This document shows positions 1-64,000 of a DNA stretch of 64,000 nucleotides, piece by piece. Positions within the stretch are counted from its first letter, which is position 1, and every line of letters begins with the position of its first letter. The position numbers and the translations under genes were made by a program. This stretch comes from Acidimicrobiales bacterium (lineage in GTDB: Bacteria > Actinomycetota > Acidimicrobiia > Acidimicrobiales > Bog-793): positions 184-64,183 of the forward strand of contig DATLTN010000032.1 in NCBI GenBank assembly GCA_035533595.1. The letters run 5' to 3'. Below the pieces are notes generated by a model. It was given only the letters and a program-made list of their open reading frames with translations, had not been told where the DNA came from and did not search any database.

Positions 1-7
1 GGAGCAC

Positions 8-150
8 GGCTTCTCAATAGCGTCGGTGATCGCTGGAGAAGCCAGCAGAGATAGGCACGTCCCGTTCCGAAGGAAGGGTGACTGGCCCGGCTTGCAACGA
101 ACAAGTCGGAACCGCCCGTCACTCCGAACCGGGACGGCCGTGCCACCCCT
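8..150 (+). ncRNA. candidate IS110 bridge/seek RNA
   Basis: Stems: 8-15 with 36-43; 54-58 with 140-144; 59-64 with 130-135; 76-82 with 118-124; 87-94 with 102-109. Lies directly upstream of an IS110 transposase. Confidence 0.45.
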
Positions 151-170
151 CACCGCTTAAGGAAGAAGGG

Positions 171-1253
171 ATGGCCATGACCATCGTAGAAGCCGCGCCC
201 GCGATCACCGGTGGCGTCGACACCCACCTCGACACTCACGTTGCAGCAGCACTCGACTCGCTCGGAGGCCTGCTCGGCACCGCCTCGTTCGAGGTGACTC
301 CCGCCGGTTACCGGGCGCTCCTCGACTGGCTCGAAGGCTTCGGCGAGCTCCGAAAGGTCGGCGTCGAGGGCACGGGCTCCTATGGCACCGGCCTCGCGCG
401 CTATCTCCGGAGCCGCGGCGTCGAGGTGATCGAGGTCGACCGGCCGAACCGCGCTGAGCGCCGGCGGTCGGGAAAGTCAGACCCCCTCGACGCGACCGAG
501 GCCGCGCGCGCAGCCCTCGGCGGCCGGGCGAAGGGTCTCGCGAAGTCCAAGGACGGCGCTGTCGAGGCGCTCCGGGTGCTGCTCGTCGCCAAGCGGTCGG
601 CTCGCCAGGCGCGGGTGAAGGCGATCACCCAGATGCGCCACCTCGGGATCACCGCTCCTGACGAGCTCCGCGAGCGCCTGCATGGTCTCACAGCAAAAGC
701 CCTTGTCAGCGAGGCATCGGGGATGCGCCCCGGGCGCTCCGTCGACGTCGTCACTAAGGCAACGAAGACCTCGCTCACCTCGCCCGCCCACCGGGTGCAG
801 GCCCTAGACGAGGAGATCGCCGAACTCGAGACGATGATCGAGCACCTCGTCGCAGAGACCGCACCGGAGCTCCTCGAGCGTTTCGGAATCGGCCCCGACA
901 CTGCCGCGTCACTCCTCGTCGCGGCCGGCGACAATCCCGAGCGCCTCCGCTCAGAGGCCGCCTGGGCACGTCTCTGCGGCGCGGCGCCGATCCCCGCCTC
1001 ATCCGGCAAGACGAGCGGTCGCCACCGCCTCGACAACGGCGGCGACCGTCAGGCGAACTCGGCGCTTTGGCGAATCGTCATGGTCCGCATCGCGCACGAC
1101 CCGCGCACCACCGCCTACTTCGAACGCCGAGTGAAGGACGGCCTCTCTAAGCGCGACGCGATCCGCCATCCTGAAGCGCTACGTCGCCCGCGAGGTGTAT
1201 CGCTACCTGCCTCGCGGCTAGCACCGCGGTCGTGGGCCTGGCTCTCCCCATAA
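171..1253 (+). CDS. IS110-family transposase/recombinase; +1 frameshift near 1166 (corrected stop would be TAG at 1219-1221)
   Basis: GVDTH, VEGTGSYG and KSDPLDA (DEDD) motifs; PIPASSGKT (catalytic Ser region); GGDRQANSAL; RBS-like GGAAGAAGGG before ATG 171. Confidence 0.92.
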   Translation: MAMTIVEAAPAITGGVDTHLDTHVAAALDSLGGLLGTASFEVTPAGYRALLDWLEGFGELRKVGVEGTGSYGTGLARYLRSRGVEVIEVDRPNRAERRRSGKSDPLDATEAARAALGGRAKGLAKSKDGAVEALRVLLVAKRSARQARVKAITQMRHLGITAPDELRERLHGLTAKALVSEASGMRPGRSVDVVTKATKTSLTSPAHRVQALDEEIAELETMIEHLVAETAPELLERFGIGPDTAASLLVAAGDNPERLRSEAAWARLCGAAPIPASSGKTSGRHRLDNGGDRQANSALWRIVMVRIAHDPRTTAYFERRVKDGLSKRDAIRHPEALRRPRGVSLPASRLAPRSWAWLSP

Positions 1254-1453
1254 CTGTCGCCCTACGGGCTGACTTTCCAGCGACGTCGCCGACCCACGAC
1301 CCGGACTCTCAGACCTCGGAACGCGTGGCTTGATAAGAGCATGCCCTCGGAAGCGAGTGGCTCTTCATTGTTCTGCCCGCACTTCGACCACAGGCCTTGA
1401 CAACTGATAAGAGCGTCGCCGGCTCGGAGTCACGCCGTCAGCGGCGCAGGCGA

Positions 1454-2593
1454 TCAGGGGATCGGATTCAGGAACTCGCCGATCGAGGCTGCCGCGGCCA
1501 CCTGCATTGGCTGGAGCACATGGCTGTAGCGGTCGAGGGTGATCTGGGTCGAGGCATGGCCGTGTCGCTCCGCCACGACTTTGGGGTGCACTCCCGCAAG
1601 GAGCGCGATGGTCGCCGATGTATGGCGAAGGTCGTGAAGCGTGATCTCGGGAAGTCCCGCCTTGCGCTGCAGCCCGTGGAGCATCCGCGTCAGCCGCGCC
1701 GGATGGAACGGCTCCCCGACCTCGTCGACGAAGACGTAGCCCACCGGGCGACCGTCAGCCCGGAGGTCCGCCTCCGCCTCCATCCGCTCTCGATGATCGG
1801 TCAGGGCACCGACGGCTCTTTCGTCGAGCACGAGCATGCGGCGACCGGCCTTCGTCTTCGGCCCGGACTCGACGACGCGGCTACCAGCAAGGGAACGGGA
1901 GGCGCGGACCCAAAGTTGGGCAGGCGTCGCCTCCAAGTCGACGTCTTGCCACTGCAACCCGGCGAGCTCCGCGCGCCGCAGCCCCGCGGAGATGGCGAGG
2001 TACCACAGGGCACCGAGGCGGCCACCCTTCGCCACCTCGAGGAATCGCCGGGTCTGCTCCGGGCTGTAGATGGTTCGCTCCGCAGTGTCATCCCGTGGCC
2101 GCTCGACGGCGTCCGCGGGGTTAAGCGCGAGGTAGCCCATCCGGCAGGCGTAGGCGAGCACGTTGTGGAGCACGCGATGGATGTTGCGGACGTGGGTGCC
2201 CGAGAGCGGCCGGGCGTCCCGACCGCCCGAGGCGCGGAGCTCGACGTAGAGGTGCTGGATGCGCGGGGCCGTCAAACGGTCCAGGCGGAGCGAGCCGATC
2301 CTCGGGATCAGGTAGGCATCCACCAGCATCTCGTAGTTGGCGATCGTCGTCGCCTTGCGGTCGGAGCCGATCACGGACAGCCATTCCCGAGCGAGATCCT
2401 CAAAAGTGACCGTCGGCGCATACCGGAGACGCTGCTGGGAGACCGCGACGGTCGCCTCGGCGAGGGCATTGCGCGCGTCGCGCTCGGTGCGGAACCCGCT
2501 CACCCGACGTTGCCGGCGCTTCCCATCGGGGCCAGTCGGAAGGTCAAAGCGGTAGTACCACCCGCTCCCACGCTTGCCCACGTTCTCGGCCAT
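1454..2593 (-). CDS. tyrosine recombinase / phage-ICE integrase with N-terminal arm-binding domain
   Basis: N-terminal WYYRFDL...RRVSGFRTERDA; GLRRAEL, HDLRHT, RHGH and RYSHV catalytic motifs; ATG at 2593 preferred over the track start 2626. Confidence 0.93.
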   Translation of the reverse strand: MAENVGKRGSGWYYRFDLPTGPDGKRRQRRVSGFRTERDARNALAEATVAVSQQRLRYAPTVTFEDLAREWLSVIGSDRKATTIANYEMLVDAYLIPRIGSLRLDRLTAPRIQHLYVELRASGGRDARPLSGTHVRNIHRVLHNVLAYACRMGYLALNPADAVERPRDDTAERTIYSPEQTRRFLEVAKGGRLGALWYLAISAGLRRAELAGLQWQDVDLEATPAQLWVRASRSLAGSRVVESGPKTKAGRRMLVLDERAVGALTDHRERMEAEADLRADGRPVGYVFVDEVGEPFHPARLTRMLHGLQRKAGLPEITLHDLRHTSATIALLAGVHPKVVAERHGHASTQITLDRYSHVLQPMQVAAAASIGEFLNPIP

Positions 2594-2610
2594 GGCACCG
2601 ACGCTCCGTC

Positions 2611-2657
2611 GTGTCCACTTGGACACGGAGCGAATTCCGTGTCCAAATCTGTGTCCA
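2611..2657. promoter_or_regulatory. putative integrase arm-type binding sites (GTGTCCA x3 plus one inverted copy)
   Basis: GTGTCCA at 2611-2617, 2639-2645 and 2651-2657; TGGACAC at 2620-2626; located between integrase start and tRNA end. Confidence 0.55.
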
Positions 2658-2724
2658 CCCTATCAGGGAGCTATCGCTCGGGATGCCCGGCCGGACTTTC
2701 ATGGCCCTGACCAGCAGATTTGGC

Positions 2725-2811
2725 TGGTGTCGGAGGGGGGACTTGAACCCCCACGAGATTTCTCTCACTAGCCCCTCAAGCTAGCGCGTCTGCCTATTCC
2801 GCCACTCCGAC
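2725..2811 (-). tRNA. tRNA-Leu (anticodon GAG), CCA encoded
   Basis: Reverse complement: GTCGGAG/CTCCGAC acceptor stem, GCTAGC-TTGAGGG-GCTAGT anticodon arm, long variable arm, GGTTCAAGTCC T-loop, ACCA end. Confidence 0.97.
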
Positions 2812-2974
2812 GTGGGCTCCCGCCATGGGGAGCAGAGTGAGATTACTCGCTCCCCGCGAGCTAGCGGCCGGCGGTTGAGCAGGCCTTCCGCGGCACCCGC
2901 GCGAGGCGGCAGGGGCAGTCCGGAAATGCGATCCTGGTCCCCCGCCACGAGGCGGGCGCCGGACGGGAGCCGAG

Positions 2975-3685
2975 ATGACCGAGCATGACCTCCTCGCAGT
3001 ACTGGGATGGTGCCGGGAGGGGGAGCGGGAGCTGCTCGAGCGCGCGCTGCAGCCCGTCGATCTCGGGGAGCCAAGCGCGTTGCCGGGGTGGAGCCGGGCG
3101 CACCTCGTGGCCCATCTCGCCCGCAACGCGGACGCCCTCGTCAACCTCGTGAACTGGGCCGCGACCGGTGTGGTGACCCCGATGTACCCCTCGACCGAGG
3201 CTCGCGGCGCCCAGATCGAGGCCGACGTGCCCCAGTCGCCGGGCTGGCTGCGCGAGCGCCTCTCCTCGAGCAGCGCCAACCTCCTCGAGCGCCTCGCCGA
3301 CCTCCCCCCCGATGGCTGGCAGGCCGAGGTCGGCACCGCGCAGGGGCGGACCGTTCCCGCCTCGGAGATCCCCTGGATGCGGACGCGCGAGAGCTTCATC
3401 CACCTCGTCGACCTGCGCCTCGACTTCGACTTCGGGGACATCCCCGACGCAGTGACCGACGCGCTGCTCGACGACGTGACCGCGAGCCTGGGGGCGCGCG
3501 ACGAGTGCCCCGCCGCCCTCCTCGAGCCGACCGACCGCGAGCGCTCGTGGAGCCTCGGCACCCCCGGCGCAGCGAGCCCCGTGCTGCGCGCCCCGGCAGC
3601 GGAGCTGCTCGCCTGGGTCACCGGCCGCGCCGCAGCGGACTCGCCTGCACTCACGACCGCCCCCGAGCTGCCCCGCTGGCTCTGA
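2975..3685 (+). CDS. mycothiol-dependent maleylpyruvate isomerase family (MDMPI)
   Basis: WSRAHLVAHLARNADAL, TPMYPS and RESFIHLVDL metal-binding His motifs. Confidence 0.85.
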   Translation: MTEHDLLAVLGWCREGERELLERALQPVDLGEPSALPGWSRAHLVAHLARNADALVNLVNWAATGVVTPMYPSTEARGAQIEADVPQSPGWLRERLSSSSANLLERLADLPPDGWQAEVGTAQGRTVPASEIPWMRTRESFIHLVDLRLDFDFGDIPDAVTDALLDDVTASLGARDECPAALLEPTDRERSWSLGTPGAASPVLRAPAAELLAWVTGRAAADSPALTTAPELPRWL

Positions 3686-3695
3686 GCGGCGGCGG

Positions 3696-4850
3696 ATGAA
3701 CGACCACAGCGAGCTCCTCGTCGTCGGGGGCGGCATCGGCGGCCTCACGACCGCGCTCGCCGCACTGCACGCCGGCCGCTCGGTGCGCGTCCTCGAGCAG
3801 GCCGCCTCCTACGGTGAGATCGGCGCGGGCATACAGCTCGCCCCGAACGCGACCCGCATCCTCGACCGACTCGGCCTGCTGCCGGCGATGGAGGCGGTCG
3901 GCGTCCTCCCGCGCCGCCTCGTGCTCGGCGACGCGCTCACCGCCACCGAGCTCACCCATCTCCCCCTCGGCGACTTCCGCGAGCGCTACGGCGCCCCCTA
4001 CGTCGTGCTGCACCGCCGCGACCTCCTCGACCTGCTCCTCGAGGCCTGCCGCGCGGCGGGCGGCGCCCTCGAGACGGGGGCGCGGGTCGTCGACGTCGAG
4101 GACGACGGCCGGCGGGTCGCCGCTACCGCCGCCGACGGCCGCCGCTGGTCCGGCGGGGTGCTCGTCGCCGCTGACGGCCTGCACTCGACGCTGCGCTCGC
4201 GCTTCAGCGACGACGAGCCGATCGCCTCCGGCTTCGTCGCCTACCGGGGGACGGTGCCGACCGCGCACATCGAGCGGCGGGCGGACCTCGGAGACGTGGT
4301 CGCCTGGATCGGCCCCGGCCTGCACCTCGTGCAGTACCCGCTGCGCGCCGGTGAGCTCTACAACCAGGTGGCGGTCTTCCGCAGCCCTGCCTTCGCCGCC
4401 GGGAGCGCCGAGTGGGGCACCCCCGAGGAGCTCGACTCGGCCTTCTCCCCTGTGCACGGCCACCTCCGCGAGGCGACCCAGCTGCTCGGGCGCGAGCTGC
4501 GCTGGCCGATGCACGACCGCCTCCCGATCGGACGCTTCGCCGAGGGAAGATTCGCCCTCCTCGGCGACGCCGCCCACCCCATGCTGCAGTACCTCGCGCA
4601 GGGCGCCTGCCAGGCGATCGAGGACGCCGCCTGCCTCGTGGGCGCACTCGGGCGCCACGACGGGCCCGCCGCCGCCCTCGCCGCGTACGAGGCCGAGCGG
4701 GCGCCGCGCACCGCCCGTGTGCAGCGCAACGCCCGCGCCTGGGGAGAGTTCTGGCACGTCGGCGGGGCCGACAAGACCGCCCGCGACGCGCTGCTGCGGG
4801 CGCGTGACCCGGCCGACCACAGCCGCGTCAGCTGGCTCTACGGCTCCTAG
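3696..4850 (+). CDS. FAD-dependent monooxygenase, 3-hydroxybenzoate 6-hydroxylase/salicylate hydroxylase family
   Basis: GGGIGG, GAGIQLAPNA, DG motif (AADGLHS), LLGDAAHPMLQYLAQGACQAIED. Confidence 0.88.
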   Translation: MNDHSELLVVGGGIGGLTTALAALHAGRSVRVLEQAASYGEIGAGIQLAPNATRILDRLGLLPAMEAVGVLPRRLVLGDALTATELTHLPLGDFRERYGAPYVVLHRRDLLDLLLEACRAAGGALETGARVVDVEDDGRRVAATAADGRRWSGGVLVAADGLHSTLRSRFSDDEPIASGFVAYRGTVPTAHIERRADLGDVVAWIGPGLHLVQYPLRAGELYNQVAVFRSPAFAAGSAEWGTPEELDSAFSPVHGHLREATQLLGRELRWPMHDRLPIGRFAEGRFALLGDAAHPMLQYLAQGACQAIEDAACLVGALGRHDGPAAALAAYEAERAPRTARVQRNARAWGEFWHVGGADKTARDALLRARDPADHSRVSWLYGS

Positions 4851-4920
4851 CGGCGGAGCGCCCACCTTCGCCCCGTGCTTGGCTGTCGGCACCTGCCGCC
4901 GACGAACGAGGAGCGACGCG

Positions 4921-5619
4921 ATGGCCGCCGACCTACCCACCGACCCCCGCGCCGCTGTCGCGCGCGCCTGCCACGTGCTCGGCGACATCGGCCAGGGGGA
5001 CATGGTCTGGGGCCACGTGTCGCTACGCGACGAGCAGGGCCGTGGCGTGTGGATGAAGGCACACGCCTTCGGCTTCAACGAGATCGACGAGGACAAGGTC
5101 CTCCTCGTCTCCTTCGACGGCGAGGTGCTCGAGGGCGAGGGCCGGCGGCACATCGAGTACCCGATCCACACCGAGATCATGAGGGCACGCCCCGACGTGC
5201 GCTGTGTCGTGCACACCCACTCCGTCGGCGCGGTCGCCTTCGCCGCGACCGGCGACGATCTGCGGCCGATCTCCCACGACGCCTGCTACTTCGTGCCTCC
5301 CGCGCTCGCCCGCTTCACCGAGACCGGGGACCTCATCTCGACGCGCGAGCTCGGCGAGCACCTCGCGGCGGCGATCGGCGACCGCAACGCGCTGCTGATC
5401 CCGAACCACGGCATCGCGGTCGCCGGCGCCAGCGTGCCGCACGCGATCATGGGGGCGGTGCTGCTCGACCGCGCCTGCCGCACGCAGCTGCTCGCGGGCG
5501 AGGTGCGGCACTGGTCGCCCGACGACGAGGCGCTCGCGAAGCGCGCCAGCGTCTGGTCCGACGACGGCCTCGACCTCGGCTGGAACTTCCTCACCCGCCA
5601 GGCCGAAGCCCACCGCTGA
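4921..5619 (+). CDS. class II aldolase/adducin family protein
   Basis: GHVS, EYPIHTEIMRARPDVRCVVHTH and NHG motifs; ATG at 4921. Confidence 0.88.
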   Translation: MAADLPTDPRAAVARACHVLGDIGQGDMVWGHVSLRDEQGRGVWMKAHAFGFNEIDEDKVLLVSFDGEVLEGEGRRHIEYPIHTEIMRARPDVRCVVHTHSVGAVAFAATGDDLRPISHDACYFVPPALARFTETGDLISTRELGEHLAAAIGDRNALLIPNHGIAVAGASVPHAIMGAVLLDRACRTQLLAGEVRHWSPDDEALAKRASVWSDDGLDLGWNFLTRQAEAHR

Positions 5620-5654
5620 GGGGGAGGACGTCCCTGGGGCTCGTGAGAGGGCGC

Positions 5655-7586
5655 TCAGCTCGCCGGCATCGTGGTCGTCGTCGGCGGCGGGTTGGTCTGG
5701 ATCGCCCAGTTCTGGGCATCCCACATCGGCCCCGCTGGGCTCGGCGCGGCGCTCACCCCGACGAGGTCGCTCGCGGTGACGAGGGTGAGCGGCACCTCGA
5801 ACAGCGGCACTGTCGGCAGCGCCGCCCACAGCGCGGTGTCGATCTCGTTGTAGAGGCCGGAGCCGGCGCTCTGGTTGAGCTCCCCGGAGGCCTCGGCGAA
5901 GAGCGCCGCGATCTCGGGGTCGCGGTAGCCGAGCACATCGCGGGTCACCGAGCCGGAGACGACCGAGGCGGGCTCGCCGCCGTCCGCCCGCACGGTGAAG
6001 ACCGGGACCGCGGCCGTCGCCCCCGTGGCCCCGGTCGCACCGACGGTCGGGCCGGCGGCGCCGGTCACCCCGCCCGCCGCCTGCAATGCAGAGGGGGTCG
6101 GGCCGACGGGCTGGGTGTAGAGCGCGGCGGCCGTCGAGGGGTAGGGGGAGAGCAGGTAGGGCGCGATCGCCATCTGATAGCGGCCGCGCGGCAGCACTGT
6201 GCCGAGCAGCTCCTCCTCGCTCACGTTGCGGATCGCGAGGTGGATCCCGGCCTGCAGGAGCTCGGCCTGCAGCTGCTGCTCGACCGAGGCGGCGACGGCG
6301 TCGCCGGTCGGCCCCGAGAGGGTGAGGGTGAGCGGCGTCCCGGTCGGGCCGCGCACCACCCCGTCGGCATCGACCTGGTAGCCCACCGACGTGAGCAGCG
6401 AGTCGGCGGCGTCGAGGTCGACCGACTGGTAGGTGCCGTCGTTCGCCGTGCTCCCGGGCGCGCCCGAGAGGTAGAGGCGGTTGCCGTTCACCCCGCCCTC
6501 GGCGGTCGAGAGACCGATCGTGTTGGTGAAGAGCTGGTGGCGGTCGATCGACTCCGCGATCGCCTGGCGGACTGCGGGCACGAGCTGCGGGTCGTCGAGG
6601 TTGAAGACGAGCTGCTCGAGGGTCGGCGAGAGGGCGGGCTGCTCGGTGAGGTCGGTGCTCGTCTCGACGAGCGAGTCGATCGCCGGGCTCGGCGGGACCT
6701 CGGCGACCTGCACCCTCCCCCGCGCCAGCGCGTCGAGGGTGGCGCCGACGGAGGGCTCGACGAGGAAGGTGATGCGCCCGAGGCGCGCCGGCGGACCCCA
6801 GTAGTGCGGGTTGCGCACGAGGGCGAGCGCGACCGGCCTCGAGCCGCGGTAGGTCTCGCGCGCGATCTCGTAGGGGCCGCCCGAGACGAGGGTCGCCGGC
6901 ACGGGGCGGGTGACCGTGCCGCGCTGCTTGGTGGCCCGCGGCGGCGAGGTCGCGAAGGCCGCCGTCCAGCCGTGCACGGCGGCGACGTGCGCCGGCACGA
7001 GGGGTGAGAAGAGCGCCGGCCAGTCGGCGTCGCGGGCGGAGAAGGTGACCTCGAAGGTCGTCGCCGCTGGTGGCGAGATCGAGCTGATCTCCTGGTAGCC
7101 GAGGGTGGGGTTGGTCGCCGGCAGGGTGGGGCCGACCGTCAGCTCCTGCTGCCACTCGTAGATGAAGTCCGAGGAGGTGATCGGCGCGCCGTCCGACCAC
7201 TTGGCTCCCGGGTCGATCGTGTACCTCACGACGAAGGGCTGCACGCTCTGCACCTCGGCGCCGACGGTGGAGAGCAGCGAGTCACAGGCGGGGCCGCCGG
7301 TCGGGCAGGTCGTCGGGGGGAGGCGGTTGCCGGTGACGTAGGTCTGCGGCCAGACCTCGGCCATCACCATCGCGGTGACCGAGTTCGCGCCCTGCGGGGT
7401 AAGGGGGTTGAACTCGCGGGGCAGGCGGGGGACGGCGACGGTCACGGTGCCGCTCGTCCTGTAGGTGACGACCCCCGAGATGGTGGTGGTCGTGCTCGAA
7501 GGCGCCGGGCCGGCGGCGGCGGTGCAGCCGAGGAGCGCGATCCCCGCGAGGAGGAGGAGTAGCGGCCGGCCGAGCCTCAGCCCCAA
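5655..7586 (-). CDS. ABC transporter family-5 (peptide/nickel type) substrate-binding lipoprotein
   Basis: Lipobox-like LLGC; WSDGAPITSSDF, GGPYEI and RQAIAESIDR motifs; start codon uncertain. Confidence 0.8.
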   Translation of the reverse strand: MGLRLGRPLLLLLAGIALLGCTAAAGPAPSSTTTTISGVVTYRTSGTVTVAVPRLPREFNPLTPQGANSVTAMVMAEVWPQTYVTGNRLPPTTCPTGGPACDSLLSTVGAEVQSVQPFVVRYTIDPGAKWSDGAPITSSDFIYEWQQELTVGPTLPATNPTLGYQEISSISPPAATTFEVTFSARDADWPALFSPLVPAHVAAVHGWTAAFATSPPRATKQRGTVTRPVPATLVSGGPYEIARETYRGSRPVALALVRNPHYWGPPARLGRITFLVEPSVGATLDALARGRVQVAEVPPSPAIDSLVETSTDLTEQPALSPTLEQLVFNLDDPQLVPAVRQAIAESIDRHQLFTNTIGLSTAEGGVNGNRLYLSGAPGSTANDGTYQSVDLDAADSLLTSVGYQVDADGVVRGPTGTPLTLTLSGPTGDAVAASVEQQLQAELLQAGIHLAIRNVSEEELLGTVLPRGRYQMAIAPYLLSPYPSTAAALYTQPVGPTPSALQAAGGVTGAAGPTVGATGATGATAAVPVFTVRADGGEPASVVSGSVTRDVLGYRDPEIAALFAEASGELNQSAGSGLYNEIDTALWAALPTVPLFEVPLTLVTASDLVGVSAAPSPAGPMWDAQNWAIQTNPPPTTTTMPAS

Positions 7587-7807
7587 CGAAGGTCGATGAC
7601 GATCGTCGCGAAGGCGAAGATCACCGCCACCGCGATCGTGATCCGGTCGAGGTTCTTCTCGGCGACGGTCGAGCCTGCGGCGGCCGATCCGACGCTCGAG
7701 CCGAACATGTCCGAGAGGCCGCTGCCGCGCCCGGAGTGGAGGAGGATCAGCAGGATGAGGGCGAGGGAGGCCAAGACCTCGACCCCGACCACGACATCAG
7801 TGAGCAC
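7577..7807 (-). CDS. secG: preprotein translocase subunit SecG
   Basis: LLHSGRGSGLSDMFG...EKNLDRIT; two TM helices; downstream of tpiA. Confidence 0.95.
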   Translation of the reverse strand: MLTDVVVGVEVLASLALILLILLHSGRGSGLSDMFGSSVGSAAAGSTVAEKNLDRITIAVAVIFAFATIVIDLRWG

Positions 7808-7897
7808 GTGCTCCGTCCCTTTCCGAGCCGGTTACCGGAAAGCGCAGGTTAGCCGCGGATGCGGCCGCGGCCCCCGGCGCGCGCCGCGGCTGCAGCC

Positions 7898-8674
7898 TCA
7901 GCCGGCGGCGGAGACGATGGCGTGGAACTTCGCGGCGTCGAGGCTGGCGCCGCCGACGAGGGCGCCGTCGACGTTCGCGCAGGCGAGCAGGTCGGCTGCG
8001 TTCTCCGGCGTCACCGACCCCCCGTACTGGACGCGCGCCGTGGCGGCGACCGCGCCGCCGAGGCGGGTGAGCTCGTCGCGGATCGTCCCGCACATCTCCT
8101 CGGCGTCGTCGGGGGTCGCGACCACGCCGGTGCCGATCGCCCAGATCGGCTCGTAGGCGACGACGACGCGGGCGATCTCCTCGCCCTTGCGGCGGCCGAG
8201 GGCGGCCTCGAGCTGCCCGGCGACCTTGGCGAGGGCCATGCCCTCGGCGCGCTCCTCGCCGCTCTCGCCGACGCAGAGGATCGGCACCATCCCCGCTTTC
8301 AGGATCGCGTCGAGCTTCATGCAGACGATCTCGTCGCTCTCCCCGAAGTACTGGCGGCGCTCGGAGTGGCCGGCGATCACGTAGGCGACGTTGAGCTTGG
8401 CGAGCATCTCGGGGCTCACCTCGCCGGTGTAGGCCCCCCGCTCCTCGAAGTGGCAGTTCTGCGCGCCGAGCGCGACCGGGAGGTGGTCGGTCTCGACGGC
8501 GGTCTGCACGCTACGCAGCGAGGTGAAGGGCGGGTGCAGGCTCACCTCGACCCCCTGGGGCGCAGGCTTGGCGCGCAGCAGCGCGGCGAGCTCCTGGATC
8601 AGCTTCAGCGCCTCGAAGTGGTTCTCGTGCATCTTCCAGTTGCCCGAGACGAGGACGGGGCGCTCCCCCACCAC
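7898..8674 (-). CDS. tpiA: triosephosphate isomerase
   Basis: GNWKM, GAYTGEVS, GHSERR, YEPIWAIGTG, YGGSV, LVGGASL; GTG start just after the pgk stop. Confidence 0.97.
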   Translation of the reverse strand: MVGERPVLVSGNWKMHENHFEALKLIQELAALLRAKPAPQGVEVSLHPPFTSLRSVQTAVETDHLPVALGAQNCHFEERGAYTGEVSPEMLAKLNVAYVIAGHSERRQYFGESDEIVCMKLDAILKAGMVPILCVGESGEERAEGMALAKVAGQLEAALGRRKGEEIARVVVAYEPIWAIGTGVVATPDDAEEMCGTIRDELTRLGGAVAATARVQYGGSVTPENAADLLACANVDGALVGGASLDAAKFHAIVSAAG

Positions 8675-8678
8675 GGCC

Positions 8679-9788
8679 TCAGCCCCGTCCGGCGCGCAAC
8701 GCGGCGAGGCCCGGGAGGTCGCCCTGCTCGATGAACTCGAGGGAGGCGCCGCCGCCCGTCGAGACGAAGTCGATCCTCTCGGCGAGGCCGTACTCGTCGA
8801 TCGCCGCCACCGAGTCGCCGCCGCCGACGACGGTGAAGCCGGGCGCGGCGGCGACCGCCTCCGCGACGGCGCGCGTCCCCGCGGCGAAGCGCTCGTCCTC
8901 GAAGACGCCCATCGGGCCGTTCCACAGCACCGTCTCGGCACCCGCCACCGCGGCGGCGAAGTGGGCCGCGCTCTCGGGGCCGATGTCGCGCCCCGACCAG
9001 CCGTCGGGGAGGTCGCTGCCGAAGGAGGAGACGGCGTCGTCGGGGCCGAGGGCGAGGGTGTCGGAGGGGAGGAGGACCTCGATCCCCGAGGCGAGGAGCG
9101 CCCTGCAGTCCTCCACGCGCGCCGGGTCGAGGAGCGAGGAGCCGACGGTGTGGCCGATGGCGGCGAGGAAGGTGTAGGCCATCCCGCCGCCGACGACGAG
9201 AGTGTCGACCTTCTCGGCGAGCGCCCGCAGCACCGCGAGCTTGTCGGCGATCTTCGCCCCGCCGACGACGGCGACGAAGGGGCGGCGCGGCTCGTTGAGC
9301 AGGCCGCCGAGGACCTCGACCTCGCGCGCCAGCAGGTAGCCGGCGGCGGAGGGGAGGAGGGCGGGGGGGCCGACCACCGAGGCATGCGCGCGGTGGCTCA
9401 CGCCGAAGGCGTCGTTCACGTAGCAGTCGTGGCCGGCGACGAGGCGTGCGACGAAGGCGGGGTCGTCCGCCTCCTCGCCCGGGTCGAAGCGGAGGTTCTC
9501 GAGGAGGGTGACCCCGGGCGCCAGCACGGCAAGGCGCTCGGCGACGGGCGCCACCCGGTAGCGCTCGTCGACCTTTCCCTCGGGACGGCCGAGGTGGGTG
9601 CAGGCCGTGACCGACGCGCCCTTGTCGATCAGGTACGCGAGGGTCGGGAGCGCTGCGTGGATGCGGAAGTCGTCGGCGACGACGCGCCGCCCGTCGCGCT
9701 CGGCGAGAGGGACGTTGAAGTCGACGCGCACGAGCACCGAGGCGCCCTCGAGGTGCGGGAGGTCCTCGAGCCGAGGGAGGGGCTGCAT
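8679..9788 (-). CDS. pgk: phosphoglycerate kinase
   Basis: RVDFNVP, THLGRP, LLENLRF, NDAFG, GGAK, WNGPMGVFE, STGGGASLE. Confidence 0.97.
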   Translation of the reverse strand: MQPLPRLEDLPHLEGASVLVRVDFNVPLAERDGRRVVADDFRIHAALPTLAYLIDKGASVTACTHLGRPEGKVDERYRVAPVAERLAVLAPGVTLLENLRFDPGEEADDPAFVARLVAGHDCYVNDAFGVSHRAHASVVGPPALLPSAAGYLLAREVEVLGGLLNEPRRPFVAVVGGAKIADKLAVLRALAEKVDTLVVGGGMAYTFLAAIGHTVGSSLLDPARVEDCRALLASGIEVLLPSDTLALGPDDAVSSFGSDLPDGWSGRDIGPESAAHFAAAVAGAETVLWNGPMGVFEDERFAAGTRAVAEAVAAAPGFTVVGGGDSVAAIDEYGLAERIDFVSTGGGASLEFIEQGDLPGLAALRAGRG

Positions 9789-9833
9789 CTCAGGTGGCGG
9801 TCGGCCGGCGCCGGGCCGCTCGGGTGAGCGGGC

Positions 9834-10853
<1,020 letters not shown>

Positions 10854-10964
10854 CTTCGTCACCGCCCGATCAGTCGGCCCTCTGGCCCGCTCCGGCTCCG
10901 TTGCCGGCGTGACAATCTGACTCGCCGCGGCGCCGGAACGCAACCATTGATGCCACGAGGTGTG

Positions 10965-11852
10965 TCAGCCCGTCACGAGGGCGGCGAGCGCCGCGGCGAG
11001 GAGCGCCTCGTCGTGCACCGCCCCCGAGGCGGCGGCGAGGGGGGCTTCGACGACGCAGCTGCGGCCGCCGAGCGCGCCGAGCGCGAGGCGGCTCGTGTCC
11101 GCGAGCACCACGTCGGGGACGACCCCGTGCGCCGCCAGCGCGGCGACGTGGGCGGCGACGTCGTAGCCGGTCGTCTCGGTCTGCTCGGCGAGGTTACCGA
11201 CGTAGACGACACGCGCCGGCGAGGCGGCGATCGCCTCCGTCATCCCCGCGGGGGCGAGGGCGGCGAGGATGCTCGTGTAGAGCGAGCCGGGGCCGAGCAC
11301 GAGCTGGTCGGCGCGGGCGATCGCCGCGAGCGCCTCGGGTGCGGCGGCGATCGCCGGCGGGTCGAGCGAGACGCGGCGGATCCCGGGGGTGCCCATGATC
11401 CGCACCTGCCCGGCGAGCTCGCCCTCGGCGGCCTGCGCGACGAGGGTCACCGGCTCCTCGGTGGCGGGGAGCACCCGCCCCACCGTGCCGAGCAGCGCGC
11501 AGGTCTCGGCGATCCCGCCGACGAAGCCGCCGCTCGCCGCGCTGAGCGCGGCGAGCAGGAGGTTGCCGAAGGCGTGCCCCTCGAGCTCGCCGCCGTGGAA
11601 GCGGTGCTCGAGGCTCTCGCCGAGCGGCGAGGGGCCCGGGAGGAGCGCCGTGATGCAGCGGCGGACGTCGCCCGGCGCGGGGATCCCGAGCGCTTCGCGC
11701 AGCCGCCCCGAGCTGCCGCCGTCGTCAGCGACCGAGACGATCGCCGAGATCTCCCCCGCGTAGCGGCGCGCCGCCCCGAGGCTGCGCGCCAGGCCGTGGC
11801 CGCCGCCGATCGCCACGACGCGGGGCCCGCCGGCGACGAGCCGGCCGCTCAA
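10965..11852 (-). CDS. yvcK: YvcK/CuvA family UDP-GlcNAc-binding gluconeogenesis factor
   Basis: GGGHGL, VADDGGSSGRLR, PGDVR, GHAFGNL, GPGSLYTS; overlaps the rapZ stop. Confidence 0.92.
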   Translation of the reverse strand: MSGRLVAGGPRVVAIGGGHGLARSLGAARRYAGEISAIVSVADDGGSSGRLREALGIPAPGDVRRCITALLPGPSPLGESLEHRFHGGELEGHAFGNLLLAALSAASGGFVGGIAETCALLGTVGRVLPATEEPVTLVAQAAEGELAGQVRIMGTPGIRRVSLDPPAIAAAPEALAAIARADQLVLGPGSLYTSILAALAPAGMTEAIAASPARVVYVGNLAEQTETTGYDVAAHVAALAAHGVVPDVVLADTSRLALGALGGRSCVVEAPLAAASGAVHDEALLAAALAALVTG

Positions 11853-12703
11853 CGGTCGATGTCCCGGTGGTGCACCGTCGGGTGGTAACCCTCGCCGGCG
11901 ATCGTCTCGGCGAGGGCCTCGGCGACGGCGACCGAGCGGTGGCGGCCACCGGTGCAGCCGATCGCGATCGAGAGGTAGGACTTCCCCTCCTTCGCGTAGT
12001 TCGGGAGGAGGAAGGTGAGCAGCCCGCCGATGCGTTGCAGGAACTCGACCGCCTCCGGCTGGTCGAGGACGTAGCGGCGGACCTCCTCGTCGAGGCCGCT
12101 CTTCGGCCGCAGCTCCTCGATCCAGTAGGGGTTGGGGAGGAAGCGGCAGTCGAGGACGAGGTCGACGTCGAGGGGGAGGCCGTGCTTGTAGCCAAAGGAG
12201 ACGACCGTCGTCTCCATCGCCCCCGCCGCCTCGCTCCCGCTGAAGAGCTCGACGAGGCGGGCGCGCAGCTCGTTGGTGTTGAGGTCGCTCGTGTCGAGGG
12301 TGACGTCGGCCCCCTGGCGCAGCTCGGAAAAGAGCTCCCGCTCGGCGCGGATCGCGTCGAGGACCCCCTGGCCCTCCACGGGATGGCGGCGGCGCGTCCC
12401 CTCGAAGCGGCGGACGAGCACCTCGTCGGAGGCGTCGAGGAAGAGCAGCCGGACGCGCGCCCCCGTCGCCCGCAACGCCTCGACCGCGGGGACGAGCTCG
12501 CTCACCGACTCGGCACCGCCGCGGCCGGCGACGAAGCAGAAGCGCTCGAGCTCGGAGTCGCCGTGCACCGCGATCTCCGCGACGCGCCCGAGGAGCGCCG
12601 GCGGGAGGCCGTCGATGACGAACCAGCCGAGGTCCTCGAGGGTGGCCGCCGCCGTCGAGCGCCCCGCGCCGGAGAGGCCCGTCACGATCAGGTACTCGGC
12701 CAC
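11849..12703 (-). CDS. rapZ: RNase adapter RapZ (YvcJ) P-loop NTPase
   Basis: TGLSGAGRS, TRRRHP, SFGYKHG, DCRFLPNPY, GCTGGRHRSV; GTG at 12703 with RBS. Confidence 0.95.
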   Translation of the reverse strand: MAEYLIVTGLSGAGRSTAAATLEDLGWFVIDGLPPALLGRVAEIAVHGDSELERFCFVAGRGGAESVSELVPAVEALRATGARVRLLFLDASDEVLVRRFEGTRRRHPVEGQGVLDAIRAERELFSELRQGADVTLDTSDLNTNELRARLVELFSGSEAAGAMETTVVSFGYKHGLPLDVDLVLDCRFLPNPYWIEELRPKSGLDEEVRRYVLDQPEAVEFLQRIGGLLTFLLPNYAKEGKSYLSIAIGCTGGRHRSVAVAEALAETIAGEGYHPTVHHRDIDR

Positions 12704-12800
12704 ACCGTCGTCCTCCCCTCGAGAGCCGCTGCGCTCAAGGCTGCCACGCCAGCGGCGCGCCGGCCGCAGCGGGCGCGGCGAGGGCGCCCGCGCGCGCCGC

Positions 12801-13547
12801 TCAGCGGCGGGGGCGGTGCTCGAAGCGCATCGCCAACAGCCGCGGGATCGCCCCCTCGAGGGCGGGGTCGACCGAGCCGGCGAGGAACTCCGGGAGCGGC
12901 GGCGGCTCGTGCATCTCGACGAGCAGCAGGTCGAGGGCGGCAAGGGGGTTGAGGTAGCGCGAGAGGGGGCGGTGGGCGAAGGGGATCGCCACGCCGGCGT
13001 CCACCTGCTCCACGGTGACCTGCTCGGAGAGGTAGGGGCCCACCCGCCAGTAGTGCTCGTCGAGGATCTGGTCGTCGACGAAGCCGCTGCCGGGCCCCTG
13101 GTACATCGGGTGGTTGACGAGCAGCAGCAGCGTGCCGCCGGGCACGAGGACGCGGGCGACCTCGCCGAGCAGGGCGTCGGGGTCGTCGCTGTGCTCGATC
13201 GCCAGGCAGCAGACGACGCCGCCGAGGCTGCCGCCGGCGAAGGGGAGGGCCTCGCCCGCCCCGCAGACGAGGCGCGGCCCGCCCCCCTCGGCGCGGGCGT
13301 TGTCGAGCTGCGCGCGCGAGGGGTCGAGGCCGACGACCGCCGGCCCGGCGGCGGCGAGCGCGCGCGCCACCTGCCCCTCCCCACAGCCGAGGTCGAGCAC
13401 CAGCCCGAGGCCGCCGAGCTCGGCGGTGACGAGGGGGAGGATCTCCCGCTCGTACTCGATGTCGGCGCCGTGGGTGAAGGTCTTCTTCCACCAGCCGGCG
13501 TGCTCGTCCCACAGCGCCGCCCCGGATGGCGGCGGGCGCTCGCTCAC
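12801..13547 (-). CDS. class I SAM-dependent methyltransferase
   Basis: VLDLGCGEG motif; GTGA overlap with the uvrC stop. Confidence 0.85.
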   Translation of the reverse strand: MSERPPPSGAALWDEHAGWWKKTFTHGADIEYEREILPLVTAELGGLGLVLDLGCGEGQVARALAAAGPAVVGLDPSRAQLDNARAEGGGPRLVCGAGEALPFAGGSLGGVVCCLAIEHSDDPDALLGEVARVLVPGGTLLLLVNHPMYQGPGSGFVDDQILDEHYWRVGPYLSEQVTVEQVDAGVAIPFAHRPLSRYLNPLAALDLLLVEMHEPPPLPEFLAGSVDPALEGAIPRLLAMRFEHRPRR

Positions 13548-15415
13548 GCCGCGCCGATCGGGGCGAGCTCGCGGCCGTGCAACCGTGCGTAGAGGGCGCG
13601 GGCGACGGGCTCGGGGAGCCACTCGAGGGCGAGCAGCTCCTCGAGCGCCGCGGCGCGCACCTTGCGCACCCCGCCGAGCTCGCGCACGAGGCGCTCGCGG
13701 CGCTTCGGGCCGAGGCCGGGGACGCCGTCGAGGGCGCCGGTCGTCATGCGCTTGCCGCGCAGCTCGCGGTGGAAGGTGATCGCGAAGCGGTGCGCCTCGT
13801 CGCGGATCTGCTGCAGCAGGTAGATCGCCTCGGAGTCGCGGGGGATGCGGATCGGCTCGGGGCGACCGGGGACGAAGACCTCCTCGAACTGCTTGGCGAG
13901 CGAGGCGAGCGAGAAGCGCCCCTCGAGGCCGAGCTCGGCGACGACCTCCTCCCCCACCCCGAGCTGGCCCTTGCCGCCGTCGATGAGCAGCAGGTTCGGG
14001 GGGTAGGCGAAACGGGTCGGCCGGCCGTCGGTGGCGCGCGGCGCCTCGTCGAGGCGCTTCAGCCGCCGCGAGAGCACCTCGTGCATCGCCCCGTAGTCGT
14101 CGTTTCCGGCGACGCTCGTGACCTTGAAGCGGCGGTAGTCGCTGCGCTTGGGGAGGCCGTCCTCCATCACCACCATCGAGCCGACGTAGTCGCTCCCCTG
14201 CAGGTGGCTCATGTCGTAGCACTCGATGCGCAGCGGGGCGTCGGGGAGGCCGAGGTAGCTCTGCAGCTCGTCGAGGGCGCGCGCCCTCGAGGAGAGGTCC
14301 GTCGCCCGCCGCAGGCGGTGGCGGGCGAGCTGCTCGGTGGCGTTGCGCGTCGCCACCTCGAGAAGGGCGCGCTTGCGCCCCCGCTGCGGCACGGCGATCG
14401 TCACCTTCTGCCCGCGCCGCTCGGCGAGCCACTCCTCGTAGGTCGCCGCCTCCTCGGGGAGCTCGGGGACGAGCACCTGGCGGGGGAGGCTGAGCGGCGT
14501 CTCCGCGTAGTGGGTCTCGAGGATCCGCCCGACGAGCTCGGGGGTGGCGACCGGCTCGACCTTCTCGAGGATGAAGCCGTCGCGCCCGACGACCCGGCCG
14601 CGGCGGACGTGCAGCACCTGCACCGCCGCCTCCAGCTCCTCCTCGGTGACGCCGACGACGTCGAGGTCCTCCCCGGCGTCGACGACCATCTCCTGGCGCT
14701 CCGAGGCGAGGCGCACGGACTCCAGCTGGTCGCGCAGGTGGGCGGCCTGCTCGAACTCGAGGGCCTCCGCGGCGGCCTGCATCTCGACCTCGAGGCGGTC
14801 GATGAGCGGCTTGGTCTCGCCCTCGAGAAAGGCCATCAGGTCCTCGACGAGGCCCCGGTAGACCTCGTCCGCGACGGCGCCGACGCAGGGCCCCGAGCAG
14901 CGCTCGATGTGGAACAGCAGGCAGGGGCGGCCGAGGCGCTCGTGGCGGCCGAATTTCGCGTTCGTGCAGGTCCGGATGGGGAACGAGCGCAGCAGCTGGT
15001 CGAGGGTCTCGCGGATCGCGTAGGCGTGCGCGTAGGGGCCGAAGTAGCGGTTGCCCTTGCGCTTCGCGCCGCGCATCACCATCGCGCGCGGGAAGCGCTC
15101 GTCCACGGTGACCGCCAGGTAGGGGTAGCTCTTGTCGTCGACGAGGCGGATGTTGAAGCGCGGCCGGTGCGCCTTGATGAGGTTGTACTCGAGCATGATC
15201 GCCTCGACGTCGGAGCGGACCTGGATCCACTCGACCGAGGCAGCGCTCGCCACCATCTGTGCCGTCCGGGGGTGCAGCTGGGCGGGGTTGACGAAGTAGT
15301 TGGAGAGGCGGCTGCGCAGCGAGCGCGCCTTGCCGACGTAGATCACGCGCCCGTCCGCGTCCTTGAACTGGTAGGAGCCGGGGCTGTCGGGGATGTGCTC
15401 GGGGCGGCTGAGCAT
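13544..15415 (-). CDS. uvrC: excinuclease ABC subunit C
   Basis: GIY-YIG (IYVGKA), FGPY, RIECYDMSH, LIDGGKGQL, RDEAHRFA and HhH motifs. Confidence 0.97.
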   Translation of the reverse strand: MLSRPEHIPDSPGSYQFKDADGRVIYVGKARSLRSRLSNYFVNPAQLHPRTAQMVASAASVEWIQVRSDVEAIMLEYNLIKAHRPRFNIRLVDDKSYPYLAVTVDERFPRAMVMRGAKRKGNRYFGPYAHAYAIRETLDQLLRSFPIRTCTNAKFGRHERLGRPCLLFHIERCSGPCVGAVADEVYRGLVEDLMAFLEGETKPLIDRLEVEMQAAAEALEFEQAAHLRDQLESVRLASERQEMVVDAGEDLDVVGVTEEELEAAVQVLHVRRGRVVGRDGFILEKVEPVATPELVGRILETHYAETPLSLPRQVLVPELPEEAATYEEWLAERRGQKVTIAVPQRGRKRALLEVATRNATEQLARHRLRRATDLSSRARALDELQSYLGLPDAPLRIECYDMSHLQGSDYVGSMVVMEDGLPKRSDYRRFKVTSVAGNDDYGAMHEVLSRRLKRLDEAPRATDGRPTRFAYPPNLLLIDGGKGQLGVGEEVVAELGLEGRFSLASLAKQFEEVFVPGRPEPIRIPRDSEAIYLLQQIRDEAHRFAITFHRELRGKRMTTGALDGVPGLGPKRRERLVRELGGVRKVRAAALEELLALEWLPEPVARALYARLHGRELAPIGAA

Positions 15416-15515
15416 CCCCCCGACGATAGGGCGCGGCGCCCTCACCCGGGGGCGCCGGCGGGCTCACCGCCAGCCCGGAGGGGCCCTTTCGGCGGCGTGT
15501 CGGTAGCGTGAGGTG

Positions 15516-16445
15516 ATGGCCAGCGCGCACGGTGGTCGCGGGGCCCTGCCGGAAGTCCCCGACGACCTCGACGCCGCCCTCGCCCGCTACTTCGGGGACG
15601 AGGGGCGCGCCTTCTCCGAGGCGCTCCCCGCCCGCGTCACCGCCCTCGCCGACCGCTGGTCCCTCGAGCTCGGCGAGCCGCTCACCGGGGCGCGCACCGC
15701 CTTCGTCGCCCCCTGCCGCCGCCCCGACGGCACGAGCGCGGTGCTGCGCGTCGCCTTCCCCGAGCAGCACCCCGCCGGCGAGGCCGCCGCCCTCTCGGCC
15801 TGGGGGGGCGAGGGCTCGGTGCGCCTCCTCGAGCACGACGAGGGGGAGCGGGCGCTCCTCGTCGAGCGCTGCCTCCCGGGCACCCACCTGTCGGCAGGCG
15901 AGGCAGCCGACTCGGTGCTCGCGATCGGCGCCCGCCTGCTGCGCCGCCTCTGGCGCCGCGGCCCGGGGAACGGCCCCTACCTGCGCCTCGAGGCGCTCGC
16001 CGGCCGGCGCGCCGGCGAGGCCGAGGAGCGCCGCGAGCGCCTCCCGAGGGCGATGGACGCGACCCTCGTCGACGAGGGCATCGCGCTCTGGCGCGAGCTC
16101 CCGCAAAGCGGCGGCGAGCTGCTCCTGCACGGCGACCTGCAGCCCCGCAACATCCTCGCCGCGGCGCGCGAGCCGTGGCTCGTGATCGACCCGAAGCCCC
16201 TCCTCGGCGACCCCGCCTACGAGCCCGTCCCCCTCGTCCTCGAGGCGGGGGGCACCGCCGAGGGGCCGGAGATCGCCCGTCGGGTGCGCGCCGTCAGCGG
16301 GCCACTCGCCCTCGAACCGGCGCGCGTCGCCGCCTGGGGCGTCGCCCGCAGCGTCGACTGGGCGCTCTTCCTCGCTGAGCGCGGCGACCCCGCGGGCTCC
16401 GGGCAGGCGGCGGCGGCGGCGCGCGCCTTCGCCGCGCTGCTCTGA
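15516..16445 (+). CDS. aminoglycoside/hydroxyurea phosphotransferase family (APH(6)-like kinase)
   Basis: LLHGDLQPRNIL and IDPKPLLGDPAYE motifs. Confidence 0.8.
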   Translation: MASAHGGRGALPEVPDDLDAALARYFGDEGRAFSEALPARVTALADRWSLELGEPLTGARTAFVAPCRRPDGTSAVLRVAFPEQHPAGEAAALSAWGGEGSVRLLEHDEGERALLVERCLPGTHLSAGEAADSVLAIGARLLRRLWRRGPGNGPYLRLEALAGRRAGEAEERRERLPRAMDATLVDEGIALWRELPQSGGELLLHGDLQPRNILAAAREPWLVIDPKPLLGDPAYEPVPLVLEAGGTAEGPEIARRVRAVSGPLALEPARVAAWGVARSVDWALFLAERGDPAGSGQAAAAARAFAALL

Positions 16446-16452
16446 GGGCCGC

Positions 16453-17247
16453 TCAGCCGCCGACGCCCTCGCGGGTGATCGGGTGCGCGCCGCCGGAGAC
16501 GAAGAGCTCCTGGCCGGTGGTGAAGGCGGCGAGCTCGGAGGCGAGGAAGAGGCAGGCATTGGCGACCTCGGCGGTGCCGCCGAGGCGCCCCATCGGGACG
16601 TTGCGGGTCCGCCCGCCGACGTCGAGGGCGGGGCCGTAGAGCGCCACCTCGCCGCGCACGGTGTCGATGAAGCCGGGGACGACGACGTTCGCGGTGACCC
16701 CCGCGGCGGCGAACTCGAAGGCGAGCGCGCGCGCCAAGCCGACGACCGCGAGCTTGCTCGAGAGCACCGCGACGCGCTCGCGCTGGCCGATGTAGGAGCT
16801 GATCCCGCCGATGAAGACGAGCCTCCCCCACCCCGCCTCGACCATCGCCGGCAGCAGCGCCTGGCTGAGGAGGAAGGCGCCGCGCACGTTCACCGCGAAG
16901 ACCTCGTCCCAGGTCGCGGCGGCCGTCCCGCCGACGGGGGTCTGCGGGCGGATCGCGGCGTTGTGCACCACCACGTCGACCCGGCCGTAGCGGGCGAGCA
17001 GCTCCGCCCCGAGGCGCTCCGGGCCCTCGGGGTCGGCGAGGTCGAGGGCGAAGCCGTCCGCGTCGCCACCGGCCTCGCGCACCGCCGCGCTCGTCTCCTC
17101 GAGTGCCTCGGCTCCCCGCCGCGAGGTGAGGGCGAGGCTCGCCCCCGCGCGCGCGAAGGCGACCGCGGTGGCGCGGCCGATGTTGCGCTGCGCGCCGGTG
17201 ACGAGGACCACCTTCCCCGAGATCCCCGCCGGCTGGACGGCGCTCAC
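16453..17247 (-). CDS. short-chain dehydrogenase/reductase
   Basis: TGAQRNIG, HNAA, VVPGFIDT, FLASELAAFTTGQ. Confidence 0.88.
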   Translation of the reverse strand: MSAVQPAGISGKVVLVTGAQRNIGRATAVAFARAGASLALTSRRGAEALEETSAAVREAGGDADGFALDLADPEGPERLGAELLARYGRVDVVVHNAAIRPQTPVGGTAAATWDEVFAVNVRGAFLLSQALLPAMVEAGWGRLVFIGGISSYIGQRERVAVLSSKLAVVGLARALAFEFAAAGVTANVVVPGFIDTVRGEVALYGPALDVGGRTRNVPMGRLGGTAEVANACLFLASELAAFTTGQELFVSGGAHPITREGVGG

Positions 17248-18635
17248 CGGCCCACCAGCGCGCCCTGCAGCGGCGCGAGGTCCCGCAGCGTCTCGATCCC
17301 CGAGCAGAGCTCGACGACGTGGCGCGCCGCGGGGGCGCCGAGCGCCCCCGAGAGCAGGTCGGCGGCCTTCACCGCCACCTCCTCGAAGGACATCGGGTCG
17401 GCGGGGGTACCGCGCACCGCCCGCACGTCCTCTTTGAGGGTGCTGCCGTCGCGGCGCCGCACCCTCAGCAGCGCGGCGCGCGTGCCGCGCAGCGACTCGT
17501 CGGGGACGAGCGTGATGCGCGCCATCACGGCGCGTATCTCGGGCGATGCGAGGCGCTCCGCGTCGTGCGCCATGCGCATCGAGAAGGCGCCGTCGACGAG
17601 CGTGCCCGCCAGCAGGTACTGGGCGTTGACGTTCGGCATCTTGCGGTCGTTCACGACGACCAGCCCCTCGGGGGCGAGGTGCACGGCGACCTCCTCGGTC
17701 TCCTCGGCCGTCAGCCCCCGGCCGATCAGGGTGACCATCGCCTCCACGGCGGCCTGGGAGGGCGAGCCGACGGCGTACTTCTTCACCGTCGCCCCCATCA
17801 CCCCGAAGTCGCTCCCGAGGCCGGCGACGAGGCCGCCGCGCTCGGCGCCGGGGTGCGCGGCCTCCAGCCAGTTCGGCGAGGAGGAGAAGACGTCCTCGAC
17901 GCCGTCGCAGCCCGCGGCGACGAGGCTCGTCGCCAACAGGGCATTGGAGGCGGGCATCCCCGCAAAGACGAAGGCCTTCTCGACGTGGTGGGTGTCGCGC
18001 ACCCAGGTCGTCACCCCCGAGGCGAGGTCGGCGGCGTAGGAGAGGAGGTGGCGGACCTGGGTCTCGTCGAGGCCCGCCGCGGCGGCGGCGGCGGCGGTGG
18101 CGGCGAAGGTGCCGATCACCGGGTGGCTCGCCCAGCGGCCGGCGTCGCGGTGCTGCTCGGCCGAGCGCACCGTCGCCCCGACGCGCGCCGCGACGTCGTA
18201 GCCGACGACGACCGCCCGCAGCAGCGTCGCCCCCGAGGCCCCCGCCGCCTCCGCGGCGGCGAGCGCGGCGGGGAGCACCGAGCAGCCGGGGTGGGTGAGC
18301 GAGGCCTGGTGGCTGTCGTCGGTCTCGTCGGCGTGCGCGGCCATCCCGTTGGCGAGCGCCGCGGCGAACGGCGCGGCGCGGCGCGAGGTGCCGAGCACCG
18401 TCGCCGGCCCCACGGCGGGGGCGGTCGCCTCCAGCCAGGCGAGCCCGCGCTGGCCGGCCTCGAGGGACCGCCCCGAGACGGCGGAGGCGAGCGAGTCGAG
18501 GAGGTGCATCCGCCCCCGCTCGGCGACCTCGGCCGGCAGCTCGCGCCCGGGGGCGCTCGCGATGTGGCGGGCCAAGGCGAACGTCTCGGGACTCACCTCG
18601 TCAGGGACGGCCTCTTCGTGGACGGCGTCGTCCAT
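17244..18635 (-). CDS. MmgE/PrpD family protein
   Basis: ANGMAAHADETDD, HPG, GYDV, KKYAVG, RGTPADPM. Confidence 0.9.
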   Translation of the reverse strand: MDDAVHEEAVPDEVSPETFALARHIASAPGRELPAEVAERGRMHLLDSLASAVSGRSLEAGQRGLAWLEATAPAVGPATVLGTSRRAAPFAAALANGMAAHADETDDSHQASLTHPGCSVLPAALAAAEAAGASGATLLRAVVVGYDVAARVGATVRSAEQHRDAGRWASHPVIGTFAATAAAAAAAGLDETQVRHLLSYAADLASGVTTWVRDTHHVEKAFVFAGMPASNALLATSLVAAGCDGVEDVFSSSPNWLEAAHPGAERGGLVAGLGSDFGVMGATVKKYAVGSPSQAAVEAMVTLIGRGLTAEETEEVAVHLAPEGLVVVNDRKMPNVNAQYLLAGTLVDGAFSMRMAHDAERLASPEIRAVMARITLVPDESLRGTRAALLRVRRRDGSTLKEDVRAVRGTPADPMSFEEVAVKAADLLSGALGAPAARHVVELCSGIETLRDLAPLQGALVGR

Positions 18636-18690
18636 CGCTCCCCCTCCCGCCGGCGGCAGTGCCGCCGGCTCACCCTGGTGAATAGTTGGG

Positions 18691-19446
18691 TCAGTAGTAG
18701 ATCGCGCGGGGCGAGCCCCCGCCGGCCGCGATCAGGTCGCCGCTGATCGCCACGCCGCGGGGCGAGGCGAGGAAGCAGACGACGTCGGCGACCTCGGTGG
18801 CGTCGACCATGTGGCCGATGATGTTGCCGGTGAAGGGCGTCCCGTCGTCGGGGGCCGTCGCCTCGGTGCGGGTGGTGCCGGGGTGCACGACGGTGACGTT
18901 GATCCCGAAGGGGCCGAGCGCGTCGGCGAGGTTCTTCGTCATCGCCACCACCGCGACGTTGCGCATCGAGCCGATGATCGTCCCGGTCTGGCGGGCCGCC
19001 ATGCCGCTGATGTTCACGATCCGCCCCCAGCCGTTCGACTTCATGTGCGGCGCCACCTGCTGTACGACGCGCAGGTAGCCCATCACCTTCACGTTCATGT
19101 GGTCGAAGAACTCCTCCTCGGTGAGCTCGTCGTACTTGGGGGGGGGCGCTTGGCCGCCGGGGCGCGCGGCGGCGTTCACGAGGATGTCGATCCCGCCGAG
19201 GGCCTCGGCGGCCGCGGCCACCATCTGGGTCACCGAATCGTTGGAGGAGGTGTCGACGGTGAAGGGGACGATGCGGCGCCCGGTGAGCTCGGCGAGCTCC
19301 TTGGCGGCCGCGTCGAGGCGCCCCTGGTCACGTGCTGCGATCGCGACGTCCGCCCCCTCGAGGGCGAGCTGGCGGGCGACGGCCTTGCCGATCCCCCTGC
19401 TGCCGCCGGTGACGAGGGCGCGCTTTGCTTCCAGTCCGAGATCCAT
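18691..19446 (-). CDS. short-chain dehydrogenase/reductase
   Basis: TGGSRGIG, LVNAA, GRIVNISG, HPGTTRT. Confidence 0.9.
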   Translation of the reverse strand: MDLGLEAKRALVTGGSRGIGKAVARQLALEGADVAIAARDQGRLDAAAKELAELTGRRIVPFTVDTSSNDSVTQMVAAAAEALGGIDILVNAAARPGGQAPPPKYDELTEEEFFDHMNVKVMGYLRVVQQVAPHMKSNGWGRIVNISGMAARQTGTIIGSMRNVAVVAMTKNLADALGPFGINVTVVHPGTTRTEATAPDDGTPFTGNIIGHMVDATEVADVVCFLASPRGVAISGDLIAAGGGSPRAIYY

Positions 19447-19527
19447 CGGTCTCCTCCTCAGCTCACGACCTGTCGAGAAGCTATAGGGCGCGCCCGCCCC
19501 GGCGCCCGGGCGGCGCGCCCGCCGGGG

Positions 19528-22413
<2,886 letters not shown>

Positions 22414-22480
22414 GTCCAGGGGCGAGACTATCGGTGCGCCGCCGCCCACCGGGAGGGCTCCCGGGGGCTCGCTCGGCCGT

Positions 22481-24553
22481 TCAACCGACCTCGCGCAGCT
22501 CCCTTCGCAGTGAGCGGACTTCGTCGCGAAGGCGCGCCGCGTACTCGAAGCGGAGCTCGGTGGCGGCCTGGCGCATCTCGGCCTCGAGGGTGTCGACGAG
22601 GCGGTTGAGCTCCTCGGAGGGGAGCTCGCCGGGGTGCTCGGGGAGGGGAGCGCCGGCGTGCGCGGCCGCGCGCCGGCCGGCGCGGCGCGAGCGGTCCGAG
22701 CGCCGTCCCGGCACCGGCGCCCCGTCGTCAGCGAGCATCGCCCCGACACCGGAGGCCATCCGGAACTGCGCGACCAGGTCGGTCACGGCCTTGCGGATCG
22801 TCTGCGGGTCGATGCCGTGCTCGGTGTTGTAGGCGATCTGGCGGGCGCGGCGCCGCTCCACCTCGGACATCGCGTTGCGCATCGAGTCGGTGATCACGTC
22901 CGCGTAGAGGATCACGCGCCCCGCCGAGTTGCGCGCCGCCCGCCCCATCGTCTGGATGAGCGAGGTCGAGGAGCGGAGGAAGCCCTCCTTGTCGGCGTCG
23001 AGGATCGCGACGAGTGAGACCTCGGGGAGGTCGAGGCCCTCGCGGAGCAAGTTGATCCCGACGAGCACATCGAACTCGCCGAGGCGCAGGTCGCGCAGCG
23101 TCTCGATGCGCTCCAGCGTCTCGACGTTGGAGTGCAGGTAGCGGACGCGCAGCCCCGACTCGAGGAGGTAGTCCGAGAGGTCCTCCGCCATCTTCTTGGT
23201 GAGCGTCGTCACCAGGGTGCGCTCGCCCCGCTCGTTCACCTTCTCGATCTCCGCGATGAGATCGTCGATCTGGCGCTTGGTGGGCTTCACCGTGACCTCG
23301 GGGTCGATGAGGCCGGTCGGGCGGACGATCTGCTCGGCGACGCGCCCGGAGATGCCGAGCTCGTATGCCGACGGCGTCGCCGACATGAAGATGCACTGGT
23401 TGATGCGGCCTTCGAGCTCCTCGAAGCGCAGCGGCCGGTTGTCCATCGCGGAGGGCAGGCGGAAGCCGTGCTCGACGAGGACCTCCTTGCGGGAGCGGTC
23501 GCCGAAGAACTGGCCGTGCAGCTGCGGCACGCTCACGTGGCTCTCGTCGACGACGAGCAGCCAGTCGTCGGGGAAGTAGTCGAGGAGGGTGTACGGCGGC
23601 TGGCCGGCGCTGCGGCCGTCGAGATGGCGGCTGTAGTTCTCGATCCCGGCGCACGTCCCGACCTCGGCGAGCATCTCCAGGTCGTGCTCGGTGCGCATCC
23701 GCAGCCGCTGCGCCTCGAGCAGCTTGTCGTTGCCTTCGAGCTCGCGGAGTCGCTCGCCGAGCTCCACCTCGATGCCGGCGATCGCCTTGCGCATCCGCTC
23801 GTCGCCGGCGACGTAGTGGCTGGCGGGGAAGACGACGAGCTCCTCGAGCTCGCCGAGCAGCTCGCCGGTGAGTGCGTCGAAGCGGGTGATGCGCTCGACC
23901 TGGTCGCCGAAGAGCTCGACGCGCACCGCCGTCTCCTCGTAGGCGGGGTGGATCTCGATCGTGTCCCCGCGCACCCGGAAGCGGCCGCGCACGAGGTTCT
24001 GGTCGTTGCGCTCGTAGTACATGTCGACCAGGCGGCGCAGCGTCGCCCGCTGGTCGATCGTGTCGCCGGGGTGCAGGAAGAGGATCTTGTCCCGGTACTC
24101 CTCGGGCGAGCCGAGGCCGTAGATGCAGCTCACCGACGCGACGACGATCACGTCCCGGCGGGTGAGCAGCGACGAGGTCGTCGAGTGGCGGAGGCGGTCG
24201 ATCTCGTCGTTGATCGACGAGTCCTTCTCGATGTAGGTGTCGGTCGTCGGGAGATAGGCCTCGGGCTGGTAGTAGTCGTAATAGGAGACGAAGTACTCCA
24301 CCCGGTTCTCGGGGAAGAACTCCCGGAACTCGCCCGCGAGCTGCGCCGCGAGGGACTTGTTCGGCGCGAGTACGAGAGTCGGCTTCTGCGCCTGCTCGAT
24401 CGTCCAGGCGATGGTCGCGCTCTTCCCGCTCCCGGTGATGCCGAGGAGGGTCTGGAAGCGCTCCCCCTCCCCCAGCCCCGCGGAGAGCTCCGCGATCGCC
24501 CGCGGCTGGTCTCCGGCCGGCGAGAACTCCGAGACGACGTGGAAAGGGGGCAT
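22481..24553 (-). CDS. uvrB: excinuclease ABC subunit B
   Basis: [34 protein letters not shown]-terminal UVR domain. Confidence 0.97.
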
Positions 24554-24620
24554 CCGGCGCAGGATACCGGGGGGCTATATCACTCCTGCCGGCCGGCGCG
24601 GGGGCTCGCGAACGGGCTGC

Positions 24621-27600
24621 TCAGCCGCCCGCGATATGGGTCACGACGAGGTAGACGCTGACGACCACGAGGGGCACCCCCGCCAGCCGGCGCGCCCATT
24701 CCCGCGAGGCCGGGAGCGCCGCCGCTCGTTCGGCCCTGGTCATCCCGCGCTCAGCCTCGGCCGCCCGGAACTGCGTACGGGCGCTCTCGTGCTCGAGGTA
24801 ACCGAAGGCCTCGTCGGCGACAGGGTGGCCGTGCTCGCCCCCGGAGGCGGCGCCGACGAGGACCAGCTCGGCCTCGCGCTCGACGCCTTCCTGCTCCTCG
24901 CCCCCCTCCCCCTGGTACCCATCGCCTTCGCCCTCTTCGCCCTCTCCCGCTTCCTCGTCCTCGTCCTCGTCTTCTTCGTCGGTCTCGAAGAGCTCGAGGG
25001 ACCACGAGACGAGGACCGGCAGCGGGAGGAGGATGAAGCCGAGCGCCTCGGCGAGCTTGGCGTCGTGAACGAGGTGGCCGAGCAGGCGCGAGAGCAGCAC
25101 GCCCGTCGTGATGATGAGGAACCAGTTGACGAGGCCCGCGGGCTTCCACTTCGTGACGAACTTGCTCTTCGGGATCTTCTCCGCGAAGAGCCAGGGGACG
25201 AGCGGGGCGAAGAAGACCGCCGCGCCGACGTACAACGGCCAGCTCGAGCCGGTGTAGGAGATCGAGATGAAGAGGAAGAGGACGACCTGCACGACGAGCG
25301 ACAGCCCGACCTGCAGGTTCTCGGACTCGAGCACGCCGTCGTGGGTCACTCTCTCGAGGCGCCTCGGATAGTGGTGGGCGGCGATCGTTTCGAGGACCAG
25401 GCGCGCCGCGAGGAAGCCGAGGACCGAGAAGGCGATGACGTTGATGTCCTTCTCGATCGGCAGGTCGACGCCGGCGAGTCCGGCGAGGGCGCCCGTCATC
25501 TTCTCGGCCGCCCACGCCGCGAAGAGGCCACCGATCACCAGGTCGGCGCCGCGGTCCCACAGGCCACCGAGGCTCCGGTGCAGGTTGCGGCGCAGCGGCC
25601 GCAGCGCGGCCGCGGCAAGCGGCACCGCGAACCACAACAGGACGATCCCGGCACCGTCGCGGATCTCATTGGTCGAAGTGATGTGGCCGGCGAACAGAGC
25701 CGCCGCGAAGAAGGCGATCCCGGCGAGGTAGCCGAGGGTCGAGTCGAAGAGGCTGAACCCGAGCACGGCGAGGAACAGTCCGAGCGAGGGCGGCACGGCG
25801 TACCAGCCGGTGCTCGCCGAGGCGTAGAGCCCGACGGCGAGCGCCGCGGCGCAGAACAGCAGCCAGGCGCCGCCGAACATCGCCCGCAGGTAGTCGCCGT
25901 CGACAAAGACGCGCCCGGCGACCGGCGAGATCGCCGCGATCCGCACCGGGGAGTGCTTGGAGAAGTGGTCGAGCTTGTCGGTGAGCGGCCAGCGCCAGCT
26001 CCGGGAGCGGTCGCCGCGCGGGCCGCCCTTGAGCTTCAGCCGCGTCCGCTCGAGCTCGACGTCCTCGAGGTAGCCGCCGCCGTCCGAGCCGCCGCCCTTC
26101 GAGCCGCCGCCGGAGCCGCCACCACTCCCCCCACCGAGCGCCGAGCTGACCGCGCCGAGGGCCGCAGTGGTGCCGGCGGTCGTCGCGAGGACGCTCGCCT
26201 TGTGCGCGGACGGGACGAAGGCGACGTCGTTCGCGAGCGGGCCGGGCGGCACGGTGCCGACGCTGCCGAGGAGCGCGCCGGTCGCGACCGTGAAGGCCTC
26301 GGTCTGGGCGACGATCGAGCCGTTCTTCAGCGTGCCGCTCACGACGATGTGGTGGGCACCGGTCGCGAGGTTGCTCGGGAGGCCGACGTTCGCGTCGAAG
26401 GTCCCGTTGCCCGCGACGCGCGACGTGCCGAGCTCGGTCGGCGTCGAGTGGGCGACGATCGAGACACTGGAGCGGGGCCTGAAGCCCTTCCCGTGGACGT
26501 GCACGTGGCCGTGGGTGATCGAGATCCCGGGCTGGCCGACGATGTCGATCGCCACGTCACCGGAGGGCGCCGGCGCCAGCGTCGTGCTCGTCGAGCCGCT
26601 TCCCGGGCCGGGGGCGAGCGTCGTGGTCGTGGTGGTCGTCGGGATGGTCGTGGTCGTCGTCGTGGTGGTGGTGGCCGGCGCGGCCGGGCCGACCTGCAGG
26701 CTCACCGAGGAGGTCGCGGTCGCGTAGTCAGTGGCGTCGGTGGGGGTGAAGCTCGCCGAGAGGGTGACGTTCCCCGCGGAAGGGGTGCTCCCCGCTGCGG
26801 GCTGGTAGCTGAAGCTCCCCGGCACCGGGGCGCTGGCGTCGAGCTGGGTCGCCGACAGCACGGTCCCCTCGGTGATCGCCGCCGGCGTCGGCCAGGTGAT
26901 GGTCGGGGTCGCCGGGTTGACCAGCAGCGTCGTGCTCGCCCTGGCGGGGGTGTAGTTGGCGGTGTTCGCCGGCGTGAAGGCCACCGTCAGGGTGTCGCTG
27001 CCGCCCGCCGGGGTGCCGCCCGCCGCGGGCTGGTAGGCGAAGGTCCCCGGCACCGCGCTCGCGGCGTCGAGCTGGGTCGGCGAGAGGGTCGTGCCGTAGG
27101 TGACCGCGGCGGGCGTCGTCCAGGTCACCACCGGGATTGCCTTGCCGACGGAGAGGGTCACGCTCTTGGTCGCCGCGGTGTAGTCCTGGGGGTCAGCGGG
27201 GGTGAAGGTGACCGACAGCGTGTCGCTCCCCGCCGCGGGGACCGAGCCCGAGGAGGGCTGGTAGGAGAAGCTGCCGTTCACCGCGGAGGTGGCGTCGAGC
27301 TGGGTCGCCGAGAGGGCGGTGCCGTAGGTGAGGGGCCCCGGCGCCGTCCAGGTCACCGTCGGGGCCGCCTTGGCGACGGTGAGGATCACGCTCTTGGTCA
27401 CCGTGGCGTAGTCGGTCGAGTCGGTGGGGGTGAAGGTGACCGACAGCGTGTCGCTCCCCGCGGCGGGGGAAGAGCCGAGGGCGGGGGTGTACGAGAACGA
27501 CCCAGGCGTGGGCGAGTCGGCGTCGAGCTGGCCCGAGGAGAGCGTCGCGCCGAAGGTGATCCCGGCGGGGGTCGGCCAGTCCACCGACGGCGTCACCTGC

Positions 27601-30600
27601 GTCACCTTCGCCGTGCCGGCGACGTAGCTGAAGGTGTAGCGCGAGGAGCTGCCGCCGCTGCAGGTGGTCGCGTAGCTGCCGACCGATGAGCTGGCGCTGG
27701 CGGAGGTGCTGCAGGTCGGCTCGGTGGCGAGCGTGCCGGCGTCGTCGCCCCGGACGAAGCCGGCGTAGTTCGCGGTGACCGCCGGCGCGGCGCTCCCGTA
27801 GCTGAAGGCCGCCGAGGAGGCCGTCACGGTGAGCGGTGCACCGGCGACGGTGAAGCGCTGGCTCGCCGAGGCCTGCAGGAAGCTCGTCGTGGCCGCCGCG
27901 GTGGCGTCGATCACGCAGGCGCCGGTGCCGGTGAACTCGACCGTGCCGCCCGAGAGCGTGCAGACGCCGACCCCCGAAGCGGGGTCGATGCTGAAGGCCG
28001 CCACCGCGACGCGCGCCGGGCTCACCGTCGCCGTCAGCGTGTAGCTCCCCCCGTAGACCGCGGCGGGCGGGCTCGAGGTGAAGGCCACCGCCGACGAGCC
28101 CTGGGTGACCTGCAGGCTCACCGAGGCCGTGACCGTGCGGTAGTCGGCGCCGTCGGTGGGGGTGAAGGTCGCCGAGAGGTTCGCGGTGCCGACCGCGGGG
28201 ACGCTGCCGAGCGCCGGCGTGTAGGACAAGGTGCCCGGCACCGAGGCGGTGGCGTCGAGCTGGGTCGCCGAGAGGGCGGTGCCGAAGGTGACCGGCGTCG
28301 GCGGCGACCAGGTGACCGCCGGCGTCCCCTGGCCGACCGCGACCTCCTCGTCGACCTGGCTCGCGGTGTAGTCCGTGCCACCCAGCTGGTCGGCCTCGAC
28401 GACGCAGAGGCCGACGTGGGCGAAGCTCACCAGGTTGGCCGAGATCGTGCAGGCGCCGTTGGTCGTCGCCGCGGCGATCGAGAGGCGGAGGGTGTTGCCC
28501 GAGGGGCCGCCGCTCGGGCTCACCTCGAAGGTGCCGGCGACGGTCACGCCCCCCGCCGCGAGCACGTCAAGGCCGCCGCTCGAGTTGGCGACGTACGCGT
28601 GGAGGCCGTCGGGAGAGACGGCGACGGCGGCGGGGCTGCCCCCGAGGGCGACGGAGCTGTCGAGGGCATCGGTGGTGGTCGAGAAGGTCGACACCTGCGC
28701 CGATGAGCCCTCGGCCACATAGACCGTCGAGCCGTCAGGGGCCACCGCCACCGAGGAGGCGCCGGCGAGGCCGCTCACCGTGGCGGTCACCGCGTCAGAG
28801 GAGGTGGCGAGGACCTGCACGCTGTTCAGCGCGCCGTTGGCGACGTAGAGCGTCGAGCCGTCAGTCGAGAGGGCGACCCCGGAGGGCGAGCCGCCGAGGC
28901 CAGTGGTCGCGGCGAGCGCGCCCGAGTCGAGGTCGACGACCGCCACCTTGGCGAAGGAGGGCTCGGTGACGTACAGGGTCGAGCCGTCGGCCGAGACGGC
29001 CACCCCCATCGCTCCCGGCGTGACCGCCAGCGTTGAGACGACCGCGTGCGAAGCGGTGTCGATCACGCTCACGCTTCCCGAGCCCGTGTTCGCGACGTAG
29101 GCGCGCGAGCCGTCGGGCGAGAGGGCGATCCCCTCCGGCTGGCTGCCGACGTTCACGGTGGCGGCGACGGTGTCGGTGAGGAGGTCGACCACGCTGACCG
29201 TCGCGCCGCCCCGGTTGGTGACGTAGGCGGTGTGACCGTCGGGCGCGAGGGCGAGGGCGGAGGGCTGGCTTCCGACGGCGACGGAAGCGGTCACGGCGTC
29301 GCTGGCCGTGTTCAGCACCGACAGCGTGCCGGTCGACTGGTTGACCACGTAGGCGCTGGCGCCGTCAGGGCTGACGGCCGTGCCGACGGCCCCCGCCGGG
29401 GTGGCGACGGTCGTCTGCAGGGAGGCGTTGGCGTTCGGCGAGAAGGCGTAGGTGATGTGCTGTTGCGCCTTGGCGACGGTGAGGCTCACGCTCGCCGAGG
29501 CCGCGGTGTAGTCGACCGAGTCGGTTGGTGTGAAGGCGACCTGCAGCGTCTGGCTCCCGGCGTCGGGCAGGCTGCCGAGGGGCGGGGTGTAGCTGAGGGT
29601 CCCCGGCACCGACGCACTGGCGTCGAGCTCGCTCGCCGAGAGCACCGCCCCGTAGGTGATCGGCGCGGGCGTCGGCCAGGTGACCAGCGGTGTCGCCTGT
29701 CCGACGGTGACCTGGCCCGGCGCGTAGGTGATCGCGTAGTTCGCGTCGACGGCGCCCGAGCAGCTCGTCGGGTAGAGGCCGACGGGCGACGAGGCGGTGG
29801 CGGTGGTCGAGCAGCTCGGCGCGGTCGTCAGCGCGGCGACGCCCTCACTGTTCACGAAGCCCGAGTAGAGGGGGGTGATCGATGGCGGCGCGCCGCCGTG
29901 GAGGATGCTCCCCGAGGAGGCAGTGATGCTGAGCTGCGCCGGCACGACGTCGAGGCCCCCGGTGGTGGAGACCGTGCTGTAATCGGCGCTGTCGGTCGGT
30001 GTGAAGGTCACCGAGAGGTTGTGCAGCCCCGCGCCGAGCACCGTCCCCGCCGACGAGCTGTACGCGTAGCTTCCGGCCACCGACGCCGAGGCGTCGAGGT
30101 CCGTCGCCGGGAGCGCCGCACCGTAGGTGATCACCGGCGTGAGGGTCACCGCGAGCGTGCCGAAGTTGTCCGAGAAGTCGCCCGCCGGGGGGCAGTCGTT
30201 GCTCGCGAGCAGCAAGTCGCCCGGCCCGGCGACCGTGCTCGGCCCGTCACCGAGGGTGAACCAGCTGCTGCCGCCGTCGAGCGAGCCCACGAGCTCTCCC
30301 GCCCAGCCGGAGGGAGCGAGCTCGCAGCCGCCGAAGCTCGTGCCGACCTCGCCGTTCGCGTCCGCGAGGGGGAGGCCCCCGCCCGGCGACCAGAGGCCGC
30401 TCGCGGTCACGAAGACCGACTGGCCGGCGGTGAGGTTGACCCCCGTCGAGGCCCCGGGAAAGGCATCCGATTCGGCGCTCACGGTCGTCGCCCCGGGGAT
30501 CGCCCAGCTGAGCGAGGGGGCCAGCTGGTGGACGGTGATCGTCTGCTGCGCCTCGGCCGCCGCCGAGTAGGCGCTGTTGCCGGCCTGGTCGGCGGCGAGG

Positions 30601-33600
30601 ACGCAGCTGCCGGCGTGGTCGAAGGTCACGCTCCCGGCGGAGAAGCTGCAGGCGCTGCTGGTCGTCGAGGCGGCGACGGTGATCGTCGGGCTGAGGCCCG
30701 AACTGGCCGAGGCGGTGACGGCGTAGGTGTCGCCGACGGTGGCCGCCACCGGGGCCGCAGAGGTGAAGCTCACGCTCTGTGCGTGGGCGGCGACGGTGAT
30801 CGTCGTCGATGCGCTGTCGACGAGGTTCGCCCCGTCATAGGCGGCGACGGTGAAGGTCGAGCTGCCCGAGGCGGTCGGTGTCCCGCCGAGGGCACCGCTC
30901 GCAGAGTTGAGCGAGAGGCCGCCGGGGAGCGAGCCCCCCGGCGCCACCTCGTAGTGGGCGCTCACGCCGTTCGGGTCGCTCGCCGTGAAGGTGTAGCCGG
31001 CGTAGGCGGTGTTCGCCGTCGCTGAGGTCGGGGGCGTGTCGGCGCTCCACGTGGGGGGCTCGCTCGCCACGGCGACGCCGTAGACGAAGTGCCCGCTCGC
31101 GCTGTAGGGCGTCGTCGGAGTTCCGCCGCCGGCGGGGATCTTGTAGACGTTGCCCGAGCCCGAGTCGTCGACGTAGAGGTCGCCCGCCACGTCGGTGGCG
31201 AGGCCGAGGGGGGCGTTCAGCGTTTTCGAGCCGGTGCTCACCACCGAGGGGCTGCCGCTCACCGGCACCTCGATGATGCGGTTGTTGTTGGTGTCGGAGA
31301 TGAACAGGTCACCCGCCCCATCGACGGCGAGGCCGTTCGGGCTGTTCAGCCCCAGGCCGCCCGTGGACACCGTCCGCATCGCCCCGCCGGCGAAGGGGAT
31401 CTCCTCGACGCGGTTGTTGCTCGAGTCTGCGAGGTAGACGGTGCTCCCGTCCTTGGTGATCGCGGAGAAGCGGACCGAGCTCCCGAGGCCCGCTGAGGGC
31501 GCGACGAGCACGGAGGCGCTGCCACCGTGGGGCACCTTGTAGACCGTCGCCGCGGCGGCGTCGGGAACGACGAGGTCGCCCGCGTTGTCGACCGAGGGGC
31601 CCTTGGCCGAGGAGGTCCCGACGTGGATCGTCCCGGCCGCGGCGGCGCCGGCCGGCCAGTAGTCGACGGTCGTGCTTGCGGTGCCGCCCCACAGGTCGCC
31701 GCTCGCGTCGGCGGCGACGCCGCGGCCGAAGTAGCCGACCTGCAGCGGGCTCCCCCCTGGTGCCTGCAGATAGAGGCCGCTCGACTGGTCGTCGAACAAG
31801 ACGCTGCCGTCCGCCGGGCGGGTGGTGAAGCTCTGCTGTACCTGGGTCGCCGCGGCGTAGTTCGTGTTCCCGGCCTGATTGGCGTCAAGGACGCATTCCC
31901 CGAGCGAGACGAAGGTGACCGTCGAGCCGGAGATCGTGCAGGCGCCGCTCGTCGAGGAGGCGTCGAGGGAGAAGGTGACCGGGTCGCCGGAGCCGCCGCC
32001 CGAGGCGCTGGCGGCGTAGCTGCCGCCGACCGTGGCGGCGGTCGGCGCGGTCGACGTGAACGACACCGTCTGGATGCCCTGGGTGACCGAGATCGCCTGC
32101 TGGACCTGGGGAGCGGCACCGTAGGAGGAGCTGCCCGTCTGGTTGGCGTCGACCGTGCAGGTCCCGACGGCGTTGTAGGTGACGACCCCGCCGCTGATCG
32201 AGCAGACCGAGGCCGAACTGGCGTCGATCGAGAAGGTCACGGGGTTGCCCGAGGCTCCCCCGGTCGCGGTCGGCGTGTACTGGCTCGCGACGGGGTCGCT
32301 CCCGGGGATCGAGGAGGTGAAGGTGATGCTCTGCGCCGTGAAGGACGCGGTGACCAGGAAGCCCTCGCGGTGCGTGGTGCTCTCGGTGAAGCGCCCGACC
32401 GCCGAGCACGTCCCCACCGAAGGGCACGCGATCGCCGAAGCCGCGACCGCGGGATCGCTCGCCGGCGAGGCGAGTGCAACCCCGGTCAGCTGGGACCAGC
32501 TGCCCCCGGACTCGAGGTCGACGAGGCCTTGGACGTGGGTGTTCGTGTCGTAGTACGTGCCGAACAGGCCGCAGTTTCCGACCGAGGGGCACGAGACGAG
32601 GCTCGGCGTGATGGGATAGCCGTTGCCCCCGGCGTTCGACGGGGCCGCGAGCTCGCTCTCGGTCCCCCAGGAGGTCGTCGAGGTCTCGGCCAGCCCGAAG
32701 CCCTGGAAGCTCCCGGCGGAGTCCTCGTAGAAGCCGACCGCCGTGCACCCGCCGTCAGCGGGGCAGGACACCGACTCGATCTGGTCGACCGTCCGGTTCG
32801 AGTTCGCCGGTGCGCTGGCCTCGATGCCCGAGGCCCATCCCGCAGCGGTGCGGTTGAGCAGCACGCCCTGCGCGTGGTTCGAGGGGTCGTTGTACGAGCC
32901 GACCGCCGCGCAGACGAGCGCCGACGAGCATGAGATCTGGCGCAGCTGGGCGAAGGGGTCGTTGGCCGTGCCCGATGGAAGCGTTGCCTCGGTCGCCGAC
33001 GACCACGTGTTGGCCGAGATCGAGGTCTCGTCGACGGTGAACCCGAGGGTGTCGTTCGAGCCGTCCTGGTAGCCGCCGACCGCCGAGCACTTCGCCGTCG
33101 AGCCGCACGAGACCCCGCTGAGGGTGATGCCCGGAGTCTGACTGGCGTTCGACGGCGCGGTGAGGGTGGTGGAGGACCATGAACCCGACGACAGGCTCAT
33201 CAGCAGCCCGAGGTTGGTCGAGCCGTTGTAGTAGTTCCCGACCGCGGAGCAGGTGCCGAGCGCCGGGCAGGAGATGCTCTTCACAGTGGCGTAGGGGTTC
33301 GACGCGGCTCCGGAGGGAAGTGACGGCGCCGTCGCGCTGAGCGAGCCTGAGCTGTCGGTCTCGACGAGCGGCATGACCGCGCCGCTCGAGTTCGTGTAGT
33401 TCCCGACGGCGAGGCACACGCTCGAGGAGGGGCACGCCGCGGCGGAGAAGGACACCGACGGGTTCGATCCCGCGTCGCTCGGAAGCGTCGCCGCCTGGCC
33501 GAAGGCGAGCAACCCGTTCTGCTCGGTCTCGACGACGCCCTGGACGTCTGACGAGCTGTCCGTGTACTTGCCGAAGGCGATGCAGTTGCCCGACGTGCCG

Positions 33601-33875
33601 CACGCGACCGCCTGCAGTGTCTCGACCGGGTCGGCAGCGCTCGGGGAAGGGACGGTACCGGTCGTCGCCGTTGCCCACGGGCCCCCGCCGGCGAACGCAG
33701 CACCGTCGAAGACGAGCGAGAGCACCCCGCAGACGAGCGACATCGAGAGGAAGGCACCGGCGGCGGCCCGGAACGCGCCGCGCCGCCGCGCGTGCCGGCG
33801 GCCCCGACGACCCGCCGCGGGGTGGGCGCGGGTCAACGAACGACCCGAGCGCGGGCGCGCCGGAGTCCACGGCAC
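24621..33875 (-). CDS. giant (3084 aa) secreted multi-domain surface protein/adhesin with C-terminal polytopic membrane domain
   Basis: Signal peptide; Cys-rich SCxSxxxCxAVG repeats; NHL-like and YVTN-like propellers; putative Ig, MBG-like and TWPTP-type repeats; Thr-rich linker; multiple TM helices. CACAAT -10-like hexamer just before GTG 33875. Confidence 0.85.
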   Translation of the reverse strand: MPWTPARPRSGRSLTRAHPAAGRRGRRHARRRGAFRAAAGAFLSMSLVCGVLSLVFDGAAFAGGGPWATATTGTVPSPSAADPVETLQAVACGTSGNCIAFGKYTDSSSDVQGVVETEQNGLLAFGQAATLPSDAGSNPSVSFSAAACPSSSVCLAVGNYTNSSGAVMPLVETDSSGSLSATAPSLPSGAASNPYATVKSISCPALGTCSAVGNYYNGSTNLGLLMSLSSGSWSSTTLTAPSNASQTPGITLSGVSCGSTAKCSAVGGYQDGSNDTLGFTVDETSISANTWSSATEATLPSGTANDPFAQLRQISCSSALVCAAVGSYNDPSNHAQGVLLNRTAAGWASGIEASAPANSNRTVDQIESVSCPADGGCTAVGFYEDSAGSFQGFGLAETSTTSWGTESELAAPSNAGGNGYPITPSLVSCPSVGNCGLFGTYYDTNTHVQGLVDLESGGSWSQLTGVALASPASDPAVAASAIACPSVGTCSAVGRFTESTTHREGFLVTASFTAQSITFTSSIPGSDPVASQYTPTATGGASGNPVTFSIDASSASVCSISGGVVTYNAVGTCTVDANQTGSSSYGAAPQVQQAISVTQGIQTVSFTSTAPTAATVGGSYAASASGGGSGDPVTFSLDASSTSGACTISGSTVTFVSLGECVLDANQAGNTNYAAATQVQQSFTTRPADGSVLFDDQSSGLYLQAPGGSPLQVGYFGRGVAADASGDLWGGTASTTVDYWPAGAAAAGTIHVGTSSAKGPSVDNAGDLVVPDAAAATVYKVPHGGSASVLVAPSAGLGSSVRFSAITKDGSTVYLADSSNNRVEEIPFAGGAMRTVSTGGLGLNSPNGLAVDGAGDLFISDTNNNRIIEVPVSGSPSVVSTGSKTLNAPLGLATDVAGDLYVDDSGSGNVYKIPAGGGTPTTPYSASGHFVYGVAVASEPPTWSADTPPTSATANTAYAGYTFTASDPNGVSAHYEVAPGGSLPGGLSLNSASGALGGTPTASGSSTFTVAAYDGANLVDSASTTITVAAHAQSVSFTSAAPVAATVGDTYAVTASASSGLSPTITVAASTTSSACSFSAGSVTFDHAGSCVLAADQAGNSAYSAAAEAQQTITVHQLAPSLSWAIPGATTVSAESDAFPGASTGVNLTAGQSVFVTASGLWSPGGGLPLADANGEVGTSFGGCELAPSGWAGELVGSLDGGSSWFTLGDGPSTVAGPGDLLLASNDCPPAGDFSDNFGTLAVTLTPVITYGAALPATDLDASASVAGSYAYSSSAGTVLGAGLHNLSVTFTPTDSADYSTVSTTGGLDVVPAQLSITASSGSILHGGAPPSITPLYSGFVNSEGVAALTTAPSCSTTATASSPVGLYPTSCSGAVDANYAITYAPGQVTVGQATPLVTWPTPAPITYGAVLSASELDASASVPGTLSYTPPLGSLPDAGSQTLQVAFTPTDSVDYTAASASVSLTVAKAQQHITYAFSPNANASLQTTVATPAGAVGTAVSPDGASAYVVNQSTGTLSVLNTASDAVTASVAVGSQPSALALAPDGHTAYVTNRGGATVSVVDLLTDTVAATVNVGSQPEGIALSPDGSRAYVANTGSGSVSVIDTASHAVVSTLAVTPGAMGVAVSADGSTLYVTEPSFAKVAVVDLDSGALAATTGLGGSPSGVALSTDGSTLYVANGALNSVQVLATSSDAVTATVSGLAGASSVAVAPDGSTVYVAEGSSAQVSTFSTTTDALDSSVALGGSPAAVAVSPDGLHAYVANSSGGLDVLAAGGVTVAGTFEVSPSGGPSGNTLRLSIAAATTNGACTISANLVSFAHVGLCVVEADQLGGTDYTASQVDEEVAVGQGTPAVTWSPPTPVTFGTALSATQLDATASVPGTLSYTPALGSVPAVGTANLSATFTPTDGADYRTVTASVSLQVTQGSSAVAFTSSPPAAVYGGSYTLTATVSPARVAVAAFSIDPASGVGVCTLSGGTVEFTGTGACVIDATAAATTSFLQASASQRFTVAGAPLTVTASSAAFSYGSAAPAVTANYAGFVRGDDAGTLATEPTCSTSASASSSVGSYATTCSGGSSSRYTFSYVAGTAKVTQVTPSVDWPTPAGITFGATLSSGQLDADSPTPGSFSYTPALGSSPAAGSDTLSVTFTPTDSTDYATVTKSVILTVAKAAPTVTWTAPGPLTYGTALSATQLDATSAVNGSFSYQPSSGSVPAAGSDTLSVTFTPADPQDYTAATKSVTLSVGKAIPVVTWTTPAAVTYGTTLSPTQLDAASAVPGTFAYQPAAGGTPAGGSDTLTVAFTPANTANYTPARASTTLLVNPATPTITWPTPAAITEGTVLSATQLDASAPVPGSFSYQPAAGSTPSAGNVTLSASFTPTDATDYATATSSVSLQVGPAAPATTTTTTTTTIPTTTTTTTLAPGPGSGSTSTTLAPAPSGDVAIDIVGQPGISITHGHVHVHGKGFRPRSSVSIVAHSTPTELGTSRVAGNGTFDANVGLPSNLATGAHHIVVSGTLKNGSIVAQTEAFTVATGALLGSVGTVPPGPLANDVAFVPSAHKASVLATTAGTTAALGAVSSALGGGSGGGSGGGSKGGGSDGGGYLEDVELERTRLKLKGGPRGDRSRSWRWPLTDKLDHFSKHSPVRIAAISPVAGRVFVDGDYLRAMFGGAWLLFCAAALAVGLYASASTGWYAVPPSLGLFLAVLGFSLFDSTLGYLAGIAFFAAALFAGHITSTNEIRDGAGIVLLWFAVPLAAAALRPLRRNLHRSLGGLWDRGADLVIGGLFAAWAAEKMTGALAGLAGVDLPIEKDINVIAFSVLGFLAARLVLETIAAHHYPRRLERVTHDGVLESENLQVGLSLVVQVVLFLFISISYTGSSWPLYVGAAVFFAPLVPWLFAEKIPKSKFVTKWKPAGLVNWFLIITTGVLLSRLLGHLVHDAKLAEALGFILLPLPVLVSWSLELFETDEEDEDEDEEAGEGEEGEGDGYQGEGGEEQEGVEREAELVLVGAASGGEHGHPVADEAFGYLEHESARTQFRAAEAERGMTRAERAAALPASREWARRLAGVPLVVVSVYLVVTHIAGG
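26695..27610 (-). repeat. four tandem coding repeats of about 225 bp (TWxTPxxITYGxxLSxTQLDA...TFTPTD..DY)
   Basis: Four adjacent units of about 75 aa; three more dispersed copies upstream in the same gene. Confidence 0.85.
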
Positions 33876-34338
33876 GGCTCATTGTGGAAAGTGCGACCGA
33901 AATCGCCCGCTATCGACTGGATCATCAGGGCTTCGGCATCTGGTGTTGAGGATACATGGGAGCGCCGAATAGTACCGGCCTCGGCGCGCATTTATCGAGA
34001 AATACCCTGCCCTCGCGACGGTACTGAACCATCTGTATTGGATTCGGCCACGGAGCGTGGGTGGCCCGTTACCCTCTGCGCGCAATCGCGACGTGAGGTT
34101 CGCCATTCTCCCCATGAAATGGGGCTTCTGGCGAAGAGGCGATGCCAGCCGACAAACCGGCACCCCGCACAAATTGCACACGCATTGTATGAATAATGTA
34201 GGGGTCGCGGTGCCGTTATAGGACGTTCCTGAAGCACGTCAGTGCATGTGATTCACCACGCTCGGTACCCGGAATAGGGAGCGATTGTCGGTTAGAGGGG
34301 AAGGGGTGACCGTCGAGAGCGGGCCGCGATGCCGAAGA

Positions 34339-35067
34339 TCAGGCGCGCAGCAATCTGGGCTCGATCCGCTCCTCGACGGCCGAGCCGTCCTCGGCGCGCA
34401 CGTGGTAGGCGCCCTTGCCGCGGATCTCGGTGACCGCCTCGACGAGCGTCGTCCCGCGGTAGAGCAGGCCGACGCCGTCGTCGGTGGCGTACCCCTCCGG
34501 GAGTGAGCCTTCGGCGACGAGCCGCTGGAAGAGCGGGCGCCGCTGCGGCTCGGAGTCGTAGTGGACCCCGTTCGCGTAGGGGAGGAAGCCGAGACCGTTG
34601 TGCACGGTGACGAGGTCGGGCCCGAAGGAGTCCGTCGTGCCGCCGAGGTGCCAGCAGATCGAGCCCGCGGAAACCCCCGCGAGCACGACCCCGGCCCGCC
34701 ACGCTGCCTCGATCGCGCCGTCGAGGCCGTGCAGCCGCCAGAGCGCGAGGAGGTTCGCGACGCTCCCGCCGCCGACCCAGACCGCGTCGTGCTCGAGGAG
34801 GAAGCCCGCGAGGTCGGCAGTGGGGGGCATCGGAAAGAGCGGGAGATAGCTGACGCTCACGCCAGCCGCGGCACCCGCCTCGCTCATCCAGGCGGCCTGA
34901 TAGCGCTGGTCGCCGCCGGCCGTCCCGATGTAGCAGAGGCGGGGACGTCCGGTCGCGCCGGAGAGCTCGATCGCGAAGTCGATCAGCGGTGCGAAGCCCC
35001 ACGTGCTGCGCTCGCCGCGCTGGACCCCTCCGGAGGTGGCGAGGATCGTCGGTGCATCGGCAGTCAT
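34339..35067 (-). CDS. peptidase E (S51 family, type 1 glutamine amidotransferase-like)
   Basis: VWVGGGSVANLL, GVSAGSICW, GVHYD, YATDDG. Confidence 0.88.
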   Translation of the reverse strand: MTADAPTILATSGGVQRGERSTWGFAPLIDFAIELSGATGRPRLCYIGTAGGDQRYQAAWMSEAGAAAGVSVSYLPLFPMPPTADLAGFLLEHDAVWVGGGSVANLLALWRLHGLDGAIEAAWRAGVVLAGVSAGSICWHLGGTTDSFGPDLVTVHNGLGFLPYANGVHYDSEPQRRPLFQRLVAEGSLPEGYATDDGVGLLYRGTTLVEAVTEIRGKGAYHVRAEDGSAVEERIEPRLLRA

Positions 35068-35080
35068 CGGTGCTCCCCTC

Positions 35081-35701
35081 TCAGCTGTCTGCCCGGCGCT
35101 CGGCGGCGACGGCGACGATCCACGCCCAGGCTCGGTCCACCATCTCCTCGAGCTCCTCGAGCGTGCCGAGGTTGATGATCACGAAGTCGGCGGCCCGCAG
35201 CCGCTCGCCGCGGTCGATCTGCGCCGCGAGCCGAGCGCGCGCGTCGCCCTCGGACATCCCCCGTCCCTCGACGAGGCGCTCGATGCAGAGCTCTTCGGGG
35301 GCGTCGACGACGAGCACGCCGTCGAGGCCGTAACACGAACGGCCGTCGGTCTCGACGAGGAGGGCGACGTCGAGCACCGCGACCCTGTCGTCGTCGAGCG
35401 TGGCGAGCTCGGCGTCGATCGCTTCCTGCACGGCGGGATGGACGATGGACTCGAGGTCGCGCCGGGCGACGGGGTCGGCGAAGACGATCGCCGCGAGTGC
35501 GGCACGGTCGAGCTCGCCGCCCGCCCGAAGCACTCCGTCGCCGAAACGCGCCGCGACCGCCACGAGGCCGGCAGTCCCTGGCGCGACCGCGCGGCGCGCC
35601 AGCACGTCGGCGTCGACGATGTGGGCACCGCGCGCGCTCAGCATCGCCGCGACCGTGGACTTGCCGGCGCCGATCGCGCCGGTGCAACCGATGCGCACCA
35701 T
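35081..35701 (-). CDS. coaE: dephospho-CoA kinase
   Basis: GCTGAIGAGKSTV, DADVLAR, LDRAALA, LESIVHP, DVALLVE. Confidence 0.95.
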   Translation of the reverse strand: MVRIGCTGAIGAGKSTVAAMLSARGAHIVDADVLARRAVAPGTAGLVAVAARFGDGVLRAGGELDRAALAAIVFADPVARRDLESIVHPAVQEAIDAELATLDDDRVAVLDVALLVETDGRSCYGLDGVLVVDAPEELCIERLVEGRGMSEGDARARLAAQIDRGERLRAADFVIINLGTLEELEEMVDRAWAWIVAVAAERRADS

Positions 35702-35719
35702 GCGCCCGGCCCTGGGCCG

Positions 35720-37345
35720 TCAGGCCTCGGGGCTGTCCTCGGTCTCGGGCTCGGCCGCGGCAGGCGTCTCGGGCTCCGCAGGAGCCTCGGCAACCGCGGG
35801 CTCTGCGGGAGCTGCCGCCTCCGCTGGCGCTGCGGGCGCGGGAGCTGCCGCTGCGGCCTTGGCGGGGGCCGCGACCTCCTCGGGCTCCGTGGCCACCTCG
35901 GCCTCGGCCGCAACCGGCTCCGGCTCGACTGCGACGGACTCAGCCGCGGCAGTCTCGTCAGCGACGGCTTCGCCGGGCGCAGCCTCGGCCGCGCCTTCGG
36001 CGGGCTCGCCGCTGGCGTCGGTCGCCGGGGCGTGGCCTGCCTGCTCGGCGAAGTCGGCCCATGCCGCCTGCGCCTCGGTCTCGGGGGTGAACTCCGCGGC
36101 GGAGAAGTCGTACTCGCCGATGTAGTTCCCCTCGGCGTCGTAGTTGTGCTCGCCGAAGGCCTCGCGGTACTCCTCGGCGACCTCGCCGCCCTCCGCGGCC
36201 TGCTTGATCGAGAGGCTGATGCGACGACGGTCGAGGTCGATATCGATGATCTTCACCCACAGCTCCTCGCCGGCCGTGACGACCTGCTCGGGGAGCTCGA
36301 CGTGGTGGGCGGCCATCTCCGAGATGTGCACGAGTCCCTCGATGCCGTCGCCGACCTGCACAAAGGCCCCGAAGGGGACGAGCTTGGTGATCCGCCCGTA
36401 GACGAGCTCGCCGACGCGGTGGGCGTTGGCGAACTCCTGCCAGGGGTCGGACTGCGTCGCCTTCAGCGAGAGGCTGATGCGCTCCTTCTCGAGGTCGACG
36501 TCGAGCACCTGCACGGTGACCTCGTCGCCGACGGAGACGACCGAAGAGGGGTGGTCGACGTGCTTCCAGGAGAGCTCGGAGACGTGGACGAGACCGTCCA
36601 TCCCACCGAGGTCGACGAAGGCACCGAAGTTCACCACGGAGGAGACGACGCCCTTGCGGACCTCGCCGGGCTTCAGGTTGACGAGGAACTCGCCGCGCTG
36701 CTCCTTCTGGGTCTCCTCGAGCCACGCCCGCCGCGAGAGGACGACGTTGTTGCGGTTCTTGTCGAGCTCAATGATCTTCGCCTCGAGCGTGCGGCCGACG
36801 TAGGGCTGGAGGTCACGCACCCGGCGCAGCTCCACGAGCGAGGCCGGGAGGAAGCCGCGGAGGCCGATGTCGAGGATCAGGCCACCCTTCACGACCTCGA
36901 TGACCGGACCGCGCACGACGCCGTTCTGCTCGCGGATCTGCTCGATCGTCCCCCATGCGCGCTCGTACTGGGCGCGCTTCTTGGAGAGGACGAGGCGCCC
37001 CTCTTTGTCCTCTTTCTGGAGGACGAGCGCCTCGATCTCGTCACCGATCGAGACGATCTCGTGCGCATCGACGTCGTGGCGGATGGAGAGCTCACGCGAG
37101 GGGATCACGCCCTCGGACTTGAAGCCGATGTCGAGGAGGACCTCGTCACGATCGACCTTCACCACCGTGCCGGTGACGATGTCGCCGTCGTCGAACTCGA
37201 CGATCGTCGCGTTGATCGCGTCGTCGAAGGAGAGGCTGCCGAGGTCGTCCTCGACCACCTGCGCCGGCGTGTACACCCCCTCGGGGTCCAGGGTGCCGAG
37301 GGGCGCGGCAGCTACGGGGGATTCGGTCGTGGAGGTCTCGGACAT
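35720..37345 (-). CDS. rpsA: 30S ribosomal protein S1 (four S1 domains plus Ala/Glu-rich tail)
   Basis: DIGFKSEG, GFLPASLV, FGAFVDLGG, GLVHVSELSW, RISLSIKQ; ATG at 37345. Confidence 0.97.
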   Translation of the reverse strand: MSETSTTESPVAAAPLGTLDPEGVYTPAQVVEDDLGSLSFDDAINATIVEFDDGDIVTGTVVKVDRDEVLLDIGFKSEGVIPSRELSIRHDVDAHEIVSIGDEIEALVLQKEDKEGRLVLSKKRAQYERAWGTIEQIREQNGVVRGPVIEVVKGGLILDIGLRGFLPASLVELRRVRDLQPYVGRTLEAKIIELDKNRNNVVLSRRAWLEETQKEQRGEFLVNLKPGEVRKGVVSSVVNFGAFVDLGGMDGLVHVSELSWKHVDHPSSVVSVGDEVTVQVLDVDLEKERISLSLKATQSDPWQEFANAHRVGELVYGRITKLVPFGAFVQVGDGIEGLVHISEMAAHHVELPEQVVTAGEELWVKIIDIDLDRRRISLSIKQAAEGGEVAEEYREAFGEHNYDAEGNYIGEYDFSAAEFTPETEAQAAWADFAEQAGHAPATDASGEPAEGAAEAAPGEAVADETAAAESVAVEPEPVAAEAEVATEPEEVAAPAKAAAAAPAPAAPAEAAAPAEPAVAEAPAEPETPAAAEPETEDSPEA

Positions 37346-37657
37346 GTGGAGGTCTTTCGGAGGGGCGGGACGGCATGCAGCGCCGCGTGGCCGACGGTTG
37401 ATGGATTGCGGTGTGGCGCCGTTGATGGGGGCGCCTTCCCGCAGCTCAATGGTACACCGGCGCCCGGCGGAGCCGTCCTGGCGGCGGTGTCCGGCGGGAG
37501 GCCGACGGGGCCGAGCGGTGTGCGGTGGTGCGCGACCCCGAACACCGGGTGCCCGCACTCCAAGGACGAGGAGCAGGCGAGCGTCGAGCCCGCCCTGGAG
37601 GTGCATGGGGCGTAACGGACGCCGACCGGCGGAGCGTTCAGTCGGCGCTGCAGCCGA

Positions 37658-40375
37658 TCAGGCCGGCTTCGCGTCGGACCAGGTCTTCCCCCAGGCGACG
37701 TGGACGTCGAGCGGGACGTTCAGCGCATAGGCGTCGGTCATCGCCGAGAGCGTGAGGCGGTGCGCCTCCTCCTGCTCGTCCTCGGGGACCTCAACGAGGA
37801 TCTCGTCGTGGACCTGCAGGACGATCCGTGAGGAGAGGCCGGCCTGCTCGATCGCCGCGTCGAGGCGGACGAGGGCGAGCTTGAAGATGTCGGCGGCGAG
37901 GCCCTGGATCCCAGCGTTCATCGCCTGTCGTTCGGCGGCCTGGCGGACCCGGAAGTTGTCCGAGGCGAGCTCGGGGAGGTAGCGGCGACGGCCGTACTCG
38001 GTCTCGGTGTAGCCGCGGGCGCGCGCCTCGGCGACCGTGGCGTCCATGTAGGCGCGGACGTTCGGGAAGACGACGAAGTACTGGTTGAGGATCTCTGCGG
38101 CCTCCTCGACGGGGATCGAGAGGCGCTGCGAGAGGCCGTAGGCCTCCATCCCATAGGCGAGGCCGTAAGAGACCATCTTCGCCTTCGCGCGCATCTGCGC
38201 GGTCACGCCCTCGGGGGCGACGCCGTAGATCGCGGCGGCCGTCGCATTGTGGATGTCGCGGCCCTCCTCGAAAGCGGCGACGAGGCCGGTGTCCCCCGAG
38301 AGGTGGGCGATCACCCGGAGCTCGATCTGGTTGTAGTCGGCGACGAGGAGGGCATGGCCGGGCGGGGCGACGAAGGCCTCCCGGAAGCGGCGCCCGCCGT
38401 CGGTGCGGACCGGGATGTTGTGCAGGTTCGGCGCGTCCGAGGAGAGTCGGCCGGTGCGCGCCACGGTCTGGTTGAAGCTCGCGTGGATGCGGCCGTCGGG
38501 GGCGACCTCGGCGAGGAGGCCCGTCCCGTAGGTCGAGCGGAGCTTCTCGACCTCGCGGTAGTGCAGCAGCACCTCGATGATCGGATGCTCGTCGCGCAGC
38601 TTCTCGAGGGTCTGCGCGTCAGTCGAGTAGCCGGTCTTGGTCTTGCGCTGCGGGCGCAGGCCGAGCTTCTCGTAGAGCACGATGCGCAGCTGGGGTGGCG
38701 AGTTCAGGTTGAAGGGCTCGCCGGCGATCTCGTGGATCTCGGCCTCGAGGCGCGCCGCCTCCTCGGTGAGCTCGGCGTTGATCTCGGTGAGCAGCTCGGC
38801 GTCGACGGCGATCCCGGCGACTTCCATCTTCGCCAGCACCCGCACGAGCGGCCGCTCGATCGTCTCCCACAACGAGGCGCCGCCGAGCTCCGCGAGCTCG
38901 GCGAGGAGGCGCCGGCCGATCACGTCGACGACCTCGGCGCGGCGCGCGGTCGCCGTCGGCAGGTCGTCCCCGCCGTGCTCCTCGAGGGCGAAGCCGAGCT
39001 GGCCGGAGGAGGGGGCGGGGGTTGCTGCGAGCTCGACGCCGCGGCGACGGGCGACCTCCTCGAGCTCCTCCTGGCCGAGGGAGGGGTCGACGAGGTAGGC
39101 GAGGACCGCGGAGTCGGCGGCGAGGCCGGTGAGGTCGATCCCCGCGGGGAGGACGGCGCGCATCAGCTCCTTCGCGCGGTGGGCGACGACCCGCCCCGGG
39201 TCGTCGCCCGGGCGGGCGGCGAACAGGGCGTTGAGCGCCGCCACGAGCGCGGGCTCGGCGAGGAGCGCACCGGGGAGATAGGCGACCTCGGCGCCGTCGG
39301 CGGCGGCGATCGCCAGCCCCTCGACGGCGCTGCGGCCGGGGGTCCCCGCCCACGCCGCCTCGATCGCCACGCTTCCCGCGGTCGCGGTCTCCGCGGCCAG
39401 CTCCGTGCACCACTTCACCGCTTCGTCGAGCTCGTCGAGGTGGTGCAACGGGCGCGCCTTGAGGGCCCCGGCCGCGGCCGCCGGGGCGGCGCCGGCGAGC
39501 GATCCGAGGACGGCCATCAGCCGCTCGCAGGGGCGCTTCATCTCCAGAAAGACGAGGAGCTGCTCGACGCGCTCACGGTCGACGCGGTCAAGGGCGAGCT
39601 CCTCGGTGCGGTACTCGAGGGGGACGTCGCGCACGATCGGCGTCATCTGCAGGTTGCGCCGCACCTGCTCCTCTGAGGCGGCGAGCGATTCGCGGAGCTT
39701 GGGGGTCAGCTTGTCGAGGTTGGAGAAGATCCCGTCGATGTCGTGGTAGTCGTTCACGAGGCGCGCCGCGGTCTTCTCCCCCACCCCCGGCACGCCCGGC
39801 AGGTTGTCGGAGGGGTCGCCGCGCAGCGCCGCGAGGAGCGGGTAGTCGACGGGCGAGACCCCGGTGCGCTCCCGGATCCCTGCCTCGTCGTAGAGGGCGT
39901 AGTCCGACACGCCGCGCCGGTTGTAGAGGACCTTCACGAAGGGGTCCTCGACGAGCTGGTAGGCGTCGCGGTCGCCGGTCACGACCGTCACCGAGTTGCC
40001 CTGCGCCGCGAGCTCGGTGGCGAGGGTGCCGATCACGTCGTCGGCCTCGAAGCCCTCGGCGTCGAGGAGCGGCACGCCGAGCGCCTCGACGAGCTGGCGG
40101 ATGAGGCCGATCTGCTCGCGGAGCGGCTCAGGGGTGGGCGGCCGGCCGGCCTTGTAGTCCGAGACGATCGCGTCGCGGAAGGTCGGACCGCTGCGGTCGA
40201 AGGCGACCGCGATCCCGTCGGGGCGGCTGTCGTCGAGGAGCTTGGTGAGCATCGAGACGAAGCCGAAGATCGCCTGGGTCTGCTGACCGGAGGCCGTCGC
40301 GAGGCCGGCGTCCTGCAGCGCGAACCAGGCGCGGTAGGCGAGCGAGTGCCCGTCGAGGAGGAGGTAGTTGGGCAA
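37658..40375 (-). CDS. polA: DNA polymerase I
   Basis: LLDGHSLAYRA, YKAGR, GDPSDNLPGVPGVGEK, TGRLSS, ADYNQIELR, LQVHDE. Confidence 0.97.
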   Translation of the reverse strand: MPNYLLLDGHSLAYRAWFALQDAGLATASGQQTQAIFGFVSMLTKLLDDSRPDGIAVAFDRSGPTFRDAIVSDYKAGRPPTPEPLREQIGLIRQLVEALGVPLLDAEGFEADDVIGTLATELAAQGNSVTVVTGDRDAYQLVEDPFVKVLYNRRGVSDYALYDEAGIRERTGVSPVDYPLLAALRGDPSDNLPGVPGVGEKTAARLVNDYHDIDGIFSNLDKLTPKLRESLAASEEQVRRNLQMTPIVRDVPLEYRTEELALDRVDRERVEQLLVFLEMKRPCERLMAVLGSLAGAAPAAAAGALKARPLHHLDELDEAVKWCTELAAETATAGSVAIEAAWAGTPGRSAVEGLAIAAADGAEVAYLPGALLAEPALVAALNALFAARPGDDPGRVVAHRAKELMRAVLPAGIDLTGLAADSAVLAYLVDPSLGQEELEEVARRRGVELAATPAPSSGQLGFALEEHGGDDLPTATARRAEVVDVIGRRLLAELAELGGASLWETIERPLVRVLAKMEVAGIAVDAELLTEINAELTEEAARLEAEIHEIAGEPFNLNSPPQLRIVLYEKLGLRPQRKTKTGYSTDAQTLEKLRDEHPIIEVLLHYREVEKLRSTYGTGLLAEVAPDGRIHASFNQTVARTGRLSSDAPNLHNIPVRTDGGRRFREAFVAPPGHALLVADYNQIELRVIAHLSGDTGLVAAFEEGRDIHNATAAAIYGVAPEGVTAQMRAKAKMVSYGLAYGMEAYGLSQRLSIPVEEAAEILNQYFVVFPNVRAYMDATVAEARARGYTETEYGRRRYLPELASDNFRVRQAAERQAMNAGIQGLAADIFKLALVRLDAAIEQAGLSSRIVLQVHDEILVEVPEDEQEEAHRLTLSAMTDAYALNVPLDVHVAWGKTWSDAKPA

Positions 40376-40425
40376 CGAGTCCAGCCTACGAGCTGGCGCC
40401 GGCGGGCGCGCCCGCCGAGGCGGGC

Positions 40426-41397
40426 TCAGAAGTCGTCGCAGTAGGCGAAGCCGACGCCGATCGGAGCAGCGTACAGCGGGACGTAGTCGACGATCACCGC
40501 CCCGTGGCCGTCGGTCGTCCCTGCAGCGGCGATCCAGTTGCAGGTCTCACGCGTCCCGGCCTGCGGCCCTCCCCGGCTCGGCAGGTGGGTGACGTGGTCG
40601 CCACCGCGCATCTCCTCCTCGGGGACGTCGCGGTCGAGGTCCTGGCTCGCGTCGCCGGCCGGGACCGCGTAGGAGTCGAAGTGCTCGGCCCAGGCGGCGA
40701 TCTCCCCCGTGTGCAGGTGCTCGAGGCCGCGACGGTCGAAGTCCTCGTCGAGGTAGGCACCGTCGCGCCGCGGCGTGTGCCAGAGGCCGCCCGAGCCGAT
40801 CGCCACGACGCGCAGGTCGTCGGGGTAGTCCTCGATCACCCCCCGCGCCGCACGCCCGACCTCGAGGTGGCGGCGGGCCGAGAGCTGCGGCGCGTAGTAG
40901 GCGTTGGTGAGCAGCGGCACCGTCGGGATCGACCACGCGTCGTAGTAGTGCAGCGGGTTCATCACCGCGTGCGGCATGCCCCGCCCGTTGCGGGGCGGCG
41001 CCATCGAGAAGGCGGGGTCGAAGCCGCGCTCCATCAGCCCGGTGAGGAGCGCGGTCGCGAATTTCGGGTGACCCTTCCCCCGGCGCGCCTCGCTGCCGCC
41101 GCGGCCGGTGAACTCCTCGCCGAGGTAGACCGAGATCGCCGGGAAGTTGTCGAAGTGGAAGTACTCGTACTGGTCGTCGCCGAAGATGAGCAGGAGGTCG
41201 GGCGCGAGCTCGGCGAGCTTGTCGCCGAGGGCCGCCGAGGCCTCCCGCATGCGGAGCGACTTCGCCGCCATCTCCTCGTCGCTGTCGCGCGGCACGTCGG
41301 GGCGCAGGTGGCGGATCTCCCGCTCGACCTTCCACTCCGGCCACGGCCGGTCGACCCAGGCGTGGCTCGTATAGATGACCCCCGCGAGCTGTGCCAT
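40426..41397 (-). CDS. extradiol ring-cleavage dioxygenase, LigB/MhpB-like (class III)
   Basis: TSH, GDDQYE, HAV and GSGGLWH motifs; ATG at 41397 with RBS. Confidence 0.8.
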   Translation of the reverse strand: MAQLAGVIYTSHAWVDRPWPEWKVEREIRHLRPDVPRDSDEEMAAKSLRMREASAALGDKLAELAPDLLLIFGDDQYEYFHFDNFPAISVYLGEEFTGRGGSEARRGKGHPKFATALLTGLMERGFDPAFSMAPPRNGRGMPHAVMNPLHYYDAWSIPTVPLLTNAYYAPQLSARRHLEVGRAARGVIEDYPDDLRVVAIGSGGLWHTPRRDGAYLDEDFDRRGLEHLHTGEIAAWAEHFDSYAVPAGDASQDLDRDVPEEEMRGGDHVTHLPSRGGPQAGTRETCNWIAAAGTTDGHGAVIVDYVPLYAAPIGVGFAYCDDF

Positions 41398-41496
41398 GCC
41401 CCCTCCTCCGACCGCCCGCCCGAACGGTACCCGCTGCCCGGCTCCGCCGGCGGTCCGGCCGCGCCGAGGCGCGCTGGCGCCGAGCAGAATGGGGGC

Positions 41497-42846
41497 GTGC
41501 TCACCACCAAACAGAACCACCGCCTGACCGAGGTCGGCCCCGGGACCCCCGGGGGCGAGCTCCTGCGCCGCTATTGGCACCCCTTTGTGCCGACCGCGCA
41601 GCTGCGCGCCGAGCAGGTGCGCAAGGTCCGCCTCCTCGGCGAGGACCTCGTCGCCTTCGCGGACCGCAGCGGCGACTTCGGCCTGGTCGGGGACCGCTGC
41701 GCGCACCGCCTCGTCGGCATGCAGTTCGGCATCCCCGAGGCCGAGGGGCTGCGCTGCCCTTACCACGGCTGGCTCTACGGGGCCGACGGCCGCTGCCTGG
41801 AGACGCCGCTCGAGTCGCCGAACTCGCGCCTCAAGGACTCGGTGCGCCTGCCGGCCTACCCCGTGCAGGAGTTCGCGGGGCTCCTCTGGGCCTACCTCGG
41901 CCCCCTCCCTGCCCCCGAGCTCCCCCGCTGGGACGTGCTCGCCTGGCCGAACGCGCTGCGTCAGGTGGGCACGACGGTGATCCCCTGCAACTGGCTGCAG
42001 TGCCAGGAGAACGCCGCCGACCCGGCGCACAACATCTACCTGCACGGCCCGTTCTTCGCCTACCAGCTGGAGAAGATGGGCCTCCTCGAGGAGCGCGCCG
42101 GGAACCGCGAGACGCACCGCGCCTGGACGAGCCTCGCCTCGGGCGTCGGCTTTGACCACGTGGTGAGCGAGCGCGGCGAGTTCGGCATCCAAAAGGGGAT
42201 CGCCTACAGCCGCGAGCGGGGGGCGGCCGCCGACGCGATCCGCTGGTTCCCCTACATGGTCTTCCCCAACTACACCCGCGTCGGCGGCGGCAGCGGCCTG
42301 CGCCACGAGCTGCAGATCCGCGTACCAGTCGACGACACCCACACCTACCACGTGATGTACGACATCTACGCCGCCCCGGAGGGGCTGACGGCCCCACACC
42401 AGGAGGAGGTGCCCTACTACGAGGTGCCGATCGCCGACGCGAAGGGCGAGCCGATCCTCGACTTCGTGCTCGGCCAGGACATGGTGATGTGGGCCTCGCA
42501 GGGCGAGGTCGCCGACCGCAGCGTGGAGACCCTCGCCGGGACCGACGAGGCGGTCCGCCGCTTCCGCGACCTCCTCGAGGAGCAGATCGCCCTCGTCGAG
42601 GCGGGGGGCGAGCCGATGAACGTCTTCCGCTCCGGGCGCTACCGGGGCGAGATGCTCGAGCTCGAGCCGCACATCGGCAAGGCGCTCGACCAGGTGCTCG
42701 AGATCAACAAGTCCGGCGCCTTTCGCGACCGCTACCACGAGGGCTACTACCTCGACGACCACGACCGCTACGGGCCGGTGCTCCCCGAGATGATCGAGCT
42801 GATGCGCCAGGCGGAGGCGCTCGCCGCCGCGCGCGTCGGGGGCTGA
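41497..42846 (+). CDS. Rieske non-heme iron oxygenase alpha subunit (phthalate 4,5-dioxygenase-like)
   Basis: GPGTPGGELLRRYW; Rieske CAH...CPYH; ENAADPAH..LH and QD mononuclear iron ligands. Confidence 0.9.
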   Translation: MLTTKQNHRLTEVGPGTPGGELLRRYWHPFVPTAQLRAEQVRKVRLLGEDLVAFADRSGDFGLVGDRCAHRLVGMQFGIPEAEGLRCPYHGWLYGADGRCLETPLESPNSRLKDSVRLPAYPVQEFAGLLWAYLGPLPAPELPRWDVLAWPNALRQVGTTVIPCNWLQCQENAADPAHNIYLHGPFFAYQLEKMGLLEERAGNRETHRAWTSLASGVGFDHVVSERGEFGIQKGIAYSRERGAAADAIRWFPYMVFPNYTRVGGGSGLRHELQIRVPVDDTHTYHVMYDIYAAPEGLTAPHQEEVPYYEVPIADAKGEPILDFVLGQDMVMWASQGEVADRSVETLAGTDEAVRRFRDLLEEQIALVEAGGEPMNVFRSGRYRGEMLELEPHIGKALDQVLEINKSGAFRDRYHEGYYLDDHDRYGPVLPEMIELMRQAEALAAARVGG

Positions 42847-42890
42847 GCCCCCGGGTACGCCCCGGCCCGCCCCCCAGTACGCTCGCGGTT

Positions 42891-43553
42891 ATGTCGGAGA
42901 TCGTGCACGCTTCGGTAGAGGAGTACCTGGAGGCGATGTACGGGCTCACCGAGGAGGGGATCCCGGTCATCCAGGCGCGGCTCGTCGAGCGCCTCGGCTA
43001 CTCGCCCCAGGCCGTCTCGGAGATGGTCCGCCGCCTGATCGACGACGGCTTCCTCACCAAGGCGGGGCGCGGCGTCTCGTTCACCGAGCAGGGCATCAGC
43101 CAGGCGCGCAGCGTCGTCCGCCGCCACCGCCTCGCCGAGCGCTTCCTCGTCGACATCGTCGGCCTCCCCTGGCACAAGGCGCACATGGAGGCCGGGCGCT
43201 GGGAGCACGTGATCTCCGACGACGTCGAGGCCCGCTTCATCGAGCTGCTCGGCAACCCCTCCACCTGCCCGCACGGGAGCCCCATCCCCGGCGGCCCGCA
43301 GGTGACGACGCCGCAGATCCCGATGGCCGAGGCCCGCCAGGGGAGCCACGTCCACCTGGCGCGCATCACCGAGCAGATCGAGACCGACCCCGCCTCGCTC
43401 GTCTACCTCTCCGAGCACGGGATCATCCCCGGGCGCGACGCGGTGATCAGCGAGCGGGCACCCGACGGGACGATCGTGCTCACCCTCGCCGAGGACGGCA
43501 AGACCGTCGCCGTCGGCGCGGCGATGAGCCGCCAGATCTTCGTCAACAGCTGA
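42891..43553 (+). CDS. DtxR/IdeR/MntR family metal-dependent regulator with FeoA/SH3 domain
   Basis: EEYLEAMY, RRHRLAERFL, AGRWEHVIS, CPHGSPIPG. Confidence 0.92.
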   Translation: MSEIVHASVEEYLEAMYGLTEEGIPVIQARLVERLGYSPQAVSEMVRRLIDDGFLTKAGRGVSFTEQGISQARSVVRRHRLAERFLVDIVGLPWHKAHMEAGRWEHVISDDVEARFIELLGNPSTCPHGSPIPGGPQVTTPQIPMAEARQGSHVHLARITEQIETDPASLVYLSEHGIIPGRDAVISERAPDGTIVLTLAEDGKTVAVGAAMSRQIFVNS

Positions 43554-43568
43554 GCGGGCGGCCCGGCT

Positions 43569-44153
43569 TCAGCCCTTCGGCGGGGTAAGGCCTTCCTCGA
43601 CGACGCGGCGGGCGATCTCGCGCATCGTCGTCCGCCCGTTCATCGCCTCGTGCTGGATGAAGGAGAAGGCCTGCGACTCGCGCAGCTCGTGGTCGTCCAT
43701 CAGCTTGCCCTTCGCGCGATCGACCCAGCGGCGCGTCTCGAGCTGCTCGGAGAGCGTCGCATTCTCCGCCGCAAGGGCGCGCATCTCCTCGTGGCGGCCG
43801 ACGGCGACCTCGATCGCCGGGACGAGCTCCTCGCGCTGGAAGGGCTTCACGAGATAGGCGAGGGCGCCAGCGTCGCGGGCCTGCTCGACGAGGTCGCGCT
43901 GGCTGAAGGCGGTGAGGATGAGCACCGCGGTCTCGCCGCGCCCGGAGATCGCGGCGGCAGCCTCCAGGCCGTTCATCCCCGGCATCTTGATGTCGAGGAT
44001 CACGAGGTCGGGCGAGTGCTGCTCGACGAGCGCCACCGCCTCGTCGCCGCGCCCCGCCTCGCCGACCACCTGGTAGCCCTCCTCCTGGAGGATCTCGCGC
44101 AGGTCGAGACGAACGATGGCCTCGTCCTCGGCGATGACGACGGTGCGTGCCAA
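43569..44153 (-). CDS. ANTAR-domain response regulator (PdtaR-like)
   Basis: IAEDEAIVRLDL, ILDIKMP, LTAFSQ, YLVKPF, then ANTAR (RAKGKLM...AFSFIQ); near tRNA-Leu(CAA) as in other actinobacteria. Confidence 0.9.
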   Translation of the reverse strand: MARTVVIAEDEAIVRLDLREILQEEGYQVVGEAGRGDEAVALVEQHSPDLVILDIKMPGMNGLEAAAAISGRGETAVLILTAFSQRDLVEQARDAGALAYLVKPFQREELVPAIEVAVGRHEEMRALAAENATLSEQLETRRWVDRAKGKLMDDHELRESQAFSFIQHEAMNGRTTMREIARRVVEEGLTPPKG

Positions 44154-44257
44154 CTCGGCTCTCCTTGTCTCCGCGGGCTGGGTGCTCGACCGGCTGTCGA
44201 GCGGGGTGCTTCCGGAGCGCTCTCTCCGGGTGCGGCCGGCTGCTAGTGGCGGGGCGC

Positions 44258-44557
44258 TCAGCCTACGAGCTTGCCGAGGAGCTCGTCGCGGCTCTCCTCG
44301 AGCTCGCTCACGAGCGCCCCCGCGGCCGCCGCGTGGTCGAGCAGCTGGGTGCGCCGGCGGCGTGCCTCGCACCACTCCCGGTGCGCGAGCGGCGTCTCGG
44401 AGACCGCCATCCGGTTGCGCGCCTCCTCGGCCGCCGCACCCGCGAGGAGCGCCCGCTCCTCGGCGAGGGCGAGCTCGTTGCGGGCCCGCTCGAGGCGCGC
44501 GTGCACGTCGAAGAGGCGCTGCTCGACAACCGTGCGATCGGTGAGGCCGGCTCCCAT
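44258..44557 (-). CDS. small coiled-coil hypothetical protein
   Basis: Plausible heptad-rich protein; TAGAAT hexamer 6 nt before ATG. Confidence 0.65.
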   Translation of the reverse strand: MGAGLTDRTVVEQRLFDVHARLERARNELALAEERALLAGAAAEEARNRMAVSETPLAHREWCEARRRRTQLLDHAAAAGALVSELEESRDELLGKLVG

Positions 44558-44566
44558 GGCGCGATT

Positions 44567-45682
44567 CTAGGACCCTTCGAGGAGGGTGCTCCTCACGAGG
44601 GCTGCGGCGAGCACCTCGGGGAGGGGCGTGCGGCCGAGGCCCGGGCCGGTGGGGACGGCGAGCGCCCCGTCGACGAGGTCGTGGGCGAGCGTGAGGTCCG
44701 GTGCGAAGTAGCGCTCGCTCGCGCCGAGGTCTCCGGGGAGGTCGAAGCCGGGGAGGGCGCCGAGGGCGATCGCCGCGGCGCGCCCGAGGCCGCTCTCGAG
44801 CATCCCGCCGATCGCGAGGTGCACGCCGGCCTCACGGCAACGGTCGTGCACGGCGCGGCCCTGCAGGAGGCCACCGAGGCGCGCCGCCTTCACCGAGACC
44901 GCGTCGCAGGCCGAGAGGCTGAGCGCGACCTCGAGGCCGCCGAGGCTCTCCACCGACTCGTCGAGCATCACCGGCGTCACCATCTCGGCCGCCAGGCGGG
45001 CGTGGCCGAGGAGGTCGTCGGCGCGCAGCGGCTGCTCGAGGGCGGCGAGGCCGACGTCGTCGATCGCCCGCAGGCGCTGCACGTGCCCGGCGTCGCCGAG
45101 GTCGTAGGCCCCGTTCGCGTCGGCGGAGAGGACGAGGTCGGGGAAGGTGGAGCGCACCGCGCGCAGGCTCTCGAGATCGCGCCCCGGCGCGATCTTGCAC
45201 TTCACCCGCCGGTAGCCGGCGGCGACCGCCTCGGCGACCTCGGCGACGACCGAGGCCGCCTCACCGAGGCTCACGTTCGCGCCGGCGGGGACCGCCGTCG
45301 CCGTCGCCCCGAGGTGCTCGGCGAGGGAGCGGCCGGCGAGGCGCAGCTCGGCGTCGAGTAGGGCCATCTCGAGGCCGGCCTTGGCCATGCGGTGCCCCCG
45401 CACCGCGGCGAGGCCCTCCATCGCCGCCGCGGTCGACTCGAGCTCGCCCTTCGCGAGCAAGCGCGGCACGAGGTGGGTGGCGAGCACCGCCTCGGCGCCG
45501 TCGGCGTACTCCTCGGTGTAGGTCGGCTCGGCGAGTGCCTCGCACTCCCCGTACCCGGTGGCCTCGCCGGCGTGCGCCACGACGAGCAGCACCGGGCGGG
45601 CGGAGTGGGCGCCCGCGCTCGTCGCGAGGCTGTGGCGGAGCGTCAGATCGAGGCGGAGCAGCTCGATCGCCTGCAGCTGCAC
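44567..45682 (-). CDS. menC: o-succinylbenzoate synthase / NAAAR enolase-superfamily enzyme
   Basis: GYRRVKCKIAPG, ADANGAY, EQPL, LDES, VSVKAARLGG, GGMLES, GDLGASERY. Confidence 0.85.
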   Translation of the reverse strand: MQLQAIELLRLDLTLRHSLATSAGAHSARPVLLVVAHAGEATGYGECEALAEPTYTEEYADGAEAVLATHLVPRLLAKGELESTAAAMEGLAAVRGHRMAKAGLEMALLDAELRLAGRSLAEHLGATATAVPAGANVSLGEAASVVAEVAEAVAAGYRRVKCKIAPGRDLESLRAVRSTFPDLVLSADANGAYDLGDAGHVQRLRAIDDVGLAALEQPLRADDLLGHARLAAEMVTPVMLDESVESLGGLEVALSLSACDAVSVKAARLGGLLQGRAVHDRCREAGVHLAIGGMLESGLGRAAAIALGALPGFDLPGDLGASERYFAPDLTLAHDLVDGALAVPTGPGLGRTPLPEVLAAALVRSTLLEGS

Positions 45683-45758
45683 GCGCCCTCCCTTTCGCCG
45701 CCATCCAGCGGCGGGGAGGCGGCCCCCGGATAACCTTCGCCGCGGCAGGGCCCGATCG

Positions 45759-45841
<83 letters not shown>

Positions 45842-46002
45842 CCGCGGGTCACAGACATAAGTGACCCACCCGCGGCGACAGAACTCGTCGCTGAGGTACC
45901 CACATTCTGCCGATGGGCTGTCTCAGTCCATCGGCAGGATCGCGTCAGGGCTTGTGCCGCGATCACAGACGCGGCGAGGTGGAACTGCTCTGCCGGGGGG
46001 CC

Positions 46003-47634
46003 TCAAGCTCCCGGGCGGTGGTCGGCGAGGCTCGTTCGTCGCCGGCGGGCTCGCTCGGTGACCGCCTCGACGTCTCCCTCGGTCTCGATCTCCCGGAAGG
46101 CGCGCAGCTTGCGGATGTTCGCGGCCATCACCAACAGCGCGCAGAACAGCGACTGCGCGACGACGCCGCGGACGCGTCGCCGTGACGGGTCGCCGAGGGC
46201 CTCGTGCGCTCCGTCTTTCAGGAACCCGTTCACACCCTCGATGGTGTTGCGACAGGTCGCGTAGCGGGACCGCCACTCCTCGGTGCCGAAGGCGAGGCGT
46301 TGGCGATGACGGGCCCCGATGTCGGGCGCGATCGTGATCGAGGCCTGCTGACAGCATCGAGGTGCGATCTCCGGCGGAAAGAGCACCTTTGTTGTTCCAT
46401 CGCGGCGAGTGCGCGAGGCGGGCCGTAGCGGACAGGAGAGGTGCGGCGTGGTTCCGACGGCCGGGCAGGAGAAGCGCTCGTAGCCGTCCACGTCGGGACC
46501 GGACTTCACGCGCAGTCGCCACTCGGCCCGGGCCGCGATGCGCGTGGCGTACTCCTCGTCGCCGATGCGCTTGCCTCGGTGGTCCGCGGTGGCCTGGACG
46601 AGGACCGCCGGGATCGCCGGACAGCACCAGGCGCCTTCGACCAGGAGCGCCCCCTGGCTGTTCGCCTGGACGCCGAGCTCGTCTCCCCGGTAGTCGAAGA
46701 CCGGGGTGTAGCCAAGGGCGCGGACCGGCAGGTGGAACACGTCGGCCCGCGCCGAGGAGTAGGCGCGGTCCGCCCCGAGGAAGCCGCTGCGATGACCATG
46801 GGACTGCGCCGCCGCGAGCATCCTTGCGCCGGTCCCTCCGGGATCGACGCCGGGACGCGAGAGACAGAGGCCGACGACGAGGCTCGGATGAGCCACCGGG
46901 CGCCCCGGCGGCGTCGCCATCACCACGATCGTCGCCTCGAGCGCCCAGGCCACCTTTCCGCGGACGCGCCCCTTGTGGTCCTCGACCCCTCGGTGGTCGC
47001 CCTCGCGCACATACCAACCGCCGTCGGGATCAGATGCACAGAGCCCGCTTCTCCGTGACGGCCCCCGGCTGTAGAGGGGGACGGGGGTGGCGTCGAGGCC
47101 GACGGCGCCGTCAAAGAGGGCCCGCTCGTGGCCTTCTTGCAGGGCGAGGGTCGCGCCGAGCAGGCCGGCGACGATCCCCTCGAGCGCCCCCCGGCGTCGC
47201 AGGTGCTCGGCGGGCGCGACGCTCTTTGTCCTCGCCTTCGCCACATCGACTGGGAGCCGGCGGTTCTTCGGAAGTCCTTCGGGGTCAAGGGCCGAGCAGA
47301 TGCGGCCGAAGAGGTAGCGCACGGTGCGGTAGCGGGCGAGGAAGGCCCGCCGGGTCGCGGCCTCGCCGGAGATCCCGAGCCGAGTGCGGACGGCCGGTGG
47401 GAGTCGGCGCCACAACAGCTCGGTCGCCAAGGAGAGGTGCAGCGGCCGCTCCTCGAGTGCGAGGAGCACGAGGGCGACGAGCAGCGCCTCGCTCGAAAGC
47501 GTCCTCGGCCGCCCGGTCGCCGTTTCGAGCTCGGCTTCGATCGCCGAGCAGACCCCGGAGCTCGCGACGATCTCGAGTGCGAAGGTGACGAGCCCGGGGT
47601 CGAGCCGACCGGTGAGGCCGGGGATCTCGCTCAT
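46003..47634 (-). CDS. DDE transposase-like protein (IS4/IS5/IS1182 superfamily-like), 543 aa
   Basis: GRPRTL N-terminus; VGLDATP (D), LGADRAYS (D), RNTIEGVNGFLK (E); C-terminal RRVRG...AANIRKL; Cys-rich insertion. Confidence 0.75.
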   Translation of the reverse strand: MSEIPGLTGRLDPGLVTFALEIVASSGVCSAIEAELETATGRPRTLSSEALLVALVLLALEERPLHLSLATELLWRRLPPAVRTRLGISGEAATRRAFLARYRTVRYLFGRICSALDPEGLPKNRRLPVDVAKARTKSVAPAEHLRRRGALEGIVAGLLGATLALQEGHERALFDGAVGLDATPVPLYSRGPSRRSGLCASDPDGGWYVREGDHRGVEDHKGRVRGKVAWALEATIVVMATPPGRPVAHPSLVVGLCLSRPGVDPGGTGARMLAAAQSHGHRSGFLGADRAYSSARADVFHLPVRALGYTPVFDYRGDELGVQANSQGALLVEGAWCCPAIPAVLVQATADHRGKRIGDEEYATRIAARAEWRLRVKSGPDVDGYERFSCPAVGTTPHLSCPLRPASRTRRDGTTKVLFPPEIAPRCCQQASITIAPDIGARHRQRLAFGTEEWRSRYATCRNTIEGVNGFLKDGAHEALGDPSRRRVRGVVAQSLFCALLVMAANIRKLRAFREIETEGDVEAVTERARRRRTSLADHRPGA

Positions 47635-48401
47635 CGGCTCCCCAGCGCGAGCCGCTCGCGAAGGGCCGCCTTGGACTGCGGTGCAGCAGGGACGTGGCGT
47701 GCGTAGCGCAAGAGGGAGCCCACCTCGTCGATCCCCGCGAGACGGACCAGCTCCGCGAGTGCGGTCCCCGCCGCGAGGTGGTCACAGACAAAGCTCGATC
47801 GGCAGCGACCCGCCGACAGCCTTGGGGCTGTTGGATCAGCGACGATCCGGTCGCACAGATCGGTGACGAAGTTCTTCTGGGTTCGGTCTGCGCCGCCGGG
47901 ACGGAAGAGAAAGCCACCCCCTGCTGCGCTCGCGAGATCGACGGCCCTCTTCTGCCAGGGCGCGCCGACGGGCACCCGGCGACCGGCGACGGTGACGGTG
48001 ACGAACCTTGCGTTGGCGGCGACGTCACCTCCTCTCAGCGCGACGAGCTCGCCGGGGCGCAGCCCCGCCCCGATCCCGAAGCAGATGATCGCCAGTGCGC
48101 TATTGGCCTTCGCGACATGGCGCTGGGACGAGGCGATGCTGAGGAGCTCCGCGCGCTCCGCGCTCGTGTAGGGGGTGACGGCACCTGAGCTGGGAAAGGG
48201 CGTGCCGACGCGACGCCGACGGCTGCGGCCGGGCGAGGACAGGAGCACGCTGCGATAGGTGCCCCGCGTGGACGCCGCCCGGCCGGGGAGGCCGCGCACG
48301 ACGAAGGACTCGACGACGTCGGGGTCGCTGAGCGCCGTCTCGAGCCCGTGCGCGAGGGCGAAGCCGAAGAAGCGCTCGGTCAGTCCGGCCCGCGTCTCCA
48401 T
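47631..48401 (-). CDS. short, divergent tyrosine recombinase-like protein (256 aa)
   Basis: GAGLRPGEL (R), GRCRSSF (second R) and LLRY (Y) retained; both canonical His positions replaced; ATGA overlap with the transposase. Confidence 0.72.
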   Translation of the reverse strand: METRAGLTERFFGFALAHGLETALSDPDVVESFVVRGLPGRAASTRGTYRSVLLSSPGRSRRRRVGTPFPSSGAVTPYTSAERAELLSIASSQRHVAKANSALAIICFGIGAGLRPGELVALRGGDVAANARFVTVTVAGRRVPVGAPWQKRAVDLASAAGGGFLFRPGGADRTQKNFVTDLCDRIVADPTAPRLSAGRCRSSFVCDHLAAGTALAELVRLAGIDEVGSLLRYARHVPAAPQSKAALRERLALGSR

Positions 48402-48434
48402 CTCGCTTGCACGTTAGTAATATCAAGCTAGAAG

Positions 48435-48812
48435 ATGATGGATGCTGGGTGGGTGGAAGAACTTGACCGCCGGGGGGCGATCCTCGCCGAGATCGCCGAG
48501 ATCGGCCCGGTCGTGCCGGGATCGCTCGTCGCGCGTATGACCCGCTGCCAGAACCCCGGTTGTCACTGCAACGCCGATCCGCCCGAACTGCACGGCCCCT
48601 ACTGGACGTGGTCCCATCGACGCGGGGGCCGCCAGGTCACGACGAACGTCTCCGCCGAGGAGGCCGAGCGACTTCGCCCGCTCATCGCCGCGGACCGCCG
48701 CCTGCATGAGCTTCTCCACCAGCTCGAGACCCTCGGCGCAGACGAGACCGTCGCGCGTAACCGCCGAGTCGTCGTGGGGTCACAGCCCGAGGAAGCCGGG
48801 GCGAAGCGTTGA
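48435..48812 (+). CDS. DUF6788-like small Cys/His protein (transposase-associated)
   Basis: GSL...RCQNPGCHC...HGPYWTWS...GRQVT motif. Confidence 0.75.
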   Translation: MMDAGWVEELDRRGAILAEIAEIGPVVPGSLVARMTRCQNPGCHCNADPPELHGPYWTWSHRRGGRQVTTNVSAEEAERLRPLIAADRRLHELLHQLETLGADETVARNRRVVVGSQPEEAGAKR

Positions 48813-49555
48813 GCAGGCCATCAGATTGCCTGGCCAGAGACTTTCGTCGCTGACCCTCTCTGGTGCGCGCTCCGCACGACCCGCGCTGGCGAGGACCGAC
48901 AGCGACGGGCCTCCGGTCCGCTTCGTGGTCGGAGCACGCCGGGCAGGGGAACATCCGCTCGAGGTGGCCGCCGCGGTCCTCGCGGGCGCACTTGTCGAGC
49001 GCCGAGACGCGACGGGCTGCTCGGCCGCGTCGACGCGTTCGCACCGGGCGCGTCGCGGGGCGCTTGGTCGCTGGCACGAAACCGGCGCATCGTGCGGCCT
49101 CGAGAGTCCGCGCCCAAGCAACAGCCGGGCATTGGGACCAGTGCGACCGGAGCCAGAACGTGCGGAGGCGTGGTTCGGAAGCTTCACCTGAGCGATCCGT
49201 TCTTCCGAACGGCCGGCGCTCGCCGTCGAGCTGCGCACTGATCGACCCGCACTCAACGAGCGCGCGGGTCGGCGAGCTGCGCCGACGTCGTGTCCCACAG
49301 GGCCTCGCTGACGTGCCGCGCGAGATGCCCTCGAAAGGGGACGACCTAGATCACCTTCGGACCCCCGTGAATCCCCTCACGATGGCCGATTTCCATGGTG
49401 TGTCGCTGCTTGGATCCTGTCTATGACTTTTGCTTGCCCGATGAACCTGGCGACGCTCTGGCCATCGGGCGGCTCGCCGCCTGTCTCGGGAGATCCGTCA
49501 TCTCCTGATCGTCGGGCGGCGTGCTCCCCGGAACGGCGACGCCCCGCTCAGGTCA

Positions 49556-49652
49556 TCGGGGCGGACGCCGCGAACGACGAGCTGCGCCGCGCAACTCGGG
49601 CCGAGCGGGGACGTTCGAGTTCTGCCGGACCCTGGCGGAGGGTTGTGGGCGC
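49556..49652 (+). repeat. dispersed structured repeat, copy A (3' part only)
   Basis: 28 bp identical to copy B (49608-49635 = 51799-51826); 26 bp identical to copy C (49561-49586 = 52907-52932). Confidence 0.9.
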
Positions 49653-49868
49653 CTGCCGAATATTTGTCACCGTCTCGGTGCTCGGCTGTGCGATCTGGCC
49701 GATGCTCTGGCGCTCCGTGCGACCCTTGCAGATCGTGTGGTGCCCAGTACTCACGTCCGGCTCCTGAGCATGGGAGCCAAGTTCGCTGGGTCGCCCAGGT
49801 GTCTGCACGCTGGCCCGAAGCAGCATTGTTACGTCGGAGCGAGCCAGCGAGTCCTGGCGTACTTGTCG

Positions 49869-51314
49869 CTACCAGATCGGGATCTGCGGGTTCTTCTTCC
49901 CGGTGTCGAACTCACCCTGGTTCCAGTTGGTCATCACCTGTTTCATCGCAGCCGTCGTATTGCCCGCTGAGGCGACGGCGAGTGGTTCCAGTACCGCGCC
50001 GTTGCCGTCGTCGATCTTGAATCCCCAGGAGACCGAGCCGTAGTACTGGCCCTTTTGGACACCGTCGATCGCGTGTGCGGTGGTCTCGAAGGTCATCTCG
50101 GACTTCTGGGGGTTCTTTTTGTCGCCCGCCGCGTTTGTCGCACCGGGCATGTTGGGCTTGTCGTAGAGCTTCGCGCTCCTTTCGGCGGTCTTCTTGAAGA
50201 TGAGGCCCTTCTTGTAGCGGTAGCCAAGCTGATAGTTGCTCGCCGTGCCCTGTTTCTGGGCCTCTGGGCTCATGTCGAGCTTGCTCATAGGCGTTGCGGT
50301 GATGCCTTGCTTGTCGCCGAGGTTGGGAGCCCCGTAAATCGGGTTGTTCATCTTAATATCCCGGTCGATATGGCTCTCCCCTTCGGAGCGTTGCGCTTTG
50401 CGCTTCTGTGCAGGCATCTGGGTTGTACTACCGGATTCGTAATCCTTCCGGGCACTGATGTCGTAGTTGGTGCCCCTCTCGATCTTCTTCGCTTTCTGGA
50501 TCAGTCCGATCTTCGTCGCATTGACTTTGCTGTTCGGGATGAACTCGAGCTCGATCTCTGCGCCGTCTTTGACCGGGCCGTAGTTGTTCGTCTGCCAGTC
50601 GCCACCGCTCGTCTGGACAGCGCGGTGAATGACCGTCCGTCCGATTGTGCTGCTCCCCTGTGCGACGTGGGTGAGCTCGTGCGCGACGAGCTCCTTACCC
50701 CTGGGAGACGACAGGTCAAACTCGCCGCTACCAAAGAAGACGTTATTTCCATATGTAAACGCCCGGGCACCGAGTTTGCCGCTCAGTTCGTGCGAATCGG
50801 TACCGTCGTGCACCCGGACATCAGAGAGATCGGCTCCCGTCGCCCGCTCCACCGCGGGACGGATTCCACCGTCCAGGGAGCGCCCGCCCCTGATTGCGGA
50901 GTGCAAGCGACGCTCAAGCTGGACCGGCAACGGAGCGCCAGACTCGCCTCCGCTGAGCCTCAGGGCGGGGGTCGCCTCGGTCGTTGCGCGCCGGACGGTA
51001 GTTTCCTCCCCCCTGTGCATGACGCCCGGCCGGCCGGAACTGCTTGCACCCCGCGCTCTTGGGCCCTCGAGATCGGCGACGACAGCACGTGCAACATCAT
51101 CTGCGTTGCGCTCATGGTCGCTGCCAGCGTCCCCGACGAGGATGTTGGATGATCCGGGATCGTGTCGATTCTGGAGTAGCGCGGTAACGGCGCGGTTGCC
51201 GACAGTTCGTTGGAGCATGAGCACGGACCGCTCGCCTGAAGCGATCTGGTCGAGCGGGCCCGCGGCCGGGAAACGTCGCGCGCTCGTCGGAGCATTGTCA
51301 CGTCGATTCGCCAT
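49869..51314 (-). CDS. DUF4157 (eCIS core domain) protein with variable C-terminal effector-like domain
   Basis: LQRTVGNRAV, DLSDVRVH, ARAFTYGNNVFF, AHELTHVAQ (HExxH); Lys/Asn-rich, lower-GC C-terminal domain. Confidence 0.85.
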   Translation of the reverse strand: MANRRDNAPTSARRFPAAGPLDQIASGERSVLMLQRTVGNRAVTALLQNRHDPGSSNILVGDAGSDHERNADDVARAVVADLEGPRARGASSSGRPGVMHRGEETTVRRATTEATPALRLSGGESGAPLPVQLERRLHSAIRGGRSLDGGIRPAVERATGADLSDVRVHDGTDSHELSGKLGARAFTYGNNVFFGSGEFDLSSPRGKELVAHELTHVAQGSSTIGRTVIHRAVQTSGGDWQTNNYGPVKDGAEIELEFIPNSKVNATKIGLIQKAKKIERGTNYDISARKDYESGSTTQMPAQKRKAQRSEGESHIDRDIKMNNPIYGAPNLGDKQGITATPMSKLDMSPEAQKQGTASNYQLGYRYKKGLIFKKTAERSAKLYDKPNMPGATNAAGDKKNPQKSEMTFETTAHAIDGVQKGQYYGSVSWGFKIDDGNGAVLEPLAVASAGNTTAAMKQVMTNWNQGEFDTGKKNPQIPIW

Positions 51315-51647
51315 CCACCGCTGCTGCCGCAAGACGCCCAACGTCTCCCACCTCGGCGCATGAGTCTAAAAAATGTTCAGCGCGGCACAGGGCACCGCAC
51401 TGACGCGGATGGTATCGCGGAAGGTCGGTCAGCGGTAAGGAGAGTTGTTCCGTCCGCCGTGGAGTTGGAAGTCAGACGTTCATCGCCTCCGAAATCGGTC
51501 TCGACCTCCCCACCAGGGCATACGCGGTGGTAGCGGGCTGACCACGTGTTGGTCCGTCCCTGATGCGCCTTGAGGGTGTGCGGGAACAGAACTTCGTACC
51601 GAACGACGCTCGACGCCGCGGCAATAGCCGACCCGATCCACGGTTCG

Positions 51648-51842
51648 CGCCGCATCTGTCGTCCCGCTGCCCCTGGTCCGAGAGAGCCACGAAGAAGAGC
51701 ACCGGGGCTCCGCCCCCCGCCCCCCGGCCCTTTCAGGGAGAGCCCTCGGGGCGGACGCCACGAACGAGGAGCTGCGAGGCGCAGCTCGGACCGAGCCAGG
51801 GACGTTCGAGTTCTGCCGGACCCTGGTGGGGGTTGCGGGCGC
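51648..51842 (+). repeat. dispersed structured repeat, copy B (longest)
   Basis: 49 bp identical to copy C (51672-51720 = 52829-52877) and shares its 3' half with copy A. Confidence 0.9.
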
Positions 51843-52008
51843 GAGGCCGATTCGGCGCTCGCGCTGGACCGGCCTCCGGGCGCTGATCTGTGCGCGCCCT
51901 ACCCGGTGGTAGCTGACACAGGTCTCAACCCAGCTCCCGGCACGCGTTAAGGGCTAACTGACTGCCGATCCGGTTGGGACGACGATGCGGCATCTCCGAA
52001 GCAATGCC

Positions 52009-52629
52009 CTACGTGGCAGGGTGTCCGTGTACTCGCTTGTACTGCTTTGTCGCGGCGGCGATGAGCTGTGCCTGAGTAGGCGGCTTCTTGGGATTGCCGG
52101 ACCACCCAAACCCAAGCAGGTACAGGAATGCCCCGTCTGCAAAGACGACGTTGTAGCCAGTACCTGAACTTCCGCTCAGTCGGTAGCCACGAGCGTTGGG
52201 TATTCCGCTGACTCGGAACGACTGGTAGGTGTCTGGCGACTTGGTCGTCGACTTCTCCTTCTGGACGTCGGCGGCGAGCTCACTTAGGGCATCCTTCGGC
52301 GCGCCCAACTGCATGACCCACGAAAGTCCGCTCCAGGGCTCTTGTATGGGCGTGCCGAGCTGGCGGATGACCACGGCAACGAAGCCCTCCTTGCGAAGTC
52401 GGGCGATATCTGTCGCAGATTGAGCCGCGGTATCGCCCGAGCCGCTCTCCCACTGCTGAGAAGTCTTGTCCAGTGTCGTCGACTGTCCAGACACGGACAC
52501 GAAACCGGGAAACTCACTCGATTCGATCAGGCGAGCGCTGAGCGATAACGGTGTCGTGGTAGCCGCGGCAGTACCCGCCGCCGACAGCGCGAGCACGACC
52601 GCCACTCCGATGATCCTGATGGGACGCAC
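52009..52629 (-). CDS. secreted hypothetical protein
   Basis: Signal peptide (RIIGVAVVLALSAAGTAAA); open reading frame between repeats B and C. Confidence 0.7.
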   Translation of the reverse strand: MRPIRIIGVAVVLALSAAGTAAATTTPLSLSARLIESSEFPGFVSVSGQSTTLDKTSQQWESGSGDTAAQSATDIARLRKEGFVAVVIRQLGTPIQEPWSGLSWVMQLGAPKDALSELAADVQKEKSTTKSPDTYQSFRVSGIPNARGYRLSGSSGTGYNVVFADGAFLYLLGFGWSGNPKKPPTQAQLIAAATKQYKRVHGHPAT

Positions 52630-52804
52630 AAGCGGACCCTTGTCTTGATCCAACCTCGTGTCAAGCAACGCTCTTGGACGGACGACCGTCCGTGAAGAGG
52701 CGTTGTGGGAGACCGAAGGGTGCCCCGCTCGTGCCGGTCGCGAACACAGATTGCACGCCCGAATGACAGTCGAGTGTCAAGAGACGGCAGCGCAGATCAG
52801 ATCT

Positions 52805-52933
52805 CGCCGCATGTGTCGTCCCGCTACGCCTGGTCCGAGAGAGCCACGAAGAAGAGCACCGGGGCTCCGCCCCCCGCACCCCCGCCCGTTCGAGGAGAGA
52901 TCCTCGGCGGACGCCGCGAACGACGAGCTGCGA
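52805..52933 (+). repeat. dispersed structured repeat, copy C
   Basis: Aligns with copy B over about 130 bp; diverges after GAGCTGCGA. Confidence 0.9.
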
Positions 52934-53158
52934 TCCGGGCTCGGTTCGAGAACGGTGACATTGCGATGGTTGCGGCCCTGCTGATAGTCGCGGGCGCCTG
53001 TCAATCCGCGCTTCGCAGGAACACGCCTACCTAAGCATTCCAACCAACCGTGCCTATCCCCAGTGATGTGGCATTCGCCTTCGCTGGTGCCCCGCCGAAG
53101 TGCGATCCGGCCATGACCCGATGCCGCGGCTACGTCGAGAAGAGCTGAATGTTGTCGC

Positions 53159-53195
53159 GAGCGGACCCGGGAGCAAGTGGCCCCCGGGTCCGCTC
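53159..53195 (-). terminator. 13-bp GC-rich hairpin downstream of the peroxiredoxin-like gene
   Basis: GAGCGGACCCGGG (53159-53171) / CCCGGGTCCGCTC (53183-53195). Confidence 0.6.
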
Positions 53196-53206
53196 CTTAT
53201 CCTCCG

Positions 53207-53680
53207 TCAGCGAGAACGTTGACGGTTGACGTAGGTGATTACGTCGTCGGGGACGAGGCGTCCGATCGTCTTCGACGAGTACACCGCGACCTCGATTCGT
53301 CCGTCAGGTGTCAGGAGGAAGTTCGACGCCTCGAGCACCCCGCGGTCACGGTTTATGTAACCCCTGAGCAGCATGGCCATCTCCTCGAGATCGACGCCGT
53401 AACCGATCGGGAAGGTGAGGCCGTGCCGGTCCACCGTCTCCTTCGCGTGCGCCCCGTCGTCGACCGAGAAGGCCACGACCGCAATCCCCGCCTCGGTAAG
53501 ACGCGGCATCGCCTCCTGGAAGCTCGCCAGGTGCGCATTGCAGAAGCCGCACCACGACCCGCGGTACGCGAGCACCGCGGCATACGAACCAGCGAGATCG
53601 TCTGGCAATACGAGCCTTCCGCCGCCGACGACCGGAAGCTCGAATTTCGGGAAAGCGTCGCCGTTGTTGAGACCTTCCAT
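53207..53680 (-). CDS. AhpC/TSA peroxiredoxin-like (redoxin) protein
   Basis: GDAFPKFEL, YRGSWCGFC (CxxC), VAFSVD, NFLLTPDGRI. Confidence 0.85.
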   Translation of the reverse strand: MEGLNNGDAFPKFELPVVGGGRLVLPDDLAGSYAAVLAYRGSWCGFCNAHLASFQEAMPRLTEAGIAVVAFSVDDGAHAKETVDRHGLTFPIGYGVDLEEMAMLLRGYINRDRGVLEASNFLLTPDGRIEVAVYSSKTIGRLVPDDVITYVNRQRSR

Positions 53681-53872
53681 CTTGTCCACTCCCTCTGTGG
53701 CGAACGCGCGACCAAGTATCTCGTGAAACGCGCTCTCGTCGATTGACGACCGTCGGGGTACCTGCACCTTCGGTAGTCGTAACTCTTCGACCAGACAACT
53801 CCGTCGTGCCACGAGTCTGGCTGCCGACGAGTCGCCTGGCACCGATGGGGCACGCGCAACGTCGTTACGTGG

Positions 53873-54550
53873 CTACGGCGCGACCCTCGCCATCGAGACG
53901 CGAACGGCCTCAAGTGCGCCGTCAGGCAGACTTTTCGCGCCACCGAGGGCCATCGCCCCCAATTCCGCCTCGGCTGCTTCCTCGAGGACAGTGAGCAGTG
54001 CCGCGGTCGCTTCCACGCTTGCTCCGAACACGAGCACGCCGTGATTGCCGAGGAGGACGGCGTTTGTGCCAGGGCGTTCCCGGACAAGTTCGACGATCGC
54101 CTCGACGGAACGCTCCGATCCGCGCGGCGCCCACGCAGCGACTGGCACCTCCTCTGCTTGCCCGAAGCGGAGCAGCGCCTCGTAGCGGGCGGGAACAGGA
54201 AGGTTCGCCATCGCGAAGGCAAGGAGGTTCGGCGAGTGGGTGTGGACGACGGCACCGACCTCAGGGCGTGCGAGGTAGACCTTGGTGTGCATGGTGATGA
54301 TCTCGGCATTGGTCGGAGCGAGATCGCCTTCGACGAGGCCTCCATCGAGGCGGACCACCGCGAAGTCTTCGACCGTGAGCTCCCGCACCTGACCGGTTGA
54401 CGTGAGGACTATCTCCTCAGAATTGACCCGCGCCGAGAAGTTGGCGTGGCCTGAGTGCGACATGATGCCAGCCCGAAAGAATCCTGACGATGCGTTGACG
54501 ACAGCAATCCGCTCGTCGAGGTGAGACGGGCCATGTGAGGTCGTGGTCAT
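53873..54550 (-). CDS. class II aldolase/adducin family protein
   Basis: GHANFSAR, MHTKVYLARPEVGAVVHTHSP, NHGV; RBS before ATG 54550. Confidence 0.88.
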   Translation of the reverse strand: MTTTSHGPSHLDERIAVVNASSGFFRAGIMSHSGHANFSARVNSEEIVLTSTGQVRELTVEDFAVVRLDGGLVEGDLAPTNAEIITMHTKVYLARPEVGAVVHTHSPNLLAFAMANLPVPARYEALLRFGQAEEVPVAAWAPRGSERSVEAIVELVRERPGTNAVLLGNHGVLVFGASVEATAALLTVLEEAAEAELGAMALGGAKSLPDGALEAVRVSMARVAP

Positions 54551-54705
54551 CGCCTTCTCCTTCCGGCGCTCACTCGGAGTGGCGAGAGGCCGAGCGTAGT
54601 TCGGAGGTCGTGGTGAGCCTGTCGGACTCATGCTGATCGCCCGCCTCGACCCTGGTCACCTCCCCGGAATCGAATAGCGTCGCGCCAACCGGGAGGAGGG
54701 CACCC

Positions 54706-55653
54706 ATGACTGAGGCAGCCGTGATGACCATCGTCGACTTCCACTGTCACTACGCGGGCCCCGAGTGGCCAGCCTTGCCACCTGTCAACTCCCTCCCGGA
54801 GCATGTTGCGCGCTGGATGGGACTCGCGCAGCGCATTGCTGACCTTGATGGCCTGCTCCGCGAGCAAGCAGAAGTCGGGATGGACCTCCGAGTGCTGAGT
54901 GCACCCCCAGCGCTTGTCACACCGGATGGCGAGCGTCTTGGGATTCCTGTCATGCGGGCGATGAACGACCATCTCGCCGAGGTCCTCGACCATCGCGACC
55001 ACCTTGCAGGGCTCGCCACGATCGATGCGTTTCAGGGCGATGATGCAGCCCTTGAGGTTGAGCGGGCGAGCCGCGAGCTCGGCCTTTCGGGAATCGTGGT
55101 CGACTGTGCGCACGGTGACCGCTTTCTCGATGCCCCCGAAGCACGTGCGACGCTGCAGGCCGCTGCCGATCTTGGGGTGCCGGTCTTCGCTCACCCCGTC
55201 AGCCTGGCTGAGCTCAGCGCGGAACTTGCACCGCTGGGGAACTGGGGACGGATGCTCGCCCGCGGCACTTCGAGCGCGGCAAGCTTGCTTGCTCTTGTGA
55301 ACTCCGGCGTGCTGGACGAGGTGCATGGGCTGCGGATCGTGTTCGCCTGGCTCGGTGGCGGCGGTCTTGTCGTAGCGGGAACCCTGCAAGGTGCCGAGCG
55401 CCTGAGGCGCACGACGCCCGAGGCCGAGCGTTGGCATATTTACTTCGACACGATGGGCTTCGAGCCGAGCGCGGTGCGCTACGCCGTCGATCTCCTCGGA
55501 AGCGATCACGTTCTCGTCGGGAGCGACTGGCCGATCGGTCTGACCGCAGCGACGCGCGCGCGGGTGGCTGCAACGCTCGCTGCCGCCGGTCTCGACCCAG
55601 CCGACCAGGAGCGAGTCAGCTCAGCGAACGCGCTTGAATTGTTGGGACGCTGA
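54706..55653 (+). CDS. amidohydrolase_2 family (ACMSD/LigW-like decarboxylase or hydrolase)
   Basis: DFHCH, FAHP, YFDT and GSDWP motifs. Confidence 0.85.
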   Translation: MTEAAVMTIVDFHCHYAGPEWPALPPVNSLPEHVARWMGLAQRIADLDGLLREQAEVGMDLRVLSAPPALVTPDGERLGIPVMRAMNDHLAEVLDHRDHLAGLATIDAFQGDDAALEVERASRELGLSGIVVDCAHGDRFLDAPEARATLQAAADLGVPVFAHPVSLAELSAELAPLGNWGRMLARGTSSAASLLALVNSGVLDEVHGLRIVFAWLGGGGLVVAGTLQGAERLRRTTPEAERWHIYFDTMGFEPSAVRYAVDLLGSDHVLVGSDWPIGLTAATRARVAATLAAAGLDPADQERVSSANALELLGR

Positions 55654-55813
55654 CGCGATTGGGCCAGCAATGGCGCAATTGCCTACCTACGGCCGGCATC
55701 AGATTTCGTCGGCGATGGCCGTGCGTCCGCGATGATGAGTCGAGGTGTATCTGACACCGACGCCCACGTATGGTCGCCAGTTGTCCTGATGCCAGCAAGA
55801 GATGGGGTTCCTC

Positions 55814-56686
55814 ATGAGCAGCAACGTGGACGGACATTTGAAGGTCGCCCCGAATGGTCGGGCCTTTGACCTCCCGGTGCTGGTTGGGATCGAGGAGGGG
55901 ATCTTCGAGAGTCGCGGCCTGAGTGTTGAGCTCTCTGGCCGCTACGAGGATCGCCCGCTCGCGGAGCGCGACGTCTTTGCCCGCCTGAAGGAATCACAAT
56001 TCGAGGCAGGAATCGCTGACGTCTACAACGTGTGCGAATGGGCGAGCATCGACCGACTCGAGCGTGGCAGCCGACCGGGGCAGGTCGCGATCCTGCGGGC
56101 GGCCGTCGCCTCGCAGGCGCTGCTCACCTTTGACCCGACGCTGAACGAGCCGCACGATCTCGGTGACATTCCCGTCGGGGTGAACGAGTTCACCGGATCC
56201 CACTACACGACGTTGCAGCTCCTCGAGGGCGCGCTTCCGCGCGAGCGCGTCCGCATCGAACACGTCGGCGGCCCGGACTACCGGATGGAGCAGCTCCGCT
56301 CGGGGGGCTCCAGAGTCGTTGCGCTCATGGAGCCGTTCATCAGTTTGGCCCTCAAGCTCGGGGCGCACATCATCGCCTCGACCTTCTACCGGGGCGCTGA
56401 GGTCGTCGGTGCCAACCTCTCCTCCGACGCGCGAAGCGCCTACTTAGATTCGATCAACGAGGCGGTCGATCGGATCAATGCAGCACCGACTGACTACGCG
56501 CACCTGTTGGTGGAACCCACCAACGGCGAGCTTCGCCCCGAGGAGCTGTCCGGCCACTTCCTCCACTACATCCACGTCACGCCGTATCCGCGCGAGCGGC
56601 TCACCGAGACCTACAGCTGGATGCGCTCTTGGGGCCTCGCCGGGGGCGAAGTACTCCCCGAACAGCTCGTCGCGCTCGAGGGATGA
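55814..56686 (+). CDS. NMT1/THI5/SsuA-like substrate-binding protein
   Basis: LPVLVGIEEGIFESRGLSVEL N-terminus; GSHYTT; EPF; overall family-like layout. Confidence 0.65.
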   Translation: MSSNVDGHLKVAPNGRAFDLPVLVGIEEGIFESRGLSVELSGRYEDRPLAERDVFARLKESQFEAGIADVYNVCEWASIDRLERGSRPGQVAILRAAVASQALLTFDPTLNEPHDLGDIPVGVNEFTGSHYTTLQLLEGALPRERVRIEHVGGPDYRMEQLRSGGSRVVALMEPFISLALKLGAHIIASTFYRGAEVVGANLSSDARSAYLDSINEAVDRINAAPTDYAHLLVEPTNGELRPEELSGHFLHYIHVTPYPRERLTETYSWMRSWGLAGGEVLPEQLVALEG

Positions 56687-56730
56687 GACCGAGCTGAGGA
56701 CACAGAGCAGTTGATCGACTCTCGAGGTCG

Positions 56731-56875
56731 CCTCGACACAGAGGAACTGCAACGACCGCACGAGGTCGGCCGCGGCGAGCAGGCAGAAGCGTCAGTTCTT
56801 GTTCGCCTCGCGATCGAAGGGAAAGCGCAAGAGCCCGCAGTCCTTCTGGCTCGAGATGTGCTCTTCGAGGAGGCG
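56731..56875 (-). pseudogene. IS1380-family transposase C-terminal relic
   Basis: Minus-strand translation RLLEEHISSQKDCGLLRFPFDREANKN*...AADLVRSLQFLCVE resembles, from memory, the IS1380-type E..I...KD.GL..FP....AN..W...AADL..W.QLL segment; W codon now TGA. Confidence 0.5.
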
Positions 56876-56897
56876 TGGGCACCGAGCGGCTGGTGTC

Positions 56898-58481
56898 TCA
56901 ATCCTGGCCGGCCGCCCGGCGGAGAACGGCTGCGGGGTCGGACGGAGATTCGTCGCCACACCACGCCACGTACTGGTCGGGGCGAATGAGAACGAGGCGC
57001 GCTCCGAGCTCGGCGCGGGAGCCCTCATAGGTATCGGTCACCACGGAGAGCGGCACGCCGAGCGCCTTCGCGTCCTCGGAGAACGCGTCGTGCGCGCCGC
57101 CGGCAAGATCGAGGAGCGTAAAGCCGGTGCTGAGCTCTTCGAATACGTTCCGGCCCGACGAGAGCACCACGGGCGCGAGATGGTGGCCCGCCCTCGCCTC
57201 GAAGGAGTGTCGACCCTCGGCGCCCACCTTGGCACCCGGGGGGCCGAAGACGACCGGCGAGCCCTCATAATTCGGCTCGTAGGTCGGTGCCGCCGTGTCG
57301 CCCTGCGTGCGCTTGTCCCACTCGGCCTCGAACTCGGCGCGATTCCGCTCGGGTGAATAGCGCTCGAGGAAGTCCCGCTCGGTCGCGATCCAGCCCGCGA
57401 TCACCTCCTCGCCGGTCTCCTTGAAGACCGGCTGCCGCTCGAGACTGTAGGACTCGAGAAGTTGATCCCCGCCCCAGCCTTCGAGGGCCGCAGCGAGCTT
57501 CCATCCAAGGTTCGCGACGTCCTCGAGGCCGGTGTTGAGACCGAAACCCCCGTAGGGCGGGTGGCTGTGCGCCGCGTCGCCGGCGATGAAGGTCCGCCCC
57601 GCGCGGTAGGTGGTTGCGGCCTCGATCCGCAGCTCCCAGAAGCCGACATGGGAAAACTCGATCGGGAACTCGAACCCGGCCGCCTCATAAATGAGACGCT
57701 TCATCTCCTCGCGGTCGTCCGTCTTGGTCTCCCATGGCACTGGCCCGTGGTAGAACCAGGTCTGGCCGACCTCGACCCGCCCGAAGAACTGCCAAATGCC
57801 GCGGTGCTCAGGCTTCATGACCCGGTAGGTCGTGCGCTCTGGATACCGGGTGAGCGCGTCGTGGAGCTCGGTCGAGCGGAAGACGGCGAGGAGCATCTTC
57901 TGGTCGTAGTTCGGACCCTCGCGCTCGATGCCGACCGACTCGCGCACGAGAGAGCGGGCTCCGTCACAACCGACGAGGTACTCGGCAGTGATCTCGTCCT
58001 CTTCGTAGGGCCACTCCTCGCCAGCGATCCGCACGCGCACCTCGGCGCCGTCGTGGCTGATCTCCTTGGCCATCCAACCGAAACGCGCCTCGACGGACGG
58101 CAGCTCGGCCATTCGCTCGCGCAGCACCTCTTCGGTCAGGAACTGCGGCAGACGCTCGTTGCGTTGGAAGTAGTAGTCCCGGATCCGCTCGAGGCCTGCG
58201 GTCACGTGCCAGTAGTCCGAGCGGAAGTCACGGTAGGCGGTGAGCCCGCCGATCGGGTAGCCGGGAGGGAGCAGTCGCCGCCCGCGCAGCTCCTCGACGC
58301 AGTGCCAGAAGTAGAAGTGCTCGAGCGTTCGCTGAGTGAGATTCTGGCCCTTCGGGATCCGACCGACACCGAGGTGGCGCTCGACGACGATGCAGCTCAC
58401 CCCTCGCTGGCCGAGCTCGACCGCGAGTCCTACCCCGACCGGACCGCCACCGACGATCACAACCTGTACGTGCCCTGGCAC
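56898..58481 (-). CDS. FAD-dependent monooxygenase (PheA/TfdB/aklavinone hydroxylase-like)
   Basis: GGGPVG, GCDGARS, GDAAHSHPPYGGFGLNTG; thioredoxin-like C-terminus (LIRPDQYVAW). Confidence 0.9.
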   Translation of the reverse strand: MPGHVQVVIVGGGPVGVGLAVELGQRGVSCIVVERHLGVGRIPKGQNLTQRTLEHFYFWHCVEELRGRRLLPPGYPIGGLTAYRDFRSDYWHVTAGLERIRDYYFQRNERLPQFLTEEVLRERMAELPSVEARFGWMAKEISHDGAEVRVRIAGEEWPYEEDEITAEYLVGCDGARSLVRESVGIEREGPNYDQKMLLAVFRSTELHDALTRYPERTTYRVMKPEHRGIWQFFGRVEVGQTWFYHGPVPWETKTDDREEMKRLIYEAAGFEFPIEFSHVGFWELRIEAATTYRAGRTFIAGDAAHSHPPYGGFGLNTGLEDVANLGWKLAAALEGWGGDQLLESYSLERQPVFKETGEEVIAGWIATERDFLERYSPERNRAEFEAEWDKRTQGDTAAPTYEPNYEGSPVVFGPPGAKVGAEGRHSFEARAGHHLAPVVLSSGRNVFEELSTGFTLLDLAGGAHDAFSEDAKALGVPLSVVTDTYEGSRAELGARLVLIRPDQYVAWCGDESPSDPAAVLRRAAGQD

Positions 58482-58619
58482 TCTCACTCCTCACTTGCGA
58501 ACCGGAGCAACGTGGACGAGCCGGTGCAGTGCCGCGTTCGGTCAACACCGTCCAGCCGAGGCCGACCCCGAACGCCGCTCGTTGCTGATGTTCTCGCTGC
58601 TGTTGCTCGAACGACGCGC

Positions 58620-58658
58620 GCCGCCGGTTCTGGCCCAGATCGTGCCAGAACCGGCGGC
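58620..58658. terminator. 15-bp perfect inverted repeat between the SBP and monooxygenase genes (terminator or mRNA stabiliser)
   Basis: GCCGCCGGTTCTGGC (58620-58634) / GCCAGAACCGGCGGC (58644-58658). Confidence 0.55.
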
Positions 58659-58713
58659 ACCTCACAGGCAAAGTCGGCGCGAGGCCGGCTTCACCCCATT
58701 GGCGAGTCGGCGC

Positions 58714-60024
58714 TTACTTGAAGTACTTGTTGATCGATGCCGCAGGCTGCGAGAACACGACCTTCAGCTGGCCGCTCGGCTGCAGCTTCAACAGCTGGAA
58801 GCCCGACGGGGGCCAGTTCCACTGGTTGAAGATGAGCTGGCCGGAGGCCCCCTCGTACTGGATCTTCTTGTTCTGCTTCAAGAGGGCGTAGCCCTGGGCG
58901 TAGGTGCTGACGACCGTCGCCCCGGGGTTGTTCGTGACCTTCTTGATGTACTTCAGGTACCTGCTCGGGCTCGTCGAGTGCGCCTCGTCCATCGCAAGGG
59001 CCATGATGTTCAGCCCGTCATACAGCGAGTACTGCGGCGGCACCGGGGCCCCCGCCTTCGGGTAGTACTTGCTGTACTCCTTGTTGAAGTACGGCTGGCC
59101 GGGCGCGCTCGCGGGTGCGATGTTCTCGATGTAAAGGAACTTCGCCAAGACGGCCATCCCGCCCAACGCCTTTGCCACCGTCGAGAAGTACTGCGGACTG
59201 TCGTTCTCACCGCCGCCGATGACCGTCATCCCGAGAAGGCCGAGCTGCTTCATGTCCGAGAACATCGTCGCCGCCGTCTGTGGGTCCGTCTCGGTAATGA
59301 GGATCTGGGCGTGTGAGGAGGCGAGCCTTTCCACCTCGGTTCGGTACGACGACTGATCGACCGGGAGGGTCTCGTTGAGCACGATGTCCCCGTTGTGGGC
59401 CTTCACCTCGGCCACGATCGACGGCACGTTCGACTGGGCGGTGCCGCTCGAGTCGAACATGAGCGCGATCTTCTTGTTTCCAAAGTGCAAGACGGACTGC
59501 GCCATCGCGACTCCCTGGACCGAGTCCGGGGACGAGAGCCGGTAGAGGAACTTGTAGTTGCTGTGGTCGAGCTGTGGCGGGCCAGCAAGGCTCATCGTGA
59601 CGAGTTGGTGCTGGTTGACCACCGGAGCGAGTGCGGTCGCATTGCTCGAATCGAGCCCCTCCATGCCGGAAAGGTTCGAATGCTGGACGAACATCCGCTG
59701 CAGGGCGGGGACCGCGTCCACCGGGTCCGAGCCGGAGTCCGTCGAGACCACCTGGGCCGGGCGCCCGAGGATCCCACCCGCCTTATTGATGATCGAAATA
59801 CCCATCTTCACCGGCGGCAGGTTGAACGTCGTGCCGATGAACGCATTTGCGCCCGAGAACGGGCTGAACACGTCAAAGAGGACCGGTGTGCCACTCGGGG
59901 CTTTCGATTGTGGAACCGCAGCGTTGCTCGCTCCGCATGCGGCGAGCGCCAGGACTGGCGCCAGCACTGCGGCAGCTACCTTCCCATTTCTCGACAACAC
60001 CCTCCCAACAGTTGGATGTCTCAT
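58714..60024 (-). CDS. branched-chain amino acid type (LivK-like) ABC substrate-binding lipoprotein
   Basis: Lipobox LAAC; INKAGGILGR; ATG at 60024 after GGAGAAGAA. Confidence 0.85.
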   Translation of the reverse strand: MRHPTVGRVLSRNGKVAAAVLAPVLALAACGASNAAVPQSKAPSGTPVLFDVFSPFSGANAFIGTTFNLPPVKMGISIINKAGGILGRPAQVVSTDSGSDPVDAVPALQRMFVQHSNLSGMEGLDSSNATALAPVVNQHQLVTMSLAGPPQLDHSNYKFLYRLSSPDSVQGVAMAQSVLHFGNKKIALMFDSSGTAQSNVPSIVAEVKAHNGDIVLNETLPVDQSSYRTEVERLASSHAQILITETDPQTAATMFSDMKQLGLLGMTVIGGGENDSPQYFSTVAKALGGMAVLAKFLYIENIAPASAPGQPYFNKEYSKYYPKAGAPVPPQYSLYDGLNIMALAMDEAHSTSPSRYLKYIKKVTNNPGATVVSTYAQGYALLKQNKKIQYEGASGQLIFNQWNWPPSGFQLLKLQPSGQLKVVFSQPAASINKYFK

Positions 60025-60088
60025 TTCTTCCCCCCTCTGTGTTCGCTGGGCAACCACCCAAGCACCTATGTCGCCAATATTCTGACTT

Positions 60089-60862
60089 CTACGCACGTCC
60101 GTCCTGCGATCGGAGGACAACCTGCTGGCCCATGAAGATCCGGCCGAGGTCGTGCAGGTTCTCGAGCATTTCGACCCCGCTCGCCTCGACCGCGTTCTTG
60201 CCGTCGACGAGGACATGGACCCAGTCGGCGATCTCCATGATCGCCTTCGCCTTCTGCTCGACGACGAGGAGCGCAAGCTGCTGGGAGCGGAGCAGCTCGA
60301 GGTGCTCCCAGACCGTCTTCATCGCCCTCGGCGACAGCCCTGCGCTCGGCTCGTCCATCAAGATCGCACTCGGCGAGCTCATCAGCGCCCGGGCGATCGC
60401 GAGCACCCGGCGCTCTCCTCCGCTCAGTGTTCGGGCGCGCTGGCGCATCCTGCTCGCGAGGAGTGGAAAGAGCTCGAGCAGCTCCTCGCGCTTGTGCTCT
60501 CGGGCGGCCTTGTTGGTAATCCCGCCGATCATCAGGTTTTCACTGATCGTGAGGTGATCGAAAACATCGCCGACCTGGGGCACGTAGCCAATCCCTGCCT
60601 TCACCATCTCGTCGGGTCGCAGCCCGGTGAGATCGCGTCCATCGAGCGACACTGAACCCGATTGTGGCTTCAGGAGGCCCATCATGGCCTTCAGCAGCGT
60701 GGACTTCCCCGCGCCGTTCGGACCGATGAGGGCGACCAGGCGACCCGACTCGGTCCCGATCGACGCCTCCTTCACAATCGGGACAGGCCCATAGCCCGCG
60801 ATCAGCTGATCCACGCGCAAACGGTGAGTGCCGGTGACAAAGGACGTCGTCGCCTCAGTCAA
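60089..60862 (-). CDS. LivF-like ABC ATP-binding protein
   Basis: GPNGAGKST, LSGGERR, MDEPSAGL. Confidence 0.92.
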   Translation of the reverse strand: MTEATTSFVTGTHRLRVDQLIAGYGPVPIVKEASIGTESGRLVALIGPNGAGKSTLLKAMMGLLKPQSGSVSLDGRDLTGLRPDEMVKAGIGYVPQVGDVFDHLTISENLMIGGITNKAAREHKREELLELFPLLASRMRQRARTLSGGERRVLAIARALMSSPSAILMDEPSAGLSPRAMKTVWEHLELLRSQQLALLVVEQKAKAIMEIADWVHVLVDGKNAVEASGVEMLENLHDLGRIFMGQQVVLRSQDGRA

Positions 60863-61610
60863 GGTAGGCCTCGAGCACTCGTTCGTCCTGGCGGAGCTCG
60901 GCCATCGTGCCCCGTGAGAGCACGCTCCCTTGAGCCATCGCGTAGACCGTCTCGCAGAGCCGGTCCACCACCTCGAGGTCGTGTTCGATCACAAGGAACG
61001 TGAGACCCGAGCGTCCGAGTTCGAGGATGTGATCGACGATGCGATCGATGAGCACCCCGGCCACGCCGGCCATCGGTTCGTCGAGCACGAGCATCTCCGG
61101 CTCGGCCATCAGTGCCCGCGCGATCTCGAGCAGGCGCTTTTGGCCACCCGAGAGGTTGCCCGCGTACTCATTCTCCAGCGCGCCAAGCCCGAAGGACTGC
61201 AGGTACTCGCGGGCTTTCGCGAGGAGCCGGTACTCCTCGTCGATCCAGCTCCGCCGGTTGAAGATCGCTCGACCAAAGCTGGTCCCAATCTGCTTCGGCG
61301 CCACAAGCATGTTCTCGAGCAGTGTCATCCAGGGAAACTCGCTCGAAAGCTGGAACGTCCGGATAAGCCCGGTGCGCGCAACGCGATACGGCGGTAGACC
61401 AGTGATGTCCTGGCCGTTGAAGCGCACCGTCCCATCCTCGGGACGGATGTGACCCGAGATGACGTTGACGAGCGTCGACTTCCCGGCGCCGTTCGGCCCA
61501 ATGAGCCCAGTCACAGTGCCCCGCTCGATCTCCAAGGAGGCATCGACGACGGCGCGTACACCGCCGAACGAGCGGCTCACGTGTTCGCAACTCAAGATGG
61601 CATCAGTCAC
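60855..61610 (-). CDS. LivG-like ABC ATP-binding protein
   Basis: SFGGV, GPNGAGKST, LSGGQKR, LDEPMAG, IEHD. Confidence 0.92.
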   Translation of the reverse strand: MTDAILSCEHVSRSFGGVRAVVDASLEIERGTVTGLIGPNGAGKSTLVNVISGHIRPEDGTVRFNGQDITGLPPYRVARTGLIRTFQLSSEFPWMTLLENMLVAPKQIGTSFGRAIFNRRSWIDEEYRLLAKAREYLQSFGLGALENEYAGNLSGGQKRLLEIARALMAEPEMLVLDEPMAGVAGVLIDRIVDHILELGRSGLTFLVIEHDLEVVDRLCETVYAMAQGSVLSRGTMAELRQDERVLEAYLD

Positions 61611-61655
61611 GGACTTCCGCCTTTACCCGGGTGTGAACCGTCACGGCGTCATTCA

Positions 61656-62627
61656 TCATCGAGAACGCGCTAGTCCGAGAGGCGCGGGCGCACGTCGCCA
61701 CTTGGACTTCTGCTCCGGGATGAGCCCTCGCGGCCGGAACCACAAGAACGCTACCAGCGCGACCCCGTAGATGATCCACTGGATCGCGTAGCTGAGTTCC
61801 GGATTGTTCGAGAATCCAGGGAGAAACGACGTGCCCTGGCCGACGAGGATGAACGTCGCGAGAGTGCCGACTGCGGCACCCCAGTTGTTCGCTCGACCAC
61901 CGATGATCATCGCCGCGGTCGCAGGAAAGATCTCTGTGAAGGACCAAGGTTGCATGCCCCAGACCGTCACGTACTCCGCCAGCAGCCCGCCGGCCAGCGC
62001 CGCCATGGCCGAGCCACACACCGTCGCGATGAGGCGCACTTTGAACGGATTGATGCCGAGCGTCGCGGCCGCGGCCTCGTTCTCCCGTATCGACTTCGCC
62101 ATCCGGCCGAGCGGCGACTTGAAAAATCGCTCGCTGAACCAGAAGACAAGGATGCAGAAAAATGCGGCGATCCCGAGGAACAACCACTGGTACGCGTTAT
62201 AGGTCGTCACCGATGAGGAGAACGGCTGTGGGATCGAGTCGAGTCCGTTCTCGCCACCGAGAAAGTTCGGAAAGCCGTCGACGACCGTCCACACGATGCT
62301 CAAGATGGCAAGCGTCACGATGGCGAGATAGTGACCTCGCATCCGGTAGAGCGAGATCAGGCCCACGATGAGGCCGAGCACCGCGCCGACCACCATCGCG
62401 AGGAGCAGGGGGAGCGGGAAGGGCAACGATGCTCCGAAGAAATAGTGCTGTAACGAGAGCGCGTTCGGCGCGCCCAAGGAAAGGATCGCTGTCACGTAGG
62501 CACCGAGGCCGAGAAAAAGGACAAAGCCTAGGTTTGCCATGCCCATGAGCCCGAGCTGCAGGTTCGCCGAAAGCACCAAGATGAGCTGGGTAAAGAAGTA
62601 CACCCCGAGGGTGACCGCGTAGGCCAT
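61656..62627 (-). CDS. LivM-like ABC permease
   Basis: GHYLAIVTLA, GGENGL, SPLGRMAKSIRENE, MIIGG. Confidence 0.9.
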   Translation of the reverse strand: MAYAVTLGVYFFTQLILVLSANLQLGLMGMANLGFVLFLGLGAYVTAILSLGAPNALSLQHYFFGASLPFPLPLLLAMVVGAVLGLIVGLISLYRMRGHYLAIVTLAILSIVWTVVDGFPNFLGGENGLDSIPQPFSSSVTTYNAYQWLFLGIAAFFCILVFWFSERFFKSPLGRMAKSIRENEAAAATLGINPFKVRLIATVCGSAMAALAGGLLAEYVTVWGMQPWSFTEIFPATAAMIIGGRANNWGAAVGTLATFILVGQGTSFLPGFSNNPELSYAIQWIIYGVALVAFLWFRPRGLIPEQKSKWRRAPAPLGLARSR

Positions 62628-63520
62628 CAGGCGGTTCCTCCACCAGTGCTCGAGGTGAGCGAGCGAACGAGCCCCTCCGGTCGGAACAGCAGCGTCACGA
62701 CCAGCGCGACCAACGCGACGACAACATTGAAGAAAGGATCGATGAGTAGTGCAGCCCACTCGGCGACGACACCGATGATGATCGCTCCGACCATCGCTCC
62801 GTACGGGGAACCGATGCCCCCAAGCACCACGGCCGCGAGCAGTTCCGCAAGAAAGGCAGCGCCCGTGTTCACGTCGAACGTGGCCGTGTTGAAAGCGAGC
62901 ACGAGGCCAGCAATCCCGCACATCGTCCCGGTGAGGAACCAGGTCGCATTGAGCACCGCGGAGGTTCGGATTCCCGAGCACTGGGCGAGCATCGGGTTGA
63001 TCGCGACCGCTCGCATTGAGCGGCCGAAGTCGGTGCGGGTAAGGAGCAGGTGGATGCCGATCATCGAAGCGACCGCGATTGCGATGATGATCAGTTGCGC
63101 CTCACTGAGCTTGAGGCCAGCAAGCGAGTAGGTGTTGTTCCCCCCGACCGAGATGTTGAAGAACGTCGGACCCCAAATCGCGAGAATCACATACTCGAGG
63201 ATGGTGCCGGCCGCGAACGCGATGATGAGGAGGTAGAAGAACCGGATCCCGCGCTTCACGAACGGCTGGAGCAGGTACTGGTTGAAGGCCACGGACGCGA
63301 GCGCGACGCCGGCAACGGACAACACGATCGAGAGCCACTTGTCGAGGTGCAACTGCTGGTTAAGGGAGTAGTCCAGGTAGGGCGTGAGGATCATGAAGTC
63401 CACGTAGGCCAGGTTGAGGACGTTCGAAACCCCCCACTGGAGCGTGAACCCGACCGACGCGATCATGAGAATCGAGGCGACGACGATGCCAAAGCCCGTG
63501 GACGCGATGAAGAGCGTCAT
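62627..63520 (-). CDS. LivH-like ABC permease
   Basis: GFTLQWGVSNVLNLA, TDFGRSMRAVA, VVLGGIGSPYGA. Confidence 0.9.
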   Translation of the reverse strand: MTLFIASTGFGIVVASILMIASVGFTLQWGVSNVLNLAYVDFMILTPYLDYSLNQQLHLDKWLSIVLSVAGVALASVAFNQYLLQPFVKRGIRFFYLLIIAFAAGTILEYVILAIWGPTFFNISVGGNNTYSLAGLKLSEAQLIIIAIAVASMIGIHLLLTRTDFGRSMRAVAINPMLAQCSGIRTSAVLNATWFLTGTMCGIAGLVLAFNTATFDVNTGAAFLAELLAAVVLGGIGSPYGAMVGAIIIGVVAEWAALLIDPFFNVVVALVALVVTLLFRPEGLVRSLTSSTGGGTA

Positions 63521-63770
63521 CGCTGCACCAGATGATGGTCCGCCTGCCAGACGGCCATCGAATCGTGAACTGAGTCCGCCCGATCGCCGCGCGGAAAATC
63601 TCCGCCAGAACGCCTCAACGCTGTCCCCCCAAGGGTCAGTTGTGTCCGTTGTTTTCGTAATGCTTCAACATTCTGAGCCAACGCGGCGGCTCTCCAGGCT
63701 GCTGGCACTTGATCATACGAAATGACAGCGCGCTCGTGGCGATCGTTCTACCACAGAGCCGCTCGGAAGG

Positions 63771-64000
63771 GTAACTGTTCAGGTGTCTGAGGCGACCCTG
63801 GCCATCAGGCAGGCGGCTCTCTTGTAGGGAAGTCTTGAAAACGCACGGCCAGCGCATTTGTGGTTGCACAATGCTCGCGATTTCATCGCGCACCGACTGG
63901 ACTGGTGTTCGTGGAGCTCGACGAGGCCTCCAATGAGGAACTGAAGGAACAGGTCGCCGCTATGGCGGCGGAGAATGCCGAGCTGCGTGCCGCGCTCGCT
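63771..64000 (+). mobile_element. probable left end of an IS66-like element with a truncated ORF (63911 to window end)
   Basis: GTAACTGTTCAG at 63771 (IS66 ends start GTAA); ORF VELDEASNEELKEQVAAMAAENAELRAALA resembles the coiled-coil N-terminus of IS66-type transposases. Confidence 0.45.

Follow-up and report, generated by a model that had tools for sequence, protein, structure and literature searches.

Genes and ends of the element

The window, a stretch of 64,000 nucleotides, carries an autonomous insertion sequence of 3011 bp (45846-48856) that contains three genes and lies directly behind a tRNA-Leu(CAA) gene. An earlier note on this DNA had delimited a two-gene unit at 46003-48401, right at a tRNA 3' end; the gene pair and its position stand, but the element is larger and includes a third gene. 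The pair consists of the gene for a 543-aa DDE transposase (46003-47634, minus strand) and a gene for a 256-aa protein with the fold of tyrosine recombinases (INT; 47631-48401, minus strand). The two overlap by the stop/start tetranucleotide ATGA, as had been read earlier, and are thus translationally coupled. Also recognized at that time were the D-D-E triad of the transposase and the cysteine-rich insertion domain between its second aspartate and the glutamate, and both hold beyond the window: the triad, made up of D181 (in LDATP), D289 (in GADRAY) and E466 (in RNTIEG, followed by K473), is invariant across both clades of the family, and cysteines C338, C390, C401 and C428 are conserved. The signature around the catalytic glutamate, Y458-x3-R462-x3-E466-x6-K473, is one residue longer than the canonical Y-(2)-R-(3)-E-(6)-K.

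The third gene (48435-48812, plus strand) encodes a 125-aa DUF6788 protein (Pfam PF20586, E=3.5e-25) and is found within the element at nearly all loci. Residues C38, C43, C45 and H53 are invariant in 63 sequences and form a CCCH zinc-finger-like motif, after which come GPY and a C-terminal helix; a search of the full-text literature retrieved no papers on DUF6788. According to the ORF coordinates, 33 bp (48402-48434) separate this gene from the divergently oriented gene for INT. Back-to-back promoters are presumed in this interval, where no sigma-70 consensus was found, promoter and terminator scans being uninformative in such high-GC DNA.

The right end (RE, 45846-46002) and the left end (LE, 48813-48856) were located in several ways. 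Similarity to the 83%-identical copy L021 begins at about 45848 and 45846 is the exact position at which Logan contigs start or branch, while at the other side both the blastn boundary and the branching point of Logan contigs fall exactly on 48856, the terminal letters of the element being ...GTCGCTGACCC. The earlier statement that there are no obvious terminal inverted repeats did not hold. Imperfect repeats of 17 bp (TIRs; 45846-45862 and 48840-48856) are present, GGGTCACAGACATAAGT at 45846 versus GGGTCAGCGACGAAAGT read inward from 48856, and 13 of the 17 positions agree; across the family, the consensus reads GGGYYAnCGACAGAACT. The TIR at RE is part of a 7-8-7 palindrome, GGGTCAC-AGACATAA-GTGACCC (45846-45867), behind which a second, internal CGACAGAAC motif (near 45874-45890) and a 14-bp stem follow, and the family consensus of RE contains two CGACAGAACT units. 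LE likewise harbors a palindrome, CAGCGAC-N4-GTCTCTG. The palindromes at both ends are of the tyrosine-recombinase core-site type; in the largest subclade they are weak, with arms of 4 bp.

Elements of the family are about 3.0-3.2 kb long and carry three conserved ORFs. When the window copy was compared with L021, dN/dS values of 0.20 for the transposase, 0.27 for INT and 0.25 for DUF6788 were obtained, and all three genes are therefore under purifying selection. The gene trio is kept in the order DUF6788(-), INT(+), DDE(+) in essentially all of the roughly 78 related loci, and a paralogous clade with proteins that are only 28-33% identical exhibits the same order and the same four-base start/stop overlap, so the linkage of the two genes in a mobile element, as proposed in the earlier note, is borne out by their co-occurrence. 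A distant branch from Streptomyces retains an INT-like partner, has an HTH protein in place of DUF6788 and has no adjoining tRNA gene in the 8 kb examined. In a phylum-wide sample, 7 of 401 genomes contained matches at E<=1e-30, a lower bound, three candidates having been scored per genome, and soil metagenomes contain thousands of 90% clusters. The homologues are annotated as 'hypothetical protein' or 'integrase'. No Pfam or NCBIfam family covers the element, Pfam matches of the INT/DDE pair remain below threshold, and no description of the family was found in the full-text literature, ISfinder lying outside that search. Apparently, therefore, this is a large, undescribed family of elements from soil Actinomycetota, in agreement with the first impression that no named family has this pairing.

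Insertion at tRNA 3' ends

The tRNA-Leu(CAA) gene (45759-45841, plus strand; Rfam RF00005, 60.5 bits; end placed at 45843 by ARAGORN) has its discriminator A at 45841, and its 3' end faces the transposase-side end of the element. The pentamer ACCGC (45841-45845, plus strand) corresponds to tRNA positions 73-77, that is, the discriminator, CCG as the equivalent of CCA, and position +1, and by the family-wide register it represents the tRNA-side copy of the target duplication. Throughout the family, the 5-bp target site duplication (TSD) covers positions 73-77 (discriminator, CCA or its equivalent, +1), and the tRNA consequently stays intact. Among 56 copies, the duplication is perfect (5/5) in 30 and matches at four of five positions in a further 7, compared with 1% in a cross-copy control.

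The target survey was based on 75 right ends. In 59 of them, plus L082 with a full tRNA, the distance between a T-loop motif and the element end is 21 or 22 nt. Full tRNA genes were called at 39 of the 59 (again plus L082), and these 39 represent 22 anticodons including that for selenocysteine; the approximately 20 others are 3' parts of tRNAs without a full tRNA call. Eight right ends adjoin the next copy in a tandem array with a common TSD, four run off the contig and three adjoin truncated tRNA 3' tips, while not a single one of the 75 was located elsewhere. The orientation is constant, the transposase-side end always pointing toward the tRNA. Altogether, the targets have 54 different 3' sequences, and tmRNA was not encountered as a target among the loci. 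A target logo revealed conservation in the T-arm (positions 51-63) and, to a lesser extent, at C72 and C74, whereas the remaining acceptor stem and positions 73 and 75-77 are variable. We regard it as very likely that the element is a DDE element that homes to tRNA 3' ends.

At the distal end of the window copy, the element is followed by TCTCT (48857-48861, plus strand), which differs from the ACCGC on the tRNA-Leu side and is the target duplication of a different site, designated 'tRNA-X'. Sequencing runs from the source soil clarified this discrepancy. A 3068-nt contig from run X1 consists of the 3' end of tRNA-X, TCTCT, the whole element, TCTCT again and GGTGCGC, while in runs X2 and X3 the same end of the element continues into ACCGC and the native sequence downstream of tRNA-Leu. 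In the window contig, the flanks of two separate copies have thus been brought together. As a source for the TSD of the window copy, a decayed older end was also sought immediately beyond 48856; nothing convincing was found, and by the evidence from reads and contigs the right flank belongs to another tRNA site. The source-soil runs also contain the empty tRNA-X site (as a 52-nt contig), the empty tRNA-Leu site, and a junction of the element with a third tRNA, one that carries no insertion in the MAG. A complete MAG chromosome carries four identical copies and a broken one, and all four intact copies are located at tRNA or tRNA-derived ends. The element is multicopy and polymorphic in nature. 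Inspection of multiple copies and empty alleles, suggested in the earlier note as a way to define ends, target duplications and target preference, has thus yielded 17-bp TIRs, a 5-bp TSD and tRNA 3' ends.

Relatives of the two proteins and of the element

The transposase has 3032 homologous clusters at 50% identity (E<=1e-3). The NCBIfam model for IS1182 (NF033551) scored 30.8 bits against a cutoff of 270, with an alignment confined to the C-terminal 125 residues, and another weak family score reached 22.3 against a cutoff of 25.1. DDE_Tnp_1_6 and DDE_Tnp_1 were matched by 5 and 4 of 24 members, respectively, always below the Pfam cutoff, and ten diverse representatives gave no match. An AlphaFold2 model (pLDDT 74), in which an N-terminal helical domain of about 170 aa is well predicted, had no significant Foldseek match in the PDB, Tn5 included, the best being P-element transposase and retroviral integrase cores with E values of 0.2-5; a sequence-profile search of the PDB was negative as well. 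We infer from these sub-threshold matches, which would place the protein in the DDE_Tnp_1 clan, that the transposase is probably a remote relative of the IS4/IS5/IS1182 group.

INT is related to XerA/XerD in a profile search (E = 1.9e-4), and the top Foldseek matches of its AlphaFold2 model (pLDDT 77) are all Cre, XerA, XerH and the integrase of Tn1549, with probabilities of 0.99-1.0 for Cre/XerA and 0.85-0.99 for the others. Profile and structural comparison agree that the two-domain fold of active tyrosine recombinases (Pfam PF00589) is present, with a single three-helix domain at the N-terminus. The catalytic site is degenerate. In the window copy, R115, R201 and Y233 are kept, the histidine of HxxR is replaced by G198, that of LGH by I224 and the lysine of the beta-hairpin by A139, so that the hexad reads R-A-G-R-I-Y instead of R-K-H-R-H/W-Y; for the arginines, the tyrosine and the two histidine positions, this is what the earlier note had read. 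Across 78 INT sequences, the lysine is exchanged for A/S/R/G, His-II for G/S/R/A and His-III for I/L/V, and these three residues are absent family-wide. Clade 1, to which the window copy belongs, retains Arg-I in 87%, Arg-II in 96% and the tyrosine in 86% of cases. In the larger clade 2 (>6800 clusters), Arg-I is replaced by I/M/Y and the tyrosine by I/V/L. The original description of the pair as a two-enzyme element finds no support in these residues.

With IS1182 and IS4/IS5 the element shares the DDE triad, the long insertion between the second aspartate and the glutamate, the Y-x3-R-x3-E-x6-K arrangement around the latter, short TIRs and small TSDs, and its only database matches, all of them weak, fall there. 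Members of the IS1182 family have a single transposase ORF between TIRs and measure about 1.3-2 kb. The present element, unlike these, has three genes in about 3.0-3.2 kb, strict site and orientation specificity, and no Tn5-like structural match. Tn7-like elements and type V-K and I-D CASTs also combine DDE chemistry with a fixed orientation and a safe landing site just downstream of tRNA genes. They differ in that they employ a TnsB/Mu-type transposase with TnsC, select targets through TniQ/TnsD or through Cas12k-crRNA (or a guide RNA), and land tens of bp downstream of one particular tRNA each, whereas the present element uses any tRNA and inserts at position 77/78; none of its three proteins matches any Tn7 family. 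The idea of an RNA guide was dropped after an Rfam scan, which returned the tRNA and a sub-threshold YrlA only, and after comparison by eye of the RE non-coding region with the T-loop, where no match was seen.

The tyrosine integrases of phages, ICEs and islands share with INT the recombinase fold, and with the element as a whole a preference for the dyad-symmetric T-arm and 3' part of tRNA genes and the preservation of the tRNA. They catalyze conservative recombination between identical att cores at one specific tRNA and leave neither TIR nor TSD, in contrast to the element described here, which leaves the footprints of transposition and whose INT has degenerate catalytic residues. Likewise, Tn554, RIT and the classical tRNA-integrating elements move by tyrosine recombination, have an att core that equals the target and lack TIRs and TSDs, unlike the present family with its TIRs, 5-bp TSDs and 54 target 3' sequences. 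Dada elements are DDE transposons strictly specific for genes of small RNAs, those for tRNA among them (Kojima and Jurka 2013, PMC3706591). They are eukaryotic, have an unrelated transposase, insert inside the RNA gene and are not known to have a recombinase-like partner.

By analogy, the closest precedent is TnsF of the Tn7-like transposon Tn6022, a disabled tyrosine recombinase that determines where a DDE transposon inserts (Faure et al. 2023, Mol Cell, PMC10293859). In both cases, the disabled domain is encoded beside transposase genes in a DDE transposon, and the outcome is similar in that a conserved DNA site is entered in fixed orientation with target duplications. The differences are considerable. 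Tn6022 requires TnsA, TnsB, TnsC and TniQ in addition to TnsF, which is encoded in an operon with them, whereas our element has a single transposase and neither an AAA+ nor a TniQ partner. TnsF, which is set beside INT here by its description, has 498 aa, N-terminal zinc fingers, tandem CB domains and a partial catalytic domain, compared with 256 aa, one short N-terminal domain and a complete but degenerate catalytic domain for INT. Finally, the target of TnsF is a single protein-coding gene, comM, which is disrupted, while the present element enters at any tRNA 3' end and leaves the gene intact.

A predicted role for INT in target choice

Taken as a whole, the data are best explained by a site-specific DDE insertion sequence in which INT acts as a DNA-binding target helper, a reading to which we assign a probability of roughly 0.6. 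In such an element, the transposase would bind the CGACAGAACT repeats, two at RE and one at LE, and catalyze both cleavage and strand transfer, staggered by 5 bp. INT, translated together with it, would no longer recombine DNA and would serve as a sequence- or shape-specific DNA-binding subunit, probably as the target selector, a role that we predict at slightly better than even odds. It would most likely read the T-arm (GGTTCGAAYCC), a dyad-symmetric sequence that is universally conserved and lies at a distance of 11-21 bp from the point of insertion, and then set the transpososome at a fixed distance and orientation, like TnsD or TnsF of Tn7-like elements. The divergently transcribed DUF6788 CCCH zinc-finger protein is probably either regulatory or an additional accessory that binds DNA. 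Repeated insertion at one tRNA gives rise to the head-to-tail arrays. In its most specific form, namely that a dead recombinase reads T-arm and acceptor geometry and positions an IS4/IS1182-like transposase for insertion exactly after position 77, in a minimal system of 17-bp ends plus two or three small proteins, this proposal is tentative and falls a little short of an even chance.

It is rather unlikely that INT is instead an architectural subunit that binds the end palindromes and promotes synapsis, with the tRNA being read by residues 1-170 of the transposase, its long helical N-terminal region, or by DUF6788. The resemblance of GGGTCAC-N8-GTGACCC at RE and CAGCGAC-N4-GTCTCTG at LE to tyrosine-recombinase core sites speaks for this arrangement, or for an INT that binds the ends in addition to the target, the well-predicted N-terminal domain of about 170 aa would offer a reader of the tRNA, and DUF6788 is conserved in the element as strictly as INT. 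Nevertheless, the arms shrink to 4 bp in the largest subclade, and the only DDE transposon in which a dead tyrosine recombinase has been studied by experiment uses it for target selection.

The earlier note had offered resolution, circularization or targeting of DDE transposition and a DNA-binding helper as roles for INT; the latter two fit best, while TIRs together with 5-bp TSDs are the signature of DDE chemistry and argue against resolution or circularization by tyrosine chemistry. We regard it as very unlikely that INT of clade 1 is a weak recombinase that resolves cointegrates or Holliday junctions or makes or opens circles, in which case the element would combine two chemistries. R115, R201 and Y233 in the window copy, kept in most clade-1 copies, would fit such an activity, as would the fact that the Tsy homologue of TnsF retains and requires an active tyrosine site (PMC10293859). 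Against this stand the family-wide loss of the beta-hairpin lysine, His-II and His-III and a sister clade that has lost Arg-I and the tyrosine, yet shows the same architecture and tRNA association. Even within clade 1, open-frame copies occur with phenylalanine in place of the tyrosine (L023, L066) or with histidine in place of Arg-I (L072, whose TSD is perfect). An apparent circular intermediate in L021 was rejected, since the similarity between its end copies is only about 86% and its junction, RE + CATGT + LE, is that of a tandem re-insertion with a common 5-bp TSD, as in eight other loci; a joined-end form was not seen in the reads, bearing in mind that metagenomic contigs show presence, not absence. 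Untargeted insertion, with tRNA-adjacent copies as survivors of selection or tRNA genes as general hotspots of mobile DNA, deserves next to no credence: tRNA genes are indeed known integrase hotspots and several copies lie beside tRNA 3' halves resembling island att sites, but the single-base register (21 or 22 nt at 59 of 75 ends), one orientation at 22 anticodons, TSDs always at positions 73-77, re-insertion in tandem that reuses the same pentamer and the four of four intact copies of one chromosome at tRNA or tRNA-derived ends all contradict it.

To our knowledge, a precise choice of site is rare among bacterial DDE transposons, and Tn7 and CASTs, the well-understood examples, depend on at least four proteins. 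The present family achieves insertion at a single base and in a single orientation by means of a transposase and no more than one or two small partner proteins, and it leaves the target gene undamaged. Genomes offer 40-90 tRNA target sites each. If the proposed mechanism is true, the element would provide a compact scaffold for targeted DNA insertion, a natural 'safe-harbour' machine usable at every tRNA gene in any bacterium. For soil Actinomycetota, the annotation of the homologues as 'hypothetical' or 'integrase' amounts to a blind spot for mobile elements, and at tRNA loci the element is a cause of broken and mis-joined assemblies, of which the window contig is probably an example. Should INT indeed be the selector, it would constitute an independent second case after TnsF, and the domestication of recombinases into target selectors would have happened more than once.

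Gene trio and element ends

The tRNA-Leu(CAA) gene (45759-45841, plus strand) points at the gene for a 543-aa transposase (DDE; 46003-47634, minus strand), which is joined by an ATGA overlap to that for a 256-aa protein (INT; 47631-48401, minus strand), and both frames are intact, as an earlier note on this DNA had described them. Divergently from the INT gene, at a distance of 33 bp, a third reading frame (48435-48812, plus strand) encodes a 125-aa protein that is a clear member of DUF6788 (E=3.5e-25). It has the family's invariant C-x4-C-x-C-x7-H-G-P-Y motif plus a C-terminal helix and probably acts as a regulator or accessory protein that binds zinc; our full-text literature search found no mention of this family. 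The only matches of the 543-aa protein, Pfam DDE_Tnp_1_6 (22.3 bits, below the cutoff) and NCBIfam IS1182 (30.8 versus 270 bits), cover its C-terminal part, and the 256-aa protein gave weak matches to Phage_integrase and XerD.

The linkage of a recombinase-like with a DDE gene, suspected from the window alone, holds in the family at large. The order DUF6788(-)/INT(+)/DDE(+) is kept almost without exception at 78 loci in GTDB species genomes, the majority of them soil MAGs from Acidimicrobiales, Streptosporangiaceae and further Actinomycetota, and is identical on independent metagenome contigs. A diverged sister clade (clade 2; 28-33% identical, >6800 90%-clusters among 8000 candidates scored) retains the three genes, the 4-base overlap and the tRNA neighbour. 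About 2000 transposase relatives at the 90% cluster level are all unnamed or 'hypothetical', and INT has at least 1167 relatives with 'integrase' as the best annotation. A transposase profile run against 1.84 billion cluster representatives retrieved 3032 clusters at E<=1e-3, a number that drops to 827 at E<=1e-30; no Pfam transposase domain was detected in ten diverse family representatives. The distribution is patchy, with the family present in 25 of 61 relatives of the same order and, as a lower bound, in 7 of 401 genomes of a phylum-wide sample at E<=1e-30. When compared with the Logan contig L021, which has 83% identity to the window, dN/dS amounts to 0.20 for DDE, 0.27 for INT and 0.25 for DUF6788, indicating that selection maintains each of the three genes.

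The element comprises 3011 bp (45846-48856) and includes the DUF6788 gene. This extent follows from the limits of the L021 alignment (~45848 to 48856), from the terminal inverted repeats, and from contigs of three source-soil metagenome runs (X1, X2 and X3, in which the sequence is present at 97-99% of sampled words), for which 45846 and 48856 are exact break or branch points. Inverted repeats, which had not been obvious on first reading, are indeed present: the ends of the window copy read inward GGGTCACAGACATAAGT and GGGTCAGCGACGAAAGT and match at 13 of 17 positions. Among 51-54 distinct copies, both ends conform to the consensus GGGYYAnCGACAGAACT; the right (transposase-side) end alone has another CGACAGAACT unit, ~24 bp further in.

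Target site and duplication

We located 75 right ends and oriented them on the transposase gene. The T-loop motif (reverse complement of TTCRA) occurs at a fixed offset from the end core in 59 of them (21 nt in 53 ends, 22 nt in six), and ARAGORN recognized a full tRNA in 39 of these 59, always facing the element and together representing 22 anticodons including that of tRNA-SeC. One more right end, that of L082, adjoins a full tRNA; of the remainder, eight adjoin a further copy at its left end, four run off the contig and three abut an 11-14-nt tRNA 3' tip, such that none of the 75 lies in any other setting.

Counted back from the T-loop, the five bases between tRNA body and element are positions 73-77, that is, the discriminator, CCA or its stand-in, and one extra base. 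The same pentamer recurs at the other end perfectly in 30 of 56 copies and at four of five positions in another seven (cross-copy control, 1%), and shifts of the register by one base account for several of the apparent mismatches. The tRNA stays complete after insertion. Neighbouring copies in tandem arrays have one pentamer in common, as expected if the element inserts repeatedly at one site. Conservation among 54 distinct targets covers positions 51-63 of the T-arm and is weaker at C72 and C74; the remaining acceptor stem is variable, as are positions 73 and 75-77.

Some neighbourhoods deserve separate mention. Only a tRNA 3' half, cut at the anticodon loop, adjoins L026, L037, L041, L042, L060, L061 and L062, resembling the att remnants of integrase-driven islands, and only the 11-14-nt tip adjoins L038, L079 and L059. 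Beside the copy in L022, a weak Phage_integrase ORF (335 aa) and a 156-aa partner (2942-4416) may mark a second, different mobile element stacked there.

Recent activity and the flanks of the window copy

One complete MAG chromosome carries four copies with 100% identical transposases, all at tRNA or tRNA-derived 3' ends, plus a frameshifted fifth. The window copy itself has unmatched flanks, ACCGC on the tRNA-Leu side (45841-45845) versus TCTCT (48857-48861), because these belong to two different tRNA sites, as the soil contigs reveal. In X1, a single 3068-nt contig runs from the 3' end of another tRNA (23 nt, CGGGTTCGATTCCCGTCGCCCGC) to the window's right flank, with TCTCT on both sides of a whole element that shows no differences, and in X1 and X2 a 52-nt contig joins the CGGGTTCGATTCCCGTCGCCCGC tRNA end directly to TCTCTGGTGCGC, which is the empty site. 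For tRNA-Leu, the empty site (tRNA-Leu followed directly by TGCTCCCGC) was found in X1 and matches without differences the start of contig C44 of the window's own MAG (1-31), which begins exactly with CACCGC and continues into the native downstream sequence; the occupied site, in which the left end is followed by ACCGC-TGCTCCCGC in a perfect duplication, was found in X2 and X3. In X3 a right end also follows a third tRNA 3' end, and this site is empty in MAG contig C69 (37332-37380). The population therefore uses at least three tRNA sites, at least two of which are polymorphic. Most likely, the contig that contains the window (C32) joins the left flank (tRNA-Leu) of one copy to the flank on the right of a second one, either by mis-assembly through the 3-kb repeat or as a real recombinant.

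Elsewhere in this genome, a 105-bp remnant of a related right end (C6:960-1141; 84% identical, transposase absent) directly follows tRNA-Gly(TCC) after TCCAA and represents a fossil or a solo end. Contig depth rises about three-fold at 49556-49652 in all three soil runs, in agreement with a dispersed structured repeat noted before at 49556-52975, a region downstream of the second tRNA site. A 490-aa protein (49869-51341, minus strand) has an eCIS_core (DUF4157-type) domain (E=9e-26); contractile-injection genes are absent nearby.

A degenerate recombinase as candidate target selector

We are thus dealing with a three-gene element with terminal inverted repeats that duplicates positions 73-77, inserts in fixed orientation, can use any tRNA and is still mobile, and in which an intact DDE triad sits beside a degenerate recombinase. 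In the transposase, D181, D289, E466, K473 and four cysteines in the long D2-to-E insertion are invariant in both clades, and strand transfer is ascribed to this protein because inverted repeats and a fixed 5-bp duplication are its footprint. INT has a tyrosine-recombinase fold according to profile search and predicted structure. Alignment to XerA/XerD revealed that in all 78 sequences the beta-hairpin Lys is replaced by A/S/R/G, the HxxR His by G/S/R/A and the LGH His/Trp by I/L/V. Arg-I is retained in 87%, Arg-II in 96% and Tyr in 86%; clade 2 has I/M/Y for Arg-I and I/V/L for Tyr, and within clade 1, which includes the window copy, Phe replaces Tyr in L023 and L066 and His replaces Arg-I in L072, where the target duplication is still perfect. 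On the basis of these losses, we conclude that INT probably serves as a DNA-binding subunit and not as a recombinase. Judged by the XerA alignment, the motifs that are conserved everywhere (GAGL, R141-x-VPV, R-x-R-S-S-F and AGI) would lie on DNA-facing elements of the fold. With three catalytic residues gone throughout, the 'two-enzyme' reading of the earlier note is not supported; among the roles it offered for INT, those requiring recombinase chemistry find no support either, and targeting or a DNA-binding helper function is favoured.

The transposase may bind the CGACAGAACT units, of which there are two at the right end versus one at the left, so that the ends are asymmetric. INT would bind the dyad-symmetric T-arm, or T-arm/acceptor DNA, 11-21 bp away, and dock the transpososome with the right end towards the tRNA. 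We assign this role of INT as target selector a probability of about 0.5-0.6. The palindromes at the element ends resemble recombinase sites, and as the main alternative INT might instead bind there and leave reading of the tRNA to another domain, which we consider less likely.

For INT as selector there is a tested precedent: site-specific Tn7-like insertion of Tn6022 depends on TnsF, a disabled tyrosine recombinase in a DDE transposon, which binds comM DNA (PMC10293859). By the family criteria compared, the element does not qualify as a member of the Tn7-like/TnsF systems, of IS1182 or of the tyrosine-recombinase elements, nor does INT qualify as an active tyrosine recombinase. Distant relatives on Streptomyces plasmids are annotated 'hypothetical protein' in RefSeq. 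One of them, L107 (Streptomyces sp. NBC_00055 plasmid NZ_CP108260.1, 199770-202915), represents a distant branch with a 33% identical, 609-aa transposase and a coupled upstream 329-aa partner; an HTH regulator replaces DUF6788, no tRNA lies within the 8-kb locus, and all genes are 'hypothetical'. The suggestion that no named family has this pairing stands, given the score below the NCBIfam cutoff and a search of Pfam and the full-text literature that yielded no description of the family. We regard the element as a DDE transposon of the site-specific kind that has probably co-opted its target selector; its novelty lies in the way transposase type, selector type and target are combined.

Follow-up and report, generated by a model that had tools for sequence, protein, structure and literature searches.

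In the window analysed here, a stretch of 64,000 nucleotides from an Acidimicrobiales bacterium, three copies of one repeat alternate with two genes that have nothing to do with each other. This arrangement raises the question of what the repeats are. An initial annotation of the sequence had offered three readings: the recombination sites of an integron-like cassette array, the scars of repeated integration by related elements, or a MITE. Below we describe the repeat, the genes that it brackets and the chromosomal neighborhood, and then weigh the explanations that might account for all three.

A composite repeat confined to one locus

A blastn comparison with the whole 2.79-Mb genome bore out the three direct, same-orientation copies reported earlier, designated A, B and C (Table 1). 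The alignments of B with C (152 nt, 86% identity, E = 2e-43) and of A with B (98 nt, 89% identity, E = 4e-28) are far beyond chance similarity, and divergence among the copies amounts to 11-27%. The repeated unit is a composite of about 200 non-coding nucleotides, consisting of a left arm (L, ~100 nt), a 27-nt core (O) and a right arm (R2, ~70 nt). Core O reads GGCGGACGCCGCGAACGACGAGCTGCG and is identical in A and C at 27 of 27 positions, with B differing at two (51760 and 51768). The L arm of C is 88% identical to that of B, and the R2 arms of A and B are 89% alike; the R2 arm of C is more distant (73-74%, with many indels), and the right half of C is nevertheless homologous to A and B above shuffled sequences (z 5.0 and 3.3). 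The DNA to the left of copy A, labeled X, is unrelated and dissimilar to L.

Table 1. Positions of the array, its genes and the adjoining features in the window.
Feature	Position	Strand	Description
Mobile element E	45848-48863		IS1182-like DDE protein, 256-aa ORF and DUF6788 gene; context, outside the array
X	48857-49555		700 nt, 70% GC, no detectable gene; between tRNA-Gly (or element E) and copy A
Copy A	49556-49652	+	Half site: core O 49560-49586 and arm R2 49587-49652; no L; 89% identical to the R half of B
Module 1	49653-51644	-	Between A and B; 62% GC; gene for a DUF4157/eCIS_core + HExxH protein
gene1	49869-51314	-	ATG start; upstream TTG at 51341; eCIS_core/DUF4157 match at 9e-26
Copy B	51645-51842	+	Complete unit: L 51645-51745, O 51750-51776, R2 51777-51842
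Module 2	51843-52801	-	Between B and C; 61-67% GC; secreted-protein gene
gene2	52009-52629	-	GTG start; upstream TTG at 52668; signal peptide
Copy C	52802-52997	+	L 52802-52901, O 52906-52932, decayed R2 52933-52997
Spacer	52998-53206		Copy C to AhpC/TSA gene; contains the AhpC/TSA terminator hairpin 53159-53195
AhpC/TSA gene	53207-53680	-	Right of copy C

The copies share three perfect blocks, two of them exactly as first described: one of 49 nt, inside L (B 51672-51720 and C 52829-52877), and one of 28 nt (A 49608-49635 and B 51799-51826). The third block also exists (A 49560-49586 and C 52906-52932) but is 27 nt long, not 26 nt as had been reported. Random placement of the differences would seldom leave runs as long as those of 49 and 27 nt (P about 0.002 each). 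Copy C had been correctly located, at 52805-52933, but it is longer than that: its right half, decayed and interrupted by indels, reaches 52997.

Several structural attributes of the repeat fared less well. In A and B, the hairpin GAGCTGCG/CGCAGCTC, the palindrome CTCGG/CCGAG and the outer pair CGAACG..CGTTCG are all present, and they are largely lost in C. "Structured" is not, however, an apt description of the repeat as a whole, since the units and the single modules fold no better on either strand than their dinucleotide shuffles do (z -0.7 to +1.9); Rfam contains no family matching the repeats at E ≤ 1. ARAGORN predicts no tRNA in copy C, where a tRNA-type end had been proposed, and the closest match between the repeats and the tRNA and tmRNA genes of the genome (15 of 16 bases, in the T-arm of a tRNA-Arg) is equaled by shuffled repeats. 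Six-frame translations of the copies contain no conserved frame and indels break every frame, so that we rejected a coding remnant, including the decayed pieces of one known gene that the initial annotation had named as grounds against its own reading.

The repeat is private to this locus. The genome-wide search that had been suggested as a check returned exactly three copies, all within 3.5 kb, and no other in the 2.8-Mb, 96%-complete genome. With blastn, no further copy turned up in 461 genomes of the family and order (searched as sets of 61 relatives and 401 genomes of the order). Exact 24-mers taken from the L and R2 blocks had no other occurrence in genome-contig and viral-contig collections, and phage and plasmid collections contained no copy of the repeat. 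Among metagenome contigs, the R1 core matched the same organism only, together with six chance matches in histidine-kinase genes encoding 'DAANEELRS'. In other contigs, no repeat flanked the homologues of either cargo gene. Because no related site or autonomous, integrase-bearing relative was found in any collection searched, the supposed element family comprises these two members only. On these comparisons, occurrence at a single locus fits a history of local recombination rather than a dispersed element.

Foreign cargo beside a tRNA gene

Copies A and B enclose a DUF4157 gene and copies B and C a secreted-protein gene; as the initial annotation had it, both genes are real, both are on the minus strand, and they are unrelated. 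Each module has one gene in the same orientation as the other, and the spacers of the two modules share nothing. The composition of the cargo is foreign: GC content alternates between 69-75% in the repeats and 61-67% in the modules and spacers, compared with 0.722 for the genome. Both single-gene modules are horizontally acquired.

In module 1, the spacers on either side of gene1 measure 216 nt (downstream) and about 300 nt (upstream). Upstream of gene1 are a strong terminator hairpin on the minus strand (51403-51377) and an orphan 92-codon ORF (51377-51655). This ORF begins within L, lacks any codon-position GC signal and had no homologue in a search of 5.8 billion proteins. RNA contigs map to 50882-51387. 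The homologues of gene1, at 50% identity or less, are found in varied contexts with no flanking repeats.

Module 2 occurs independently elsewhere. Its segment 51890-52736 recurs at 87-90% identity over 720-850 nt in two unrelated contigs of 61-62% GC, which have unrelated neighbors and are devoid of the repeats; the homology ends at different points in the two contigs. The remaining positions, 52737-52801, are a separate 65-nt motif that has its own distribution and abuts copy C. Judged by these matches, module 2 is foreign. The gene2 product has no Pfam match, and its fold relatives hint at an actinobacterium.

The array is located 0.7 kb from tRNA-Gly, beside a polymorphic integrative element, and at the edge of an island of at least 15 kb whose GC content (64%) is below the 1st percentile of the genome; this setting is a recombination hot spot. 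Element E is missing in part of the population, where X directly abuts tRNA-Gly(UCC) and the array is unchanged. The open frames of X and of the spacers have no Pfam match. Neither X nor the AhpC region has a DNA-level counterpart in relatives, where conserved synteny or an unoccupied site was sought. The nearby recombinase, previously thought to be a possible agent acting on the repeats, belongs to a separate tRNA-targeting element with ends unrelated to the repeat, and the repeat has no similarity to the ends or att sites of the neighboring element.

Proposed origin of the three copies

Our preferred explanation, held tentatively and at a level that stops a little short of probable, is that the three copies are the joints of two successive circle-into-chromosome (Campbell-type) insertions at one site. 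Among the three readings first offered, scars of repeated integration by related elements fits best, and it alone predicts the half-site pattern, with A lacking L, B complete and C carrying an old R2. The arms have the relative ages that this reading predicts: in C, a young L (88% identity, with the 49-nt perfect run) and a perfect O are followed by a much older R2. The copies are also organized as att-type joints would be, in that A is X|O-R2, B is L-O-R2 and C is L-O-old R2, and the outer joints each combine an element arm with a chromosomal arm.

The two insertions can be pictured as follows. L-O-R2 (~200 nt) would act like an attP-type site, with two arms around the 27-nt common core. Some 0.7 kb downstream of tRNA-Gly, the original chromosome would have read X - O - old R2, with X as the outer arm of a presumed resident site. 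In a first step, a 2190-bp circle (O-R2, spacer, DUF4157 gene, spacer and L) would have recombined at O, so that one joint became X|O-R2 (copy A) and the opposite joint L-O-old R2. In a second step, a related 1157-bp circle (O-R2, secreted-protein gene and L) would have recombined into the L-O-old R2 joint, such that copy B would consist of the L of element 1 and the R2 of element 2, and copy C of the L of element 2 and the old R2. One difficulty is that the R2 of C shares homology with the R2 carried by the elements, so that the "resident" site must be a scar of still earlier date. What the data establish is the anatomy of the repeat, its confinement to this locus, the foreign composition of the cargo and the separate occurrence of module 2; the circles, the sequence of events and the enzyme are what we infer from this arrangement.

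Neither module encodes a recombinase, and the exchanges would therefore have been catalyzed from outside, either by RecA, using the shared homology, or in trans by a site-specific recombinase that another element supplied. The latter is slightly favored, given that two short cores have not changed although the remainder has drifted. Counting against the insertion reading, no recombinase lies in the array or next to it and no candidate partner emerged; the 11 tyrosine-recombinase-domain matches elsewhere in the genome could not be linked to the site. Further points against it are that the arms are GC-rich, unlike typical attP arms, and that gene conversion among the three copies could have shaped their mosaic of identities.

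The modules are themselves patchworks, as seen in the 65-nt motif and the terminator upstream of gene1, and illegitimate recombination fits these features too. It is conceivable, although unlikely, that the whole array arose in this way at the island edge, with foreign pieces captured at breaks (by end joining or template switching), a neighboring host segment copied twice, and repeats that have no function as sites. The mosaic modules with arbitrary ends would be expected, among them the homology stops of gene2 that differ between two donors, the abutment of the independently distributed 65-nt motif on C, and the terminator and orphan ORF preceding gene1, as would an inventory of just three private copies, no recombinase and no activity seen. 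Patchwork assembly does not predict, however, that both inserts lie at the same point of the unit, that A lacks exactly L or that C carries exactly the old R2, nor does it predict two invariant short cores (P about 0.002 each), and templated insertions of 100-200 nt would have fallen twice in the same register by coincidence.

Returning to two insertions as the preferred reading, a bolder version of it would make L-O-R2 the site of attachment for integrative cassettes of a kind not yet described: minimal (1-2 kb, one gene), without a recombinase of their own, equipped with a phage-type site of about 200 nt in which two arms surround the 27-nt core, and stacking at a chromosomal site with the help of a recombinase supplied in trans, in a bacterium of a lineage that may lack integrons. 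We regard this as distinctly doubtful.

It is improbable, in turn, that the repeat acts in cis, as a terminator or insulator, a promoter-leader or a small RNA gene, and owes its local duplication to its usefulness beside newly acquired genes. In favor of this idea, on the gene strand a pyrimidine-rich tract comes after a GC hairpin (GGGGC-GGA-GCCCC) in L, and R has a perfect 8-bp hairpin. R is found 160-220 nt downstream of each of three genes (AhpC, gene2 and gene1), L lies upstream of both cargo genes and has at its end a GGGA that resembles a Shine-Dalgarno sequence, together with an ATG, and the invariant cores suggest constraint. Against this, the repeats fold no better than shuffles, have no Rfam match and were flagged by neither scan; no RNA runs are listed over copy B and there is no RNA evidence over the repeats; and the idea offers no mechanism for copying next to unrelated foreign genes. 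A cis-acting role is compatible with the insertion explanation rather than an alternative to it.

A MITE or REP-like non-autonomous transposable element, which would have made three local hops or arrived with the island from a donor rich in copies, is very improbable. In its favor, the unit is short, GC-rich, non-coding and intergenic, and its ends have a weak similarity of the form GCGCC(C)GCA, but ends like these are insignificant in DNA of 72% GC and there are no convincing terminal inverted repeats. Target duplications are absent, the flanks of B and C share none, and one copy is exactly half a unit. A transposable element should, by the reasoning of the initial annotation itself, leave copies scattered genome-wide; they are local, with no other in the 96%-complete genome, in the 461 related genomes or in any collection, and this reading is close to refuted.

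Still less credit can be given to a true integron-type array (CALIN), in which the repeats would be attC sites recombined by IntI. The array does have same-orientation repeats between single, promoter-poor genes of one orientation, and the repeats resemble one another as they do in sedentary chromosomal integrons. Membership in an integron-like attC array, as the initial annotation had suggested, is nevertheless unsupported, whether one looks at IntI, attC boxes, fold or cassette ends. The integron integrase model TIGR02249 has no match over its cut-off in the genome, and the nearest Phage_integrase (tyrosine-recombinase) domain, at about 1.5-2.7 kb of the window, is roughly 47 kb away. An attC site is taken to be an imperfect palindrome of 57-141 nt, with an R'' box (RYYYAAC) and an R' box (GTTRRRY) 40-130 nt apart; neither kind of box occurs in A, B or C on either strand, and the unit of 198 nt exceeds the usual attC range. 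There is no fold signal, and the half-site pattern indicates a central crossover, not a terminal one. Integron cassettes comprise an ORF and an attC with very little non-coding DNA; the cargo genes here have long non-cassette flanks, with 48-300 nt of arbitrary spacer on both sides (including the terminator and the 65-nt motif), and no precise cassette ends. Actinobacteria, the group at which the fold relatives of gene2 hint, were without complete integrons in the IntegronFinder survey (PMC4889954).

Finally, it is scarcely believable that the array is an assembly artefact in which strain variants were threaded in series via shared k-mers: the window does come from a metagenome-assembled genome and the 1168-nt gene2 unitig does begin and end in the same 49-nt block, forming a graph loop, but the copies differ by 11-27%, and B and C each have flanks of their own in independent assemblies (the MAG, two JGI contigs and, from three samples, k141 MEGAHIT contigs). 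The same array order is present in k = 141 and other-assembler contigs from several samples. Unitig depths correspond to one copy per module, with the flanks and the loop equal and the 49-nt block at twice that depth in run X1 and higher in X2 and X3.

The array is also the same wherever it was seen. Six contigs from several samples, and three runs, contain one and the same array; shuffling of cargo between strains, which bears on the cassette reading, was looked for and was not found. A further point against the insertion reading is that, at the resolution of k=31 unitigs, no assembly or run yielded an empty site, a circle junction, a deletion or alternative cargo; such unitigs are unable to span the 49-nt block, and recombination products formed inside that block are invisible to them. 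Nothing shows present-day activity.

Relation to known modular systems

In the ICE/CIME arrays of Streptococcus thermophilus and in mobilizable islands, integrative elements and their integrase-less derivatives accrete in tandem, the latter borrowing an integrase in trans. The array described here is similar in that direct repeats of a putative att site separate modules stacked at one chromosomal site, the inner joints are hybrid, and some modules are without a recombinase. It differs in the size of its modules (1.2 and 2.2 kb, with a single gene each), in having a ~200-nt repeat as opposed to a 20-50-nt core, in the location of this repeat outside a tRNA gene, and in having no known autonomous relative and no activity shown.

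Short conserved bounding sites and reliance on a host recombinase are features of the recombinase-less pdif modules of Acinetobacter plasmids and of other Xer-dependent elements. The array, too, consists of recombinase-less gene modules bounded by short conserved sites, but pdif sites alternate in orientation whereas the array repeats are direct. The best ungapped dif-like 28-mer at the array agrees with the genome's own dif candidate at 15 of 28 positions, which is background (mean 15.5).

Translocatable units of the IS26 type provide a third comparison, as direct copies of the element bracket unrelated genes and arrays grow by insertion beside an existing copy. Bracketing of unrelated genes by direct copies of one sequence is common to both; the repeated unit here, however, is non-coding, 200 nt long and without a transposase.

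The tycheposons of Prochlorococcus encode integrases and have partial tRNA genes as their repeats (bioRxiv 10.1101/2020.12.28.424599). Tycheposon islands are, like this one, close to tRNA genes, with new arrivals pushing older elements inward, remnants and att motifs scattered about, and heterogeneous populations, represented here by element E (bioRxiv 10.1101/2020.12.28.424599). In contrast to tycheposons, the array holds no partial tRNA-Gly copy and its repeats match no tRNA above chance; the one match to the tRNA-Gly 3' end, at chance level, is inside gene1.

Integron and CALIN arrays resemble the locus in having single-gene units of one orientation between similar repeats, and in both the newest unit would adjoin the resident site (PMC4889954). 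They part company in that the array has no IntI, attC boxes or fold, that its crossover is in mid-unit, and that long non-coding flanks lie within its units.

What the locus means for the organism depends on the nature of its joints. If they are only the scars of two old events, an outcome that is suggested because no variation was seen, the array would be an example of textbook-like island growth beside a tRNA gene and of limited general interest. If they are true recombination sites, single genes could be captured and stacked without an integron, in modules far smaller than known integrative elements, which would bear on the spread of orphan secreted proteins and toxin-like DUF4157 genes in soil communities. 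And were L-O-R2 indeed the attachment site of a distinct class of cassettes, a high-GC soil bacterium would have a cassette system that parallels integrons in function.

Three direct repeats and their architecture

A repeat finder and pairwise local alignments confirmed the initial annotation's three direct, same-strand copies of a non-coding repeat (A, B and C in the table below). When copy B was searched against the whole assembly holding the window (2.79 Mb, 73 contigs, 96% complete), it matched C (E 2e-43) and A (E 4e-28), with nothing else above noise. The perfect blocks described earlier are real: 49 nt shared by B (51672-51720) and C (52829-52877), 28 nt by A and B, and 27 nt by A and C. 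The 49-nt B/C block also forms a separate unitig, whose depth is roughly double that of its flanks in soil run X1 and greater still in the other two runs. Given the number of differences between copies, the 49- and 27-nt runs would be improbable if the differences were placed randomly (P about 0.002 each). Copy C proved longer than first described: past the 27-nt block continues a decayed, indel-rich right half whose homology to A and B still exceeds that of dinucleotide shuffles (z 5.0 and 3.3, respectively).

The unit comprises an L arm of ~100 nt, a core, O (GGCGGACGCCGCGAACGACGAGCTGCG), and an R2 arm of ~70 nt. B and C share the L arm (88% identical), which A lacks; the core has one and the same sequence in A and C but two changes in B; and the R2 arms of A and B are 89% identical, that of C being 73-74% identical to either. 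X, the DNA left of copy A, in which no gene was detected, shows no similarity to the L arm beyond that of shuffles, and the spacers flanking the two cargo genes show none to each other. Small hairpins do exist in A and B, as had been noted, but they are mostly lost in C, and neither the whole unit nor any of its parts, on either strand, folds better than shuffled sequence. The repeats match no Rfam family, and no reading frame is conserved across the copies, every frame being disrupted by indels between them.

Features of the repeat array and its surroundings (window positions)
Feature	Position	Strand	Remarks
Element E	45848-48863		adjoins array
E: IS1182-like DDE protein	46003-47634		
E: 256-aa ORF	47631-48401		
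E: DUF6788 gene	48435-48812		
X	48857-49555		left flank of copy A
Copy A	49556-49652	+	sequence reading, repeat finder, pairwise local alignment
DUF4157 gene	49869-51314	-	module 1
92-codon ORF	51377-51655	-	ATG in last bases of copy B L arm
Copy B	51645-51842	+	sequence reading, repeat finder, pairwise local alignment
Secreted-protein gene	52009-52629	-	module 2
65-nt stretch	52737-52801		gene strand bears TTGACA; between module 2 and copy C
Copy C	52802-52997	+	sequence reading, repeat finder, pairwise local alignment

The two cargo modules

The 481-aa product of the gene between A and B combines an eCIS_core (DUF4157) domain (9e-26) and an HExxH motif with a C-terminal domain of unknown function; no eCIS genes lie within the window. 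No full-length relative exceeds 50% identity, and these relatives occupy unrelated neighbourhoods without flanking repeats; soil metatranscriptome contigs cover only the 5' half of the gene. The C-terminal half (~residues 240-481) is also found in proteins without DUF4157 (58-63% identity over half of the query) and has the lowest GC of the region (0.585-0.59), suggesting a modular architecture like that of polymorphic toxins. Just upstream of the gene start, and on the same strand as the gene, lies a strong terminator hairpin (51403-51377), whose 12-bp stem, followed by T6, contains the stop of the 92-codon ORF. This ORF has a weak codon-position signal and no homologues among 5.8 billion proteins; copy C has the identical start, ATG-CGG-CG(C/A) (Met-Arg-Arg), but there the frame spans 11 codons.

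The gene between B and C encodes a 206-aa protein with a signal peptide and no Pfam match. Foldseek relates its structural model (pLDDT 82.5) to the extracellular sensor domain of PknH and to TiME, both of mycobacteria (E 2.5e-4, TM about 0.5), whose fold it is predicted to share. The family consists of about 25 clusters, from metagenomes only, in highly diverse neighbourhoods. Two contigs of a single metagenome also carry module 2 (one matching window 52725-52004 at 90%, the other 52736-51890 at 87%); both are of 61-62% GC, with different neighbours and no repeat, from which we infer that the gene travels without the repeats; the one contig compared with this genome has no matching part outside the module. 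Several other contigs from four soil runs carry the 65-nt stretch at about 88-95% identity, with both flanks different; besides TTGACA, it contains the inverted repeat ATGACA-N6-TGTCAA. Neither the remaining genome nor any of 400 genomes of the order has a copy. The stretch shows no fold signal or Rfam match and may represent a promoter-like mobile motif or a binding site.

Genomic setting of the array

GC content is 0.69-0.75 in the repeats, 0.61-0.67 in modules and spacers, and 0.722 in the genome. The DNA from ~49.2 kb to the window end (49200-64000) has 64.0% GC, under the 1st percentile of the genome's 5-kb windows, so that the array borders a low-GC island spanning 15 kb or more. This right part of the window encodes AhpC, a class II aldolase, an amidohydrolase, an FAD monooxygenase and a branched-chain amino-acid ABC transporter.

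In the window, X comes after the right end of the mobile element E. An independent contig, 99.9% identical, has X directly abutting the tRNA-Gly(UCC) 3' end, and both junctions coexist in one soil run (depths 8.7 and 6.8). The array therefore lies 0.7 kb from the tRNA gene, E being a polymorphic insertion in its own right, and is unchanged whether or not E is present. Starting 0.7 kb from tRNA-Gly, the low-GC DNA of 49200-64000 is probably a large genomic island. E itself looks active: in one run its right end (..CTCTCTGG) runs straight into its left end (GTCACAGACATAAGTG), indicating that it occurs as a circle or in tandem. The empty site is seen in other contigs, tRNA-Gly..GCCCGCTCTCTGG followed by TGCGCG; a third right flank was found, and the shared core is about CTCTCTGG. 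In a Pfam search, the 256-aa ORF showed no tyrosine-recombinase domain. On contig C6, tRNA-Gly is followed by a related left end (81% over 135 nt); contig C32 may therefore be a chimera that spans two copies.

Origin of the array

We tentatively read the array, at somewhat under even odds, as the outcome of two successive Campbell-type insertions, circle into chromosome, at O. The resident chromosome would have carried X-O-R2(old) and the incoming circles L-O-R2. The first insertion would give X joined to O-R2, the DUF4157 gene and L-O-R2(old), and the second, at the right-hand joint, would give L(1)-O-R2(2), the secreted-protein gene and L(2)-O-R2(old), the inserted elements measuring 2190 and 1157 bp. 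All five features predicted by such accretion are found: the leftmost copy lacks L, the middle one is complete, the rightmost R2 is the oldest, the young R2 arms are alike and so are the L arms. Both changes in the B core lie right of O position 10, which would place the second crossover no further right than the start of O. Neither module encodes a recombinase, so exchange would depend on one supplied in trans or on homologous recombination by RecA over the 27-200 nt shared; a site-specific enzyme is slightly favoured because two short blocks are invariant amid drifting surroundings. Gene conversion could also cause this. The weak points of accretion are that no candidate enzyme for exchange at O was identified, that no collection searched holds relatives of the repeat site, that accessible data contain no empty site, circle or alternative cargo, that the arms are GC-rich, and that the presumed resident arm is itself an old copy.

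A patchwork made by illegitimate recombination with templated copying, the next most probable reading, would account for the mosaic make-up of the modules and leaves the register of the joints unexplained. That the repeat is a duplicated terminator or promoter-like element is improbable, and would be compatible with accretion rather than opposed to it. The REP or MITE identity raised initially is very unlikely: the repeat occurs exactly three times, all in the array, with no further copy in the genome, in 461 family and order genomes, or in species-representative genomes, viral contigs, phages or plasmids, and in a metagenome collection the core pattern recovered only a same-organism contig with the same arrangement plus chance matches in kinase genes. 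The proposed integron-like attC array fares worse still, as there is no IntI, attC box pair or fold signal, the unit is 198 nt and long non-cassette flanks surround the genes. PMC4889954 reports an absence of complete integrons from Actinobacteria, a group to which this genome may belong, as the fold relatives of the secreted protein hint. An assembly artefact is hardly credible given the same array in six contigs from different samples and assemblers, with consistent unitig depths.

Other sources of the repeats were rejected. The tRNA-Gly 3' end has no copy in the array, and the tRNA-type end suggested for copy C is not supported, the best repeat-tRNA match (15/16 to a tRNA-Arg T-arm) falling inside the null range. 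Nor are the repeats dif-type Xer sites, judged against the candidate chromosomal dif, CGCCGATAATGTTCGTTATGTAAGT, the sole match to a loose dif pattern (contig C52, - strand, about 82.8 kb from the end), and no relation to the ends of E was found.

The mechanism proposed, tandem accretion at an att-type site, is already known; its scale is unusual, with recombinase-less single-gene modules and ~200-nt sites off the tRNA gene. Three copies in one population with no sign of activity give the finding limited weight. There is a small chance that the array represents a minimal cassette system, served in trans, that would parallel integrons.
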